Part shown: piece after piece, positions 1-64,000 of the stretch
How the letters are laid out: each line of letters opens with the position of its first letter
Numbering within the stretch: position 1 is the stretch's first letter
DNA from: Eledone cirrhosa
Taxonomy: Eukaryota
Assembly (NCBI GenBank): GCA_964016885.1
Contig: OZ024750.1
Coordinates: forward strand, 32,302,001 to 32,366,000
Direction of reading: 5' to 3'
DNA length: 64,000 nt
Program-made: the position numbers and the translations under genes
The notes under the pieces: model-generated
What the model was told of the DNA's origin: nothing
Seen by the model: the letters and a program-made list of their open reading frames with translations, nothing else
Databases searched by the model: none

Positions 1-410
1 TACGATTGCGAATACAAGCGGCCGAAATGGCAATCGCCCGAAGCGTCTTTGGAGTAACGTTACTCGATAAAGTGCGTAGCTCGGAGATCAAAGACTCACT
101 CCAGGTAGAACTGCTACTTCTCCGAATTGAGAGATCATAGCTCCGATACTATGTGGTAAGAATGTCTCAGGAATGAATCGCTGGACAGATTTTACGGACG
201 AAGCCAACAGGTAGACGACTCAGGGGTGGACCCCGTGCAAAATGTTTGGGTAACATCGATGAGCTTGGCTGGTCACGCTTGGGGATCCAGCCGAATCAGT
301 TGGAGACAATTGCGTCTGATAGGACCCACTGGAAGGAGTGTTTGAGGACTCTACCCCCACACACGCCCTCTCGGGAATATGTGGGCGAAGAATAGAAGAC
401 GAGACGAAGA
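1..410 (+). mobile_element. RTE-clade LINE 3' end (degenerate ORF C-terminus, GAA-rich tail)
   Basis: Frame from nt 3 reads RLRIQAAEM...TLLDKVRSSEIKDSLQVELLLLRIERS*LRY...KPTGRRLRGGPR...LGWSRLGI...IASDRTHW...LPP with in-frame stops. This is typical of the RTE/Rex3-like ORF end. Confidence 0.8.
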
Positions 411-475
411 AGTTCTACAGAGACTGCCAATCCTCCATCGAACAACAACAGCAACTACTTTTTCTTCTTCCCATT

Positions 476-886
476 CTGCTGCTACTAATGTTGCTGCTAC
501 TACTACAACTAATGCTGCTGCTGCTACTACTACACCTAATGTTACTACTACTACTAATGTTACTACTACTACAACTAATGCTGCTACTACTGCTACAACT
601 AGTGCTACTACCACTTCTACAACTAGAGCTACTACGATTACTACAACTAATGCTACTACCATTACTACAACTAATGCTACTACCATTACTACAACTAATG
701 CTACTACTACTACTACTACAACTAATGCTACTACCATTACTACAACTAATGCTACTATTACTACTACAACTAATGCTACTACTACTACTACTACTACTAC
801 AACTAATGCTACTACTACTACTACTACAACTAATGCTACTACTACTACTACAACTAATGCTACTACTACTACTACTACAACAAATG

Positions 887-940
<54 letters not shown>
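476..940. repeat. (ACT)n-derived trinucleotide array with recurring ACA ACT AAT GCT variants
   Basis: Direct reading; becomes pure (ACT)n at about 888-940. Confidence 0.9.
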
Positions 941-2751
941 GGGGATCTTCACGGCGTAATATTAAATGCTTACTTTTAAATCTGCGCTTCTTTTTTACAT
1001 TCTTTGCAATTTAGTTATGTTGTCTGGGATTTTTATTTAGAAACACAGAGTCTGTATAATCTTTCTTTGAAGTTGGTACTGTCATTGTAATTAGCTTTTT
1101 CTCGTGCCACTAGTAATTTATAAATACAAAAAGAACTGATGAAAATTGTGGTTTGTGAAATAACAAACAGTTAAAAACATCGTTAGAGATGAACGTTGCA
1201 TTATTTGTTCAATGGGGTTTAGATGGCATTCGTCGTCTAATCAGATGAAATGTTCGACTTGTTTCTCTTCACCACCAATCTCAACTATCTCGCTTCTGGG
1301 CCTTTTTAATGGTAAAAAAAAGAAGAAAGTAGAAAAGGAGGAAGTGGAAGAAGGACAGCAAAGGGAAAAAGAAAAAAAGAAAGAAAACGGAAACGATGAT
1401 AAAAAGGAGAAAATGTTGATGAAGAAAATAAAAAGAAGACGAAGGAGAACTGAATGACGTAATTAAGTTTTAAATATTCTTATGATTTGTAAAGTCTAGA
1501 CATTCAAATATCCTGGAACATCGAATATTTTCACAAATTCAGAAGCAATAATCTTCATTTGAAAATCTTAACATGTAGATAGTGTGTATTACGTTCATCC
1601 AATCATGAACTACATTCTGAAATTGGAAACTGGACACATTTAAGCTAGTTTATGGAATCAAATATCTGAACATTTTTTCTTTGCTATAATGGAATATTTC
1701 ATGATATATTGGATTTCATAATATTTATTTCCCAGATAAATCTCCTGAGTTATTCTAAATTTCTCTTACAAACTATTACCAACATATAAATTGAATTATG
1801 CATCTTTTAATGAAATAACGAACATAACACTATCATATCATAGCGATCAATCTCTATATTCCATATATACTAAGTGCCCGCTCTGCACTGCTTCCTCACT
1901 ATCGCCCCTCTCTTACAGATCTCTTCCTTGTTACCTCTGACGCATGAAGATTATTATGCTTGTAATATAATATAAGCATGGCATAACATATCTCCCTTCT
2001 CCTCTCAACTAAAGAAAATTGTTGCCTCCCCTATCACTCCTCCCCTTTTCCCTCCCTACCTATATGCATGACGGATAACCAGACAGGTAACAGATTTTCT
2101 TTCATGATATATATAGCATGTTATAATCGACAAACTATTGCTACTGAATGCACCAGAAAAGAAACGTATTTATTTCGATGTTTTCGTCTTAGGAAGAAGA
2201 AAGACCCCTTGGCTCACAAATCCCACATTACTGGGCTGACTAAGATTTAATGAAATCAAATGTTTTAGTTTGATACATTGTAGCTAAATGTTGATGGAGA
2301 AATACAGACAGGAAATTCCTTACGAAATAATGAATTTTTCAAAACGTTCCTGATAGTTACTGCTCTTGTTCGGTGAGATGAGCAAATGTGGAAAGATTAA
2401 GAGACGTAAAAAGTTGGATACAACATATATGCTGAGAGCAGGACAAGCTGAAATCAAAGTAATTGATCTGATAAAATAAAACGTGCTGATCGAACAGATG
2501 GTTAACACACTGAATCACCTACGGAAATTATTTTCCAAAAGGGAATAACCATATTTATGTATGGATCACGAATTGACATCCATGATAAGTTGCATTGTTT
2601 CGTACAGCCGAATCATTCACTATTTATGCTCCAGTAGATTGGAAAATAGCTTCTTACTATGTTACTTTATATAGACAACTGATCCAGTTGAAGTATATTT
2701 TAGTGATAATTTAGAAATTCGCATGGATTTTGTGAACATTTAACATTATGT

Positions 2752-2930
2752 GGATTTGCACTATCGGTAGAGGGTCGGACGCCATGCTATTTAACAAAGA
2801 GTTACGGCCCTTTATGGTATGATTTCAAATCCCTCTGAAGTTAACTTTGCCTTTCATCCTTACGGAGTCGATAAAATAAAGTACCAGTAATACAATGGGA
2901 TAATTGGTGGCTGTGTGCCAGAAGTAGAAA
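2752..2930 (+). mobile_element. tRNA-derived SINE, family 1
   Basis: Head ..ATCGGTAGAGGGTCGGACGCCATG, B-box-like TTCAAATCC, conserved body CTTTGCCTTTCATCCTTACGG.GTCGATAAAATAAAGTACCAG. Confidence 0.8.
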
Positions 2931-2936
2931 TAAAAG

Positions 2937-3125
2937 GGCGGCGGATTGGCAGTATCGGTAGGGGGTCGGACGCCATCCTTTGCAGCAAAGAGTTACGGCC
3001 CTTTAAGGTATGAGTTCAAATCCCGCCGAAGTTAACTTTGCCTTTCATCCTTACGGGGTCGATAAAATAAAGTACCAGTAATACACTGGAATAATTTCTG
3101 GCCGTGTGCCAGAAGTAGAAACAAT
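2937..3125 (+). mobile_element. tRNA-derived SINE, family 1 (tandem with previous copy)
   Basis: A-box-like TGGCAGTATCGG, B-box GAGTTCAAATCC, same conserved body. Confidence 0.85.
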
Positions 3126-3311
3126 TATATATATATATATATATGATGCCTTTGAGACTCATAACAACTATGTACCCTAAATGTTCTAAATGACTAGGAT
3201 TCTAGTTACATGTTTTCGACATTCCTTATACTCCGATGAATCCAGATTTCCTTCTGGAATAAACAATTATCAGCTAATAAATGTTCTAAACTAAAATGTG
3301 ATCGTTTTAAC

Positions 3312-3361
<50 letters not shown>

Positions 3362-3486
3362 TATATATAAATATATATATATATATAAATATATATATAT
3401 TTATATATATATATAAATATATATATAAATATATATATATATAAATATATAATAAATAACAAAGAACGCCTATAGCATATGCATAT

Positions 3487-3544
3487 CTTTACTTGCTAAC
3501 ATTGTTTCATCCGCACTATAAGTGGGACTCATCAGAGCATAAAG
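3487..3544 (-). ncRNA. Type I hammerhead ribozyme (PLE)
   Basis: Reverse complement of the HHR at 7692-7749. Confidence 0.75.
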
Positions 3545-4178
3545 GTTAATTACATACCATACAAGCAATAACAAATCCAAGACATTGAAGAATGAAAAAT
3601 AATAGAAGATAAAGGATATTAAGGAAGTAAAAGTAAAAATAAGAATAAAAATAAAAATAAAAATAAAAATAAAAATAAAAATAAAAATAAAAATAAAAAT
3701 AAAAATAAAAATAAAAATAGAAATAAAAATAAAAATAAAAATAAAAATAAAATAATAAAATAAACAATGAAAAATAAGGGGTGCTATCAGTCACAGTTGG
3801 GCGGGGTGCTGTCAACATATAGTTACATACAAGCATACACATGGATAAGAGAACAGACAAGAGTAGATAAGATAGATAGGATTAGGTAAGAGTAGGTAAA
3901 AAATAGGTGAAAAACAGACTTATAATATATATAAGAAAATATAAAGAAATATATAACAAACTTACATATAAAATATAAAGTATAAAATATACAGATAATA
4001 GTGATACAGGGTAAGGAATGAAATAAAATAATATAAAATTAAAATTAAAATTATATAAAATAGAACATAATATAATATAATCATAAAATAAGATAAAATA
4101 AGGTAAACTAAAATAAAATAAAATAGACTAAAGTAAAATAATATAATATAAGATATAATTAAATGTAATTAAATAAAA

Positions 4179-4229
<51 letters not shown>

Positions 4230-5844
4230 AATTAAATAAATAAATAAAATTAAAATTAAAATTAAATTTAAATAAATGAATAAATAAATAAATAAGTAAA
4301 TAAATAAATAAATAAATAAATAAATGAAATTAAATAAGTAAATAAATAAAATAAAATTAATAAAATTAGATAAAATGAAATGAAATAAAATAAAATAAAA
4401 TAAAATGAAATAAAGTAAATTGAGATAAGATATATATTTTTTTTAGAATATATCTCTTGAATATATCAGGGGCCCACGAAGGCACTAAGTGTCACAGTCA
4501 TCTGTGTCACTTGACCATTTTTTAAAAATATATTTCTTGAAGATATCAGGGGCCCACGAAGGCTCTAAGTGTCACAGTCACCAGTATTACTTGACCATTG
4601 CAAGGCAATGGAGGCGTCCCAGGTTGGGCAGTCTCAAAAGTTCACTCGAAAGTCACGGGTGTGCATTCACACAGTTGAGCGGTGGGGTAATCACAAACCG
4701 GTTCACACCCGGGCAGGAGTCCAATGGTCAAACAGAGGTGCATCGAAGGAAGGTAGGAGAATTCACGTGCATTAGCAAGCGAGGTGCAGGCGGGTTAGCC
4801 AAAGCAAGCAGACACAGTTGGAGCGCATACAAAAGATATATAAAAAGACAAAAGATATATAAAAAATAGCTTCAAGAGCTATGAAGTCACCGCATTGGGA
4901 CATCACAAGATCGTACACATCAATATGTTCAGCACGTGTATGCACATATACACACCACATGCATATGCAGAGACGGTATACATATATATATATATATTTT
5001 TTTATATACAGACATATACAACCACCTACACCCAAACACATATAAATGTATACACAGACACACACGCACACACACACAGCGTAGGACACCCGGGTCAAAG
5101 CTAATATTAAACACCGAAATACCACATTAGGCAAGACCCACCACCACGGATAATACATTCAAAATAAATACATACGATGAGATGTAGTAAAATAAAGTTG
5201 AATTCCTACGGAGATAATCATGTCCGCACGTGCCATTGCCCGATTCAAGTGTACACAGACCGTTAGTAACTACGGAGGGCTATCGGGGCCAAAACGTTAC
5301 TTTCGGGATCATAACAACGACCGTCAATATATGGAAGGCCGATCGTGCTAGAAAGACTACAACCCCGGGCAAGAGCTCCCAGAAGTCAGCCTGTAGATCT
5401 TAAACCACAGAATATGAGGGCAACACGTACATGCGCCACGTATCTACTGCTTACGGCCGGATGGCACAGGTCCGCCCACAGTTACAGGCTAAATTTCTAT
5501 TAGTGCAGCCTATATCACAGTACACGCTCCACATAGATACATTACATCACAACTCATGCGCATACAGAGGTACAGATCCACAAGATATGCGTCAGGATAG
5601 ACCCACCAATGCACCAATGGTGGGTAGGCGAGCGTGGATGGGTTACATCCGCTGTGCCAAACAGGGGTGCTTATTAACATACACACCCACTCACCTGTAC
5701 ACCCCAGTATCCAGATCAATATCCTCCCGCAGACATACGTATACACTCACCGACTCATATACATAGAAGACCAACAATAGGAGACAGTTACACACAATCA
5801 GAGACAGTTACACAAGATAGCCCAACTGGAGAAATAAGGAAGTG

Positions 5845-6213
5845 CTAGCTAACAGGTTTAAAGTAGAAGAAAGAGCTTAATATTCGGTGGGGGCAAGAGG
5901 AAAATATTTCAGACTTTCTATTTAGTAGAGGGCATTTAGCAAATATAATAGAGTGGGATTCGGCAAGGCATAGGTTACATACTCTATTATGAGGAGTATA
6001 TGGATGGGATTTAGCAACCTGCCGCCAAGTAAGTGTGTAATGTGTTCGTGCATTTTTTAAATTATGGACGTACGCTGCCAAGGAGGTGGAGTTCCTCAGT
6101 TTATTATGTCTAAAAGTGCATTGGTGAGAGTTAAACCTGGTCTTAAAGGGGGTGGAGGTTGATCCTATATAGGTTTTAGTGGACGCCGTAGTTACCACAT
6201 CACACGCATAAAC
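5845..6213 (-). pseudogene. 5'-truncated C-terminal GIY-YIG endonuclease domain of a PLE ORF
   Basis: VYACDV...TYIGST...FKTRFNSH...STSLAAYVHNLK...W...PY...CNLCLAE...LLNRKSEIFSSCPHR*. GIY-YIG motif with conserved R/H/E/N and CxxC. The part of listed ORF 5845..6450 upstream of 6213 is an artefactual fusion. Confidence 0.85.
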
Positions 6214-7020
6214 TGAGGAACTCCGCCTCCTTGGCAGCGTACGTCCATAATTTAAAAAATTACGCTGTGTGTGTGTGCGTGTGTGTCTGTGTATACATTT
6301 ATATGTGTATGGGTGTAGGTGGTTGTATATGTCTGTATATAAAAAAAATATATATATATATATGTATACCGTCTCTGCATATGCATGTGGTGTGTATATG
6401 TGCATACACGTGCTGAACATATTGATGTGTACAATCTTGTGATGTCCCAATGCGGTGACTTCATGGCTCTTGAAGCTATTTTTTATATATCTTTTGTCTT
6501 TTTATATATCTTTTGTATGCGCTCCAACTGTGTCTGCTTGCTTTGGCTAACCCGCCTGCACCTCGCTTGCTAATGCACGTGAATTCTCCTACCTTCCTTC
6601 GATGCACCTCTGTTTGACCATTGGACTCCTGCCCGGGTGTGAACCGGTTTGTGATTACCCCACCGCTCAACTGTGTGAATGCACACCCGTGACTTTCGAG
6701 TGAACTTTTGAGACTGCCCAACCTGGGACGCCTCCATTGCCTTGCAATGGTCAAGTAATACTGGTGACTGTGACACTTAGAGCCTTCGTGGGCCCCTGAT
6801 ATCTTCAAGAAATATATTTTTAAAAAATGGTCAAGTGACACAGATAACTGTGACACTTAGTGCCTTCGTGGGCCCCTGATATATTCAAGAGATATATTCT
6901 AAAAAAATATATATCTTATCTCAATTTACTTTATTTCATTTTATTTTATTTTATTTTATTTCATTTCATTTTATCTAATTTTATTAATTTAATTTTATTT
7001 ATTTACTTATTTAATTTCAT

Positions 7021-7060
<40 letters not shown>

Positions 7061-7691
7061 ATTTAATTTTAATTTTAATTTTATTTATTTATTTAATTTT
7101 ATTTATTTATTTATTTATTTTATTTAATTACATTTAATTATATCTTATATTATATTATTTTACTTTAGTCTATTTTATTTTATTTTAGTTTACCTTATTT
7201 TATCTTATTTTATGATTATATTATATTATGTTCTATTTTATATAATTTTAATTTTATATTATTTTATTTCATTCCTTACCCTGTATCACTATTATCTGTA
7301 TATTTTATACTTTATATTTTATATGTAAGTTTGTTATATATTTCTTTATATTTTCTTATATATATTATAAGTCTGTTTTTCACCTATTTTTTACCTACTC
7401 TTACCTAATCCTATCTATCTTATCTACTCTTGTCTGTTCTCTTATCCATGTGTATGCTTGTATGTAACTATATGTTGACAGCACCCCGCCCAACTGTGAC
7501 TGGTAGCACCCCTTATTTTTCATTGTTTATTTTATTATTTTATTTTTATTTTTATTTTTATTTTTATTTTTATTTTTATTTTTATTTTTATTCTTATTTT
7601 TACTTTTACTTCCTTAATATCCTTTATCTTCTATTATTTTTCATTCTTCAATGTCTTGGATTTGTTATTGCTTGTATGGTATGTAATTAAC

Positions 7692-7749
7692 CTTTATGCT
7701 CTGATGAGTCCCACTTATAGTGCGGATGAAACAATGTTAGCAAGTAAAG
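7692..7749 (+). ncRNA. Type I hammerhead ribozyme (PLE)
   Basis: CTTTA-TGCT|CTGATGA|GTCC-CACT-tat-AGTG-c-GGAT|GAA-AC-aat-GT-T|AGCA-ag-TAAAG. Full core, helix I with bulge, minimal helix III, GUU site. Confidence 0.75.
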
Positions 7750-7892
7750 ATATGCATATGCTATAGGCGTTCTTTGTTATTTATTATATCACGGCTCTCT
7801 CCTCAGACATCGAGCTAACCTTATACTGCCTGCTGGATAAGTGGAGTGTTATACACCCCTGATCCTCTCCCTAGTATACTATATAAATATAT

Positions 7893-8042
<150 letters not shown>

Positions 8043-8187
8043 ATATATATTTATATAGTATACTAGGGAGAGGATCAGGGGTGTATAACACTCCACTTAT
8101 CCAGCAGGCAGTATAAGGTTAGCTCGATGTCTGAGGAGAGAGCCGTGATATAATAAATAACAAAGAACGCCTATAGCATATGCATAT

Positions 8188-8245
8188 CTTTACTTGCTAA
8201 CATTGTTTCATCCGCACTATAAGTGGGACTCATCAGAGCATAAAG
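8188..8245 (-). ncRNA. Type I hammerhead ribozyme (PLE)
   Basis: Third copy, identical to the other two. Confidence 0.75.
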
Positions 8246-8303
8246 GTTAATTACATACCATATTTATATATATATATATTTAAATATATATATATATATA
8301 AAT

Positions 8304-8440
<137 letters not shown>

Positions 8441-8529
8441 AATATACATATATATATATATATATAAATATACATATATATATATATACAATATTAAATA
8501 AATGGAAAACTATATTTATAAAACCATAT

Positions 8530-8600
8530 TTATTTCATTATATATATTTCGGGGATATCATATTAACAATATGCTATGCCTTCATCAGACAAAATACAAT
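8530..8600 (-). ncRNA. Degenerate HHR-like motif in a dispersed repeat (second copy 37240-37308, +)
   Basis: CTGA(T/A)GA, long helix II (ATGCCATAT/ATATGGTAT in the 37 kb copy), then GAAA. Cleavage-site register is imperfect. Confidence 0.4.
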
Positions 8601-9077
8601 ATAAACAGTTTTTAATATTGTAAATATACTCCAAATATTTGTCGAGTGCTTTTATATCAGTTATAAATATTTACTAGTTGTAACCCAACAATTTTAAATA
8701 TAACTTTACATATATATATATATATATATAAATATACATATATATATATATATATATTAGAAAGTGAGGGTTTTTTACAAAATGAAAACAAATACGAGGT
8801 GTTTTACACGAGTGAAAGTATAAGGAAAAAAGATGAAATCGAAAATTCAACTGGTGTCTTCTATTTCACAAGAGAAAAACCACAAACCCTCCATCTCAAT
8901 TCTACTTTTGAAAAGCACAAGAACTGCGAAACCGGTAAAGGAGCCAAATAAATATATATATATATTTTTTAAAAGACTCCAGTTGCATTTTCGATTTCAT
9001 CTTTTTTCCTTATATATATATAACGGCGATGAATTAGTTTTGCGATGTTTTTGATATGAAATCGTGTGTCGAAACAA

Positions 9078-9507
9078 ATATTGTTATACTTGGAGAGGGT
9101 CATATTTGTGTAATAATATTGCCAGAATTAATAACAGAACACACTCACTGTTTGGTTGCTTTTTGCTTCTGTGTCTCTTATATCGGTTAATTTAATTTAT
9201 TCGGTCCTCAATGTTGCCATTGACTGACCAACGGTCAAAAATACAATGCAACGGGAGGAAACATAATAGCACCACTGACGATGTTGCAGATCTGCAACGA
9301 AAGAACTTTGATAGACTATATATATGTGTTTGTGTCTATATTGTTTCTGTATTTTTGACCGTTGGTCAGTCAATGACAACATTGAGGACCGAATAAATTA
9401 AATTAACCGCTATAAAAGACACAGAAGCGAAAACCAACCAAACAGTGAGTGTGTTCTGTTATTAATTCTGGCAATATTATTACACACATATGACCCTCCC
9501 CAAGTAT

Positions 9508-9515
<8 letters not shown>
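9078..9515. repeat. Inverted repeat (arms 9078-9245 and 9348-9515) with HHR-like core in the spacer
   Basis: Arms are near reverse complements. Spacer has CTGACGA-t-GTTGCAG-at-CTGCAAC-GAAA (9275-9302). Right end abuts (TA)n. Confidence 0.75.
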
Positions 9516-9557
<42 letters not shown>

Positions 9558-11615
9558 AAATATACTTTTTTAATATTATAATATCATAATAATTGTGAAT
9601 CGCTGAGGAATGAAAATGATATTTACATTTGTGAAGCGACCGAATGTAAATTGCACAATGCTGTGTATAACATTTGTAAAACCCTTTTTAAATTATAAAA
9701 ATAGAGTTAAATGTTTAAAATTTCGGGATATTAATACTTTAGATATAATCCTATTTCATAGGTTTGTTTATATCAAGCAACAATATACCAGAATTAAACG
9801 AAGCGAAACAAAATAGTATTTATGTTATTGTAAAGAAAAAGCAAAATGATATTTAAATAATCTATATTGAGAATATTTTAGCAATATTTTAGCAATATTT
9901 TGCATGTTTTCTTCCTCTTAGTGTATTCATATAATGTATATATTTCTTGGAAATATTTGTATCATACACTTTTGTCAAGTGATATATATATGAAAGATCT
10001 TCGCAATACGAGTGATATACGAATAACAAATAAAACCAAATTTAGAGACTAATATCTAATACATTTATCGATGAGATGTGATGGCTGTTCGTATAATAAT
10101 GACCAATAAAAGCAGGAAAAACTACCACAACACCCGTTCCAGTATAGATTAGCTAGATAAGATAAGATTAAGCTATACTTGCATCCCATTCACAAATCAG
10201 TCATCTATTATCTTCCATTATAACGTTTTTATTAGATTTGTCACCATTCTGAATTACAACTCGACGAAGCATGAATTTTTATTTTCAAAAGTTATTTTCT
10301 ATTACCACGATCATTTATACTTTTGGCACACGCTTTGTTTCTTTGTATCGAAATTATGACCAATAAACGAATACAGCAATGAGTTTAGATAGCGTAAAAC
10401 GTTAATTATACTGCTATATTTATCAATCATATCACACATCATGTCATTTCGAGATATATTTTCATTTAGAACTTTTAAATTTATTGTCTGCTGGTTCGAT
10501 CATGTGCTGTTTCACGTTTCAAGCATATAAGGTGAATAGATGCTTGTACCCCCAACATTCACAAAATTATTCAATAAATATGATCACAATGTAAGGGTCG
10601 AGATACGTTTGGTATATGTAACACTTAACATCACTTGGCGTTTATATAAACTAACACATAACTCCATCTATAACGGAATCTATCAAGCATTATGGAACAT
10701 AAACTACTCATCCGCAAATAGAAACATCAGTGAACAAGAGAATTATGAGTTAAAAAACAAGTCACTATGTGGAAGATTATCCTTCTAGAAATAGCAGCCA
10801 AATCTCTAAATCATATTCTATCACCTTAAATAAGGCCCCAGTAGAGAATGTATGCCTATATATCCCAGAAATATTGCACCACTTCATATAAATCATTTTC
10901 TGCTCAAAATATGTTTTAAAATAACTAGATAGCTAACACTTTTCAACTTTAATGCAACTCACTGTTTAACATCATCATTATGACAGTAATAAACTGAAAC
11001 ATCATTTTAAGAACTTCTTAATAATTCTACTAAATGTGCACCCGTGTGGCCACACACACACACACACACACACACACGTAGGCGAGCAATATAGAACTAA
11101 AAAAATGTCATAAATATTATATTTTGAGAATAACTCCAGTCAGCTCTACCCGATAGTTCAGTTTTATTTTATGATTTTGTATTCATAAAATCTTTTTATA
11201 ATTGAATATTCAAATCATAATGGATCGATGCTATTAAAGAATTTACTAATCATATTTCTATTAATTCACAATAACGCCAGCGCAGTGTCGGAAATACCAT
11301 TGATTGTCTCATGAAAGATAATTTGAAATATAAAAAAAAATGCTACAGATGTTTTTATTAGAGTAGCTAATTTGATTAGAGTTGTTTATTCGTAAAGTTC
11401 TGCTTCATTTAATATGGTTTCTATTTTATCGAACCCTCATATAAAAGGTTCATAGGGTGGAACGTTTATACGCTGACCAAGATACTCTCATGGAAGGACC
11501 ATATGAACTTTATTTTTGCACATAGTCCCTGGAAAAAAAATTGAAATTAATGCATGCAAGATTCCACAGCTCTAGCATCCCTCCACCATAGTCAACCGAT
11601 GAACTTTTCAGCCTG

Positions 11616-11681
<66 letters not shown>

Positions 11682-11853
11682 GATATTAACAAATGGAAAC
11701 TATATTTATAAAACCATATTTATTTTATTATACATATTTCAAGGACACCACGTTAAATTAATATCGTATGTTTACTCCAAATACTTGTTGAGTGCTTTAT
11801 ATCAGTTATAGAAATATTTGCGTGTTGTATCCCAACAATTTAAATAGAACTTT

Positions 11854-11908
<55 letters not shown>

Positions 11909-12599
11909 AAATGCAGTATGACATACAGGGATGCGCACACAAACACATACAAATACACAAAAATATATACGCTTTCGTGTTTTTCTCTCGTTTCCCACCA
12001 CCTCCTCATCATCATCATCCAATAAATGCCTCTTTCTCCACATTGATATCTGTCGTCTGTCTCTTCAGCATTGTTTTCCATCACAACACTTAATCCCGTC
12101 TTTGTTGTTAAACATTCTGCGTCTGATCTTATAATTTATTCAATATCTTCATCTCTCCTAAATATATTAGTTTCACTCTGTTCCCCCCGTCTATCCACAC
12201 TTTTTCTATTAATCCGAATCACCAAGATCCCAGATCTCATTCCCTTACTGAACCAAGGAAACAACATGTCCATTGGTATTTCCAATTGCTAATACTATTT
12301 ACCGGTCGCAACTCATCACCCGGCAGGGGAATCGAACTCACAACCTCACAATTGTGAATCCAAATCTCTAACTACTACGCCACGCACCTTCAGACACATA
12401 CTCGTCTCTTACACTGGTCGAATAATTTAATGCTCAGCTATCATTATATCTCACTTCTGATTCCCATCAAAGTAAATATTGTATGTCAACAGATAATGTT
12501 AGACTAATTTATCTCCATCCCTCATCGATGTCTACGCTGAAAGATAATGTTCTAGTTGGCAGTTTCAACTGCTGGGCCTCTTTCACGTTATCGTAATGC

Positions 12600-12830
12600 A
12601 GCTACAAATCTCTCCTACATTAATTATATCTTCCAGTTTAACACATGCCAGCCATTCATAGACTTTATTTCATAGGCGATCTGTTAGTAAATCTTCGTAA
12701 ACATCCTGCGACTGATCGCTAGAGATCGGATGTTTCTTAATACAATTATTTAATACAATATTTGCCCAGGGTACTTACAACGTCTTCTTAAAATCTAGAG
12801 CAATGACATCAATGTTTTCGTTATTTCCTA
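12600..12830 (-). mobile_element. Highly degenerate CR1/L2-like reverse transcriptase fragment
   Basis: Minus strand reads ENIDVIALDFKKTL*VPW, resembling the RT motif VDVIYLDFxKAFDxVPH. Confidence 0.4.
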
Positions 12831-13375
12831 TGTTATTGTTCAACTCTTAACAATATTCCTATTTTCTAGATTACAAATGTTTTATGCAACTATTGCACAC
12901 ATTTAGAAATAACAAACAGCAACTAAAAATAATGCCTATGTTACCGGGCAATAATAAACAATATGCGATTGAGAATGGGGACCCTTCTAAAAACCTATCA
13001 TACTCTAATTCCTTCCTAATCACAATTCCATTACTTGCGTATTTTATAGCACATATTTATATGATTTGAAGTTTTTTTCTCGGACACTTCATTTAGAATT
13101 AGCTTTCTATAAGGCAAACAGATTATACAGACAGAATTTGCTGTCTATCGACAGAAGATAAGGATAATTGTTTGTTGCTGGAAATGTTTCCTGAAGTTAC
13201 TTCCTTAGCAATGTAATCAGTAGATCTATATTCTGGAACAAACCCAAACTAACACTATTTATTTTCATCGATATAAAACGTTCATGTCTTAGTATAGCAG
13301 TTTATGAACTCTTATATAAATATATGTAAAAATATATTGATATAATGCATATTAATACACCCACACCCACAGCCA

Positions 13376-13436
<61 letters not shown>

Positions 13437-13536
13437 AAAAATCAGATAAATCTGTTTCCGCTATTTCTCTGTAAATATATAATAATACGTATATTCTTAT
13501 ACATATGTAACTCCCGCACATACCACACACACACAC

Positions 13537-13569
<33 letters not shown>

Positions 13570-13901
13570 AATGTAAGTATGTATGTATGTACACGTACAT
13601 ACATATATGTATATAGACGTACAGTAGTATGTATATATATACATACATGCACACACATATATATATGCACGTATCGGTTTACCGAACATTTATTATAATA
13701 CTCAGTTTGTTTATTTGTAAACAAGCAAACATCCCGGATTACGCCGTACAGTGTTTAGGCAACCACGTCACATTTTTTACGTGTACATACATACATACTT
13801 ACATTTAAGTAAGTGCCGTACTAAGAGTGAGAAATGAAATTTCGTTTCATTCTATTCCATTTATCGTTTTCGGTGCGCACAGCCGACTGAACTCACTCGA
13901 T

Positions 13902-13949
13902 ATGCAAATTAGGCTGCTCAGCCGTTAATATGCATAAGGAAAGTATATA
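13902..13949 (+). promoter_or_regulatory. Octamer + PSE-like + TATA block (putative snRNA-type promoter), family B
   Basis: ATGCAAATTAGGCTGCTCAGCCGTTAATATGCATAAGGAAAGTATATA; aligns with the family A block. Function is inferred. Confidence 0.5.
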
Positions 13950-13971
13950 CTTTCAGACGTCAACCATCTGG

Positions 13972-14030
13972 CAGGAATGTATACGATGCTGACGATAGTT
14001 AATAAGCTTGAAACTGGTACATCGTTCCTG
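13972..14030 (+). ncRNA. Type I hammerhead ribozyme (family B)
   Basis: CAGGAA-tgtat-ACGATG|CTGACGA|t-AGTT-aata-AGCT-t|GAA-AC-tg-GT-A|CATCGT-TCCTG; GUA site. Confidence 0.75.
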
Positions 14031-14304
14031 TGTCAGTGTTGAACAAAAAGGTGACGTGGTTGCCTAAACACTGTATGGCGTAATCCGGGCTGTTTGTTTG
14101 TTTACAAACAAACCTAGCATTATATTAAATGTTCGGTAAACCGATACGTGCATATATATATATATGTGTGCATGTATATATATATATATACATACTAGTG
14201 TACGTCTGTATACATATATATATGTATGTAGGTGTACATACATACATACTTACATTTAAGTAAGTGCCGTACTTAGAGTGAGAAATGAAATTTCGTTTCA
14301 TTCT

Positions 14305-14364
<60 letters not shown>

Positions 14365-14703
14365 AGTAATTGTATGTGCGGGAGGGCATGATAATGATGT
14401 AATACATTTATTGGAAACAAAGAATTTCCCAATCGTAACTCTATTTCCTCCATTTCCGATTTTCGACGATAGTGGTGAATAGAACACCAAAATGTAAATA
14501 TATACAATACTTAGAAACTACTGAAGAATAAGATTTAGGGGGGTTTTGAAAAAATAAATAAACCTTTTCGTTCATTAAAGACCTAATAATAATTATTTCA
14601 CATTAGACTTCAAAATGATTCCTAAACCATTAACTATAGTAAAATTAATGTCCACAGTTATATGTACTTCTTATTTAGAAAATAGTATTATTATTGTTCT
14701 TCT

Positions 14704-14890
14704 GGGCGGTGGATTGGCAGTATCGGTAGAGGGTCAGACGCCATACTTTCCAGCATAGTTACGTCCCTTTACGATCTGAGTTCAAATCCCACCGAGGTTG
14801 ACTTTGCCTTTCATACTTACGGGGTCGATAAAATAAAGTACCAGTAATGCACTGGGTCATTGCTGGCCTTGTGCCTAAAGTAGAAACAAT
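14704..14890 (+). mobile_element. tRNA-derived SINE, family 1 (full length)
   Basis: A/B boxes and conserved body. Confidence 0.85.
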
Positions 14891-16365
14891 TATTGTTCTT
14901 CTAATTCCAGTCAACTCGTATCTAATAATATCCCTCGACAATAAGCGTTCATCATCTCCATAAATACCCCCATTATATGTAGGAATTCTTTGTATTAAAA
15001 ATCCTTGATATATATTTCTGCAAGATCACGCATTGAGCTCCGTCATAGGAAGACAAATGAAACGAGTTTATCTGAATATATATGTATCGTTGATGAAAAT
15101 GATGTATAATCAACAAGCACGACTGAATGTTTAAGTTCATTTCGTATTTCATCTGTGCTATCAGGGTGTTATCCCACCATGGGAAACATAAGCAAGTGAT
15201 TTATATCAAACCTCTAGGTTTCTCAATATGTTGTGAGTGTAAATTGTTGGATATATATAATTTTCGGTGGCCCTCTGAGCCGAGCTTTGTAAGTATTAAT
15301 GTAAAGAGTATTTTCCAACTGTGGAAAGTTCCGCCAATGTTTGAAACGCTGATTTGCTATGCTAAGAAGACACCATTGCCTGATAAGATCTAACAGTTTT
15401 AGCGACGATGAGGATTTTAGTTGCTTAATCAAATATTTGAGATGCACAAAAGAGAAATGAATGTATATTAAATTAAGATAGAACACAGACAACGCTACTC
15501 CATCATGAGTTTGTGTTCTATCTCACTACGTGACCCCTTCGTAAACTGACTTCTTGTGTAACCTCGAATTGGCCAATACCGTGTGAGTAACGTTAGAGAA
15601 TGATACCGAATGAACATATGTTATATATATTATACCGTTGTACGGTGTATGTGTATGTTTGTCGCAAGCCTAGAAACCGGCACCTTTAGAACGACAGTGT
15701 CTAATATTTCTTCCGAACCAGTTTTCATCCACTCCATCGTTATTCTCGCTATTAGAACTGCAGTGAAACTTTAGAAGCTTGCAATCAACGACATTATTAA
15801 CCATCAATTGTAATATATAATGAAATATATAAAGCATATATGATGAATTGGCATATTATGTCTCTGTAAAGACAAGCAACTAAGGTAAATATTTGAACGC
15901 TAAAGAGACTCTACTAAAAATAAAAGGAAACTACAATATGAAGTTATAATACATTTAGAGAGTGCTTTTGATGTTACAATCCCATTAGCTTCGCAACATT
16001 ATATCGCTTAAAAAATATTCCATTCACTAACCATTAGCTTAATCACCTTATAGACACAAACACGTATATTTTGTATCAAACGGGAAGCCTAATGATATTC
16101 TAGCGAAAAACCACTTCAGGAAATACGTAAGTAATACGTTTCTAACAAACTACATACTAGTAACTATCAAAGTAATAGTTGCTAAACAAAGTTTACATTT
16201 TCGAATGTTGACATGAAAGTTGAAAACTCTTTAATAATTATTTGGTTGGTCAAAGTTCCGCAACTCTTTTAAGAAGTTTAACCATGCACCTACAACTTGT
16301 TACAATACGTTCCCATTTCATCCCCATACATTAAATATGTGAACAATTACACATACATCAATCAT

Positions 16366-16387
16366 AGTCACACACACACATACACAC

Positions 16388-16428
<41 letters not shown>

Positions 16429-16515
16429 TATATGTATATAATGTGTGTATGTGTGACTATGACTGATGTATGTGTAATTGTTTACATACATACATACATA
16501 TACATACATACATAC

Positions 16516-16614
<99 letters not shown>

Positions 16615-17259
16615 CAACACATACATATATATACATACATACATACATATACATATATATACATACATACATATATATACATACATATACATACACATAC
16701 ATATATATATATACATACATACATATATATATACATACATACATACATACACATACATATACATACATACATATACATACATATATATACATACATACAT
16801 ATACATACATATATATATATACATATATATATACATACATATATATATATACATATATATATACATACATACATATACATACATATACATACATATATAT
16901 ATACATACATATACATACATATACATACATATATATATACATACATATACATACATATACATACATATATATATACATACATACATATACATATATATAT
17001 ACATACATACATATACATATATATATATACATACATATACATACATATATATATATATGCATATATATATATACATATATATATATACATACACATATAT
17101 ACATACATACATACATATACATACATACACATACATACACATATATATATATACATACACATATATATATATATACATGCATATATGCATGCATACATAC
17201 CTATATACATATATATATATATATATATATACAGACACACACATATATATATACGCACA

Positions 17260-17302
<43 letters not shown>
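16366..17302. repeat. Compound (TA)/(TACA)/(CA) microsatellite
   Basis: Direct reading; source of the YI/HT/CV ORFs. Confidence 0.95.
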
Positions 17303-17305
<3 letters not shown>

Positions 17306-17798
17306 TGAGAGAGGGGTGTCTTTACAAACTGAAAACAAAGGGCCATCAACTCCTGATGCAAGCTTAATCGCGCCGCCGTGGCACACGGTGACTGTTAGGT
17401 ATATTAAATATGGCGATGGTGATCCGTCTCCCGTCTAGAACACATCTTATGTATCCCAAAGAAAGAAAGTGGTAAAGAGAGCTAGAGGGAAAAATGACTC
17501 AAATGCTGGACTGAAACTTTATTGACCTCAAAAGACGAAAATATAAAGATGACCTCTTCTGTGTTTGAACTCAGAACACATTAAGCAGGGACAAATAGAG
17601 AGTTATTTACGTAGACGCATCCATGATTTTTGCTAATTCCCTTCCTTGAAAGACGAAGGACTTTTCACCCCTGCTGGAGTGTTGTGGGTGCTGTTCTGAC
17701 ACAGGGCATGTCTTAGGAATTTCAAAGCTGGTGGAACGCGTCCGAATCCAGGTCTGAACACAGCCGATTTGTTTCCAAGAAAACAATGAGAGGGAGGA

Positions 17799-17835
<37 letters not shown>

Positions 17836-17859
17836 CACAAACATACGCACACACACACA

Positions 17860-17893
<34 letters not shown>

Positions 17894-19812
17894 AAAGAAT
17901 CGACCTTCATGTTGGACTGGTACAATATTTAACGACCTCTAAAGGATGAAAAGCAATATGGAACACCGCGAAATTTTTACGCATTGTGTAGTGAACCGGA
18001 ACAAATAGTGAGGCATATCTTTTTAATCTGACGATCTACAAACCCTGCCAAACTAGGATAATCAAGATCTACAGTTCAATACTGGGGCGTTGTCGCAACG
18101 GCAGCTATAGATAATCCAGGTCACATTTAGACAAGATCTACCGACTGATTAACATGATTTAATTCACCAGCAGATTACCTTCTCTCACTCATAAAACCAC
18201 TGTCGCTTCTCACTACTTTTTCTGATGCTACAACAGTGACCGCTGCTCCTCAGAGCTGCATTATTCACGCGACACCACTCCTATGTTTTCAGAGGATCAT
18301 GCTGTCTTACTATTCATATATACATGCAAGTATAAACAAAAGAGAAATATATACACAAATATACACTCATACCACCCAAACACATGAACATCCAAACAGT
18401 ATTTGTTTATATATATAATTTTGGGCAGCTGATATTTTCTCTAATTAATAAGATGGCTTACTGATGAGGATTCGTGTTTTTACTTTACTAATTATCCATT
18501 TAATTATAGTAATTAGTGTTGTTTCTCAAGATGCGAAACAATGTTTTACAGGCTTTGTTATACAATGTATTACTAGTGTAATGAAAGTAATACGTTTACT
18601 GTTCTGCTTAGTTCTATGTTATACATTTGTAAGATATTAGAATGATTGTATCCATAAAAGAGTGTGCTCTTTTTATTGGCGGGGTGCGGTATTTTCGCAC
18701 CAATTTTATATTGATCAGTTATGGCACAGCGCGTAGATGTGTTATATCGATTCAAATCTATTATTATATATCTATATAAATGAAAAGGATTTGATCGTCA
18801 AATCGGATCAACGAAACTGTATTTCTTTTTTTTTTTTTTTATAGTATTTACCTGGTTGCTACTCCTGGCAGGAAGAGGCATGGTTTGAACTCAGATCTCT
18901 CAGTGCTGGAACAAATAACACAAGGTATTTATTCAGGCACCATAACAAGTCCGACATTTTACTGCCTAAATATTAGTCTAATAATGGCTATACAATACTC
19001 TATAAACATTGAGTTTTTTCTCTCCTCTGGGCTACTAAGATCAGTAGACCAAAACACAGTCATACACGTATATATGTATATGTCCCTGTGTCTTCGAATC
19101 TGATAAACTAACCCGTTGTTAATGTTTTTTGTTTTGCTATTGTTGTTGTATATCTCTTCTGTCGTATAGTGGTTGTTATTTGTTGACGTAAACCGGCAAA
19201 AATCCGCCTACAAAAAAGTATTTTCAAATATATGAGATGGATGTTCAGATCAAAGCAACGATTTGTTTTGATGTCGCATAATTGCCGGAAAATATTGACA
19301 AATCACAGTCTGGTTGAGAAAATGTACTTCTGTGTATGTAAATGATTTTGTCAGTTTGTTTTTGGGTAGTTTATAAATTCAGAGATATATTTATATCTTG
19401 TACGTTCAGATGAAGATCACACAATAATTCACATTTATCATCCATTTTCGCAAGATAAGACCGTTCCAAATCATCAACCAGTATGTCGAGTAGTTACGAG
19501 AACAGCTATGTGTACATTCAATATAGATTATATACCTACTTATAGAGAAGTTAAGATTTTCAAAGTTTTAAAGGAATGGGTTTGAGTAGTGATTTGGAAT
19601 AACAAGGTAAAACCGCTATGTAGAGATATGTATGTAGGTATCTCTTTCTCTTTATCTCTCTCCCCGTATCTTTGACTCTTTCTCCCCATCTCTATCTCTC
19701 TCTCCCTCTCTTTTATATGTATATATAAAGTGCAGTTAAATTCCATAATAAATATTCAAGTAGATAGGGCACTCAATTCGGACACATAATGTATTGTTGA
19801 TGTAATAGTAAT

Positions 19813-19975
19813 AATTGTTTCTACTTTAGGCACAAGGCCAGCAATTACCCAGTCCAATGGTTTCTGATTTAGACATTAGGTTAACAATTCTGTGGGTGAG
19901 GAAAGTCGATTAAATCGATCCCAGTTTATTCCTGGTTCTTTATTTTATCGACCCCGTAAAGATGAAAGGCAAAGC
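19813..19975 (-). mobile_element. SINE family 1, 3' portion
   Basis: TTTATTTTATCGACCCCGTAAAGATGAAAGGCAAAG and GTTTCTACTTTAGGCACAAGGCCAGCAAT. Confidence 0.7.
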
Positions 19976-20824
19976 CCATAGGCACGCGCAGTTTGCCCTA
20001 AATAATTTCTAATGTATAATATATAGACATTCAGACACCCAAACTACATGTATGTATGTTTTTTTTTTCTATGTATGTATGTCTTTTTTATGTATGTATG
20101 TGACTATATAAGACCACAAATCATTTCAAACTACTAATGTATGGATATAGATACTCAAATATCCAATATTCATTGTTTCCTTGCTTTGACTTTCTCAACT
20201 AAGACCTCTTCTCTCTTCTCACTACAACCGCACAATAAATATATACAAAATAAATTACTCTGACTGTCTATAGCAACAATCAGTCTCTTGTGTTTTCCAT
20301 TTAAAATACGGAATACTCTGTTATAGACAAATAGTTAATTTAACAAATTCATTTAATTATGCTCGCGTGAGAGGCGAGAATAGATGGCATCAGGACATTA
20401 TGCTTCCTGATTCATATAATATAACCTAGAATTCTTAATGACGTTAGTTTGACATCTGCTAATACATAACTATTACTCAATTAGCACTGAATGAATAAAT
20501 TCAAAGTCGATAAAATACCAGTTCTGTACTAGGGTCAATTCTTTCTATATCCCCTTTTCTCACTTCTACGGTGAGCGAGGTTTAAAGAGTCGACGAAACG
20601 TCTGGTATATCATTCCGAGGTACCTACAACTATAAAACAGAGTTAAATGCTCATTACTGGCGTATAATGATATATACATTATAAAATACATTTACAAACA
20701 TACAAATGTATATGTGCCAATTTCTTTTTTCTTCTTTAAGGGATTTCGCCCTACTTTGTAAGATGTTATAGCACACCACTATATATATCTTTATGTGTGT
20801 GTGCGTGTGCACGCGTAGATAGAA

Positions 20825-20883
<59 letters not shown>

Positions 20884-21274
20884 AAATTTTAACTCTTATG
20901 AAATCATTGAGAATGTCATTCCTGGTATTTTCTATATGAAATACATATATCTTCTCTACTAAAGTATTGAGTGCAATATTTAATTGGTTTCGTCCTTCAT
21001 AAAACCATTCTTAATATCACGTGTGCGTGTACTTGTGTGCGTGCGTTCGTGTGTGTACATGTGTGTGTGTGTGTATGTGTGCACGTGTGTGTATGTGTCT
21101 ATGAGTGTACGCTATTTCTAGCTGAAATAGTTGCACTCTACGGAAGATAATACCATACAATGCTGCTGATGCTGTTTAGCTGCAAAGTACATTCGAATGA
21201 GCAGATCTATGATAAAATGTTATTTAACTGTGTGATATCCATATAATATCATATAGTTTACTGGAGACAGAACT

Positions 21275-21580
21275 ACAGCCGAATGGTTTAGAAATTCGTT
21301 TCGAAATCTCCGGCTTCGATCCTACAAAGTGGAATCCTGGGTAAATGTGGTTTACCCCAACCTCGAGGTGACCCATGTCTTGTGACAGATGTTGGGTAGA
21401 CAAAGTCTATTTGGAAAGTTAAACCTAGTCATACACTGTGTCGTGCTTAATCTCCCTGAGCATTACCTTAAGCGTACTCGTGTTTGTGGAATGCTCAGCC
21501 ACTAGCACGATAATTTCATGGGCAGGCAGTTCCGTTGATCGAACAACTTGAACGTTCATTGTCGAAATCGACGTACACCA
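21275..21580 (+). mobile_element. Degenerate tRNA-derived SINE, family 2 (related copy about 47090-47360, -)
   Basis: A/B-box-like head. The 3' part (CACACTGTGTCG...AATCTCC...GCTCAGCCACT) is inversely homologous to 47100-47200. Confidence 0.5.
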
Positions 21581-21637
21581 ATTACATAGACTTCAGCTGA
21601 ACCCTACCACACTTTTAAATCTAATGAAATAGTAACA

Positions 21638-21925
21638 TTCTTCTTCTTCTTCTTCTCTTCCTGCTCCTCCCACTCATTCTTGAGAGGGTCATGGGGAACA
21701 AAAGAGGCCTCAAACCCTTCCAGCGGGTCCTGTCAGAAACAATGGTCTTTAACTCATCCAGCTGGATCCCCAAGCGAGACCAGCGAAGTTCATGTATGTT
21801 ATGAAACCATCTTGCTGGACCTGTGTCACTAGGCCTCCTGCCGGTTGGTTTTGCTCGTAAAATTCTTATCCCACGAGGTTCTAAACACATGCACCTAGTA
21901 ACGGAGCTGTGATCTCTCAATATCC
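21638..21925 (-). mobile_element. RTE LINE 3' end with (GAA)n tail
   Basis: Translation ILRAKPTGRRP...WSRLGIQLDELKTIVSDRTRW matches 1-410. Confidence 0.8.
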
Positions 21926-22585
21926 TTATTCTAACTTATATATATATATATATATCACCAATACAACTTGCTATGTATAATTTCTTAGTATGACGTTAAA
22001 GGCAGGAAATCGTTGGTATCGCCAGAGTCAATACCTTGCAGTGTTTGCTGCTTCCAATATTTCGAAGGCCAGCTGAATTCGAATTGCTGAATCCAACTTT
22101 TCTATTTTCTGTCTTTTTCTGGTCGACAAATAAAGAACTGGTTCCGTGTTCGATTCCTCTCTTTTTTTTTTTCGCTCTCTTTCGCTTCAGATTATAACTG
22201 CATTTCAAAAGTGGATGCACGCTTGTCATATGATACGGTTTCAAAATCATGTTAGGGGACAATTTAGTATAGAATACCCATCCACTTATATCACGGGTAA
22301 GAATTCCGTTTGTCTAGCAACTACACACCTATCTATTTCTTTTAGGAAGGATCCACTACTAGGTACTTTGCCAAGTTTCCCTCTTATAGTAATTGTATAT
22401 TAATGAATGGATTATGAATAAACATCTTTAACCATCGGCCCTAAAACACACACACATTTATATATGTATACTTATATGTATGTATATATACGTAAGTATG
22501 TATATGTAAGTATGTATGTATATATACTTGTAAGTATGTATGTATATGTAAGTATTATGTATGTATATATACTTGTATGTATACG

Positions 22586-22616
<31 letters not shown>

Positions 22617-23567
22617 TCGTATATGTATCTTCGTATATATATACATTCATACATACATGTATGCATGCACAACCACACACATTATGTGTGAGTGTATGTG
22701 TGTGCACGCGCACAAATACATGTATATACATATATATAATATGAGTGTGTGTATGTGCGTGTTTTAATAGTATGAAGAACACTATAGTCATAAATAGACA
22801 GAGCTTTTCATTATTGTATGTTTGGCGGGATAGTGGAATCAATTGAGGAGAAATATAGCAGCAGTATGAGAAGTTTTAGCTGGGAATTCATATTTCTATT
22901 TATTTTACAGACATATAAAGTGTGTAGGATTTCATATCAACAACGACTATATATTCTTAAAACATAGCAGAGTTGCGCGAATCGATCGCAAAAGTGGGCG
23001 ACTGTTTTTAAATTCTTCCTCTTTCTCCATCACCACCATCTCCTTCTCTACCTCATTTTACCATCCCTCACTCTTGTTCGTTTGAGAACTTGCTAGTGTT
23101 TAGTTTTCACTGTTGAATATCTCTCGCAACTCTTGCTGTTTCTCTCAATATCGTAGTTTATTTATCTCTTTATCCTTCTTTCTTTCGTCTATTCTACCTA
23201 TCTATCTATCTTACTTGTTTTTCCTTCTTTCTTTCTTATTGTCTTTCTTTCCTTTTATAGTTTTCGTTTATTCTAAGTAAACGCTACTACAATAATATAT
23301 ATTTACCGCCAACCCTGACGCATACAAACGCACAAACACTTCAGAATGTGTATTAGAGTGAGTTCCTACCCTATGGTAAGGTATTTTTATAATATAGTAG
23401 TTCCATAAGAATGACAACACTAAGAATAATATTGTCTGCTATTATTTCAACACGTGCAACGGCTGTATAACATTATAAAACGACTAAAAATGTTACATCG
23501 CGTATGAAAACAATCATCAACATCATTATCACTGTTATTATTACCAACTTCATCATCATTATTATTA

Positions 23568-23745
23568 GCGGCGGACACCATGCTTTGAGGCATAGAGTAT
23601 GTTCTGAGTTCAAATTCCGCCGAGGTTAGCTTTGCCTTTTATCCTTACGAGTTCAATAAAATAAAGCACTAGTAATTCACAAGGGTCGATTTAATCGACT
23701 TTCCCCATGTCGCCACATTGCTGGCCTTGTGCCTATCGTAGAAAT
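23568..23745 (+). mobile_element. SINE family 1
   Basis: GAGTTCAAATTCCGCCGAGGTTAGCTTTGCCTTT...GCTGGCCTTGTGCC. Confidence 0.75.
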
Positions 23746-26700
23746 CATTATTATTATTACTGCTGTATAAAGTTAGCTGCAATAACTCTAAGGTAAGAAT
23801 GGAGCATTTTCTTAGTTTGAGGAAAAGAAGAATAAACTCAATCTTCCCATGACTTGTTATTTCCTGTGACTTCTATATTTTGTTATAGAATTTCAGTCAC
23901 ATTGTATTCCCCACTCCTATTTTTGCACCATTAAAAAAAAAGACATAAAGGAAAAGAATTATTATTTGTATATCTATCTACCCCAACAGTGATATAACTA
24001 GAAGATTCCTTCTACTACAGGAATAAGCCAATCAGATTTATTCTGTTTACGGTGCTTCTATCCGCAATGATGATCACAATGACCACAACCACAACAACAG
24101 CAATATCAATCTATCGTTGGTTTGTACATGCTAACAATTTACTTGACTTCATCGACCAATCAGAATAGCTTCTCGAAAACATCTCATTATTTATCTCTTC
24201 AAATTTTCGCAATTGTTTTGTTTGCTTGTTTGCTTTTTTTGTAGTTTCTTTTTTGTTTATATTTGTGGAGTGGTGAAGTCGACATTCAATATAATTAATG
24301 CGTTTGTATCCTTATAATATGAGTACCTTCTTGCGGTTATCATCTTTCCCTTCGGACCTTCGCCATCTTTCTTTGAAAGTATTTCATAAAAACTATATCT
24401 CCCTGATAATATTTTGTAATTTATTTCATGAATTCAAGCCATTTGTTTGTGTTAGATTTGACGCCATAACATTTATATAACTAAGAAGACAATCCTTTTA
24501 TCGAACCTCTTTAATGATCAACAACAGAATGGAAATCGAAAGCATCGATTAAATGATATATTTGACTTTCGTTATATATTTGTCCTTCACAAGTTCATAA
24601 GGTCAGGCAACTAAATTTCAAATCTCTTGTAGGTGTGGCTAAATATGCATGGTTTCCTCCTTAGTTTGTATAATAAAATATTTCAAGCAGGCGTTTCCGT
24701 GTCGGTCCCAGTTCAGAAATACCTAAACTCTAGTGTTTTATTTTAATAATTTATTCAAGCAACAACTATACACAGCAGTACTTAAATTTCCGAACACTTT
24801 CCAATGATTTATTATTGTTTCTATGCTATACAAGAATCTGTTAGGTCCGAAGTAGAAAACGGAGATGGTGTACAAATTGTTGACCCCAAAACATACATTA
24901 TAAAATCAATTGTCAAACTGACAATGAATGAATCAGGCATTCTTCTATATTATATATTCGAGAACATATATGTTGCAGTAAAACTTAAAAAAAATATACT
25001 AATATCTTTACAAGAAAACTGCATTTGTAAATATATTGAAAGTAAATTATATTACATACCAATATAGTTTTAAGGGACATCAAACTCTCACACACACACA
25101 TATAAAGGGGGAATCTCTTGACGGGGCCAGCGGGCAGTGTTTCGGCCTTTGATTCCTCCTGACACTAAGAGAGCCGGATAACATAGGTCATGAATCTTAG
25201 GTGTTCTACTGTTATGTATATATATATATAGAGAGAGAGATATAGAAATAAATTAGGAAAAACTATATATATATATGCAGTTCATGTTAGATGGTTTAAC
25301 TAATAGGTAGATCTACTCATTCCGATTAATATACCATGATTCATTTACTAAAAGCACTCGACGCTATGCCTAATATCCATTATATATGTAATATCTCGTG
25401 ATTGGTGCAGGAACGGAGTTAAATATTTCAATGAAACCAGAAGGCCCGATTCCAATATATTTCTTTAATGTTGTGGTGTTTAAACAGTTTTAACAGGTAA
25501 CATTTGACTTGTTCACATTAATAAAGAGGACTCAACGTGGGTGAATGTTGAAATGACGTAGTGCCAAAAATATTACATAGTTTTAACGAAATCTAATTGA
25601 TAGTGTGTGGAAAATTTAACCCATGTCAAACATAATTTATCGGAAATAGTAAATAGACGGAAATGTTTTCAAAGTATGTGTGCATATGTTCAATATATAA
25701 ACACACACACACACACACGCATAAATACACACACGTTATATACATATACTCAAGCATACACACATACATATACACATATATGTATGTGTGAATAATAATA
25801 TAATAATAATAATATTATATTTTTAATATTCGGTTTGTTTACAAGTAACTAGCCTCATAAAGCTACCACATGGTAGTGATGACGACGCCATCTTATATAT
25901 ATATATCAACTAACTCCTTTTTCATTGATTAATATATATATATTGTTAATATATATATATTGTTAAAATAAGATATTTCATATCTAGTAGACGTTACAAT
26001 TTAAAAGTAAATCATTTTATGCCTAATATTATTTTAAAAGACTTTGACTGGTTTTAAATGAAGATAGAGTATGAGAGAAATGGCGTTTATTTGTAATTTC
26101 GAAAGTATAACTTGTGACGCTGTTGTTTCCATAACTAGAGATGTCCTTTGTATCTATAGATTTCAGTATATATTATTACTAAAGTGCTTAGGAAATCCAA
26201 ATAGATTTTAAATTAATCTCATCAATTATTCAAAATATTTCCAGTCAAAATGATTTATACAATAAATATAGGTTTAATTACCCTCGATTAACTTATCAAG
26301 CAAAGAATGAATCTTTTAAACACACAAACACGCGCGTGTGTGTCTGTACGGAGTGTTTGTGTATGTGGCGTGTATGAGCGTGTGTATGTGTTTAAAAGAT
26401 TCTTTCTTTGATAAGATAATGCAGGCTAATTACACCTATAATATTTATTATTCAAGTGAAGATTCTGTGTTTAACACAGATTGGGACACGGCCAACCAAA
26501 TCTCATTCAAGGTCTGTCTGTTTGTCTCTGGCTCCCGTACACAGTAGCACACACACACACACACAATATATATATATATATATATACATATATATACATA
26601 TGTACATACACACAGACACACACATACATATATACATGCACACACTTGCACATAAATAATATATAAATATGAATTTATATGTAAGTCCTTAATGAGTTTC

Positions 26701-26965
26701 CCCTCCTCCGATTTCAAAAAGGATTTTATCTAACGAATAAAGGAGCTACGAATTGTCGACTAGATGTAAAGTAACATACTCAACACAGAACAAAAACATC
26801 TATGTATAAGGCATTTTGTCCCAAGTTAATCTACAACCCACATATACATATATATATATAGGTAGATTCAGGACCTCGACTCTATTCCTATTACCCACTC
26901 TACTACGCTAAGTATCGAGTACTCTGGTGCATTATGGTCCACCTGGTTCTTTACCACACTTCCTT

Positions 26966-27000
<35 letters not shown>

Positions 27001-27883
27001 TACATACACACACTTCGTTTTTGAATTTGTTTTGCAAGATTTCTTATCTGAAATCGTGTGTTGAAATACATATTGTTATACTATATGCGAGTGTTCTTAT
27101 TGGCAGCATGACCCTCCCAAAGTATATCAAAAGTATATATAGCCGACTGAATATGCTCTCTCTCTATTTTTCCATCATTTTCTCCGTTCCTTCTTCTTAT
27201 CATCTATTTTCTATCTAACTTCTGACGAAGCACCAGTGACGGAACATTAAGACTTCTATTTCAAACGTTAAATTATTATATGTCTTCCATGTACTGTGCC
27301 GTTTATTCTATTATTTCTGTTTATCTTTTACACACAAACACATACATGTGTGTGCGTGAACCTTTGTGTGGGTGTGTATGAGAGAAATATATTTGTATCA
27401 AGCTTAAGAATGTCTTTTGTGTTAGAGATATCACTCGTATATCTACGATACTGCATGACATTTAAAATTGAATTCTTCGACATTTTCCTAATATGTCAGA
27501 TTTCATGGCCCCCTCAAAATGTATCGTATGATCCTTCTGCTGCAAATCAATATATTGATTTCGGTTATTGGCACCATATAATAATTTTGGCAGAATGTAT
27601 GGTCAATTTATTCGAACTTGTTCTATTCCTAGTACTTATTTTATCGACTCACCACCATCCCTATTTCCTCGATAAAGGATAAGTTGTCCTTGACTTAATT
27701 TCAACTCAAAACGGAGACTGAAATAACTATCGCTATATTCCTTTGAAAAGTATATATATTTTCCGAGGTTTTTTTTTTATATGAAATCGTGTGTTAAAAC
27801 AGATATTATTATATTTAGGGAGGATCATGTTATAATATAGCCAGAAAAAAATTGAAGCAATATATATATATATATATATATAA

Positions 27884-28448
27884 ATAAAATTAGTCCCTCA
27901 TCAGCGATCCTCCATCCCTCACCGGTACCCCCATCGCTTCAAAGATCATATACTCCCGGTTGGTGCGAGCAACGGCTAAAGAAAGTCGTTGGGACACGTA
28001 AAGTAGGGTGAAACGAGCGAGACATGCAAACAAACAAAGATGGTAATGCAGCGAAAAGTGCGGAAGAAGGAGTCAAGTCCCTGAAATCGATGAACTTAAG
28101 TTCTGTGAAATTGTGGACGAGAGAGAATAAAGGCCATCCGACCTGGGTGAAATGCGAGCGAGAAAAGGACGTCACACAGGTCAAGCGGGAGGAAGTGAAG
28201 GAGAGAGTGGATGAGTGTAAGTGTGAGGAAGAGGCCAGCTGAGAGAGTGACTGACAGACGGAGTAAAAAGAAAGCGAGAGATACAGAGAAAGGGGAAGCA
28301 GTAAGAAAGAAACAGACGGGTCACAGCGGAGGAAAAAAATATATAAATATATGAAAAGATGGCGTGCTGCGTGGTTGCAAATGGGTTACATATGAATAAA
28401 ATTAGTCCCTCATCAGCGATCCTCCAGCCCCACCGGTACCCCATCGCT
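27884..28448 (-). mobile_element. 512-bp-period partial tandem carrying an HHR 5' half (pLTR/retrozyme-like relic)
   Basis: AATAAAATTAGTCCCTCATCAGCGATCCTCCA...CACCGGTACCCC..ATCGCT at 27884-27938 and 28395-28448. The minus strand has CTGATGA but no downstream GAAA. Flanked by TA microsatellite. Confidence 0.45.
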
Positions 28449-30049
28449 GTGTGTGTATGTATATATATATATACATATATATACATATATATACATATAC
28501 ATATATACATACATACACATATATATATATATACATATACATATATACATACATACACATATATATATATACATACATACATACACACACACGGAAGCGA
28601 AAACCAGAGCAAAGAGCGAGTGTGTTTTACTATTTTTTCTGGCAATATTAGGACAACATAACCCTCCCCAAATATAACAATATATATATTTCTACTATGT
28701 TTCCATATTGCTAATATTTTGAAAATGAAGGGTACCGAGGATTAAATGGATTATGTTTCAAATTTATTGATTTATTGAAATCTCACGAGTAAAATCAATG
28801 GCAGTGGAATGAGACATTAAAAGCTTGGAATGTGAGAGTCTAAGACTAAATTCAATAAACGGCTGAGAAGCCCATCTAAATGTTCAGTTCACTCGTCAAT
28901 CTCATGATTTAGCGATTAAATAGACGGATATCATTTTGAGCTCTGTGACGTGAAGAAGCTGGTGTTCTATTAGAAAATGTGAGTGGAAGGGAATAAACGT
29001 ATTTCCTCTTACGAAACAGAAGACAATCAATGCAGGGGAAATGGATATATTTGTTTTTATATGTTCTATTCGTTGTAGCCTCATCACACTCTCACTACAA
29101 AAGGAAATTCATGCAGTGAAAGAAAGAATTCAAAGCAACCCCTTAACCGTTCTTAATTTTTGGAAGGAAATGAGAACTGAAGTACTACGCCTCTTTGTTG
29201 TTGAAAGATAAAATAACTCAAAGATGCTAAAAAAAAAAAGCTGAAGTATCATATCTTCTAGTTAACTATGATACCATCTAAAATGTTTTGATCACCAGAG
29301 TGTTATTTGCAGCCTGATTACCCAAACTGGAAAAATGGAGATGATGAAGAATAAATAAAAATTCTCTCCATCCTGTCCGCCGGAACCACGAAGCGAACTG
29401 ACTCTTAAGTCTCATTCATGGTGGTAGGATGTGGAATACATTTGCATACATTTAAAATACCATTGTTGAATATTGTATCTAGTTTCAGCTCTTTATTTTC
29501 CCTTAGAAGCTCCTTTAGAAGCTCCTGTATTATGTGCTATTAAAAAAAGATTCAAAATAAATAAAATTGTATTGTCTACATGGTAACGGTCCTCAGTTAA
29601 TATTCGGGTGTAGTATCTTTCAATTTACATAACAGCTTTTCAGTCGGAGTCATTTCCTAAAAAAAAGGTTGTTGAAAACTTTGCTTGATAATGTGAACAG
29701 TGGTGGCGAAATTTCAATATTTGATTCTAAACGAACAACTGACATGTTAGAAGTAGCTTGTTGGTCTTTGAAAAAAATAAGCATTACGAAAATGCTGGAA
29801 TTAATCAGGGTTACTCACGTCTTCAAAACAGTCTGATGATGACCAAATATGCTTAGAAGAAGACGAATGAATAATGAAGACATTGAACGGAGACCGAACT
29901 CGGGTCATATATGAAAGATTTTCCACAGGTAAGATTCAAGGCCTGTTATCATTAGATGAATATGTGTTGGAATTGAAAGTTTTAAGAAAGAAAAAAATAC
30001 AGAGAGGGGTGATGGCTCAACAAAATTAACATTATTAGAAACCAAGTGT

Positions 30050-30320
30050 AGGCCTTGTGGTAAGTGTATTGGGCATACTATCATAACATCGTGGTTTCGA
30101 TTCCTGGACTTGGTTGTGTTTTTTTATTCTTGAGCAAAACACTGCATTTCCCGTTTCTCCAGTATAACCAGCTCAACGTAAGTACCAGCAGTAACTGGAG
30201 AGTTTGACCTTGTGATGGACTGGCGTCCTGTCCAGGGGTGCAGTCTTGTACTCTCCATCACTTAACGCCGAGGAAAGCGGGATAAACACCGGTTTAATTA
30301 TCCTCCGGGATCGAGATAGA
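30050..30320 (+). mobile_element. CORE-type tRNA SINE, family 2 (others near 30640-30750, 33430-33600, 51505-51670)
   Basis: A-box GGCCTTGTGGTAAG, B-box GTTTCGATTCC, CORE-like TCTTGAGCAAAACACT. Confidence 0.65.
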
Positions 30321-31321
30321 CTAGATATTTTATTAGAATCATAATGACAACTCAATTTTCAAGTTTAAAATTTCTCGATGTAGTCACTTACCTAAATATT
30401 CTAAAAAGACGGCAATTAGCAACTTACTGATTACAGAAGTTCGTCCAATAAGATATGTATGTTTAACTTTCCACAGTTTTCTGTCCATTTGTTTCCGTTT
30501 CAAGTGTATTTTCTCAAATTTATTCACCTGTTACTTATACTTAACTAGACTATATATCTTTATATTTTCGCAAAATTCAGAGTAAACACTATTTGAGTGG
30601 AAAATGATTACGGGTAATGTTTTAATTAGTGGAAGTGGGGGGTTTAGTTGGTAAGGAATTGAATTCGCAATCGTGAGGTTGCGAGTTCACTTTCCGGACC
30701 AGGCTATGCGCAATGTCCTTCAGCAAGACACTTTATTTCACGTTGCTGTTTTTGCCAGGAATTGCTATTGATAGGTAGTATCAATGGGAACATTGTTTTC
30801 TTCATCTGATTTGAGGTGTTCCACCCATCTCGGTAACTGAACGAGTGTCATTATCGATTGTTTTAAAATGATTACTGATGACATAAACTAATACAGAGTT
30901 GGCCAAAAATCTTTAGGGGGAAATCGGGAGAGGTGAAAGGTGAGAGAAATTCATCATGGAAAGATTAACAGAGACTAAAATATCTACGTAAAGATAAAGA
31001 GAGGAAGAATATATGAACAAGGTAAAAAGAGGGAAAGATATTCACAAATAGATGTGCACTTTGATATAGTTATAAGAAACTCCCAGGAGAGCTGGGCAGA
31101 GAAGAAACCACCCACAAGTGAATGTTTCGTCTCATAACTTCTAAACATATTATCAGTGTAAAATAGTAAAATAGGTAAATTGTTTACATTTTTAAAAAGA
31201 TGACATATGATTAGTTACCGAATTACATATCTTGAAATATAAAAATAATTATGGAGAGAAAAATACAAAACTAAACCAAGTAAAATACTAGAATATTAGT
31301 TGGGCATGTGGTTATACTGAG

Positions 31322-31537
31322 GAAAGAATCGCAGGGCAGATTTTACGGACAAAACCAACCAACCGGCAGGAGACCCAGGAGTAGACCCCGAGCAAGATGG
31401 CAGGATAACATCGATGAGCTTGGCTCATCTCGCTTGGGGATCCAGTCGGAGACTTGCTTCTGAGAGGATCCGTTGGAAGGCGTGTTTAAGGACTCTGCCA
31501 CCACGACTCTCAGAAACAAGCGGACGAAGAAGAAGAA
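31322..31537 (+). mobile_element. RTE LINE 3' end with (GAA)n tail
   Basis: Nucleotide homology to 170-410 (AACATCGATGAGCTTGGCT...CGCTTGGGGATCCAG). Confidence 0.8.
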
Positions 31538-32062
31538 AAATATTAGTTGTCTATTCACTTTTCTCTCTGGTTGCTTTTTTCTTTGTATTTTCGGACATTA
31601 TATATATATTGCATTCTACACAGTTTGTGGCATAGTCTGTTCTTTTCAGACACCTTATCTCGATTCGGATTTGTTTTTATTATATAAAACACAAGCTCAC
31701 ACCAGCATAATAGAATCAAATTAAAACAAACAAAACTGAGAGACTACGTGTTATTATTGTCAATAATATTATGATTATTATCGATTTCTTATTTAGATTG
31801 AAGGTCAAACATTTTATGTGGAAGGAAATTGAGTTGTTATGTTTGTCCGTTTCAAAGAAAAGCTGACAACGGTAGAGGTGAAATAAATTAGCATTAACCG
31901 GGAATCGAACTAATTGTGTTAGTTTTGTTTTGATTTTTTTTTGGTCAATTGTATTTAAAATATTGCTACCTGTGAACGCCACCACATCCCTGTTTGTGGA
32001 TTTCACTGAACTTTTTCTACGTTTACTACACTTCTTATAAATTAAACATTAGACATACTAAT

Positions 32063-32378
32063 AATGGTTTCGGGTTTAGGCACAAGGCCACAATTTTGGG
32101 TGAGGGGGGAAAGGTCGATGATATCGACCCAGTGCATTACTGGTATTTTATTTTATCGGCTCCGTAAGGATGAGAAGCAAAACTAACCTGGAGGAATTTG
32201 AACTCAGTGCGTAACAAGTTGATACTAATAATGCTTTCTGATTTAGGCAAAAGGTCAGCGATTTGGGGGGAAGAGAAGGTCGATTAAATCGACTCCAGTT
32301 CATTACTGGTACTTTCTTTTATCGACTACACAAGGATGAAAGGTGAATCTAACCTCGGTGGCATTTGGAATCAGAGCG
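32063..32378 (-). mobile_element. Two tandem SINE family 1 fragments
   Basis: Conserved body appears twice on the minus strand. Confidence 0.7.
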
Positions 32379-32834
32379 TTAAAATCTCATACTAAAAATG
32401 AATCAGCTACTTATGTACCTCTGCCTTACTGAGATTTTCTTTCTGTGTATTGTTTTATCTAATACTAAATATATATAGAAGCTCTTGACGAATGTGAAGT
32501 TAGGAAATAAATAGACAACCATTGTGGTTTTGTGTTACTGGTGTTGTTTCGCCTCATCTCCACCGTTGTCAAGAAGATCCACGGTTAAATTCATTCCATC
32601 TATGAGCATCTTATCGGTTTTCGAGATAGGATACCTAGAAATACATTTATCCATCATGCTTTTTTTGTTGTTTTTTGTTGTTTTTTTTTGTTGTGTTTTT
32701 TTTTTTATTAAACAGTAAGTTATAAGTTGGGAAAGATTTAGCCGCTATTTCTAGCAGACATAGTAATTACGCAGATGTTCTCTTCTTTGTTTTGGGCACA
32801 GATGGGTTTGCTGGAACGAACCATAAAACAAATA

Positions 32835-33021
32835 ATTGTTTCTACTTTTGGCACAAGGCCAGCAATTATCCCAGTGTATTACTGGTACTTTATTTTATCG
32901 ACCCCGTAAGGATGAAAGGCAAAGTTAACCTCGGCGGGATTTGAACTCAGACCGTAAAGGGACATAACTGTACTGCAAAGCATGGCGTCCGACCCTCTAA
33001 CGATACTGCCAATCCACCGCC
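32835..33021 (-). mobile_element. SINE family 1 (full length)
   Basis: Reverse complement of the 14704-14890 type. Confidence 0.85.
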
Positions 33022-33644
33022 ATAAAACAAATAATGCCTATTATGTGATACAATATAGCCGTACTTTGCGAGGTAAGAACGTCACTAAAAAGGTTTTTTA
33101 ATTGAAATTTAAATTTAAATTTAAATTTAATGGAAATTTGGTAACATTTGAAACACGTAAAACAACAAAACAAAATAACAAAGAAAGTAGGACAATAGAA
33201 ACGATATAGACATGAAATTACATACCGCAAACACAGCTGAGCCTTAAACATTCACGTACAATTGTCGACTCAAGAAATGTTCACTTTTTTACACTTATAT
33301 ATAAAGAAAGCTTAATTTTGATCAATTTATTTTTTTCTTTCAAATTATTTCAATTGAGCAAAATTCAAATTAAATATGAAATGTTTAGATGATGAGTTTA
33401 TACAAGTTTAAACTAGAAGTATACATTTTTAGAGCATTGGATTCACAATAATGAAATTGTGAGTTCGATTTCCGGGCTAGGTGATGCGTTGTGTTCTTGA
33501 GCAGGACAATATATTTCTTGTTTCTCCAGTTCACTCAACTCTAGAAATGAGTTGCGATGTCACTGGTGTAAAGTTGTATCAGCCATTGCCTTTTCCTTGG
33601 ACAACTTTATATATGGTGTATATATACTGTACATAGTGTGTATA

Positions 33645-33822
33645 TAATTGTTTCTACTTTTTGGCACAATGCCAGCAATTACCCAGTATAATTACTGGTA
33701 CATTATTGTATCGACCCTGTAAGGATGAAAGGCAAAGTTAACCTTGGCGGATTTTGAACTTAGATCGTAAAGGGACGTAACTATGCTGGAAAGCATGACT
33801 GACCTTCTACCAATTCTGCCAA
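33645..33822 (-). mobile_element. SINE family 1 nested in a family 2 SINE (about 33430-34020)
   Basis: The family 2 segment GTCACTGGTG..AAG.TGTAT...CATTGCCTTT.CCTTG occurs on both sides (33559-33600, 33867-33906). Confidence 0.7.
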
Positions 33823-34363
33823 TATAATATAAATATAACGTGTATAGAGTGCATATATGAGTTAAGTCACTGGTGCCAAGCTGTATAGTCATTGCCTTTC
33901 CCTTGAACAACATTGGTGTCATGGAAAGAGGAGGCCGGTATTCATGGGAGACTGCTGGTCTTCCACAAAATCACATTGGCCGGAATTGTGCTTTGAAGAG
34001 AAACATTCTAGGTGCAAATATTATGATATGATAGGAGGTTTTTATCGCTTTTATAAACAGAGTAATCCTTTTCTTTTGAAAATGTAGTGTCAGTACAATT
34101 CCTTCTCGAAGAACTGCTCCGATGTTTTATCGTCCATGAAATAAAAAAAAAATTTAAAGGCAATGTTGTGTGTGTGGGAGTGTATGTGTATTTTTCAGTG
34201 TCTATGTGATCGTTTGTCAGCGTGACAGTGTGTTTGTGTTTGTGTTACGGTGTGTGTAAATATATGTGAGCGTGTGTGTAAATATATGTGAGCGTATGTG
34301 TCTACGTATTTGTTAGTGGTTTTGAGTTTGTGTGTTATTTCTGTCAGTAAGTAAACATATTAT

Positions 34364-34480
34364 AATTGTTTCTGCTTTTGGCACAAGGCCAGCAATCATC
34401 CAAGTTCATTACTTGTACTTTATTTTATCGACCCCGTAAGGATGAAAGGCAAAGTTGACCTCGGCGAGATTTGAACTCAG
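34364..34480 (-). mobile_element. SINE family 1 fragment
   Basis: Conserved body plus B box. Confidence 0.75.
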
Positions 34481-34674
34481 AATGGAAGCAGATTTATAGG
34501 AAGACACTGAAACTTCTTCAATTAGAGAACTATTTCACGAGTAGAAGCAGGTTTAGATTTATAAATTGCCCAGATATGGATGTTTATCGAAAGCAAAAAC
34601 GCTAATACACATACATGTATATGTAGGCACAAACAGTTAGGAATGCTTTCTTCTTTATCTAATGTATAGATAAA

Positions 34675-35423
<749 letters not shown>

Positions 35424-35934
35424 TGAGTTTATAGTTTACACATATAAATACGAGATAGAGTAATTGTCTGATAGAAATGTTAATGTTAGAGGGAAAACCT
35501 TCTAAATGGATGCAGATTTGAATCCGTTTCACTTGTCAAGTGTGTGCAACCTTAAAACAATCTTCTCGGCAAAAAGAATTCCATTTATGCATCAAATTTA
35601 TTAAAGTGGAATCTTTTTATGGAAATATCAATGACAAAATCATAATTGTATCTTTCAGCATTATGTTTACCCAAGTGAAAAATATCTGATATATTTTCTA
35701 AATACCGTTGTTATACATACTACTGTACGTATGTATACATATATGTATGTACGTATACATACTTATATTTAAGTAACAGCCGTACTAAGAGTGAGAAATG
35801 AAATTTCGTTTCATTTTTTCCATTTATCGTTTTCGGTGCGCCCGGCCGATTAACTCATTCGATATGCAAATTAGGCTGGTCAGCCGTTAATATGCATGAG
35901 GAAAGTATATACTTTCAGACGTTCAATCATCTGG

Positions 35935-35991
35935 CAGGAAGGTATGCGTTGCTGACGATAGCTAATAAGCTTGAAAATAATACAGCGTTCC
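35935..35991 (+). ncRNA. Type I HHR (family B), helix III mutated
   Basis: GCGTTG|CTGACGA|t-AGCT-aata-AGCT-t|GAAA-ataa-T-A|CAGCGT. Confidence 0.55.
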
Positions 35992-36364
35992 TTTGTCAGT
36001 GTTGAACAAACGAGCAACGATGGTTGCTAGACACTGTACAGCTTAATACGGGATGTTTCTTTACAAACACACCGAGCATTATAATAAATGTTCGGTGAAT
36101 CCATACGTACATATATATATGTGTGCATGTATGTATACATATATACATCCTACTGTACGTCTGTATACACATATGTATGTACGTGTACATACTTATATTT
36201 AAGTAACAGCCGTACAAAGAGTGGGAAATGAAATTTCGTTTCATTTTTTCCGTTTATCGTTCTCGGTGCGCCCGGCCGATTAACTCACTCGATATGCAAA
36301 TTAGGCTGCTCAGCCGTTAATATGCATGCGGAAAGTATATACTTTCAGACGTTCAATCATCTGC

Positions 36365-36414
36365 CAGGAAGGTATGCGTTGCTGACGATAGCTAATAAGC
36401 TTGAAACTAGTACT
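36365..36414 (+). ncRNA. HHR (family B), 3' strand of helix I lost
   Basis: CTGACGA...GAA-ACTAGT-A followed by a deletion. Confidence 0.5.
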
Positions 36415-37490
36415 ACGGCTTAATACGGCATGTTTGTTTACAAACACACCGAGCATTATAATAAATGTTCGGTGAATCCATACGTAAATATATATATGTG
36501 TGCATGTATATATATATATACATACTATTGTACGTCTGTATACATATATGTATGTACGTATACATATTTATATTGTTGTTATAGTTGTTATTCTAATTCT
36601 TATTAAATATTTAGCAAAAACCAAACTTCTGGGTTCAATTCCACCCCAGATATATATCTTAGCTTCTGAATTATTTTTGAAGTTTTTTATCGATCACAAG
36701 TTCAATTTTTCAAGATTTTGCTACTAATGGTCATTTGATCCTCCACCACCCTCACGCACATGTGTACGCATGTATATATATATATATGAGTGCAGTTACC
36801 TCCGATTGGACCCGGGACTCTCTCTCTCTCTCACACACACGCTTAACTAGTGGTGCGGATCTTGTAAAATCGTACCGAGGAAACAATGTTCTTTGGTGTT
36901 ATAATTGCTAATACTATCTGTCGGTCGTAACTACAGGCAGAAGGAGCATCTATAACAGCACAGCCACGCGCTTTCACACTCAACCACGCACCCTCACACT
37001 CAGACATATATATATTTGTATATATATATATATATATATGCAAAAGTTTTATTTAAAATTGTTGGGTTACAACGAGTAAATATTTTATAACTGACATTTC
37101 TTCCTTTTCTCCGTCTTTCTTTCTAACTGTGCTTAACACTAAATATTTATAAACATTTCACTACCAAACCAACCTCTTAAATGGAAGTTGTTCAATATTT
37201 ATGGTACGTCAAATTTATTTATAAAACTGCTTATATATTGTATTTTATCTGAAGAAGGCATGCCATATTTTTAATATGGTATCCCTGAAATATGTATAAT
37301 GAAATAGATATGGTTTTATAAATATAGTTTCCATTTGTTTAATATCGTATATATAAATATATATATATATCCCAAATTAAATTAAGGGTGTGATGTCCGA
37401 GATACACTTTTACACACTTTTACAAATTATTCCCTGTGATTGTTTTATATGTTTATTTTAGATATATATATATGTCAATCAATTTCTAGT

Positions 37491-37555
<65 letters not shown>

Positions 37556-38738
37556 GTAGGCATCGTATATTAAAGTCCATGCACTCAACAAGTATTCCCG
37601 ACCTTAGATTTCAGGGTCAAGGTACGGCTATTACTGTACAGTGGAGTAGTGGTCCTAAAACCAGCCTCTCTCTCAGGTTGTAGGACATATATATATTTAT
37701 GCGTGTGTATGTGTGTGTAAGCGGTAGTGTGCAGAGTGGAAATAAAGTAAGTAAGATCGAAATCACTATTGCAGCATATGGATAAACTTTCTTGGCATAT
37801 CGGTTCAATAACGATCACCTCAGGGTACAATCAAAATGATCGGGGCCCAACACTTCCTCGACATCGCATCAGATATACGAGTTAATTTATGCATAGTAAC
37901 ATCCAAACTTATATATATATATATATATAAGCATGTATGTATGCACGCGCAGGTGAGTGTGTGTCAGTGTGTGTGTTTGTGTGGGTGTCTGTCAGTGTTT
38001 GTTTGTGATCCGGTGTGTGTGGAGGAGGGAGGGGGTCTGCTAGGAGAGAAGGAGAGAGGATATCAATGTTTCTGTCTTAATTCACTAAAATGAAAACCAC
38101 TTTTCGCTACATGTACCTTGTAATATTATAATATATTCACGTTTGTAAAAACCTAGATTTTTCCCACCACTTCCTATAACACTCTCTTGAGATATAACAC
38201 GGTAGTGAGATAAGACTAGTTCCTCTAAAACAAATTCCATTTCGCTAAACAACACGAATGCATTAGTTGATTCATACATATTTATCTGTCATTTTTACCA
38301 ATGATTATTTGGTGTTGCAACCCCCAACCTACCAACCCCCACCCCCGTAGGCATGCCTTGCAGCGAAAATATACCATAGGAAAACCAAAACCCAAAATAA
38401 ACATAGATATTCTTCTACCTCAAATACTCTTTTGTCTATCACCATTCTCAAAACATGCTTTTATTCTATCTTTCTTTGACTATTTTGATATGTGTGAGTG
38501 TGTGTTTGTGTGTGTGTGTGCGCGGTTGTGTGTTGTGTCTATGTATGTCTGTGTGTGTCTGTGTTTGTGTGTATATATATATATATATATATACAGATGT
38601 GAGAAAAACCACAGACCCTCCATCTCAATTCTACATTTGAAAAGCAGAAGAACTGCCGAACCAGTAAAGGAACCAAATAAAAATATATATATTTAAAAAA
38701 AAATAAGAATCAAGTTGCATTTTCGATTTGATCTTTTT

Positions 38739-38777
<39 letters not shown>

Positions 38778-38864
38778 GTGAGTGCGTGTTTGTGTGTGTG
38801 TGTGTGTGTGTGAGCAGGCGTGTGTGTATGTGTGTGTGTGTGTGTGTGTCAGTGTGTGTATATA

Positions 38865-38907
<43 letters not shown>

Positions 38908-39292
38908 ATCTGTGTGTCTGTGTGTGTCTGTCTGAGTGTATGTGGGAGGGGGTGTATACGTGTCTGTGTGTCGGGGTGTTTCAATCTGTGTATGTGAGTA
39001 TGTATGAGCTAGCAGTAAGATTAAACATTGCCAAATACTTTGATTAAACTCAGGGAATCATTCACCTGTGTGTGTGTGTGCGTTTCACTGTCGATAACTT
39101 TTCCAAATCGCTAACTGCTGTCACTGTTTACTCCACTATACTTCTAACTACCTATTCAATTGCCTATTATATATGTATATATATATATATGTGTGTGTGT
39201 GTGTATGTGTGTGTGTGTGTGTCTATTTATGTGTGCATGCGTGTGTGTGCTTACCAGCGTGTGTACATGCATACATACACACATATATGTAT

Positions 39293-39357
<65 letters not shown>

Positions 39358-39426
39358 AAGAGAGATTAATTAATAGATAGATAGAGAGAGAGAGAGAGAA
39401 AAAGAGAGATTAATTAATAGATAGAT

Positions 39427-39492
<66 letters not shown>

Positions 39493-39704
39493 ATTAATAG
39501 ATAGATAGATAGAGAACGTGGAGAGACTAATATTGAATGTTAATGTGAGACACAGAGTTATGTAAAGGAAGTTGAAGAAATGGTTATATAAAACACTGCC
39601 ATCGATTCTAGAATCAATAGAATACAATAGCTAATATATTGGAGGCTGGGGTATGTTGTGACTTGATTATATTTTCTGTTGGACTGCTATGTTTACGACG
39701 TGGA

Positions 39705-40700
39705 ACCGGTACTAATTCTGCAACTAATATTTTACTCGGTAACCTTGGTTGAGCGATCCTTCGATCAAAAGTACTGATTCTGCAACCGCTACTGTTGGAG
39801 TTAAGCTCATGTTAACCTTACTGCAGCGGTCTGCTGATCAAAGGTACTAATTCTGCAACTAATATGTTAGTTGGTAAACTTGGTTGAGCGATCCTTCGAT
39901 CAAAAGTACTGATTCTGCAACCGCTACTGTTGGAGTTAAGCTCATGTTAACCTTACTGCAGCGGTCTGCTGATCAAAGGTACTAAATCTGCAATCGCTAC
40001 TTTTGATGTTAACACTGGTTGAGCGGTCCTCTCATCAAAGGTACTTATTCTACAATCACTACTGTTGGTTTTAAACCCAGGTTAATCTTAGTGGACCGAT
40101 GTTCTGATCAAAGGTACTAATTCTGCAACCACTGCTGTTGGTTTTAGACCCTGGTTAACCTTATTGGAGCGATGCTCTGAACAAAAGTACTAAGTCTGCA
40201 ACCCCTAATGTTGGTGTTAAACCCAGCTTCACCCTAATGTGAGCGGATCTCTGAGCAAAGACACTAAATCTATAATCGCTACAGTTGGTGTTGAGCTCCG
40301 GTTCACCCTAGCTGAGCGGATCTCTGATCAAGGACACGGAACCTGGAATCGCTACTGATGGTATTACGCCCAGGTTGACAATAGTGGGGTGGTCAGCTAA
40401 TGAAATGTACTAATTCTACAGTCAGTGCAACGTCTCTTGTAACCCTAGTGGAGCTGACTTCTCATCAAATGTACTGATTCTACAATAACTGTTGTTGTTA
40501 TTAACTGTGTTTGAGCTGCCTTCCAATCCTAGTTACCAATTCTGCAATTGGTGCTGTTACAGTTCAGCCCAGGTTAACTCTGGCTGAGCAGAATTCTAAT
40601 CACAGGTTCTAATTTCGCAAACCCTGATCGAGCAGATCTCTCATCACAGGGATTAGATTTGCAACCGTTGCTACCGTTAAGCCAGAGTTAGCCCTGATGG
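39705..40700. repeat. Degenerate minisatellite of 62- and 73-bp monomers
   Basis: GTACT.ATTCTGCAA anchors at 39709, 39771, 39844, 39906, 39979, 40041, 40114, 40187 and onward. Confidence 0.8.
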
Positions 40701-42442
40701 AGCAAAGGAACTGATACTTTGTAAAGTGTAAATGATGAGAATGCTGAGACTGGAAACAGGTGGGGAAAGATAAAGAAGGGGAAGTTGATGATGGTATTAG
40801 CTCAAAGTGATTCGGTATAAGAGGAATGAAGCTAGCTATGATGTTGATGTTGATAATGATGATGATGATGATGATGATGGTGATTTGAGGCTGTGGTGGA
40901 AAAAGTACGGACCAGCAACATACACGGAGAAGTGCTAGAGATATGTGAAAGGCGTTAAACGTCACGTTTATTGTGGACCTAATGGTGAGAGGTTAGGGCA
41001 TTCATGGCTTTACCAATTTTTTTTAAAAGACAAGTAAGGGTTTTATTAATTATTTTAATAACACATTATTATAACTGACGTGCGGGTGTCTTGGGGGATT
41101 AAATGATAGTTGTAACGCTAAGTGATGTAGGAGAGTAATTAGCAGAGCTTATGAAGTGACTTCCTTAGAATATGGGGAAGGTGGCTTATAGAGTGCAACG
41201 TTTCTTGTAAAATGAAATGCTGGGTCACGTCCTTCAGACAACCTAGCTCGGAGATTCAATATACCGTAGAAGGAAGGGGAGAGAAAGAGATGTATCTCTA
41301 AGGAGGTTACAGCAAAGAGAGATTAGGAGAAGTTCGAATGAAGGAAGAACAAGAGATGTAGTAGCATATATGAGTTGTAGGGGGAGTGATGTAGGGATAT
41401 ACGACGGAAAGAAGAAAGAAACAAATGATATATGAGCGAAAGGAAATGAGGAAGAAAAGTGAGAGTAAAGATGAGATGGTTGTTAGCAGAATGAAAAGAA
41501 GAGATGTTGCTATGGGCTAGAAAGTTAATGAGAAGAGATAAACGAAAAGTATGATATTGTGCGTTTGATGTGAGATTGTGGACGAAATAGGGTGGGGTAT
41601 TTGAGGTTAATGTTATGGGAGATTGAGGGAGATAGAAGGATATAAAGAAAGAAGGAAGAAAAAGGAATAGCAATATTTCTATATGTCTATGCGCGCGTGT
41701 GTTTATGTGTGTGTGTGTGTATGTGTGTGTGTGTAGGTGTGTGTTTGTGAATCTGGGAGTGCCAGAATGATAGAAGTGACATAAGGGGTGAAAGATTGAG
41801 TAGAGGAAAGAGCAGAGGATATAAAGTTGACAGTAGTGAGAGTTACAAGAGAAATATTAAGAAATAGTGTGTGAGAGAAGCAACAATGAAATATAGAAAG
41901 TTAAAGAATGCGAGGAGAGAGTAGAAAAAGTGAGACTGCAAGACGTACAAGAGAAAGAGAACTGAGAGTGTATCAGAGAGAGGGCGTGTTTGAGTGTGTG
42001 TGAGACGCTGTATGTGCGTGTGTGTAAATACACAAGAGGGTGTGCCTCTGTGTGTTTGTGTAAGTGCACCTTTGTGAATGTGTTTGCAAACGCGAAATAG
42101 CGTGTGCGTCTGTATATATGTGTGTGTTTGCAAATGCGAAGTTGTGTGCGTGTGTGTGTGTAAATGTGGTGTAGTGAGTAAATCTATGTTTGTGTAAACG
42201 CCCAATAATGTGTGCGTTTCTATGTGTTTATGTTAACGTGCAATAACGTGTGCGTCTGTATGTGTTTGTGTTAACGTTCAATTGTGTGTACGTCTGTACG
42301 TCTGTATGTCTCTGTGTGTGTCTCTGTGTATGTGTGTAAAAGCGCAATATAGTGTGATTATGTATGTGTGTGAGAGAGTGTACATGAGTTGGTGAGTGAG
42401 GAGCAAATATGAAATAAATGGGGAAAATGAAATGTGACGAAA

Positions 42443-42630
42443 AAGAGTAAGACTAGTGAGAAAGTGAAAGTAAAGAGACAAAGTAAGACTAGTGAGAAAG
42501 TGAAAGTAAAGAGACAAAGTAAGACTAGTGAGAAAGTGAAAGTAAAGAGACAAAGTAAGACTAGTGAGAAAGTGAAAGTAAGGAGACAAAGTAAGACTAG
42601 TGAGAAAGTGAAAGTAAAGAGACGAAGTAG
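42443..42630. repeat. 36-bp minisatellite, about 5 copies
   Basis: AAGTAAGACTAGTGAGAAAGTGAAAGTAAAGAGACA repeated. Confidence 0.95.
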
Positions 42631-43474
42631 AGTGTTTATTTCGTGTTTGTGTGTGTTTATGTGAATGTGTGATATATACGAGAATAATTACATTTGCTAG
42701 AGCATACGTGGGTGTAATTATGCGACTATGCGTATGTGGCGTGTATACGTTGCTTCTTTTTTCTCCTCGTGAGAATCAGCATATGTGCATATATATATAT
42801 ATATATATGTAGAAAGTATGTGTATTTGTTTGTCAGGTTGCACGATTGCATGCTAAAAAAAAATCAAAACACAATGAAAAAAATAGAAAAAGAAATAAAT
42901 TAAAAAACAAATTCTGCAGTAGTCGAATAATACATCACAACAGAAGCTGGTTGGCACTGTAGTTCGAATAGCAAAGAAGATATATTAAAAGGCTTTGCAG
43001 TTTCATCTGCTTCTAACTTTAGCTGACTATGCTGCTCTCCCTCTCTCTCTCTCTCTCTTTTATTTCCATATTTCATTTTATTTGGTTTTTGTTATTGTTC
43101 TTTTTTGTTTTCTGTTTTATCGATCTCTACTAACGTCGGACCTATCGATCCGCAATAGTTTAAGATGTGCTTCCCTTTCCTCCACGCTCTCTCTCGTTAT
43201 TCTACGACCTACCTATCTTAGAAACTAAGCTTCACTACCAGACCTACATTGCGACTGGCTTGTCTTTTATATATACACAGTAATGCAGGCTAGAAGTGAT
43301 GCAGAAAGAAATGAGTGGTATATAATTAGATAGAGGAGAGAAGAGACATATAAGAGACGGAGAGAGAGAGAAAGAGACTTACAAGAGAGGGAGAGAGATA
43401 GGGAGGATATGAAAAAAAAAGAGACTTGCTTACAAGAGAAGGGGCAAGAAAGAAAGATAGAGAGGGGGTAAAGA

Positions 43475-43900
43475 AAAAGAGACTTGCTTAAAAAGAGAGG
43501 GGACAGGAAAGAAAAGGAGACGTGCAGGAGAGAAAAAGAGGGAGATGAGGAAAGAAAAAGATACTTGCTTAAAAAGAGAGGGGACAGGAAAGAAAAGGAG
43601 ACGTGCAGGAGAGAAAAAGAGGGAGATGAGGAAAGAAAAAGATACTTGTTTAAAAAGAGAGGGGACAGGAAAGAAAAGGAGACGTGCAGGAGAGAAAAAG
43701 AGGGAGATGAGGAAAGAAAAAGATACTTGCTTAAAAAGAGAGGGGACAGGAAAGAAAAGGAGACGTGCAGGAGAGAAAAAGAGGGAGATGAGGAAAGAAA
43801 AAGATACTTGCTTAAAAAGAGAGGGGACAGGAAAGAAAAGGAGACGTGCAGGAGAGAAAAAGAGGGAGATGAGGAGATACTTGCTTACAAGAGAGGGGAG
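43475..43900. repeat. 81-bp purine-rich minisatellite, about 5 copies
   Basis: ACTTGCTTAAAAAGAGAGGGGACAGG... at 81-bp period. Confidence 0.95.
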
Positions 43901-44324
43901 AGGAGAGAAAAAGAGGGATAAATAGGAAGTCTTTTTATTCCAGAAATAGATATGTATGAGTGCCTCAAGTAAGACTTGATAGTTATTGTATCCTCCTCAC
44001 CACCAACAATATTAGCAACCACATTATTATTGAACTATTATGAGAAGAGCAATGAAAACCACTCTACAGCAACATTAACAATAACAAAAACACTAAACAC
44101 TGTTATAACTCTCCTGTCTTTATCAATAACTGAACTAGATGAGAGTTGATAGTTACTAACAACACACACAACAACATTACAACCAGTCGAAGTTGTTGCT
44201 GCTGTTGTTTAGGTCTGGTCCAGCTCTATTCCAGCAAATACATGATAAAAACAATTACACTCGTGACCGTCCCATCCTCTTTTATATCTAACACTAAATT
44301 GTCTAATATATCCTTTATTTAAAT

Positions 44325-44862
44325 CAGAGGTTCCCAAACATTTGGGACCACCAGCCCCCTCACGGCCATGTAATACCCTCAGCACTCCAACCCTATTTCA
44401 AGAGAGACTTGCCAACACACGAATTGTAAATAATATATGATAAATAAAATCATTAATTTATATGTAATAAATGATATATACTATATATAAATAAATAATA
44501 TATACTATATATAAATAAATATGATATACTATATAATCCGCCGAGATTAACTTTGCCTTTCATCATTATGGGGTCGATAAAATAGGGTACCAGTAATACA
44601 CTGGTTAATTGCTGTCCTTGTGCCAAAAGTAGAAACAATTATATACTATATATAAATAATATAATATATACTATATATAAATAAATAATGTATACTATAT
44701 ATAAATAAATACTATATATAAATAAATATTATATATTGTTATTTTACTATATGTATATATAATAGGTATCATTTGATATTTGATATACTATTATATCATC
44801 TCTGGCGTCTCCTTTGGCCGCAGTGCCCCCTGGACCTTCCCAACGCTCCTCGGATAACCAAA
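44325..44862. mobile_element. Possible hAT-type non-autonomous relic interrupted by a SINE (44538-44640)
   Basis: Begins CAGAGGTTCCCAAAC, which resembles hAT/Charlie termini. The right end is unclear. Confidence 0.35.
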
Positions 44863-45224
44863 GGATAAGATATAATTTAATAGAAACTTAGTTTTTATTT
44901 CTAACAGTTTGTCTGGCCGCCTAAAGGTACCTCCTTAAAAGGCTTTTCGAACGTTAGTTAAGCTTTAAACATGTCTAGTAGCAACAAATTGTTGTAACAG
45001 GGAACATAGATAAACATTTAGAGAGAAGTCAAGATGTTATCCATGTTTGGTGAGTCACGTGGAAATGGGTGGGAACAATGGACAAAAAAGAGCTGCAACT
45101 ATTGTAGAGTCTTGTTGATTACTAATATAATAAATTATTTTAACGATATTGTTTTTAACGATAATATATACCCTTTATATTTGACATCAGTATAATGACT
45201 CTTTTATGACAGGTCTTGTGCTGT

Positions 45225-45330
45225 TATTTTTCGTATTAAAATATAAGCCCTACCCGGAAAATAATTCCTAGAACCTTTTTTTAAGGGGAAAATAATACAG
45301 GACTTGTCTTATATTAGGTGAAACACAGTA
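45225..45330. mobile_element. pogo/Tigger-like MITE fragment
   Basis: Ends GTCTTATATTAGGTGAAACACAG-TA; internal ATAAGCCCTACCCGGAAAATAA. Confidence 0.4.
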
Positions 45331-45442
45331 TGTGTAATGGCGATCCAAATATACACAGAGTAATGCAATATATGTTCCAGTTTAGGGCCGAAGAAAATGT
45401 TTAAGGCTCAAGAGAACGGGCAGAAAAACGTCTATTATTTTA

Positions 45443-45546
45443 ATCCTGCCAAGGTTAACTTTGCCTTTCATCCTTACGGGCTCGATATAATAAAGTACCA
45501 GTAATACACTGGGTATTTGCTGGCCTTGTGCCTAACGTAGAAATAA
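45443..45546 (+). mobile_element. SINE family 1 fragment
   Basis: Conserved body. Confidence 0.75.
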
Positions 45547-46520
45547 TTATTTTATTGTGCATTAAATGTGTATTTGTGACATGAAAGAGATTAGATCACC
45601 AAGGCCCAGTTGAACGGGGTTTTCTTCTATCTATGGAAGTAGTTAGCGTGGGAACTTTGGAGTACTTATCGATGGTGCGTATATGAGATTGTTTAATAAA
45701 AGTTGAAACGCGTACCATCTGTATATTGGCGTGTGTTTTTAGAGGTAAAAGTTAGTAAGTCGTTGAATAACATTGTTTTCGGGGAAATGGTGAAAAGTAG
45801 TGATGTGTGACATAGGCAAGTATGTATCCGTCTGACCTAACTCTAAAGATGTGAAAGTAAACGCCAAAGGGACAGTAGGATGGTGGTTACTAATAGCTAT
45901 GTTTACATTATCATATTTCACATTCTGGAATTGAGATCGAAGAGTTGGTGTAGCAGATTCAAGGTGGTTCCCTTTCGTCGTGATGGGACACTGTGGAGAG
46001 TTGCCAAATATTGGAATATATTCTGATAGAGAAAGCGATAGAGTGATAGCTAGGCAAAGGCGATAATGGTCTCGATGATGGTGATGATGATAGTGTTGGT
46101 GAGAATGTACTCACTTTGACATCGTTATTCTCGGCTTAAAGTCGTTACTTTCACTTTGAAGCGATAGGATCTCACATTGAAGAAGAAGAAGAAGAAGAAG
46201 AAGAAGAAGAAGAAGAAGAAGAAGAAGAAGAAGAAGACTATCTATAGGATCTGAGTGGCTTTTGAAAGTATCACCAGCGCTTATAGTTTTTATATTTTTT
46301 TGGTTTAGTTTTGAAAGCATGTTTCACTCGTTCAACAACGAAGTAAAAATATTTCTGTTGGCCAACATTCGTCTGTATATTAGAGGAAAATGTTTATCAA
46401 CATAGATATTTCCAGCGTAGATATTACGATTGTCAGAAAAAAACATTATGAGATGCATTAGAATTTCTTGTTGTACGCACCAGCTTATAACTAGTGGAAT
46501 TTCATGAAGAATTATAACAT

Positions 46521-46565
<45 letters not shown>

Positions 46566-46699
46566 ATGGGTGTATGTATATGTGTGTGTGTGTGTATGTG
46601 TGTGTGTGTATGTATATATATGTGTGTGTGTGTGTGTGTTTGTGATTGAGTTTTGGGGCAGTTTTTGAAAGCATTGTGTTAATATAACAAATTTTAAGA

Positions 46700-46922
46700 A
46701 TTGCAAGGCCAAATAATGGTTTCTGGTTCATGAAGGTCACCAATTGGGGGGGGGGGGATGAAAGTCGATTAAATTCACACCAGTACGTATCTGGTATTAT
46801 ATAGTATCTACCCCGTAAGGGCGAATGGCAAAGCTAACCCCGGCGGGTTTTGAACTCAGTGCCCGAACAAATAGTATAAAGCATGTTACCCAACGCTCTA
46901 CCGATACTGCCAATCCATCGCC
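46700..46922 (-). mobile_element. SINE family 1 (diverged)
   Basis: CTCTACCGATACTGCCAATCC head and TTTGAACTCAG B box on the minus strand. Confidence 0.7.
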
Positions 46923-47432
46923 CCTTGAAATGTATATAAAACTTAAATGCAGTGCATTATTAACAAATTTTCCAGTCTAAAAGACTCTCATGAGGCACAA
47001 ATATTTCAGGCCAATGATTGGGGGAAGTTTCATGAGAGCTGTGTCACGTAGTGATCCATTTCTAGTTGATTCAATCATCAGAACTGCCTACCCATGAAAT
47101 TAACGTGTAATAACGTGTGAGTGACTGAGCATTGCACAGACACGTGTACCCTTAACGTAGTTCTCCTGGAGATTCAGTGTGACACAGTGTGTAACAAGGC
47201 TGGCCCCTTGAAATTCAGGTTTAAATAATTTTTCCAGATGAGTGGACTGGAGAAACCTGAAATAAAGTATCTTATACAAAGACACAATGCACCGTCCTGT
47301 TCGAGAATCGAAATTACGACTTTATAATCATGAGTCAAATACCCTAACTACTAAACCTCACATCTTCACATATGCATGCATACATACATACGTACATACC
47401 TGACATGCATACCTACCTACATACATGCATAT

Positions 47433-47682
47433 ATGGTGGCTGCCAACTCGTTTTCGAGTACGGCCACTACTTTATATCCATGTAGGAGAACCCCTACCGA
47501 TGCGCTGAACGAGTGTGACTTTTTAGTCCAGCCAGCGACTTGATAACTCTGGTACAAACACTACACCTGTGACAATTATTGACACATATTGCTGGGCCCA
47601 TACTACCATGTGACGACAAGTGCAGAGTGATCTCCAGATATAAAGTAATGCCTGTGCCGTGAAGTTTTTATAGTGATCAAAG
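47433..47682. repeat. Unclassified dispersed repeat, second copy at 58558-58811
   Basis: About 250 bp of high identity (ATGGTGGCTGCCAACTCGTTTTCGAGTACGG...), both copies next to TACA microsatellite. Confidence 0.8.
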
Positions 47683-48737
47683 GTTTCTTGGTGAGGAGGG
47701 TGGCTTTGGACATCCTGCAGGACTAAAAACACAACCTGTCAAAGGGCAAAGGGGCTCTTAAGAGTCAATAGCCATCCAAAATCACATGCATATATACATG
47801 CATACATACATGCATACATACATGCATATATACATGCATACATACATATATACATACATATATAGATACGTTCACATACACAAATTCGCCCACAAACACT
47901 GACACCCACACACTGGCACTCAAATACCGACCACTTTAAAGATTATACCAATCTATAGCACTCAAACACATACTATTACTAACACTAACACTAATATTAA
48001 TATTAATATTTATAAGTAAACATAAAATATTCAATGGATTCAAACACGAGTCATTATTTCTGAAAGTTTTCAGTTCCGTCTTTCTGAAATAAATAAATAT
48101 ATTGTTTACTTTCTTCTTAATATTTCCTTCTATTCTTTGAGATTCCTACTTAAGAGATTTTATGTTATTTCTTTTCATTTCTTTGAAAACTACTTCATAC
48201 TATCGAGAATTTTGAGAGAGTTTAGCATTTGTCCAGTTTATGAAAAACTGTCGTATACAATAATAAATTCAAATTGAAATTTACCTTTTTCATAGACACT
48301 AAGCTCTTCGAAGACAATAGATTAATTGAATCCATATATATTGTGATTCTCACATAAACTCAGCAAAAATATATTAGTTAAGCTTTCAAAGGAAACGACT
48401 CAAGTTTTCAACAACGCGCATCCTTTTCAATGGAAGAAGAGAACTATTTACTGAATGAAACAACAAGACCTCTGGTGAAAATTAGTTTCTAGTACATAAC
48501 ACTTGGAAATATAAATTACAACGAATCACTATCAACTCATACATACATGTATACAATCAATAACGTATTCTTAAATCAGTTTAATATAACAACAAAAAAA
48601 ACAATATACAAAACCTCGCTATTCGTTATCGAATTTGTGGTCGGAATTAGAGATATCCTACATATATGACAAACCCAAGTTTAACAATCGAACTTTCCTT
48701 TTCTCAATAATAAAATACTTAATTTCCTTTTTCATAT

Positions 48738-48922
48738 TTGTTTCTACTTTAGGGACAAGGCCAGCAATTACCCAGTTCATTACTGGTACTTTATTTTATC
48801 GACCCCGTAAGGATGAAAGGCAAAGTCAACCTCGGCGGGATTTGAACTCAGATCGTAAAGGGACGTAACTATGCTGGAAAGCATGGCGTCCGACCCTCTA
48901 CCGATACTGCCAATCCACCGCC
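48738..48922 (-). mobile_element. SINE family 1 (full length)
   Basis: Near-consensus copy. Confidence 0.85.
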
Positions 48923-49009
48923 TTTTCATATTGTTTATAGTTTAGTTAGAAGAAGGAAAAGTTCCCATGAATGCAAACTTACTGAAACTGGTGAGCTTGA
49001 CGCCGTTAA

Positions 49010-49131
49010 TGTTCTGAGTTCAAATCCCGCCGAGGTTAACTTTGTCTTTTATCCTTACGGGGGTCGATAAAATAAAGTACCGGTAATGCACTGAGATAAT
49101 TGCTGGCCTTGTGCCAAAGGTAGAAACAATT
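49010..49131 (+). mobile_element. SINE family 1, 5'-truncated
   Basis: B box plus body. Confidence 0.8.
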
Positions 49132-50129
49132 ATTATCACACAACCAAAACATTTCCAGAATCTCAATGTTACTCTTCGTTGATTAAAAGCAACGAAAACC
49201 AATTTCAAGTCTATCTGTTAAAACATATTTCTAGAGCCATCACATGCCTCATTGATCCTGTATGTGCTTTCATTGAGTGTCGGTCTAGAAAGCAATCATT
49301 GGTGCATATTGATTGATAAATTGAAAATAGATTTAACACATCCATTATCATTGAAATATTCGAAAGCATTAAATAGATTTAACTAACTTAATTTCACGAC
49401 TTATACAAACATTTCCAGCAGTAGACCTTGATTTTCACATTTCAGGAAATCCATAGGATCATTGAATAAAACTGATCTTATGTTTTAATAAAGCCAATGG
49501 AACCCTTCTTTGAGTAGAAATAAATGCGACTAGATTTGACTGAAAACAGAAACTGGATTATGACCAACTACACAACGATTTTACGTTTAGCAGTAAATAG
49601 ATATTACATGTGATAGTAAATAAATGAGAACAGAAGATCCATTTAAGAAAAAAAAAGTTTAAGGAGGAAATTGGAAGTTCTTACGTTAGCGCTTGTCAAA
49701 CTGAATAAGAAGCGAATTTGTTTGAATTCGGAAAAGGTTGCTAAAAGCATTACTTTGATTCTACTCGCTACCATAGATGACAGAGAAAAATATGTAATAT
49801 AGTTATTAAGTAACTCATATTAATTCAGATCTATTGATCATGGATCTGATATCCGTGTCTGACTAAAAAATCATACTTTCAGATGTACTGATCATGAGTC
49901 TGACTAATAGCCATATTTCAAGTTTACTGATCGCGTGTCCGATATCCATATTTGACTATTAGCCAACATCGATTTTCATATGCAAAATTTCATATAGGGT
50001 TTAGCTTATTCTGTCTCAGTACCGAGTGAGTAAATGTCACTGATGACAAAAACAACTGTTTGACATAATCAGAGGCAACTGATCACGGCTCAAAATAAAG
50101 TATTTATAGCGAGACTGTTGTAAGTTTAT

Positions 50130-50298
50130 TATCGGTAGAGAGTCTGACGCCATGCTTTGTAGCAAAGAGTTACGGCTCTTTATGGGCTGAGTTCAACTCC
50201 CGCCGAGGTTAACTTTTCCTTTCATCCTTACGGCGTCGATAAAATAAAGTACCAGTAATGGACTGGGTAATTGCTGGCCTTGTGCCAAAAGAAGAAAC
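50130..50298 (+). mobile_element. SINE family 1
   Basis: Near full length. Confidence 0.85.
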
Positions 50299-50417
50299 TA
50301 TTATATATAGATATATCGTATATGTCTTCATACACATCCCAATTAAGCAATTAAGAACTATGCTCTGTTACTGCTTCTGCTTATATATATATATATATAT
50401 ATATACATAATAATAAT

Positions 50418-50596
50418 AATTGTTTCTACTTTTGGCACAGGGCCAGCAATTATCCAGTACATTACTGGTACTTTATTTTATCGACCCCGTAAGGATGAAA
50501 GGCAAAGTCAACCTCTGCGGGATTTGAACTCAGATCGTAAAGAGACGTAGCTATGCTGGAAAGCATGGCGTCCGACCCTCTACCGATACTGCCAAT
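50418..50596 (-). mobile_element. SINE family 1
   Basis: Near full length, inverted relative to the previous copy. Confidence 0.85.
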
Positions 50597-52228
50597 AATA
50601 ATAATGGTAATAATAATTATGAAGACCAAACTTCATATATATATATATATATATATGAATTGGGAGGGTTTCATATAGCTTCATCACATTCAGCGATGGT
50701 TATTGTTTAATGATTGGCTGGTATTTGCAATATGGCGTGGGATTGTGAAGTATTTGTCCGTTTGAAGCTATGGTTACGTTATGAAGAAGGTGGAGCGGGG
50801 AACAGTACAGTTATAGAATCACTTTATATTTTTCTAAATTTAGTTATTTCTGCATTTATTTCTTAAAATTGATTTCTTAATAATTGGAATATATATTTGT
50901 GGCTCTTATGCGAGCATATAGAAATTGATTTATTGAATAACACTACGAATTCTAGCAGTGAAAACTAATTTTGAGTTTGGTAATTTCTAAAGTTTGTTAT
51001 TAATTATTTCATACTAATTGGAGGTTTTATATATGAAATAGTGATTGTATATATAATTGACTTTATTGAAATATTGCCAGACTCTTATTATTGCTAATTG
51101 ATAATAAGAAGTCATTCAGTTATATTCCTTCTTTCCCGATCGCTATGTTAGGTGAATTATTTTTTTAATTTTTAGTAATCTATTTCTACCTAATTTTGGT
51201 TTCGTGGCAATTAAGAAATTACGGATATCCTCAATTTCGTGTGCTTGGATATGTTTGGAAAAGGTCACGAATGTTTACGATTATTTATTTGACACTTGCC
51301 CTTTAATATGCAAATTTATAAACGATATTTGCATGACCCTTTGATCCAGAAAGTTCTAGAGAAAAGCGTGAATATTATAAAGTCCTTGACGTTAATGATT
51401 TTGTAGCAAACGTGACAATCTGTATACTAAATGATTATATTTAAAGTTGCTGGGGATGGGGGGTCTAAGAAATCTCTATGAGTAATATATATGTTGTGAA
51501 GTAACGTGGCCTAGTGGTAAGGCTGTTGGACGTACAATCTTAATGCCATGGATTCCATTCCTGGAGCACCTTGTGTGTTGGGGTCTTAACCTAAACACTT
51601 CATTTCTCGTTGCTTCAGTATAATCAGGTGACCCGCCACGGACACCAGAATAAGCATCGGCCTGATGAGCCTCCGGTATATATATATGTACTCTCATAGA
51701 CAGACACACACACACACATATACATATATACATGTGTGTGTGAGAAAGGGAGACGCATTCAATCGGGGGTAACCACAGTAAGTAAGGTACTCAATACATT
51801 AGTATAGTATATATAACAAATGTAATATAGATATAGAAATGGCTTCTACACGACTAAAACTGTTTCATTCGAAGAAAATCATCCAGATATTATACACCGC
51901 CCCCGCCCCAACTCTCAAGAGCGTGAACCTAATATACCTTTATTTGTCTGCCTCTCTGTTTTGTTCCCGTCCAAAGTTGCACTATATATATAATTATATA
52001 TATATACAATTAAGTTAAAAATGTACATCCACATATGTATACTGAAATACTAGTATGCATATGAATACACACACGTATACATATGTAGATGTACCGAGTT
52101 TTTCACTGGTCACTTTACTGTGAGTGTCCAGCTATTCTGTATGTAAACACACAGACAAACCGGTTTTTAGAGTCATACTGGTTTTTGAGGAAACACCTTT
52201 CCTCTATTCTCCAGAAAGCCAGACAAGG

Positions 52229-52273
52229 AATATTGAACTAGTTTCGTTGTTGTTACAACTCATCAGCAATATT
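52229..52273 (-). ncRNA. Type I HHR (family A)
   Basis: Reverse complement of 54163-54207. Confidence 0.85.
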
Positions 52274-52694
52274 TACCTATCTTCCGGCCTTTCTAGAGAA
52301 TCGTAAAAGCACATATCGTTATATGCTTTTTCTATGAAAATTAGTAGTGGGCAGACTAATTTGCATAGAGCGTGAGTACGTACCGGTTCAACGGAGACGA
52401 TAAAAACAAATAACGAAACGAAATTAAATTTCGTTTCGTTTGTAACTCACTTTTGTATGACTGACGCTTAAACAATTAAGTTAAAAATGTACATCCACAT
52501 ATGTATACTGAAATACTAGTATGCATATGAATACACACACGTATACATATGTAGATGTACCGAGTTTTTCACTGGTCACTTTACTGTGAGTGTCCAGCTA
52601 TTCTGTATGTAAACACACAGGCAAACCGGTTTTTAGAGTCATACTGGTTTTTGAGGAAACACCTTTCCTCTATTCTCCAGAAAGCCAGACAAGG

Positions 52695-52739
52695 AATATT
52701 GAACTAGTTTCGTTGTTGTTACAACTCATCAGCAATATT
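52695..52739 (-). ncRNA. Type I HHR (family A)
   Basis: Identical copy, +466 bp. Confidence 0.85.
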
Positions 52740-53160
52740 TACCTATCTTCCGGCCTTTCTAGAGAATCGTAAAAGCACATATCGTTATATGCTTTTTCTA
52801 TGAAAATTAGTAGTGGGCAGACTAATTTGCATAGAGCGTGAGTACGTACCGGTTCAACGGAGACGATAAAAACAAATAACGAAACGAAATTAAATTTCGT
52901 TTCGTTTGTAACTCACTTTTGTATGACTGACGCTTAAGCAATTAAGTTAAAAATGTACATCCACATATGTATACTGAAATACTAGTATGCATATGAATAC
53001 ACACACGTATACATATGTAGATGTACCGAGTTTTTCACTGGTCACTTTACTGTGAGTGTCCAGCTATTCTGTATGTAAACACACAGACAAACCGGTTTTT
53101 AGAGTCATACTGGTTTTTGAGGAAACACCTTTCCTCTATTCTCCAGAAAGCCAGACAAGG

Positions 53161-53205
53161 AATATTGAACTAGTTTCGTTGTTGTTACAACTCATCAGCA
53201 ATATT
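53161..53205 (-). ncRNA. Type I HHR (family A)
   Basis: Identical copy. Confidence 0.85.
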
Positions 53206-53626
53206 TACCTATCTTCCGGCCTTTCTAGAGAATCGTAAAAGCACATATCGTTATATGCTTTTTCTATGAAAATTAGTAGTGGGCAGACTAATTTGCATAG
53301 AGCGTGAGTACGTACCGGTTCAACGGAGACGATAAAAACAAATAACGAAACGAAATTAAATTTCGTTTCGTTTGTAACTCACTTTTGTATGACTGACGCT
53401 TAAACAATTAAGTTAAAAATGTACATCCACATATGTATACTGAAATACTAGTATGCATATGAATACACACACGTATACATATGTAGATGTACCGAGTTTT
53501 TCACTGGTCACTTTACTGTGAGTGTCCAGCTATTCTGTATGTAAACACACAGACAAACCGGTTTTTAGAGTCATACTGGTTTTTGAGGAAACACCTTTCC
53601 TCTATACTCCAGAAAGCCAGACAAGG

Positions 53627-53671
53627 AATATTGAACTAGTTTCGTTGTTGTTACAACTCATCAGCAATATT
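53627..53671 (-). ncRNA. Type I HHR (family A)
   Basis: Identical copy. Confidence 0.85.
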
Positions 53672-54069
53672 TACCTATCTTCCGGCCTTTCTAGAGAATC
53701 GTAAAAGCACATATCGTTATATGCTTTTTCTATGAACGGAGACGATAAAAACATTCTGGAGAATAGAGGAAAGGTGTTTCCTCAAAAACCAGTATGACTC
53801 TAAAAACCGGTTTGTCTGTGTGTTTACATACAGAATAGCTGGACACTCACAGTAAAGTGACCAGTGAAAAACTCGGTACATCTACATATGTATACGTGTG
53901 TGTATTCATATGCATACTAGTATTTCAGTATACATATGTGGATGTACATTTTTAACTTAATTGTTTAAGCGTCAGTCATACAAAAGTGAGTTACAAACGA
54001 AACGAAATTTAATTTCGTTTCGTTATTTGTTTTTATCGTCTCCGTTGAACCGGTACGTACTCACGCTCT

Positions 54070-54117
54070 ATGCAAATTAGTCTGCCCACTACTAATTTTC
54101 ATAGAAAAAGCATATAA
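54070..54117 (+). promoter_or_regulatory. Octamer + PSE-like + TATA-like block, family A (one per complete unit)
   Basis: ATGCAAATTAGTCTGCCCACTACTAATTTTCATAGAAAAAGCATATAA. Function is inferred. Confidence 0.5.
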
Positions 54118-54162
54118 CGATATGTGCTTTTACGATTCTCTAGAAAGGCCGGAAGATAGGTA

Positions 54163-54207
54163 AATATTGCTGATGAGTTGTAACAACAACGAAACTAGTT
54201 CAATATT
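54163..54207 (+). ncRNA. Type I HHR (family A)
   Basis: AATATTG|CTGATGA|GTTGT-aaca-ACAAC|GAA-AC-ta-GT-T|CAATATT. Perfect core, 7-bp helix I, 5-bp helix II, palindromic ACTAGT helix III, GUU site. Confidence 0.88.
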
Positions 54208-54628
54208 CCTTGTCTGGCTTTCTGGAGAATAGAGGAAAGGTGTTTCCTCAAAAACCAGTATGACTCTAAAAACCGGTTTGTCTGTGTGTTTACATACAGA
54301 ATAGCTGGACACTCACAGTAAAGTGACCAGTGAAAAACTCGGTACATCTACATATGTATACGTGTGTGTATTCATATGCATACTAGTATTTCAGTATACA
54401 TATGTGGATGTACATTTTTAACTTAATTGTTTAAGCGTCAGTCATACAAAAGTGAGTTACAAACGAAACGAAATTTAATTTCGTTTCGTTATTTGTTTTT
54501 ATCGTCTCCGTTGAACCGGTACGTACTCACGCTCTATGCAAATTAGTCTGCCCACTACTAATTTTCATAGAAAAAGCATATAACGATATGTGCTTTTACG
54601 ATTCTCTAGAAAGGCCGGAAGATAGGTA

Positions 54629-54673
54629 AATATTGCTGATGAGTTGTAACAACAACGAAACTAGTTCAATATT
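54629..54673 (+). ncRNA. Type I HHR (family A)
   Basis: Identical copy. Confidence 0.88.
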
Positions 54674-54961
54674 CCTTGTCTGGCTTTCTGGAGAATAGAG
54701 GAAAGGTGTTTCCTCAAAAACCAGTATGACTCTAAAAACCGGTTTGTCTGTGTGTTTACATACAGAATAGCTGGACACTCACAGTAAAGTGACCAGTGAA
54801 AAACTCGGTACATCTACATATGTATACGTGTGTGTATTCATATGCATACTAGTATTTCAGTATACATATGTGGATGTACATTTTTAACTTAATTGTTTAA
54901 GCGTCAGTCATACAAAAGTGAGTTACAAACGAAACGAAATTTAATTTCGTTTCGTTATTTG

Positions 54962-54992
<31 letters not shown>

Positions 54993-55115
54993 GAATATAG
55001 ACATAGAATATTCGAAAATATTCTGTATGTTTATAATAAACATTTTGAAGACCTAATCGCTATAGAATAGAATACGTCACGTATTACAATTAGATTCTCG
55101 ATAAAAGCAAGGGAA

Positions 55116-55158
55116 GTAATCTACGCGTTTCATTCTTGTTAGAAATCATCAGGACTAC
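55116..55158 (-). ncRNA. Type I HHR (family C)
   Basis: Reverse complement of 55516-55558. Confidence 0.8.
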
Positions 55159-55515
55159 ATATCCAGTGCTTTTATCGAGAATGACACAGCTAGAGACTTA
55201 TAGAATACTTAGCTGTGTACAGGAACTGGTTTGAAAGAGCGGTTGCCGGTCCGGCAGAAATTAGAAATTGGAATAAATGCTCTGAAATAGCGATATATAT
55301 GTGAATATAGACATAGAATATTCGAAAATATTCTGTATGTTTATAATAAACATTTTGAAGACCTAATCGCTATAGAATAGAATACGTCACGTATTACAAT
55401 TAGATTCTCGATAAAAGCAAGGGAAGTAATCTCGCTCTTTCAAACCAGTTCCTGTACACAGCTAAGTATTCTATAAGTCTCTAGCTGTGTCATTCTCGAT
55501 AAAAGCACTGGATAT

Positions 55516-55558
55516 GTAGTCCTGATGATTTCTAACAAGAATGAAACGCGTAGATTAC
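55516..55558 (+). ncRNA. Type I HHR (family C)
   Basis: GTAGTC|CTGATGA|t-TTCT-aaca-AGAA-t|GAA-AC-gc-GT-A|GATTAC, closed by a 16-bp stem ATTCTCGATAAAAGCA/TGCTTTTATCGAGAAT. Confidence 0.8.
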
Positions 55559-55826
55559 TTCCCTTGCTTTTATCGAGAATCTAATTGTAATACGTGACGT
55601 ATTCTATTCTATAGCGATTAGGTCTTCAAAATGTTTATTATAAACATACAGAATATTTTCGAATATTCTATGTCTATATTCACATATATATCGCTATTTC
55701 AGAGCATTTATTCCAATTTCTAATTTCTGCCGGACCGGCAACCGCTCTTTCAAACCAGTTCCTGTACACAGCTAAGTATTCTATAAGTCTCTAGCTGTGT
55801 CATTCTCGATAAAAAGCACTGGATAT

Positions 55827-55869
55827 GTAGTCCTGATGATTTCTAACAAGAATGAAACGCGTAGATTAC
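55827..55869 (+). ncRNA. Type I HHR (family C)
   Basis: Identical copy, +311 bp. Confidence 0.8.
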
Positions 55870-56023
55870 TTCCCTTGCTTTTATCGAGAATCTAATTGTA
55901 ATACGTGACGTATTCTATTCTATAGCGATTAGGTCTTCAAAATGTTTATTATAAACATACAGAATATTTTCGAATATTCTATGTCTATATTCACATATAT
56001 ATCGCTATTTCAGAGCATTTATC

Positions 56024-56079
<56 letters not shown>

Positions 56080-56906
56080 CAGATTAGAGCAAACATCACG
56101 GACGCTCTATCTCAAAATTATTTTTGAAAAGCATTAGAAATGCGCAACCGGTAAAACTTAAAAGCAAAACTGAATACTAAACAATACTATTACTAATTTT
56201 CACTTATTCCTAATTAAACTATTTTTCACTGTGAACAATTTGTCAGCATTTTCTTTTCCGTTTACCAATATATCATAACTTGTGTGTTACACCTCTATTC
56301 TTTTAAATATATATATATATATATATATTTTATAAACCTGACGGCCGTATGTATGTAACAAACCTTTCGCCAAACGGCTGGACCAAACAGCACCAACATT
56401 TGCACCTTAGATGTAACTTTTTCTAAGTAAGAAAGTGAAGCTATTTTTGTCTACTGAAGTTTGTTAAAAGATTAAAGACATTATTTAAATATTCACTTCT
56501 TTAAAATTTCAAATGTCAACAATTCCGGTTATACAACATTCCTCTCTCTCTTTCTTAGCCTGTCTTTTTAGATAGATACAGCTATAACGTTGCACCCTTA
56601 CAATATGTCTCTGTATGTCTGCTTGTCTGCATTAGGCCGATAAGATCAGTAACCTCCGCAGTAGTGAAAGAGTGAAGAATAACATGGTCGGCTGTACAAA
56701 AAGGGTTTTATTTACAATATTAACAATTGTTTCATTGATCAGATGAGTCTAAAGGCAGCTGATTACTCGAAATTGCGTCCTCGACCTTAAATACAGTGTA
56801 TGTCTCTGATCAAATCATCGGAATACTCTAACTTGATTACCTAAAACGATAACTTATTATCCCATATATATATATATATACTCACACACACACATACTCC
56901 CCCCCC

Positions 56907-56949
<43 letters not shown>

Positions 56950-57036
56950 CAAAGAGGGTGTGGTAAGATACCAGGTTGTCCATAATGCACCAGAGTACTC
57001 GATACATGGAGTAGTAGATTGGGTAATATAAAAAAA

Positions 57037-57130
57037 TTCAAGACCCGACGGCTGAGGTCCGATCGTTTCGACAGCTAGATTCGGATCTAGCTGTCGAAAC
57101 GGCCGGAGCTTAGCCGTCGGGGTCCTGAAT
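57037..57130. repeat. GC-rich fold-back made of two inverted HHR 3' halves
   Basis: CGTTTCGACAGCTAGAT-tcgg-ATCTAGCTGTCGAAACG. The right arm reads GAA-ACGGC-loop-GCCGT-C. Confidence 0.7.
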
Positions 57131-58132
57131 CTTTTCATATATATATATATATATATTTACCTACTCCTACCGAGGTTAGACATGTTTTTCTTTGCTCTCC
57201 CGAATTCACCGTCAACAAAAGCCTCTGACTTTTCTCTCTCCCTCCCCATTACTTACATACATACATGTGCTTCTCATGTTCCCCTCTTTTTCGATATGCT
57301 CTCAGCGTTTTCTTTTCCTTTTTTTTCCCTTCTGTCTACCCCCCCCCCCCCCCCCATAACTGGAGTTAGACATATTCTCTTTAATGCATTGAAATATACC
57401 TGATCTCCAGCAGACAGCTGAAGAAGGAATTGTCCCCCGCTTGTTCTTTGCTTTTATTTTAAAAAATATATATATATATATACCCTTTTCCTCTTAAGAA
57501 CAGTCTATGCGGTAATATTTTCTGGTTTCCACTGTTTTTCTATTCTCCCTTTAACCAAAGCGTTAATACGTTCAAGCACTTTCTGTTTGTTATTCAAACC
57601 GCCAAGAGCATATATAGTTATTCCCTAGGTTCATTAGGAAAGTAGATGACATTTAGATTACACTGGTGAAAATCACTTACGCCTGCTGAGCGTTGGCTAT
57701 ACAATATATATTGAAATGTTCACTCATATCGTCTTACTTTAGGTATTACAAATGCGTTTCTTCTAATATAAAATATTGCCACTATCCTGTACTATACAAT
57801 ATTGATAAGAATGCTTTCGAATATTTTGTTTTATTTTAGCTGTTTAGCTTTCGTTTTGTTTATTTATCAATTGATTTTCTATTATGCTGGAATACAATAT
57901 TATTCGATTCCTCCTACGCGGATTTGGAAATTATGTTTCAAAATAAAATATGGTTTTCCTAAAAGATATTTTCCTTTTTCTAATTTATATTTAGTGAATC
58001 ATACTCTAGTCGCCTTTAGGGCAATGTTCGTGATTTTTAATATCGAACCATTGTAACTGATTCCGCTTAACTTTCATACATTTCTAGAATGTTCTTTCTG
58101 GTTTTATTTTGCTGATAGAAAAAGGAACAACA

Positions 58133-58470
<338 letters not shown>

Positions 58471-58822
58471 ATAGTATATTTCTTATTTGATACTTCGTGT
58501 CCGGCTGAAATGTATGTTGTTGCCTTTAAGCGATCTCTTATATGCATACATACATACATGGTGGTGGCTGCCAACTCGTTTTCGAGTACGGCCACTACTT
58601 TATATCCATGTAGGAGAACCCCTACCGATGCGCTGAACGAGTGTGACTTTTTAGTCCAGCCAGCGACTTGAAAACTCTGGTACAAACACTACACTTGTGA
58701 CAATTATTGACACATAGTGCCAGGCCCATGGTACCATGTGATGACAAGTGCAGAGAGATCTCCAGATATAAAGCAATGCCTGTGCCGTGAAGCTTTTATA
58801 GTGAGCAAAGGCACTGCACAAA

Positions 58823-59996
58823 GTCAGTCCCCTCTTGGTTCTGACATCTAGTAGGATGTAGAACACCATCTTCATAGAGCGAAGCTGGGCATTCTTCTGT
58901 TTTGGTTGAGATAGTCAGTCCCCTCTTGGTTCTGACATCTAGTAGGATGTAGAACACCATCTTCATAGAGCGAAGCTGGGCATTCTTCTGTTTTGGTTGA
59001 GATAGTCAGTCCCCTCTTGGTTCTGACATCTAGTAGGATGTAGAACACCATCTTCATAGAACGAAGTTGGGCATTCTTCTGTTTTGGTTGAGATAGTCAG
59101 TCCCCTCTTGGTTCTGACATCTAGTAGGATGTAGAACACCATCTTCATAGAACGAAGCTGGGCATTCTTCTGTTTTGGTTGAGATAGTCAGTCCCCCTCT
59201 TGGTTCTGACATCTAGTAGGATGTAGAACACGATCTTCATAGAACGAAGCTGGGCATTCTTCTGTTTTGGTTGAGATAGTCACTCCCCCTCTTGGTTCTG
59301 ACATCTAGTAGGATGTAGAACACCATCTTCATAGAACGAAGCTGGGCATTCTTCTGTTTTGGTTGAGATAGTCACTCCCCCTCTTGGTTCTGACATCTAG
59401 TAGGATGTAGAACACCATCTTCATAGAACGAAGTTGGGCATTCTTCTGTTTTGGTTGAGATAGTCAGTCCCCTCTTGGTTCTGACATCTAGTAGGATGTA
59501 GAACACCATCTTCATAGAACGAAGCTGGGCATTCTTCTGTTTTGGTTGAGATAGTCAGTCCCCCTCTTGGTTCTGACATCTAGTAGGATGTAGAATACCA
59601 TCTTCATAGAACGAAGCTGGGCATTCTTCTGTTTTGGTTGAGATAGTCAGTCCCCCTCTTGGTTCTGACATCTAGTAGGATGTAGAATACCATGTTCATA
59701 GAACGAAGCTGGGTATTCTTCTGCTTTGGTTGAGATAGTCAGTCCCCCTCTTGGTTCTGACATCTAGTAGGATGTAGAACACCATGTTCATAGAACGAAG
59801 CTGGGCATTCTTCTGTTTTGGTGGAGATAGTCAGTCTCCCTCTTGGTTCTGATATCTAGTAGGATGAAGAACACCGTCTCCATAGAACGAAGCTGGGCAT
59901 TCTTCTGTTTTGGTTGAGATAGTCAGTCCCCTCTTTGTTCTGACATCTAGTAGGATGTAGAACACCGTCATCATAGAACGAAGCTGGGCATTCTTC
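58823..59996. repeat. 91/92-bp minisatellite, 13 cores
   Basis: GTCA(G/C)TCCCC starts at 58823, 58914, 59005, 59096, 59187, 59279, 59371, 59463, 59554, 59646, 59738, 59830, 59922. Confidence 0.95.
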
Positions 59997-60349
59997 AGGA
60001 CCCTGCAGTGTCAGAACATCACGAGCTCATGAGAAGAGAGCAGAGTGAGCTGCTTATGCCTGGATGTAAGTGGAACGAGACTTTCCAGTTTATAGAAGAA
60101 GTGGCTACTCTTATTGTAACCTTAATTTCTATTTGCCTGTCTTTCTTCTTTATCTATCACGAGCCAACGCACTCTTTCAATCATGTCTAGGTTTCACCTT
60201 CACAACTTTACTATTATCAATAGCAACTACTGGCCACTGATTTCTGTCCTTAAATGTATTTTTACCCGCCTTGCTTTTCTCAATGACGTCAATCGACTGT
60301 TTTAACAGCTATTCGTTCCGTTCGAGTTTTCAAATTATTCCTATGAATA

Positions 60350-60690
60350 TACGTATGCTTGTGTGTGAATGCATATATGCATATACGCATATACACAAAT
60401 ACACAATACATTTATGCATATATGTATTTGTGTATATGTATGTATGTACGTACGTATGTATGTATGTATTTATGCATGTATGTATGTATGCATATATGTA
60501 TGTGTGTGTAAGTGAATGCATACGTGAATGTATGAATGCACGTACATATGTATGTATGTGTGTATGTATATGTGTATGTGCCTGTGTATATGTATGTGTT
60601 TGTACGTATGCGTGTTAGTATTTATGTATGCATGTATGTATTTATGCATGTATGCATTTATGTATGAATGTATGTTAGTTTGCATGTTTT
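60350..60690. repeat. (TATG)n-like microsatellite
   Basis: Direct reading. Confidence 0.9.
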
Positions 60691-61804
60691 AATCTATCTG
60701 CTCTGTATCGAGTTTCATACGCCCCCATCTCACTTTCGTTGCCCTAACTGCAGTGATGCAGTGATTAGTTCGCTGGAAACCTGTAATCAACTTTGTTATT
60801 GTTCTGCAACTTTACAAAATACCGAATAAATAAATGAGAATAATACTCCATCTCTTGAAAGAAAGAAAAACAATCCTTAAACACTTACATCCATGGAATA
60901 GGTAATATATGGAATACGTTGTGTATGATTTAAGTTTAATTTGATTACATAGCTGCTTTGCACGCCTCACTGAATTTATAACCATAGTTTCTGACAGTTG
61001 GATATAATGAAATTTAAGAGAAACTAACACAAACCAATATTTCCTGCGTCAGTTCACTAATGAGCAATTGTGACATTTCCGGCTAATATTTATTTTCAGA
61101 GGTGGTCTTTACTCGCCTCATTATAGTTACATCACTGGGCTGTGAGAATTTTCTTGAGAGCTAAATGAGTCACCCATTGCTCCATCTCCCTTAGTAGTTT
61201 ACCGTTGTTGGTCCAGGGGTTGCTTATTCAACCGGCAGGTACCCGTTTATGTCGCAACTAACCATCATACTAAGTCACCGTATCGCTATCCACGACTTGC
61301 GACCTGTTCTCTAGTAAACCAGCTCTGCTGAAAAATATTTTCAAGTTACGTATCTAAATAACCATATACACAACCGGATACTAGGAATATATTTGAATAT
61401 ACTTATTTAATCATTTTAAACAACTGTTTTGAGCTAGTAAGCCATTACAGACTAGGAGAGGTATCTAATAGCTCGTACGAAAAAATAACTGTGAGACTGA
61501 GAGAGAAAAGAGAAAGGACAACCTCAGCGGGAGGGCAAAATAATCATGAATAGGGGAAAAGGTGAAAAACGTGAACAACTAACTATAAAGCAGCCGAAAG
61601 TTTCAGATATTTAATTTTTTCGTAACTTCCATGTATTGAAAGATCTTGTTTATAGTTTATAGAACTTTGACAATTCTTCTGCAGATGCCGATTCTTACCA
61701 TGTGAGAATCTTTTTTTTTTTTCCTTTATATGGCAACTAGTGTTTTCCAAGTGTGTCTTTAACACTACACCATCGGGAATTTATAAAGAAAAATAACAAA
61801 ATTT

Positions 61805-62460
61805 AGCGGAATTATTTGAGCGTCTGGCAAAATACTTCGTAGTATGTGTTTTGGCTATTTACGTTTAAATCACACGAAATTTTAACTTTGCATTTCATCC
61901 TTCCGGGATCGATAAAAAAAAATAGCAGCCAAGTGCTGGGATCGATAATGTAAAGTATCAGCAATGTGTTGACGGGGATGGAGTCGATAAAATACAGTAC
62001 CAGCCAAGAGCTGGCATCGATACAATGTATAGGTGGTGGGTGGGTTAATTCAATATTTAGATTGCTGTCCTTGTGCTTAAATTGGTAATATCAATACAGC
62101 GTCGGACAACAAGCTTCACAGTATAGAGTTGCGGCTCTTTACGCTCTACGTTCAAATCCCACCGAGGTTAGCTTTGCCTTTCATCCTTACGAGGTCGATA
62201 AAATAAAGTACCAGTAATGCACTGAGGTCGATGTAATCGACTCCCCCCCCTTTCACATTGCCGGCCTTGTGCCTCAAGTAGAAACAATTAGTACTGTAAT
62301 GAGCATGGATTTGGCAGAATCGCTAAAATTCTGGACAAAATACATTGTGATGCACTGTTACACTTCGTCACGTTCCGAGTTCAAATCCCAGTCAAGTCAA
62401 CCCTGCGTCACATTATTCATGCGTCGAAAACATGAAGTACCAATGAAGTACTGAGATCAA
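61805..62460 (+). mobile_element. Cluster of three SINE family 1 copies (best: 62098-62290)
   Basis: Conserved body and B box recur. Confidence 0.7.
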
Positions 62461-62470
62461 CTTAGTTTTA

Positions 62471-62826
62471 CGAGGGTCGTCTGAAACATCCCAGGATGAC
62501 TCTGAAGGAGTCATGCTAAGCTGTGATTAATTTCTGTGATTAATTGCTTGCATTAATTTCAACTCTGCTTTTTAATAACTGCATCGTTTCCTTCCAGGGA
62601 CCATGTTGAAATATAAACCCCTCATGAGGGAATCTTGGTCAGCCTATGAAGGAGAGATGCGAAGCTGTGAAATCTTGCGCGCATTAATTTCAACTCTTTT
62701 TATTAATAACTGTATTGTTTGTTCGCAGGAAATATGTTGAAAAATAAACCTTACTTGGTCATTTTATGAGAGTATCTTGGTCAGCCTTTGAACTCTTTAG
62801 CTTATGAACGCCTCAGCCAACCCTCG
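62471..62826. mobile_element. mariner-like MITE with TA target duplication
   Basis: TA-CGAGGGT ... ACCCTCG-TA. Internal duplication of about 62550-62650 at 62681-62790. Confidence 0.6.
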
Positions 62827-63467
62827 TAATATATATTAACCAACATAGATCTAGTTTATGTTAACATAGCTATAGAAAGCACAGAAGTCATTAGCTGTTC
62901 AATGAGTATATTCTCGTAAAATTAATAGTTTTTTCTTCTATAGTTCAATAATCTTTCATAAACTTATTTGCCCATTCGTATTTAAACATTCTGTAAACTG
63001 TTTTATTCACTTCAATTCAAACAGTTTCGGCTTAATTTTAGTTAGTGAGGTGCCTTTAAATATTAACGTTTGGTTAATGATTTTTAACATTCATACGTAA
63101 CGTCTATTTACTATGAAGTTTAAATCCCAAGACATAGCTTCTTGGTAGACACTGAGATTAATTCAAGTTTGCAAGACGACTGATCACATTAGCTATTATG
63201 AAATGACATTTTATATATTTATGGTCTCCATAACATCGATTCATACCTGTTCACTTACTAAAGACAAGGAAATGGTATGTCTTATTTTATATAATGTTAT
63301 CTCTCTTTTCTGCTTGTCTTAATTCTGTTGATTATCTTGTGATGTTTAATTCTACGTCATGTTCTGTCCATCGCAGGAAAACGGTTATTCCACAGAGCTT
63401 TCATAGAATAATTTTGCACTTATCTTAAATCTATGATTTATGGTTTGAACATGTCTTATATATATAT

Positions 63468-63525
<58 letters not shown>

Positions 63526-64000
63526 TGTGTGTGTGTGTGTTTAAGTATCGAGAGAGAGAAGAAGAGATAGGCGAGTTAATTGCCAATAGCATATGCAAAA
63601 GTGCTCAATACTAGTGCCTGCAGTACTAAATATTAGAAGTGTTAATATCTAGTGGGCGAGAATATAAGCAGAGCGGATACACGTGAAGATTTATATAATG
63701 GAGAACAAACCGTTAAAACATGTTTATTTAAAAACAGCACCTACTTACGTTTCGCCCGAAACGTCTTCTCAAGTAAAAGACAAGCCCTTTCGGGTGCTGC
63801 AAACAAACATCTGGAAACTAACCATGCATCCCAGACCCGGCGTGAATCGACAATGGTAAAGCAGTACCCACAAGGTATTAACGGGTAACAAATACCTTGG
63901 GGAACACTGCTCTAACACCGGGTAGAGTTATCTCCCTTGATCTACTGCAAAATAAATACATGTGGTTTACGAAAAATGAACGGTGATGTGAACCTATCTT

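What the first reader, a model, noticed from the sequence alone, without database searches (positions are those of the whole stretch)
52006..57130. Common head-to-head geometry: both ends of a (TA)n break appear to prime cDNA
Seen: in the PLE (3.4-7.9 kb), the 9.1-9.5 kb repeat, family B (13.6 kb), family A, family C and the 57.0 kb fold-back, the left arm is ribozyme-sense on minus and the right arm on plus. The 5' ends join at the centre and the 3' ends face TA-rich flanks. A and C are stacked with only a short (TA)n (about 25 bp) between them. Established: PLE insertions often show inverted 5' segments. Inference: the consistent polarity points to twin target-primed RT by one shared enzyme, and this creates long dsRNA/cruciform-prone loci.
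Basis: partly seen in the sequence, partly recalled or inferred. Interest (0 to 1): 0.7.

Follow-up and report, generated by a model that had tools for sequence, protein, structure and literature searches.

The report
Head-to-head Penelope-type retrozyme insertions
Several ribozyme-bearing mobile repeats in this animal genome sit as mirror-image pairs inside TA repeats, an arrangement already published for Penelope-like retrotransposons, and the positions of their ends suggest that each half was likely copied from RNA at its own side of one DNA break.

Summary
Mostly confirmed, and largely known. Families A (466 nt) and C (310 nt) are hammerhead tandem repeats (non-LTR retrozymes), stacked across 23 nt of (TA)n. 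Five of the six listed loci have an assignable polarity; all five are head-to-head, and all 10 of their arm 3' ends abut (TA)n. The 57.0-kb fold-back has no ribozyme core. Head-to-head is published as the commonest Penelope-like (PLE) arrangement, with a one-sided 'tail'; the PLE here looks Hydra-type, a clade known to target (TA)n. New detail favours twin priming over self-priming: homologous families A and B end their two arms at the same two RNA sites; the 9-kb arms are not nested; three of four centres lack microhomology; one arm in each tandem locus stops 1-19 nt from the ribozyme cut (post hoc p about 0.01). DNA reads of another sample hold an A copy with 14 private A>G changes on the ribozyme strand, ADAR-like, hinting at dsRNA templates. 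'One shared enzyme' is not shown. No genome-wide count was possible. The scan reported similar PLE-end palindromes in other genomes.

The parts
52003..53736 (-). Family A left arm, 3.7 tandem 466-nt units, four type I hammerheads; 3' end at unit position 230 (counted from the ribozyme cut), abutting (TA)n
53737..53753 (-). 17-nt piece ending the left arm after a jump over a 50-nt hairpin region (2-nt microhomology); stops at unit position 294, 8 nt past the right arm's start site
53754..54968 (+). Family A right arm, 2.6 units, two hammerheads; 5' end at unit position 20, 3' end at 302; blunt join to the left arm
54969..54991 (.). (TA)n between A and C; the two families meet tail-to-tail across it
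54992..55432 (-). Family C left arm, 1.4 tandem 310-nt units, one hammerhead; 5' end within 1 nt of the ribozyme cut, 3' end at unit position 130
55433..56026 (+). Family C right arm, 1.9 units, two hammerheads; 5' end at unit position 191, 3' end at 165 (35-nt tail), abutting (TA)n
56948..57175 (.). 57.0-kb fold-back: 4-nt loop, arms about 85% alike, no hammerhead core, polarity not assignable; a related copy lies at 26.86-26.97 kb
3447..6207 (-). 5'-truncated PLE, left arm: C-terminal GIY-YIG endonuclease of Hydra type (5848-6207), long 3' region, hammerhead at 3535
6208..7886 (+). PLE right arm: 53-nt mirror of 6052-6104, a 969-nt gap, then a mirror of 3447-5083 plus 97 further bases; hammerhead at 7701; 6-nt microhomology at the centre
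8051..8262 (-). 212-nt exact mirror of the PLE right end, tail-to-tail across a TA tract whose interruptions are themselves mirrored (counter-example, likely a DNA-level fold-back)
9023..9511 (.). 9-kb head-to-head repeat: degenerate hammerhead core in the spacer (9275 +); left arm carries a tail of about 60 nt shared with copies at 27.0 and 27.8 kb
13569..14308 (.). Family B head-to-head locus (451-nt unit, homologous to A): left arm 13569-13777 on minus, right arm 13778-14308 on plus with a hammerhead at 13989

Best explanation
A, B and C are non-coding hammerhead tandem repeats (non-LTR retrozymes) that were likely inserted by a Penelope-like enzyme, which likely cut a (TA)n tract on both strands and primed reverse transcription from both ends, so that the two cDNAs were joined at their far ends into a head-to-head pair. 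Shown by the sequence: the hammerhead motifs, the polarity at five loci, the TA flanks, the two end sites and the blunt centres. Inferred: RNA template, PLE enzyme, two priming events. Each end likely starts at one of two preferred internal RNA sites 35-72 nt apart, which gives the one-sided tail. In the tandem loci the template may be one linear multimer whose 5' end is a ribozyme cut: one arm would run towards that cut, the other towards the first arm's start site, as in L1 twin priming; two separate RNAs fit almost as well. A and C likely entered the same TA tract in two events. The tail-to-tail pair at 7.7-8.3 kb likely arose by a different, DNA-level fold-back in the TA tract.
For: (1) 5 of 5 assignable loci head-to-head; 10 of 10 arm 3' ends at TA. 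(2) A and B align over the whole unit; their left arms end 2 alignment columns apart and their right arms 6 apart. The site-1 arm is the longer one in A and the site-2 arm in B, so both sites behave as starts, and the shorter arm also ends at a start site. (3) 9-kb arms are not nested: only the left has the tail, which two dispersed copies share, and only the right has the ribozyme spacer. (4) Centre microhomology is 0 in A, 0-1 in B and C. (5) Three variants in A's left arm and one in the mirrored part of C's right arm are not copied in the partner. (6) One arm stops 19 (A), 17 (B), 1 (C) nt from the ribozyme cut, p=0.009; with the abutting term joint p=0.003. (7) Both opposite-strand joints listed in reads of two other samples have head-to-head shape for family C; the 4 clean TA loose-end rows among 12 contig rows shown lie on the 3' side at the same sites. 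(8) PAc cuts and extends both strands, starts at two internal sites that define the tail, and is predicted to be a dimer (PMC11167929). (9) The PLE endonuclease has Hydra marks; Hydra elements insert into (TA)n.
Against: No empty site, no target duplication (hidden in TA) and no genome-wide count. The abutting term alone is not significant (p=0.13; distances 8, 29, 61 nt), the tests are post hoc, A and B are related, and the A distance was entered as 6 instead of 8. RT stalling at the long stem beside the cut could also explain ends at +17 to +20. The PLE centre is a 53-nt fold-back with 6-nt microhomology and nearly equal original arm lengths, which fits snap-back; its 97-nt extension could be host DNA. 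A, B and C arms are formally nested because the units repeat. The unshared variants may be later mutations or assembly errors. Both read joints end at the last base of the laid stretch, so their exact junctions are unknown; the TA loose ends may include this locus itself; 321 loose-end rows were not shown; the window's own centres were not listed as joints. One same-family tail-to-tail pair and several un-inverted copies exist. No sequence link ties A or C to the PLE of the window.
Confidence: 0.6

Rival explanations
1. Self-priming or snap-back: one strand (an antisense RNA, as proposed in PMC3846280, or the first cDNA) folds back at its end and primes a copy of itself, giving a hairpin that is then joined to the second DNA end.
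For: Published model for exactly this polarity. The PLE centre has a 6-nt microhomology and a 53-nt fold-back with a loop of about 100 nt. Arms of A and C are nearly identical and formally nested.
Against: No microhomology or palindrome at the A, B and C centres. Shorter arms end at the same conserved sites as longer arms of the sister family. The 9-kb arms are not nested.
Confidence: 0.22
2. DNA-level fold-back after an ordinary single insertion: a hairpin or template switch duplicates part of the insert in inverted form.
For: Such an event is visible at 7675-8262, where the TA interruptions are mirrored.
Against: That event is tail-to-tail and centred on TA. The head-to-head arms stop at element-defined RNA sites and host flanks are not duplicated. 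None of the 19 SINE-like copies I listed has an abutting mirrored arm; five neighbouring pairs lie within 300 nt, two of them in opposite orientation with gaps of 73 and 103 nt.
Confidence: 0.07
3. Two independent insertions of the same family into one TA tract, in opposite orientation.
For: TA tracts are re-used: A and C share one, and families A and C are abundant (contigs with depth above 2000 for A and above 700 for C).
Against: TA should remain at the centre, yet the A, B, C and PLE centres have none. Arms differ by only 3 of about 2950 nt in A and 2 of about 1035 in C, while the families are variable in reads.
Confidence: 0.07
4. Assembly or amplification artefact (fold-back chimeras).
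For: Arms of A and C are almost identical; the window's own centres were not recovered as joints in the contigs.
Against: Older pairs (B 89%, 9-kb and 57-kb about 85-95% alike) have the same shape; boundaries follow elements; head-to-head joints of C occur in reads of two other samples. Short-read contigs drop rare paths, so the blank proves nothing.
Confidence: 0.04

Closest known systems
Insertion architecture of endonuclease-bearing Penelope-like elements (PMC3846280, PMC8557442; passages read)
   Same: An inverted 5'-truncated copy joined at the 5' end, head-to-head stated as the most frequent arrangement, a one-sided tail, AT-rich or (TA)n targets, partial tandems.
   Different: Here it is seen on non-coding multi-unit repeats; tails are 35-72 nt (97 nt unverified) rather than 30-40; centres of A, B and C lack the palindromes described in the rotifer paper.
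Metazoan non-LTR retrozymes (PMC7229834, passages; 10.64898/2026.07.22.740005, parts 1-3 of 5)
   Same: Tandem 150-450-nt, low-GC, non-coding units with a type I hammerhead; proposed to be moved by PLEs.
   Different: The passages read do not describe inverted arms, tails or (TA)n targeting ('inverted' and 'opposite' occur 0 times in PMC7229834). The hammerheads are of the minimal PLE kind with a very short stem III. Ends near the ribozyme cut hint at a linear template, whereas the published model uses circles.
Hydra clade of PLEs (PMC8557442; passages read)
   Same: C-terminal GIY-YIG without the internal Cys pair, CxxC and CxH around the conserved E and N, hammerhead present, (TA)n target.
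   Different: The RT and linker are missing from this copy, and its non-coding 3' region is about 2.4 kb while Hydra elements are described as under 3 kb in all.
L1 twin priming (10.1101/2024.08.27.596794 and PMC11702581; passages and one section read)
   Same: Both DNA ends prime cDNA; 5' ends join at the centre; small deletions or duplications at the inversion point; rare two-RNA insertions and ADAR-edited retrocopies are reported.
   Different: L1 uses a poly(A) primer and a chance internal primer, and its arms do not mirror each other. Here both ends use fixed internal sites, and a tandem template turns the inversion into a long mirror repeat.
In vitro mechanism of the Poseidon PLE PAc (PMC11167929; parts 1-2 of 4 read)
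   Same: Cuts and extends both strands at AT-rich DNA; two internal RT start sites define the tail; predicted dimer.
   Different: The parts read do not derive inverted insertions from it; it found uncleaved RNA to be the main substrate and no reads ending at the ribozyme cut, which weighs against my cut-end reading.

Membership tests
Non-LTR retrozyme (A, B, C) | Tandem units of about 150-450 nt, low GC, no coding frame | tested here: met
   Units of 466, 451 and 310 nt; no ORF of 150 aa or more in 52-57 kb
Non-LTR retrozyme (A, B, C) | Type I hammerhead in each unit | tested here: met
   Core, stems I and II and cleavage triplet found in every full unit; Rfam HH9 below its gathering score
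Non-LTR retrozyme (A, B, C) | Self-cleavage and expression as linear and circular RNA | not testable with these tools
   No RNA run was listed
Non-LTR retrozyme (A, B, C) | Dispersed, multi-copy, mobile | tested here: met
   1632 and 1412 contigs laid on one A and one C unit, many variants, one copy private to one sample; two B loci in the window
PLE-type insertion | Inverted 5'-truncated copy joined head-to-head | tested here: met
   5 of 5 assignable loci
PLE-type insertion | One-sided tail extension | tested here: met
   72 (A), 50 (B), 35 (C), about 60 nt (9 kb); 97 nt in the PLE unverified
PLE-type insertion | Target-site duplication or empty allele | not testable with these tools
   TA on both sides hides it; no genome held
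Hydra-clade PLE (3.4-7.9 kb) | C-terminal GIY-YIG endonuclease without the internal Cys pair, with CxxC and CxH around E and N | tested here: met
   Translation read against the description; Pfam GIY-YIG E=0.0064, below cut-off; Atlas neighbours named GIY-YIG at 0.94-0.96
Hydra-clade PLE (3.4-7.9 kb) | Hydra RT motifs, linker motif, phylogenetic placement | not testable with these tools
   The copy is truncated inside the endonuclease; a search for longer relatives found none among 121 candidates
Twin priming on one RNA (L1-like) | One arm ends next to the other arm's priming site | tested here: inconclusive
   8, 29 and 61 nt; p=0.13
Hammerhead element (57.0-kb fold-back) | CUGANGA core with stems | tested here: not met
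   None on either strand

The most novel reading that the evidence does not exclude
Retrozymes are inserted by twin priming on one linear multimer whose 5' end was made by its own hammerhead, not from a closed circle, with two fixed RT start sites, one per DNA end. The resulting mirror loci are transcribed into long duplexes that ADAR hyper-edits and that are themselves re-inserted, so head-to-head loci act as donors and editing diversifies the family. This would explain the inverted-plus-tail architecture of PLEs in general and give the ribozyme a role in insertion.
Probability: 0.25. Interest if true: 0.68.

Novelty: new member of a known kind. Interest (0 to 1): 0.42.

Why it matters
How PLEs make their tandem and inverted insertions is called undefined in PMC8557442, and the mobilisation of animal retrozymes by PLEs is proposed rather than shown. 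Very young, abundant retrozyme insertions with PLE hallmarks support that link, and their short repeated units act as a ruler: the positions of four ends per locus can separate twin priming from self-priming, and linear from circular templates, in any long-read genome. The geometry itself is not new.

Tried and rejected
No whole genome is held, so the genome-wide polarity count and the empty-allele comparison were not possible. No RNA holder listed. A scan of metagenome contigs with a 20-nt motif shared by A and B gave 4 loci, all 4 matching the motif alone. The strongest start and end peaks in the RAD reads fall on AATT sites and are library cuts, not element ends; I dropped them. The search for longer relatives of the endonuclease found none. 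The five A/G differences between the PLE arms first looked like editing, but two sit in CpG context and one follows a G, so I do not count them. The 57.0-kb hairpin as a hammerhead was rejected. miRNA matches of Rfam are hits to simple repeats and hairpins far below cut-off. ARAGORN found no tRNA, so the 'SINE-like' control family is named by its look only. PMC9977147 (passages) held nothing on inversions of PLEs.
Full report
What is there. The window is AT-rich animal-like DNA with 202 TA runs. At 52003-54968 lies family A, a 466-nt tandem unit, 3.7 units on minus and 2.6 on plus; at 54992-56026 lies family C, a 310-nt unit, 1.4 units on minus and 1.9 on plus. Every full unit has a type I hammerhead with core, stems I and II and a very short stem III. 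Rfam gave no match at gathering level; A scored 37.7 bits against HH9 (cut-off 52, E=5.8e-7) and C 19.2 bits. Both loci are very young: 3 differences in about 2950 nt of A, 2 in about 1035 nt of C. Between them are 23 untemplated TA bases. These are non-LTR retrozymes by structure (PMC7229834, passages; 10.64898/2026.07.22.740005, parts 1-3 of 5); cleavage and circles are untested.

The six loci. Polarity can be set for five. PLE, A and C have hammerheads in both arms; the PLE's endonuclease frame has the same sense as its hammerhead. B has one in the right arm, the 9-kb repeat a degenerate core in the spacer. All five are head-to-head, and all ten 3' ends abut TA (background 2.7%). The 57.0-kb fold-back has no core and its right arm continues through the TA run; it should be dropped from the list. 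Against the claim of uniformity: a 212-nt exact mirror of the PLE's right end lies tail-to-tail at 8051-8262, across a TA tract whose interruptions are mirrored (6, 19, 35 against 6, 21, 37), which points to a DNA-level fold-back; A and C meet tail-to-tail; and un-inverted copies exist at 35.7-36.6, 8.5, 11.7 and 37.0 kb. Five of five gives p=0.03, five of six p=0.11.

What is known. PMC8557442 (passages) states that PLE insertions often carry an inverted 5'-truncated copy at the 5' end and a 30-40-bp tail at one end, and that the cycle behind this is undefined. PMC3846280 (passages) calls head-to-head the most frequently observed arrangement and proposes self-priming on an antisense template. 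PMC11167929 (parts 1-2 of 4) shows that a purified PLE protein cuts and extends both strands of AT-rich DNA, starts at two internal RNA sites that define the tail, and is predicted to be a dimer. I found no paper that reports it for retrozymes or names twin priming for PLEs: one search gave 0 papers, none of the 13 listed held both 'retrozyme' and 'head-to-head', and the 2 of 11 listed papers holding 'penelope' and 'twin priming' mention Penelope once and were not read. The library lacks most subscription papers and I read no supplements, so this is weak.

Tests of mechanism. First, A and B align along the whole unit (67% mean column identity). Counting from the ribozyme cut, A's arms end at 230 and 302, B's at 239 and 289; in the alignment these are 2 and 6 columns apart. 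The longer arm uses the first site in A and the second in B, so both act as start sites, and the shorter arm ends at one in each case. A self-copied arm has no reason to stop there. Second, at 9 kb only the left arm has a tail of about 60 nt, shared with copies at 27.0 and 27.8 kb, and only the right arm has the ribozyme spacer: neither arm can be a copy of the other unless one was trimmed. Third, the centres of A, B and C have 0-1 nt of microhomology; the PLE centre has 6 nt and a 53-nt fold-back, which fits snap-back as well as annealing of two cDNA ends, and its 97-nt extension may be host DNA. Fourth, one arm stops 19, 17 and 1 nt from the ribozyme cut in A, B and C, and the other stops 8, 29 and 61 nt from its partner's start site. 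Against uniform ends: cut term p=0.009, abutting term p=0.13, joint p=0.003. The test is post hoc, A and B are related, I entered 6 for A's 8, and stalling at the adjacent stem is an alternative. PMC11167929 found uncleaved RNA to be the main substrate, which weighs against a cut-end template. The shape resembles L1 twin priming, where small deletions or duplications mark the inversion point.

Reads. One unit of A and one of C (54503-55301) were laid with 4 of the 23 listed runs: two contig sets of one sample, possibly the window's source, and two RAD read sets of other samples. Both families are abundant and variable. Five joints were listed, two of them between opposite strands, both in C, in both RAD sets (4 and 2 reads; 97 and 109 reads from one start). 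Because their second side begins at the last base of the stretch, both arms must run towards lower coordinates, which for C is head-to-head; the exact junctions are unknown. Of 12 contig loose-end rows shown, 4 are clean TA runs, all on the 3' side and within 7 nt of the window's own ends; they may include this locus, and 321 rows were hidden. The main read-end peaks are at AATT sites and are library cuts. The TA junction between A and C was skipped by the tool and so not verified.

An edited copy. In run X21, 14 A>G changes on A's ribozyme strand between 54663 and 54788 are seen in 68-179 reads each and in 0 reads of X22; among the 40 rows shown (100 hidden) the only other changes that frequent in X21 and at 0-1 reads in X22 are one G>A and one C>T. 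Seven of the sites are listed with at least 12 other differences per read, which fits one heavily changed copy; phasing is my inference. Thirteen of 14 changed A follow A or T against 8 of 22 unchanged (p=0.0008), and 10 of 14 are unpaired in the predicted monomer fold. The neighbour bias of ADAR is recalled knowledge. The simplest reading is a genomic copy made from an RNA edited within a long duplex, as reported for L1-made retrocopies (PMC11702581, section 7). It is one copy from one library, and all RAD reads start at one site, so an amplification artefact is not excluded.

What is not supported. One shared enzyme: the PLE's 3' end has no similarity to A or C above chance, and only a truncated endonuclease is present. 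Cruciforms: the shortest loops are 139 and 119 nt.

Verdict. A real and mostly well-described pattern, already published for PLEs, here shown on young retrozyme families. Twin target-primed reverse transcription is the best explanation (0.6), self-priming the main rival (0.22). The interest lies in the end positions, which make the PLE mechanism testable in a long-read genome. Earlier notes of this scan describe similar palindromic or tandem PLE-type insertions in other genomes; I did not check them.

Noticed in passing
reads of run X21 on window 54663-54788: A family A copy with 14 private A>G changes on the ribozyme strand and ADAR-like neighbours, absent from run X22: a likely hyper-edited RNA written back into DNA.
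   Followed up: partly
window 7675-8262: Tail-to-tail 212-nt exact mirror of the PLE end across a TA tract with mirrored interruptions; it ends in a further interrupted TA tract (8263-8490). Likely a DNA fold-back primed in (TA)n.
   Followed up: partly
window 36400-36430: The second unit of the un-inverted family B tandem has a deletion of about 70 nt that begins within a few bases of the ribozyme cut, like a template jump at a cleaved RNA end.
   Followed up: no
window 8491-8706, 11682-11855, 37041-37346: Another dispersed family with a long-stem-II hammerhead motif (8588 minus, 37249 plus), TA on both sides and no inverted arm.
   Followed up: no
window 27760-27860 and 28594-28680: Two older copies of the 9-kb family face head-to-head about 780 nt apart, long tail on the left and short end on the right as at 9 kb; between them lies a 560-nt element with a 55-nt direct repeat (27883-28447).
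   Followed up: partly
window 8823-9010: A small inverted pair (41-nt arms) of a further family with copies at 38.6 and 56.1 kb; right end at TA, polarity unknown.
   Followed up: no
window 5083-6051 versus 6260: The PLE right arm lacks 969 nt next to the centre, either an RT jump or a later deletion that shortened a 2.7-kb mirror repeat.
   Followed up: partly
window 58822-59996 and 39708-40626: Tandem arrays with periods of about 92 and 135 nt; no hammerhead core found in them.
   Followed up: no
window 2750-62295: About 19 copies of a 180-nt SINE-like repeat; used as a control, none with an abutting mirrored arm.
   Followed up: partly

Follow-up and report, generated by a model that had tools for sequence, protein, structure and literature searches.

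We show herein that positions 52006-54968 of a 64,000-nucleotide stretch of Eledone cirrhosa DNA (hereafter, the window) hold a non-coding 466-bp repeat in a head-to-head array that is very young; the repeat bears a hammerhead motif, and the array lies in a (TA)n tract. The array is very probably a true recent insertion. Judged by its sequence features, it falls under the working definition of an animal non-LTR retrozyme; the class is known and such a member is to be expected in it. The array behaves like a non-autonomous element mobilised by Penelope-like elements (PLEs). As to how it arose, we lean towards an insertion in which a borrowed PLE reverse transcriptase/endonuclease would have copied one linear multi-unit RNA from two internal start sites.

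The unit is present in more than six near-identical copies, arranged in two back-to-back arms of 1,748 and 1,215 bp. Tandem Repeats Finder delimited a left array at 52006-53736 (466 bp x 3.7, 99%) and a right array at 53754-54968 (466 bp x 2.6, 100%), and the left and right arms are 100% complementary over 1,215 nt, which confirms an earlier description of two opposed arms; unit counts per arm are those of the assembly. Unit position 1 is defined as the first base 3' of the predicted ribozyme cut. On this numbering, the left arm (52006..53736, RNA sense on the minus strand) has its outer 3' end at unit 229-230 and its inner end at 364, while the right arm (53754..54968, plus strand) has its inner end at unit 20 and its outer 3' end at 302. 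Between them lies a junction piece of 17 nt (53737..53753, minus strand) that corresponds to unit 294-310, or to 294-312 if a 2-nt microhomology at 53735-53736 is counted. The RNA-sense 3' ends of both arms point outward into (TA)n, and their 5' ends meet in the centre.

Comparing each arm base by base with a single unit turned the "about 3 substitutions" of the earlier note into exactly three, at 52621, 52938 and 53606; all are in the left arm, each is private to one unit, and the right arm has none. The same note had described a 3-kb palindrome. The inverted repeat is there, but the mirror symmetry is not: the longest perfect fold-back about any axis in 53300-54200 is 14 nt, and the array is an asymmetric inverted repeat with no exact mirror. 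No stop-to-stop frame of at least 100 aa occurs within 52006-54968, the GC content of the array is about 0.35, and no Pol III A or B box pattern was found.

Each of the six complete hammerheads is of type I. Four lie on the minus strand, at 52213..52284, 52679..52750, 53145..53216 and 53611..53682 (predicted cuts after 52236, 52702, 53168 and 53634, respectively), and two on the plus strand, at 54152..54223 and 54618..54689 (predicted cuts after 54200 and 54666). They share the same sequence across the predicted cut site, and all six cut sites are seamless. The core is intact, with a stem I of 7 bp plus a long extension and a stem II of 5 bp, and by sequence the unit conforms to the type I core definition (CUGANGA / GAAA / UH, three helices). 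These motifs had been called six identical perfect hammerheads; identical they are, but "perfect" goes too far, given the cut triplet GUU and an Rfam HH9 match (37.7 bits, E 4.8e-7) below the gathering score of 52. At the gathering threshold, Rfam returned no match in the whole window, and the hammerheads surfaced only in E-value mode, in which matches to microRNAs were dismissed as hairpin noise. A hammerhead descriptor gave 10 hits in the window versus 1 in 30 dinucleotide shuffles, and overlooked the motifs of three neighbouring families (B, F and G, described below). Helix III is, as previously read, the palindrome ACTAGT (A-CUAG-U), which can form one pair by itself and six once a second copy joins it. 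In a published model, a palindromic helix III lets such motifs cleave as dimers, and PLE-type motifs are described there as having low activity (PMC4209133); only one of nine predicted dimers from Xenopus is reported to have cleaved (10.64898/2026.07.22.740005).

The repeat, here termed family A, was also found in independent sequencing runs. Four of the 23 listed runs were compared with 53615-54100, a segment that holds one full unit plus the junction; runs X1-X3 represent one sample and X21 another, and runs from organisms B-Q, with shares near 0.2, were left out of the evidence. Family A records comprised 1,113 contigs in X1, 1,156 in X2 and 24 in X5, together with 3,305 reads in X21, figures that reflect depth and not copy number. 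A depth step after unit 302 and a higher depth over unit 34-302 were likewise left out as copy counts. Between 44 and 46% of the records in X1 and X2 were less than 99% alike, and the family is far more varied than the array. The three private substitutions of the array were absent from the 40 listed of 84 variant rows, an absence that does not identify its source. No RNA run appeared among the sequencing-run matches listed for 51000-56500.

Some of this variation touches the ribozyme. A GUC variant of the cut site is present, and at the stem II pair formed by unit 444 and 455 both partners vary in the pair-keeping direction (one pair only, from unphased frequencies), at frequencies of 38% and 24% in X1, 35% and 25% in X2, and similar values in X21. 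When 21 of the 40 listed variants were set against the predicted pairing, 6 were unpaired, 9 kept a pair alone, 2 kept a pair together and 4 broke one, a tally that is weak as covariation evidence because transitions often preserve G-U pairs.

The outer ends of the array proved to be properties of the family. The left arm adjoins a (TA)n target tract at 51983..52005 and the right arm one at 54969..54991, the latter common to the neighbouring family B array; with (TA)n on both flanks, a target-site duplication is unreadable, and the outer 3' end of the right arm (unit 302) shares TAT with the TA tract. The stretch between the two 3' ends, unit 231-302, forms a one-sided tail of 72 nt at 54897..54968 (plus strand) with a predicted hairpin inside. 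Among the 19 rows listed, with 128 more beyond the listing, unit 302 ends into (TA)n in at least 12 contigs of X1 and at least 6 of X2, and unit 233 does so in at least 4 contigs of each. The loose ends of the contigs match the array's own two outer ends within 3 nt, and the two recurring 3' ends are 69-72 nt apart. A random internal priming site as the source of the right arm's end was dropped, since unit 302 is a family-wide end.

This arrangement has precedents in PLEs, whose insertions are described as having an adjacent inverted 5'-truncated copy, a one-sided tail and a bias for (TA)n (PMC8557442; PMC3846280). For a purified PLE protein, nicking and extension of both DNA strands are reported, with starts at two internal positions in the RNA, one at each boundary of the tail, and with uncut RNA as the main substrate (PMC11167929). 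Two-sided reverse transcription of family A is supported, because both 3' ends abut (TA)n, both match family-wide ends, and a PLE protein is described as acting in this way on both strands. The earlier note had proposed rolling-circle reverse transcription from both ends of a break; priming at both ends fits these observations, but the circle is only one of two live options. That reading also overlooked two things: PLEs have this layout as their standard footprint, and it is seen again elsewhere in the window. For these reasons the layout is less surprising than it had seemed.

The two-armed layout recurs across unrelated families and ages in the window. Family B, a 310-bp unit with a GUA hammerhead and a palindromic helix III, occupies the same TA tract as the family A array and has the same head-to-head layout, with a tail of about 26-35 nt. 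A 65%-identical relative of family A at 13568-14308 (F) has an inverted arm and a tail of about 50 nt, and its arms, which are only 88.5% alike, mark it as old and diverged; a direct dimer of F lies at 35712-36573 (G). Element C, at 3447-7880, carries a hammerhead, a one-sided tail and inverted arms of 1.5 kb that agree at 1,522 of 1,528 aligned bases; one of its frames is GIY-YIG-like (Atlas score 0.97 to a GIY-YIG cluster), and Pfam returned nothing significant on three element C frames. No autonomous partner that shares sequence with the family A unit was found in the window, element C included.

These neighbours bear on the view that the array arose at the DNA level, with a short copy expanded by slippage or unequal exchange and later inverted by fold-back repair. 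Tandem expansion of a solo terminal repeat has been proposed (10.64898/2026.07.22.740005), and the microhomology at a 53-nt skip near the centre of the array would suit repair. Such an origin is nonetheless highly improbable: the flanking DNA is without duplication, both arms stop at family-wide ends in (TA)n, the centre lacks mirror symmetry, and unrelated families share the layout.

The centre of the array consists of two distinct breaks. At 53736/53737, a 53-nt segment with ATGCAAAT is skipped, with 2 nt of microhomology, and 17 nt to the right of the skip the arms meet at 53753/53754 without microhomology. The loss of an octamer segment at a microhomology had thus been read correctly from the outset, but it had been placed at the arm-to-arm junction, where it is not. 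A start of the right arm about 19 nt past the cleavage site was borne out, as the first 19 nt past the predicted cut are absent and the arm opens at +20. The junction piece overlaps the 3' end phase of the right arm by 9 nt. A clean hairpin skip as the cause of the 53-nt deletion was rejected on the ground that one breakpoint falls inside a predicted stem. The octamer-like ATGCAAAT occurs once per full unit (unit 336-343; 54070..54077 on the plus strand), and also in relatives at 13902, 35864 and 36294. Newt satellite 2 has an snRNA-type octamer promoter. A promoter role for the octamer of family A was set aside: only its presence speaks for it, family B has none, and one of its bases is variable among family A copies.

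The central junction of this locus was bridged by none of the best 24 of 2,349 contig pieces; it is unconfirmed by reads, and what speaks for it is the assembly together with indirect evidence. Read depth was discarded as a check, as the bin 53734-53750 is explained by its first three bases (X21), and in X1 and X2 single-copy depth over the junction piece is not resolvable, so that it speaks neither for nor against the junction. An assembly or library artefact, namely a fold-back chimera or misjoined repeat copies, would account for the missing bridge. Consistent with it are the 67-76% of 254 sampled words of 51000-56500 contained in the best runs (X1-X3), the plentiful inverted repeats of the window, and the trouble that tandem and inverted PLE structures are reported to cause in assemblies (PMC8557442). 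A fold-back, however, would mirror exactly and include the flanks, whereas the arms end here at different, independently seen family ends; the old, diverged F has the same layout; and independent contigs contain other head-to-head joints. Five such joints, in other phases, were found among the matches listed for X1 and X2, with sides of only 20-29 nt: joint 439/264 in both runs and, each in a single run, joints 416/62, 396/233, about 362/43 and 357/59. An artefact is accordingly very unlikely.

It is highly likely, taken jointly, that family A is a tandem hammerhead family, that PLE nicks primed both cDNAs and that the cDNAs were joined by blunt end-joining. In the sequence of events that we favour, a PLE nick on each DNA strand would prime a cDNA, one at unit 229-233 and the other at 302; from what is known of PLE biochemistry, these two priming sites would place both 3' ends outward and leave one arm with a tail. 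The junction phases suggest that the template may have been one linear multimer, its 5' end made by a ribozyme cut and its internal ribozymes uncut. The first cDNA would extend over 3.7 units, skip 53 nt at the 2-nt microhomology and stop at the seat of the second primer, and the second would extend over 2.6 units and end within 19 nt of the 5' end of the RNA. The two cDNA ends would then be joined bluntly by end-joining.

This scheme was compared with uniform stops in a phase test, which asks how far one inner end lies from the cut and how far the other lies from the start of the opposite arm. The distances (cut / opposite start) are 19/9 nt for A, 1/60 for B and 25/30 for F, with single p values of 0.037, 0.039 and 0.15, the last of which falls short of significance. 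For a test with n = 3 that was framed after A was known, the held-out B and F combine to p = 0.036, and all three to p = 0.010, or 0.036 if the A inner end is put at 364. Element C, whose inner ends are far from its ribozyme, departs from the pattern and was left out as a non-tandem element. One linear multimer, cut by the ribozyme, thus accounts for the junction phases somewhat better than would a circle on which stops are random. There are counterpoints. In family B the inner end sits one base upstream of the cut; among the five contig joints, two also place an inner end upstream of it, by 28 and 71 nt. On a circle, the same phase bias could result if synthesis stalled at the long stem next to the cut. 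Opposite-strand joints within unit 20-366 are predicted by a linear template, and there were none among the matches listed, possibly through a limit of the tool. Finally, arrays would become shorter with every round of a purely linear route, so a multimer-building step is still needed.

The main competitor retains the two-sided PLE insertion but replaces the template by a circular monomer RNA copied repeatedly, with a separate circle for each arm as the most plausible form. At sites that are 20-50% polymorphic in family A, the units of the array do not differ, as expected from one monomer, although uniform units could also come from a uniform source array. All six cut sites being seamless suits a circle, and it disfavours end-to-end template jumping between cut monomers; R2-type template jumps leave scars at the joins. 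The unit is further predicted to fold very stably as a circle (-158.4 kcal/mol, versus -93.9 +/- 5.0 for 60 shuffles), and multimers must be made somewhere. Retrozyme circles are described as abundant in coral, mussel and axolotl and have been proposed as the template (PMC7229834), their abundance being supported by two further reports (PMC7761336; PMC4209133). On the other hand, a single shared circle requires that one enzyme overtake the other (1,801 versus 1,215 positions copied, 394 nt apart), and two circles do not predict the observed phase pattern. On balance, a circular template appears rather unlikely, and, given two-sided PLE insertion and blunt joining, a linear one is likely. Whether retrozyme arrays in general arise by twin priming, with a PLE enzyme dimer acting at two fixed sites on one linear ribozyme-ended multimer, is a broader proposal that we put forward tentatively.

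The case for PLE mobilisation of retrozymes has so far been based on co-occurrence and pLTR similarity. The origin of PLE inverted structures and the movement of retrozymes via circles are stated to be open questions (PMC8557442; 10.64898/2026.07.22.740005), and self-priming on an antisense template has also been offered for the former (PMC3846280). The family A array is a retrozyme that itself bears the insertion footprint: its 3' ends are paired and fixed, it has a tail and TA targets, and its arms are joined head-to-head. In a young, high-copy family, periodic units record the start and stop of each cDNA, so the mechanism becomes testable, and with many young copies in the genome, junction statistics could decide between linear and circular templates. 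Twin priming, if true, would explain both the head-to-head layout and the tail of PLE insertions, would give the hammerhead a role beyond circle-making in setting the template's 5' end, and would challenge the rolling-circle model. The array is thus an ordinary element but an unusually clean record, and a test bed for retrozyme and PLE mechanisms.

Among known systems, animal non-LTR retrozymes (PMC7229834; 10.64898/2026.07.22.740005) are described as non-coding, low-GC tandem units with one type I hammerhead each, as is family A, and they share with it a high copy number and a highly self-paired predicted fold. Their working definition asks for two or more consecutive tandem units, each with a complete type I hammerhead (10.64898/2026.07.22.740005), and the array has four and two consecutive hammerhead units in its arms, is non-coding and low in GC with no LTR layout, and belongs to a dispersed multi-copy family (contigs of X1 and X2, reads of X21). 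Its 466 bp are within the 51-972 bp range given in that source, and exceed the circles of 170-400 nt described in PMC7229834. Unlike published animal retrozymes, family A is arranged head-to-head, its two 3' ends are fixed and it bears a tail. The word "inverted" has no occurrence in the main text of PMC7229834 and one, in a reference, in 10.64898/2026.07.22.740005, and neither head-to-head retrozyme arrays nor PLE twin priming turned up in searches of an open-access library. Newt satellite 2 and axolotl HHR_Amex1 have the same one-base-pair helix III with a palindromic tetraloop cap, and their ribozymes are reported to cleave better as dimers (PMC7229834; PMC4209133); the cut triplet GUU sets family A apart from both.

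With endonuclease-bearing PLEs (PMC8557442; PMC3846280; PMC11167929), as described there, the array shares an inverted 5'-truncated copy at the 5' end, a head-to-head junction, a one-sided tail, a (TA)n target and a hammerhead in the repeat, and the inverted truncated copy, the tail and the target together are the marks of a PLE-mobilised element. It is not an autonomous PLE, for it has no ORF for an RT or a GIY-YIG endonuclease; the unit lacks either frame, both arms are multi-unit, and the tail is 72 nt versus the published 30-40. Compared with L1, family A lacks poly(A), and it has fixed internal priming sites, a template that would be a repeat multimer, and an unreadable TSD. Twin or dual priming is nevertheless a known route to inverted, joined pieces for L1 (PMC2837659), and in both cases two primers on opposite strands would yield two pieces in inverted orientation whose 5' ends are joined.

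One of the three substitutions in the array of family A, the retrozyme-like 466-bp hammerhead repeat, lies at 52938. This is exactly unit position 230, two units inward from the outer end of the left arm, which has that same phase. This coincidence may be due to chance.

The neighboring array of family B (54992-56028), built of a 310-bp unit in head-to-head arms of 1.4 and 1.9 units, shares a TA tract with that of family A. Its hammerhead has a GUA cut triplet and a palindromic helix III, and the predicted cut lies at most 1 nt from one inner end, that is, the end of an arm at the central junction. Two older relatives of family A, with ~65% identity to it, likewise have GUA at the cut site: F (13568-14308) is head to head and carries a tail, and G (35712-36573) is a dimer in direct orientation, with a deletion after the second ribozyme.

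Another inverted element (9078-9515) terminates in (AT)n and contains a decayed hammerhead-like core at 9275; judged by eye, the inner end of its inverted arm lies ~40 nt past the putative cut. Two mutually related hammerhead-like cores of one further family, at 8588(-) and 37249(+), adjoin TA tracts, and CUGAUGA cores at 27904(-), 28416(-) and 51662(+) are cut short just downstream by TA-rich sequence.

Among other repeats, a dispersed SINE-like sequence of ~190 bp is present in more than 10 copies in the window (2750-3130, 14705-14893, 32830-33021, 48734-48922, 50130-50600 and others), some of them paired, in tandem or inverted. There are also a 92-bp minisatellite (58822-59996; 12.8 copies, 96%), a composite 62/73-bp array (39708-40417), and a short, imperfect, GC-rich palindrome (57026-57140) flanked by TA tracts.

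Element C (3447-7880) is a young Penelope-like fragment with inverted arms of 1.5 kb that are 99.6% alike, a hammerhead at 7701(+)/3535(-), a tail of ~90 nt on one side only, and a GIY-YIG-like frame at 5848-6240(-). The 3' end of C also occurs as a solo copy of 207 bp at 8056-8262(-).

Follow-up and report, generated by a model that had tools for sequence, protein, structure and literature searches.

The 64-kb stretch of DNA analysed here (the window) is AT-rich and contains many microsatellites, one of which harbours a tandem repeat of 310 nt (family C) that a preliminary description had presented as a hammerhead-bearing unit encoding a viroid-sized, branched circular RNA. The locus raises the question of what kind of element this repeat is, and by which machinery it reached its present site. 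The evidence makes it highly probable that C is a non-autonomous retrozyme, that is, a 310-bp tandem repeat lying in a (TA)n run and spreading by means of Penelope-like enzymes. It likely constitutes a new family within the known kind of metazoan non-LTR retrozymes, in a comparison with the coral, mussel and axolotl members described in PMC7229834.

A recent head-to-head insertion in a TA microsatellite

The window contains one C insertion, organised as follows:

54966..54992, left (TA)n target flank, where the array of the 466-bp family B also ends
54991..56027, whole C insertion, two arms head to head inside the TA microsatellite
54991..55432, minus strand, left, inverted arm, about 1.4 units
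55433..56027, plus strand, right arm, 1.92 units, starting at unit position 191 and ending at 163-165
56027..56079, right (TA)n target flank

As previously described, the unit measures 310 bp (34% GC), one copy having 311 bp because of an extra A. The head-to-head arms and the (TA)n flanks, absent from that description, are the most informative features of C. The RNA-sense 5' ends of both arms meet at 55432/55433; that of the left arm coincides with the predicted ribozyme cut site (+/-1 nt), and the same arm has its 3' end within unit positions 129-139, where a TA-like patch matches the target. The outer (3') ends of this single insertion are about 25-35 nt apart, and any target-site duplication would be masked by the (TA)n on both sides. 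The copies of C differ at three positions, namely the extra A near 55811 and substitutions at 56023 and 54991 (the latter within the target match), and the arms are 99-100% identical; so few differences indicate a recent insertion. No LTR layout was found in it, an RT and GIY-YIG ORF was looked for and was absent, and the longest ATG-initiated ORF on the circle comprises 30 aa in sense and 17 aa in antisense orientation.

Another dispersed repeat (56058-56155, 38572-38668 and 8872-9022) begins directly after the right (TA)n of C. The TA run to the right of C has thus attracted, or adjoins, three different elements.

A type I hammerhead motif conserved in all C copies

Three copies of the ribozyme and two predicted monomers were located in the insertion:

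55094..55182, minus strand, hammerhead copy 1, perfect 16-bp basal stem, core starting at 55152, predicted cut after 55122
55492..55580, plus strand, hammerhead copy 2, basal stem 55492-55507/55565-55580
55516-55521/55553-55558, plus strand, helix I of copy 2
55522-55528, plus strand, core of copy 2
55529-55542, plus strand, helix II of copy 2, with U.U base and 6-nt loop
55546-55551, plus strand, palindromic helix III of copy 2, predicted cut after GUA at 55552
55802..55891, plus strand, hammerhead copy 3, core at 55833, predicted cut after 55863, basal stem bulged by the extra A
55553..55863, plus strand, predicted cut-to-cut monomer of the right arm, 311 nt
55431-55122, minus strand, predicted cut-to-cut monomer of the left arm, 310 nt

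The ribozyme is of type I, with an intact core in the three copies and GUA as cut triplet. Helix I comprises 6 bp and an internal loop, the helix II region spans 14 nt (U.U, 3-4 bp and a 6-nt loop), and helix III is formed by the palindrome ACGCGT, which, as had been stated, is present in every copy. The perfect 16-bp stem on which the hammerhead had been placed was found in two of the three copies, the third having a 1-nt bulge, and the ribozyme does not sit directly on it, since the stem reaches helix I via internal loops. A tandem pair of ribozymes exists in the right arm only (cores at 55522 and 55833).

No Rfam match was obtained in the window at gathering thresholds. The HH9 model aligned over its full length with the three C copies at 19.2 bits (E 0.35), below its threshold of 52, and scored 37.7 bits with family B. 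A covariance model built from families B and D only, with C left out (R2), recovered all three C ribozymes at 40-42 bits (E about 1e-9), the next non-ribozyme match scoring 11.5; the scores of C with a second model that took in C (R1) were not used. In an alignment of four sequences (C, B and two D copies) with the structure set by hand, 93% of cells pair and both sides change in 8 of the 11 ribozyme pairs, compared with 0-2 in slid controls. The antisense circle contains no hammerhead core, and no other ribozyme family was detected in C at E values up to 10. Matches to miRNAs at E up to 10 were discarded as hairpin or TA-repeat noise below threshold.

Cleavage is predicted to be dimer-dependent. 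According to the energy model, the right arm gains 7.7 kcal/mol by forming a double hammerhead instead of two single ones, and 6.7 kcal/mol must be paid to impose a single active fold on the C circle. The weak points of the ribozyme are the U.U and the 1-bp helix III, and helix II has a pair probability of 0.13-0.16 in the circle. These energies agree with the dimer rule for hammerheads with a short palindromic helix III (PMC4209133, PMC6765202). Nevertheless, a word of caution on the predicted cleavage step comes from Xenopus, where eight of nine predicted retrozyme dimers did not cleave in vitro and one did (bioRxiv 10.64898/2026.07.22.740005).

Fold of the predicted circle

Four hairpins outside the ribozyme had been named, and all of them are present, their pairs reaching probabilities of 0.65-1.0 in the ensemble of the circle:

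55456..55490, plus strand, hairpin ACACAGCTA/TAGCTGTGT, with a second copy at 55766
55590..55602, plus strand, TACGT palindrome hairpin with 3-nt loop
55650..55669, plus strand, AGAATATT hairpin with TTCG loop, overlapping a 12-mer common with family B
55728..55740, plus strand, TGCCGG palindrome hairpin with 3-nt loop

The sequences of the hairpins that had been drawn with 1-nt loops do exist, but they are predicted to form with 3-nt loops only. The check proposed at the time, circular folding against shuffled controls, turned out in favour of C: its circular MFE is -67.8 kcal/mol, against a mean of -47.1 +/- 4.4 for dinucleotide shuffles (z -4.7), and none of 300 shuffles folded as low. The antisense circle behaves likewise (-77.9 kcal/mol, z -4.75, 0/150), and the linear monomer reaches -72.5 kcal/mol. 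Shuffling only the 221 nt outside the ribozyme and basal stem brought z to -2.6 (3/250), so that about half of the fold excess is due to that module. Among 67 background stretches taken from the window, with similar GC and free of microsatellites (15 shuffles each), none attained z -4.7 and four attained the MFE of C. Per nucleotide, C is the weakest of the three families (-0.22 kcal/mol versus -0.34 and -0.30 in its sisters), which show z values of -10.5 (B) and -6.2 (D), with 0/90 shuffles each. Only 3 of the 93 pairs in the predicted C fold are G-U. The structure of C is therefore real, strand-symmetric and unremarkable within its group, and the epithet "highly structured" holds against chance but not against its relatives.

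A viroid-sized branched circular RNA remains a reasonable prediction, as the fold beats shuffles and retrozyme circles measure 170-400 nt (PMC7229834). C does not look like a viroid-like replicon, given that it is DNA-encoded, has no hammerhead core in antisense and shows a Penelope-type insertion layout. Read-through of both arms is predicted to give a 259-bp duplex burying the ribozymes, and this particular copy may accordingly be silent; a circle could be produced from it only if transcription starts near the junction and runs outward.

Sister families and the missing octamer

Two related families occur in the window, and a short remnant was noted in C:

52003-54968, family B, retrozyme array with a 466-bp unit, head-to-head arms of 3.72 and 2.61 units, (TA)n outside
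13568-14315 and 35712-36574, family D, about 430-450 bp, older, octamer-bearing
55438..55445, plus strand, tentative octamer-like remnant (5/8 bases), 84 nt before the core, again at 55748

Family B has a GUU cut triplet, the octamer and a 19-nt templated piece at its junction, and the inverted arrays B and C adjoin each other. Family D shares 290 of 430 positions with B, shares the basal U.U of helix II with C and, judging from its octamer, is probably the family A of the preliminary description. Its older insertion at 13568-14315 exhibits the same inverted geometry as B and C, with arms 88.5% identical.

The reported absence of the octamer from the C unit was borne out, even with one mismatch allowed. 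Its chance expectation in 310 nt is 0.023, and the absence is thus meaningful only against the octamer-keeping sisters B and D. The window holds 11 octamers (five in B, three in D and three elsewhere), located 100 nt before the core in B and 88 nt in D, and the tentative remnant of C has surroundings resembling theirs. The octamer-region match of C, chosen post hoc, was reached by 102/5000 shuffles and 14/3000 random stretches; a 12-mer common to C and B, likewise chosen post hoc, lies 92 nt from the cut in both (2/3000 shuffles). Broad homology between the body of C and B found no support, since the local score was equalled in 80/1000 shuffles and that of the global 5' part in 1105/2000, and similarity with D is weak (23/1000 and 31/2000). 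Shared descent of C beyond the ribozyme module is suggested by the same-register 12-mer and the octamer-region match only, and C may be a shortened relative that lost the octamer site.

The octamer drives transcription of newt satellite 2, in which it belongs to an snRNA-type promoter. This promoter has a counterpart in B and D and is not intact in C; no confirmation of octamer-driven transcription of such repeats was found in the literature searched.

Several other repeats were observed in the window. The second D unit carries a 53-nt deletion starting exactly at the ribozyme cut site (36414). It may have arisen when the template was switched or a cleaved end was ligated; alternatively, DNA may have been lost between short direct repeats. 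A two-copy repeat (8285-8612 and 37223-37555, 78% identical) adjoins (TA)n and has a degraded hammerhead-like core (8588 on the minus strand, 37249 on the plus strand) that neither covariance model detects. A SINE-like family of about 190 bp, which we take to resemble octopus SINEs, is present in more than 10 copies (2750-3130, 14700-14900, 32830-33020, 48734-49134, 50130-50600 and others). Together with the microsatellites, this family makes an animal the likely source of the window, and both would fit an octopus. The remaining cases are a 92-bp tandem unit at 58822-59996 (12.8 copies, 96% identical, without a hammerhead core in the motif scan), a diverged complex tandem repeat at 39708-40504 (periods of 62, 73 and 135 bp) and a 440-bp self-inverted segment at 9078-9515, with arms 85% identical, that ends at (TA)n.

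Penelope-like insertion marks

A remnant of a Penelope-like element lies in the same window:

3452-8262, Penelope-like remnant, 5'-truncated, with inverted terminal repeats and a (TA)n-anchored layout as in C
5845-6260, minus strand, GIY-YIG fragment of the remnant, with Hydra-type motifs

The remnant has three hammerheads of its own, with long helix II, arms 89.6% identical and a 91-nt tail on two of its three ends. Its GIY-YIG fragment gave a Pfam match of 17.1 bits (E 0.007), below the cut-off of 22.6, and a single homologue, P0001 (36% identity, E 6e-9), in which the CxCX5C linker is present and the cysteine pair inside the GIY-YIG core is absent; a near-length protein search with the fragment returned no match. 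The Hydra clade is defined by this linker, by the absent core cysteine pair and by CxxC and CxH around conserved E and N, and almost all of its families insert in (TA)n (PMC8557442). Penelope elements are recognised by an inverted 5' copy, by offset 3' ends and by (TA)n as target (PMC8557442, PMC11167929). One Penelope protein was shown in vitro to nick two strands and to start reverse transcription at two internal sites (PMC11167929), and a tail of 30-40 bp is expected from such paired start sites.

The insertions of B and D terminate on the outside at two homologous sites. Three of these ends map to D positions 215-219 and two to about 269-275, a pattern that recalls the two Penelope RT start sites. 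As no sequence similarity was detected between C and the remnant, the Penelope partner of C is deduced from the layout alone.

Proposed life cycle and insertion template

Of the sequence-testable properties of non-LTR retrozymes, C has a type I hammerhead per full unit, a unit of 150-450 bp, GC below 50%, lack of coding capacity, a self-paired circular fold and a Penelope element in the same genome. C units would be transcribed as multimers, and the ribozyme is predicted to cut after GUA, mainly as a double hammerhead pairing two ACGCGU palindromes, a form that is favoured because a single copy makes only a 1-bp helix III. The released 310-nt monomer would fold back, helix I and the 16-bp stem clamping both ends, and a host RtcB-type ligase would close it to a circle in which the ribozyme would be mostly off. 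RtcB closure and circle accumulation are established in coral, mussel and axolotl retrozymes (PMC7229834). An RT/GIY-YIG protein akin to that of Penelope, and probably of the Hydra type that targets (TA)n, would then nick both strands of the TA run and prime two cDNAs at internal AT-rich RNA sites, thereby generating the two inverted arms. Mobilisation of retrozymes in trans by a Penelope-like protein has already been proposed (PMC7229834; bioRxiv 10.64898/2026.07.22.740005), and the retrozyme literature covered here contains no demonstration of the enzyme and template that spread animal retrozymes.

The arm ends bear on the nature of this template. When the unit is numbered from the cut, the inner ends of C fall at positions 1 and 191 and those of D at 26 and 210; in B they are 20 and 294, the latter followed by a jump to 364. 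All three inverted insertions have an inner end that follows the cut site by 0-26 nt and, in C, coincides with it (Fisher p 0.006 under uniform ends, a post hoc value with n=3). The second inner end lies 8-61 nt from the 3' end of the first arm, with p 0.045 or 0.20 depending on the reading of the B jump. Such a pattern is the expected trace of twin priming, a process known from L1, on a linear 5'-cleaved multimer, and hints at such a template in place of the circle. We tentatively propose, as an idea that may well prove wrong, that retrozymes are copied not by rolling on a circle, as in the current model, but by double priming on one linear multimer with a ribozyme-cleaved 5' end and uncut inner ribozymes, the circle being a by-product and C an octamer-less, still mobile derivative of an octamer-bearing lineage. 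In favour of this idea, it was chiefly uncut RNA that served as substrate in the Penelope assay (PMC11167929). Apart from the post hoc nature of the test, two features speak against it: positions 20 of B and 26 of D belong to the basal stem, a structure that could stall RT whatever the template, and an imperfect 3-nt microhomology at the C junction allows a different interpretation. No paper on twin priming by Penelope was found in the open-access literature.

Comparison with known systems and alternative origins

The properties listed above, from tandem units of 150-450 bp with GC below 50% to non-coding, self-paired sequences with one type I hammerhead each and coexistence with Penelope elements, are those of the metazoan non-LTR retrozymes of coral, mussel and axolotl (Cervera and de la Pena, 2020, PMC7229834). 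Moreover, C recalls HHR_Amex1 in the palindromic tetraloop that caps its 1-bp helix III, and HHR_Amex2 of the axolotl retrozyme in the basal U.U of helix II (PMC7229834). C differs from them in being a new sequence family whose cleavage and expression are predicted only, and in its (TA)n-anchored head-to-head arms and arm-end pattern, which are not described in the covered portion of PMC7229834. Newt satellite 2, transcribed by Pol II (PMC6765202), Schistosoma Sm-alpha and cricket pDo500 are, like C, tandem repeats with type I hammerheads; these known ones are transcribed and are now counted as retrozymes. No article on cephalopod or octopus hammerheads or retrozymes was found in the open-access literature, and the word "ribozyme" does not occur in the covered portion of an Octopus repeat paper (PMC13282606).

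With Penelope-like elements of the Hydra clade (Craig et al., 2021, PMC8557442), C shares partial tandems, an inverted 5'-truncated copy, insertion in (TA)n, offset 3' ends (the "tail") and a hammerhead motif. However, neither an RT nor an endonuclease ORF exists in C, and the ribozyme of C is of canonical dimensions, in contrast with the minimal Penelope-type form with long helix II and short helix I (PMC4209133). C as an autonomous Penelope element was thus rejected on account of the missing RT/GIY-YIG ORF and minimal hammerhead, the inverted 5'-truncated copy and (TA)n being present.

A different origin, in which C would be a Penelope pseudo-LTR fragment or a satellite amplified at the DNA level, with a relic ribozyme and no circle, would account for the missing octamer of B and D and for a fold with only three G-U pairs and equal quality on both strands, as expected of DNA palindromes. 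Xenopus retrozymes are indeed related to pseudo-LTRs, and tandem growth at the DNA level has been proposed for them (bioRxiv 10.64898/2026.07.22.740005). We nevertheless regard this origin as improbable, because C is a true head-to-tail repeat that crosses its own cut site three times with no ORF attached, its ribozyme has canonical dimensions unlike the long helix II of the Penelope remnant, the ribozyme helices covary across families, and the insertion, with only three differing positions, is recent.

Much less credit is due to a viroid-like RNA replicon copied from RNA to RNA and integrated by accident. The size of C does fall within the viroid range (220-450 nt; PMC8781251), its fold is branched and significant, and RNA-RNA replication has been raised as a possibility for mussel retrozymes (PMC7229834), but the antisense strand has no hammerhead core, no other ribozyme family is present at E up to 10, the window shows repeated integration of related families, laid out in the manner of Penelope insertions, and C has no match in phages or plasmids, nor its 31-nt core any exact match in prokaryotic genomes. 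Hammerhead viroids share with C the size, the predicted branched fold, the hammerhead motif and the lack of coding capacity, whereas C is DNA-encoded, in microsatellite-rich genomic DNA, with a ribozyme of type I topology in one polarity only and a weak folding energy per base. The dimer-dependent hammerhead cleavage of avocado sunblotch viroid is a further likeness to the prediction for C. C as a viroid was rejected, since it lacks ribozymes in both polarities and has a DNA stage. A scan of C for bacterial promoters, irrelevant here, gave a chance-level result (7 found versus 5.9 expected).

Finally, a fold-back artefact of sequencing or assembly, suggested by the 99-100% identity of the arms and by the inverted arrays B and C lying side by side, is the least credible explanation of all, as unit position 1 abuts position 191 at the junction, so that the arms do not mirror each other there, each outer end gives way to (TA)n, and the layout recurs in the older D insertion (88.5%, 13568-14315) and in the Penelope remnant (89.6%).

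As a family, the retrozyme C is ordinary, since retrozymes are widespread in animals and their link with Penelope had already been proposed. Its value resides in being a clean, very recent insertion which, together with its neighbours, displays Penelope insertion marks (inverted arms, a (TA)n target and two recurring 3' end sites) on retrozyme arrays. The coexistence of octamer-bearing and octamer-less sisters allows the transcription of these repeats to be compared in a natural setting, and the arm ends of C and its neighbours offer a direct genome-wide test of a circular versus a linear template.

What the first reader, a model, noticed from the sequence alone, without database searches (positions are those of the whole stretch)
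55420..55445. Inversion breakpoint falls on the ribozyme cleavage site
Seen: the minus-sense arm begins at A|GATTAC (55432-55426), within 1 nt of the predicted GUA^GATTAC scission, and then joins the plus arm. Inference: the cDNA ran off the 5' end of a self-cleaved RNA, an in-genome footprint that the U-U variant ribozyme is active in vivo. A single event could be chance.
Basis: partly seen in the sequence, partly recalled or inferred. Interest (0 to 1): 0.7.

Follow-up and report, generated by a model that had tools for sequence, protein, structure and literature searches.

The report
Retrozyme insertion junction at ribozyme cut
A young, back-to-back insertion of a hammerhead-ribozyme repeat has its internal joint one base from the predicted self-cut site; this likely marks copying that ran off a cut RNA, but chance or base-pairing between the two copies could also have placed it there, so it does not show that the ribozyme cuts in cells.

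Summary
Observation confirmed. 54992-56028 is a young insertion of a 311-nt non-coding repeat carrying a type I hammerhead (U10.1·U11.1 variant), a non-LTR retrozyme. It lies in (TA)n as two arms joined 5'-to-5', the layout typical of Penelope-like elements. The minus arm starts at A17, 1 nt upstream of the predicted scissile bond.

Chance of a hit within ±1 nt is 0.02-0.03, post hoc. An equally unlikely (about 1%) 8-bp duplex between the two arm ends offers a cleavage-free explanation. Arms in the window cross a cut site 12 times and stop at one once. In 13 related U·U-hammerhead inverted insertions, 0 stop at the cut (one at about +7). Contigs from the same organism show no pile-up at the cut among the rows displayed, though one separate deletion joint ends exactly there.

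U·U hammerheads are already known to cleave (axolotl HHR_Amex2). I put run-off from a cut RNA at about 45%. The more useful point is architectural: two retrozyme families and a Penelope-type element here share one insertion signature, which supports the proposed Penelope-driven mobilisation.

The parts
54966..54991 (.). (TA)n target run, left; also separates this insertion from family B
54992..55432 (-). Left (inverted) arm, 441 nt: unit position 311 (-1), one full unit, then to position 130; its 3' end lies at (TA)n
   Evidence: segmentation
55116..55160 (-). Intact type I hammerhead read through by the left arm (G1.1 at 55121)
55426..55432 (-). 5' end of the left arm: A17 plus the first six bases after the predicted cut; junction between 55432 and 55433, blunt
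55433..55442 (+). Start of the right arm (unit position 191); matches the left arm's would-be read-through at 8 positions with two 1-nt offsets
55433..56028 (+). Right arm, about 1.9 units (exact match to 56022, one substitution, then (TA)n); one extra A in a homopolymer of unit 2
55514..55558 (+). Type I hammerhead, U10.1·U11.1, predicted cut 55552/55553
55825..55869 (+). Second identical hammerhead, predicted cut 55863/55864
56029..56072 (.). (TA)n target run, right

Best explanation
This is the central 5'-to-5' joint of a young retrozyme insertion in (TA)n, likely made by a Penelope-like reverse transcriptase that copied the repeat RNA from both nicked strands, and the left copy most likely ended because it ran off a self-cleaved RNA end and gained one extra T before being joined to the right copy. 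Shown: the two divergent arms, the blunt joint at -1, the intact hammerhead core and the (TA)n flanks. Inferred: Penelope machinery, two independent priming events, cleavage, run-off and end joining. Stops at the cut are at most a minority route, because most passes cross the site on uncut, multimeric or circular template.
For: The end lies at -1, with a chance of 0.019 for ±1 and two ends. One extra base is what run-off gives in R2 (PMC3774820, passages). A different copy in run X1 has a 45-nt deletion whose upstream boundary is exactly 55122 (A17); its 5-nt insert re-copies the bases next to the cut. This is 1 of the 2 joints reported, a single contig at depth 5.4. Two more 5' ends lie just downstream of a cut: B at +20 and L038 at about +7. 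The arms are not copies of each other, by arm lengths and private variants in B and C, which fits a PLE protein that extends both strands (PMC11167929). The U·U class is conserved: stem I pairs in 19 of 74 distinct motif matches against 1.3 expected. A U·U hammerhead cleaves in vitro (PMC7229834).
Against: The kept base is A17 of the upstream product, so the run-off model needs an untemplated T. An 8-bp duplex (-7.5 kcal/mol, top 0.8-1.3% of end pairs) between the left read-through and the right end is then left as coincidence. 12 read-throughs against 1 stop in the window. 0 of 13 related inverted arms stop within ±1 nt (95% upper bound 21%). No loose-end row at 55120-55122 among the 9 shown; the best 5'-type rows are at unit positions 48 and 132. 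Hammerhead cleavage was dispensable for PLE insertion in vitro, and no RNA-seq ends were seen at its cut site (PMC11167929).
Confidence: 0.45

Rival explanations
1. Chance: the same two-cDNA joint, but the left copy stopped at a random point on uncut or circular template that happens to be -1.
For: p is only 0.02-0.03, and 0.06 if all 8 ends of B and C are counted. The finding was selected for this coincidence. The family is highly repeated (1649 contigs laid in X1), so some copies must coincide. 0 of 13 external arms stop at the cut. B's joint is also blunt and not at its cut.
Against: A second, unselected joint ends exactly at A17. B (+20) and L038 (+7) both lie close downstream of a cut.
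Confidence: 0.28
2. Homology-guided joining: the left copy read through the cut site into the ribozyme core, annealed to the right copy's 3' end (3 terminal G-C pairs plus 5 more), and one base was lost on resolution; no cleavage is needed.
For: The duplex is -7.5 kcal/mol, in register, top 0.8-1.3% of random end pairs. With the right end fixed at 191, position 311 is the only non-self left end of 311 that anneals this well. The extra T is the read-through base. Overlaps and palindromes at PLE inverted junctions are described (PMC3846280, passages).
Against: Needs loss of the base at -2. Simple identity scores give a weaker p of 0.02-0.14 (10-12 nt). B's true joint shows no such pairing (about 84% of random pairs do as well).
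Confidence: 0.22
3. Fold-back self-priming of the right cDNA on its own first hammerhead, or an assembly artefact, made the inverted arm.
For: The left arm (441 nt) fits inside 55552-55993, and the same duplex could form within one strand. Self-priming was proposed for PLE palindromes (PMC3846280). The joint was not seen in the displayed contig rows.
Against: The left arm has the 4-A run, while the stretch it would have copied has 5 A (weak, homopolymer). In B neither arm can be a clean copy of the other.
Confidence: 0.05

Closest known systems
Metazoan non-LTR retrozymes (Cervera & de la Peña 2020, PMC7229834; Li et al. 2026, bioRxiv 10.64898/2026.07.22.740005)
   Same: Tandem non-coding unit of about 300 nt, low GC, one type I hammerhead per unit, strongly folded monomer; the U·U base of helix II matches axolotl HHR_Amex2
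   Different: The parts of these papers that I read describe tandem arrays and monomers, not head-to-head arms or where insertion ends fall; expression and cleavage of this family are untested
EN+ Penelope-like element insertions (Craig et al. 2021, 10.1101/2021.04.23.441226; Arkhipova et al. 2013, PMC3846280; anole PAc element, PMC11167929)
   Same: Inverted 5'-truncated copy next to the 5' end, partial tandems, (TA)n or AT-rich target, internal 3' ends
   Different: No RT or GIY-YIG frame in the unit; both arms are multimers of a short ribozyme repeat
R2 5' junctions set by the HDV-like ribozyme (Eickbush et al. 2013, PMC3774820)
   Same: cDNA ending at a ribozyme cut with extra untemplated bases
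   Different: In R2 this defines full-length 5' ends; here the cut is crossed far more often than it stops an arm, and the ribozyme is a hammerhead

Membership tests
Non-LTR retrozyme | Short tandem unit (about 170-400 nt) with a type I hammerhead in each unit | tested here: met
   311-nt unit, three intact hammerheads
Non-LTR retrozyme | Non-coding, low GC | tested here: met
   No stop-to-stop frame of 120 aa or more in the insertion; GC 0.34 for 54001-56000
Non-LTR retrozyme | Strongly self-paired monomer | tested here: met
   -68.7 kcal/mol, z -3.7, 0 of 100 shuffles as stable
Non-LTR retrozyme | Expressed as linear and circular monomer RNA | not testable with these tools
   No RNA holder listed; contigs cannot show ends
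Type I hammerhead | CUGANGA, GAAA and UH core with stems I-III | tested here: met
   stem I pairs in 19 of 74 related motif matches against 1.3 expected; compensatory changes in all 5 pairs (rows were chosen for pairing)
Type I hammerhead | G10.1-C11.1 pair at the base of helix II (canonical pair recalled) | tested here: not met
   U·U instead; a described, weakly active variant (PMC7229834)
Type I hammerhead | Self-cleavage | not testable with these tools
   Needs in vitro transcription or RNA end mapping
PLE-type insertion | Inverted 5'-truncated arm joined head-to-head, microsatellite target | tested here: met
   same layout in B and in the GIY-YIG-bearing element A
PLE-type insertion | RT plus GIY-YIG open frame (autonomous PLE) | tested here: not met
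   None in family C; it can only be non-autonomous
PLE-type insertion | Target-site duplication | tested here: inconclusive
   Both flanks are (TA)n
R2-like ribozyme-defined 5' end | 5' ends pile up at the ribozyme cut | tested here: inconclusive
   1 stop in 13 encounters in the window; 0 of 13 external arms; no row at the cut among 9 shown, 64 hidden; family C not tested genome-wide

The most novel reading that the evidence does not exclude
Penelope reverse transcriptases mobilise animal retrozymes by priming both strands of (TA)n, and they use self-cleaved linear RNA ends as stop and template-jump points. Genome-wide junction maps would then give a fossil read-out of hammerhead cleavage in the germ line and show that tandem copies can be built by end-to-end jumps as well as by rolling on circles.
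Probability: 0.3. Interest if true: 0.6.

Novelty: new member of a known kind. Interest (0 to 1): 0.33.

Why it matters
How animal retrozymes integrate, and whether PLE-associated hammerheads cut during transposition, are open questions in the papers I read (PMC7229834 discussion; PMC7761336 passages; PMC11167929). This genome has two young, highly repeated retrozyme families with near-identical arms. Counting insertion ends against the cut site in the full assembly would test both questions directly. The single junction settles neither.

Tried and rejected
1. No whole genome is held for this window, so 5' ends could not be counted genome-wide.
2. A family C motif scan of metagenome contigs gave 0 hits. 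The U·U motif gave 2 hits in viral contigs, neither with a stem I.
3. No RNA holder was listed. Hi-C run X22 laid 0 reads (about 1% of the run read, no test).
4. Classic single-RNA twin priming fits C's geometry (left 3' end at 130, right start at 191) but cannot explain element A, where the two arms overlap by far more than a kilobase. I prefer two primings.
5. One search scored B's joint with the wrong coordinate (310). Corrected (294|20): no pairing.
6. An attempt to measure microhomology at the external joints was inconclusive, for lack of family references.
7. The loose-end row at 55241 reads most simply as a 1-nt insertion variant, not as this junction.
8. A homologue search for element A's endonuclease fragment among longer proteins found none at E<=0.001.
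9. The Rfam miRNA hits are microsatellite noise.
10. Paper searches found no report mapping retrozyme insertion ends to the hammerhead cut. The library lacks most subscription papers, and I did not see supplements (e.g. Figure S9 of PMC7229834, Figure S2 of PMC11167929).

Full report
Observation. The window is AT-rich and microsatellite-rich, probably from an animal (inferred). Between two (TA)n runs lies a 311-nt repeat in two arms. The minus-sense arm runs 55432 to 54992 and the plus-sense arm 55433 to about 56028. Numbering the unit from G1.1, the left arm begins at position 311 (A17, one base upstream of the scissile bond) and ends at 130. The right arm begins at 191 and ends near 160. The joint is blunt, and the T at 55432 is not templated by the right arm.

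The ribozyme. Each unit holds a CUGAUGA ... GAAA ... UA core, a 6-bp stem I, a 4-bp stem II closed by U10.1·U11.1, and a minimal stem III. Rfam HH9 aligns below its gathering score (19.2 bits, E 0.01) with the cut after GUA. The monomer folds at z -3.7. A scan for the U·U core in metagenome contigs gave 96 loci. Stem I of 4 bp or more occurred in 19 of 74 distinct matches (both collections), against 1.3 expected and at most 5 in 500 draws, so the variant is a conserved class. Axolotl HHR_Amex2 has the same U·U mismatch. It cleaves 22% as a monomer and better as a dimer, and its 350-nt RNA is found linear and circular in tissue (PMC7229834, sections 15 and 17 read). Activity of such a variant is therefore not new.

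Architecture. Neighbour B (466-nt unit, 52006-54968, six HH9 hits at E 6e-6) and element A (3460-7874, hammerhead in its terminal repeats) have the same head-to-head layout in (TA)n. A carries a GIY-YIG-like fragment at 5848-6207 (Pfam E 0.0064, below cutoff; Atlas look-alikes 0.94-0.96). This layout is standard for Penelope-like elements (Craig et al., passages; PMC3846280, passages). A PLE protein nicks and extends both strands and starts internally on the RNA (PMC11167929, passages and half of the main text). Arm lengths and private variants argue that the arms were templated separately. B's left arm has three substitutions that the right arm lacks. C's left arm has a 4-A run where the stretch it would have copied has 5. 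PLE mobilisation of retrozymes has been proposed from co-occurrence and phylogeny (Li et al. 2026, parts 1-3 of 5 read). The shared insertion signature here fits it.

Is the position more than chance? Within the window, arms cross a cut site 12 times (C 3, B 6, A 3) and stop at one once. B's 5' ends are at +20 and 294; A's three are far from its cut.

A competing coincidence. Had the left copy read on into the ribozyme core, it would pair with the right copy's end over 8 bp (-7.5 kcal/mol). That is in the top 0.8-1.3% of random end pairs. With the right end fixed, position 311 is the only non-self partner that good. Identity-based scores are weaker (0.02-0.14 at 10-12 nt). This model needs one base lost. 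B's joint shows no pairing.

Other copies of the family. I laid four runs on one B unit plus one C unit (54503-55303). In X1, 1649 contigs were laid, 86 of them only partly. Nine loose-end rows were shown (six for X1) and 64 hidden. None shown is at 55120-55122. The strongest 5'-type rows are at unit positions 48 and 132 (3 contigs each). (TA)n-joined 3' ends fall at 167-172, close to this copy's right end. This argues against a dominant pile-up at the cut but cannot exclude a mild one, and the window's own joint was not displayed. One of two joints reported is a 45-nt deletion whose upstream side ends exactly at A17. Its 5 inserted letters repeat the bases beside the cut, as a jump onto a cut RNA 3' end would give. 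It is one contig (depth 5.4, short side 21 nt), and a shared 4-nt word could also explain it.

External test. From 42 AT-rich U·U-hammerhead loci I took 25, roughly one per duplicate set. Thirteen have an inverted arm that copies the region around the cut and shares a 3' end at +36 to +80. I dropped L049, whose arm lies elsewhere, and 11 loci with scores of 60 or less. The free arms reach -96, -72, -47, about +7, -115, -48, -256, -173, -93, -86, -80, -220 and -111. So 0 of 13 stop within ±1 nt (0.2 expected by chance; 95% upper bound 21%). These are other, older families from other organisms, and some palindromes may descend from one master, so the test bounds the habit of the class rather than that of family C.

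Earlier AI notes (unchecked). One reports the same coincidence in another genome, with the cut only mildly favoured genome-wide. Two others rejected ribozyme-set junctions. They show that such coincidences get flagged repeatedly.

Verdict. The object is a new family of a known kind (non-LTR retrozyme) in a PLE-type insertion. My weights for the cause of the -1 joint are run-off from a cut RNA 0.45, chance 0.28, homology-guided joining 0.22, and fold-back or artefact 0.05. These weights are judgements, not computed values. R2 gives a precedent for the first (PMC3774820, passages). The finding that PLE insertion does not need cleavage in vitro weighs against its generality. One junction is a lead for a cheap genome-wide count, not evidence of in vivo activity.

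Noticed in passing
window 52006-54968: Second retrozyme family (466-nt unit, canonical G-C hammerhead) in the same head-to-head layout, directly next to family C; 5' ends at +20 and 294, with a 54-nt internal jump 17 nt before the joint; three private substitutions in about 2.9 kb.
   Followed up: yes
window 3460-7874 and 8063-8262: Penelope-type element with a GIY-YIG-like fragment (5848-6207, minus), head-to-head arms joined near 6207/6208 and a hammerhead in each terminal repeat. A third 200-nt copy shares the 3' end and starts about 60 nt upstream of the cut.
   Followed up: partly
window 55122 and 55076 (run X1): A contig with a 45-nt deletion ending exactly at A17 plus a 5-nt insert that repeats the bases beside the cut; possible jump onto a cleaved RNA 3' end.
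   Followed up: partly
window 55074-55076 (unit positions 46-48): Several contig ends and both joints cluster at a small hairpin (unit positions 38-52); possible pause site.
   Followed up: no
window 54695-54808 (run X4): One low-depth contig has 10 differences; the six listed are all T>C on the plus strand, and five of them are absent from X1. This resembles A-to-I editing of antisense or hairpin RNA, but the run type is unrecorded and it is a different sample.
   Followed up: no
window 54503-55303: Near-identical B and C sequence is listed in runs of 17 coded organisms. X6 holds one low-depth collapsed unit of each family, and X22 raw reads show none. Carry-over of a high-copy repeat seems likelier than horizontal transfer.
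   Followed up: partly
window 13989, 35952, 36382, 9275: Older hammerhead-like cores with CUGACGA; those at 35952 and 36382 (430 nt apart) and 13989 also have U at both 10.1 and 11.1; 9275 lies in a 430-nt palindrome (9078-9511).
   Followed up: no
L005, L010, L017, L038, L040, L041, L046, L050, L059, L065, L072, L074, L090: AT-rich metagenome contigs carry short head-to-head elements with U·U hammerheads and 3' ends 36-80 nt past the cut; likely host-animal PLE derivatives.
   Followed up: partly
window 58822-59996, 39708-40504, and about 20 dispersed copies like 2740-3125: A 91-92-nt tandem array, a 135-nt tandem array, and a dispersed 190-nt repeat family.
   Followed up: no
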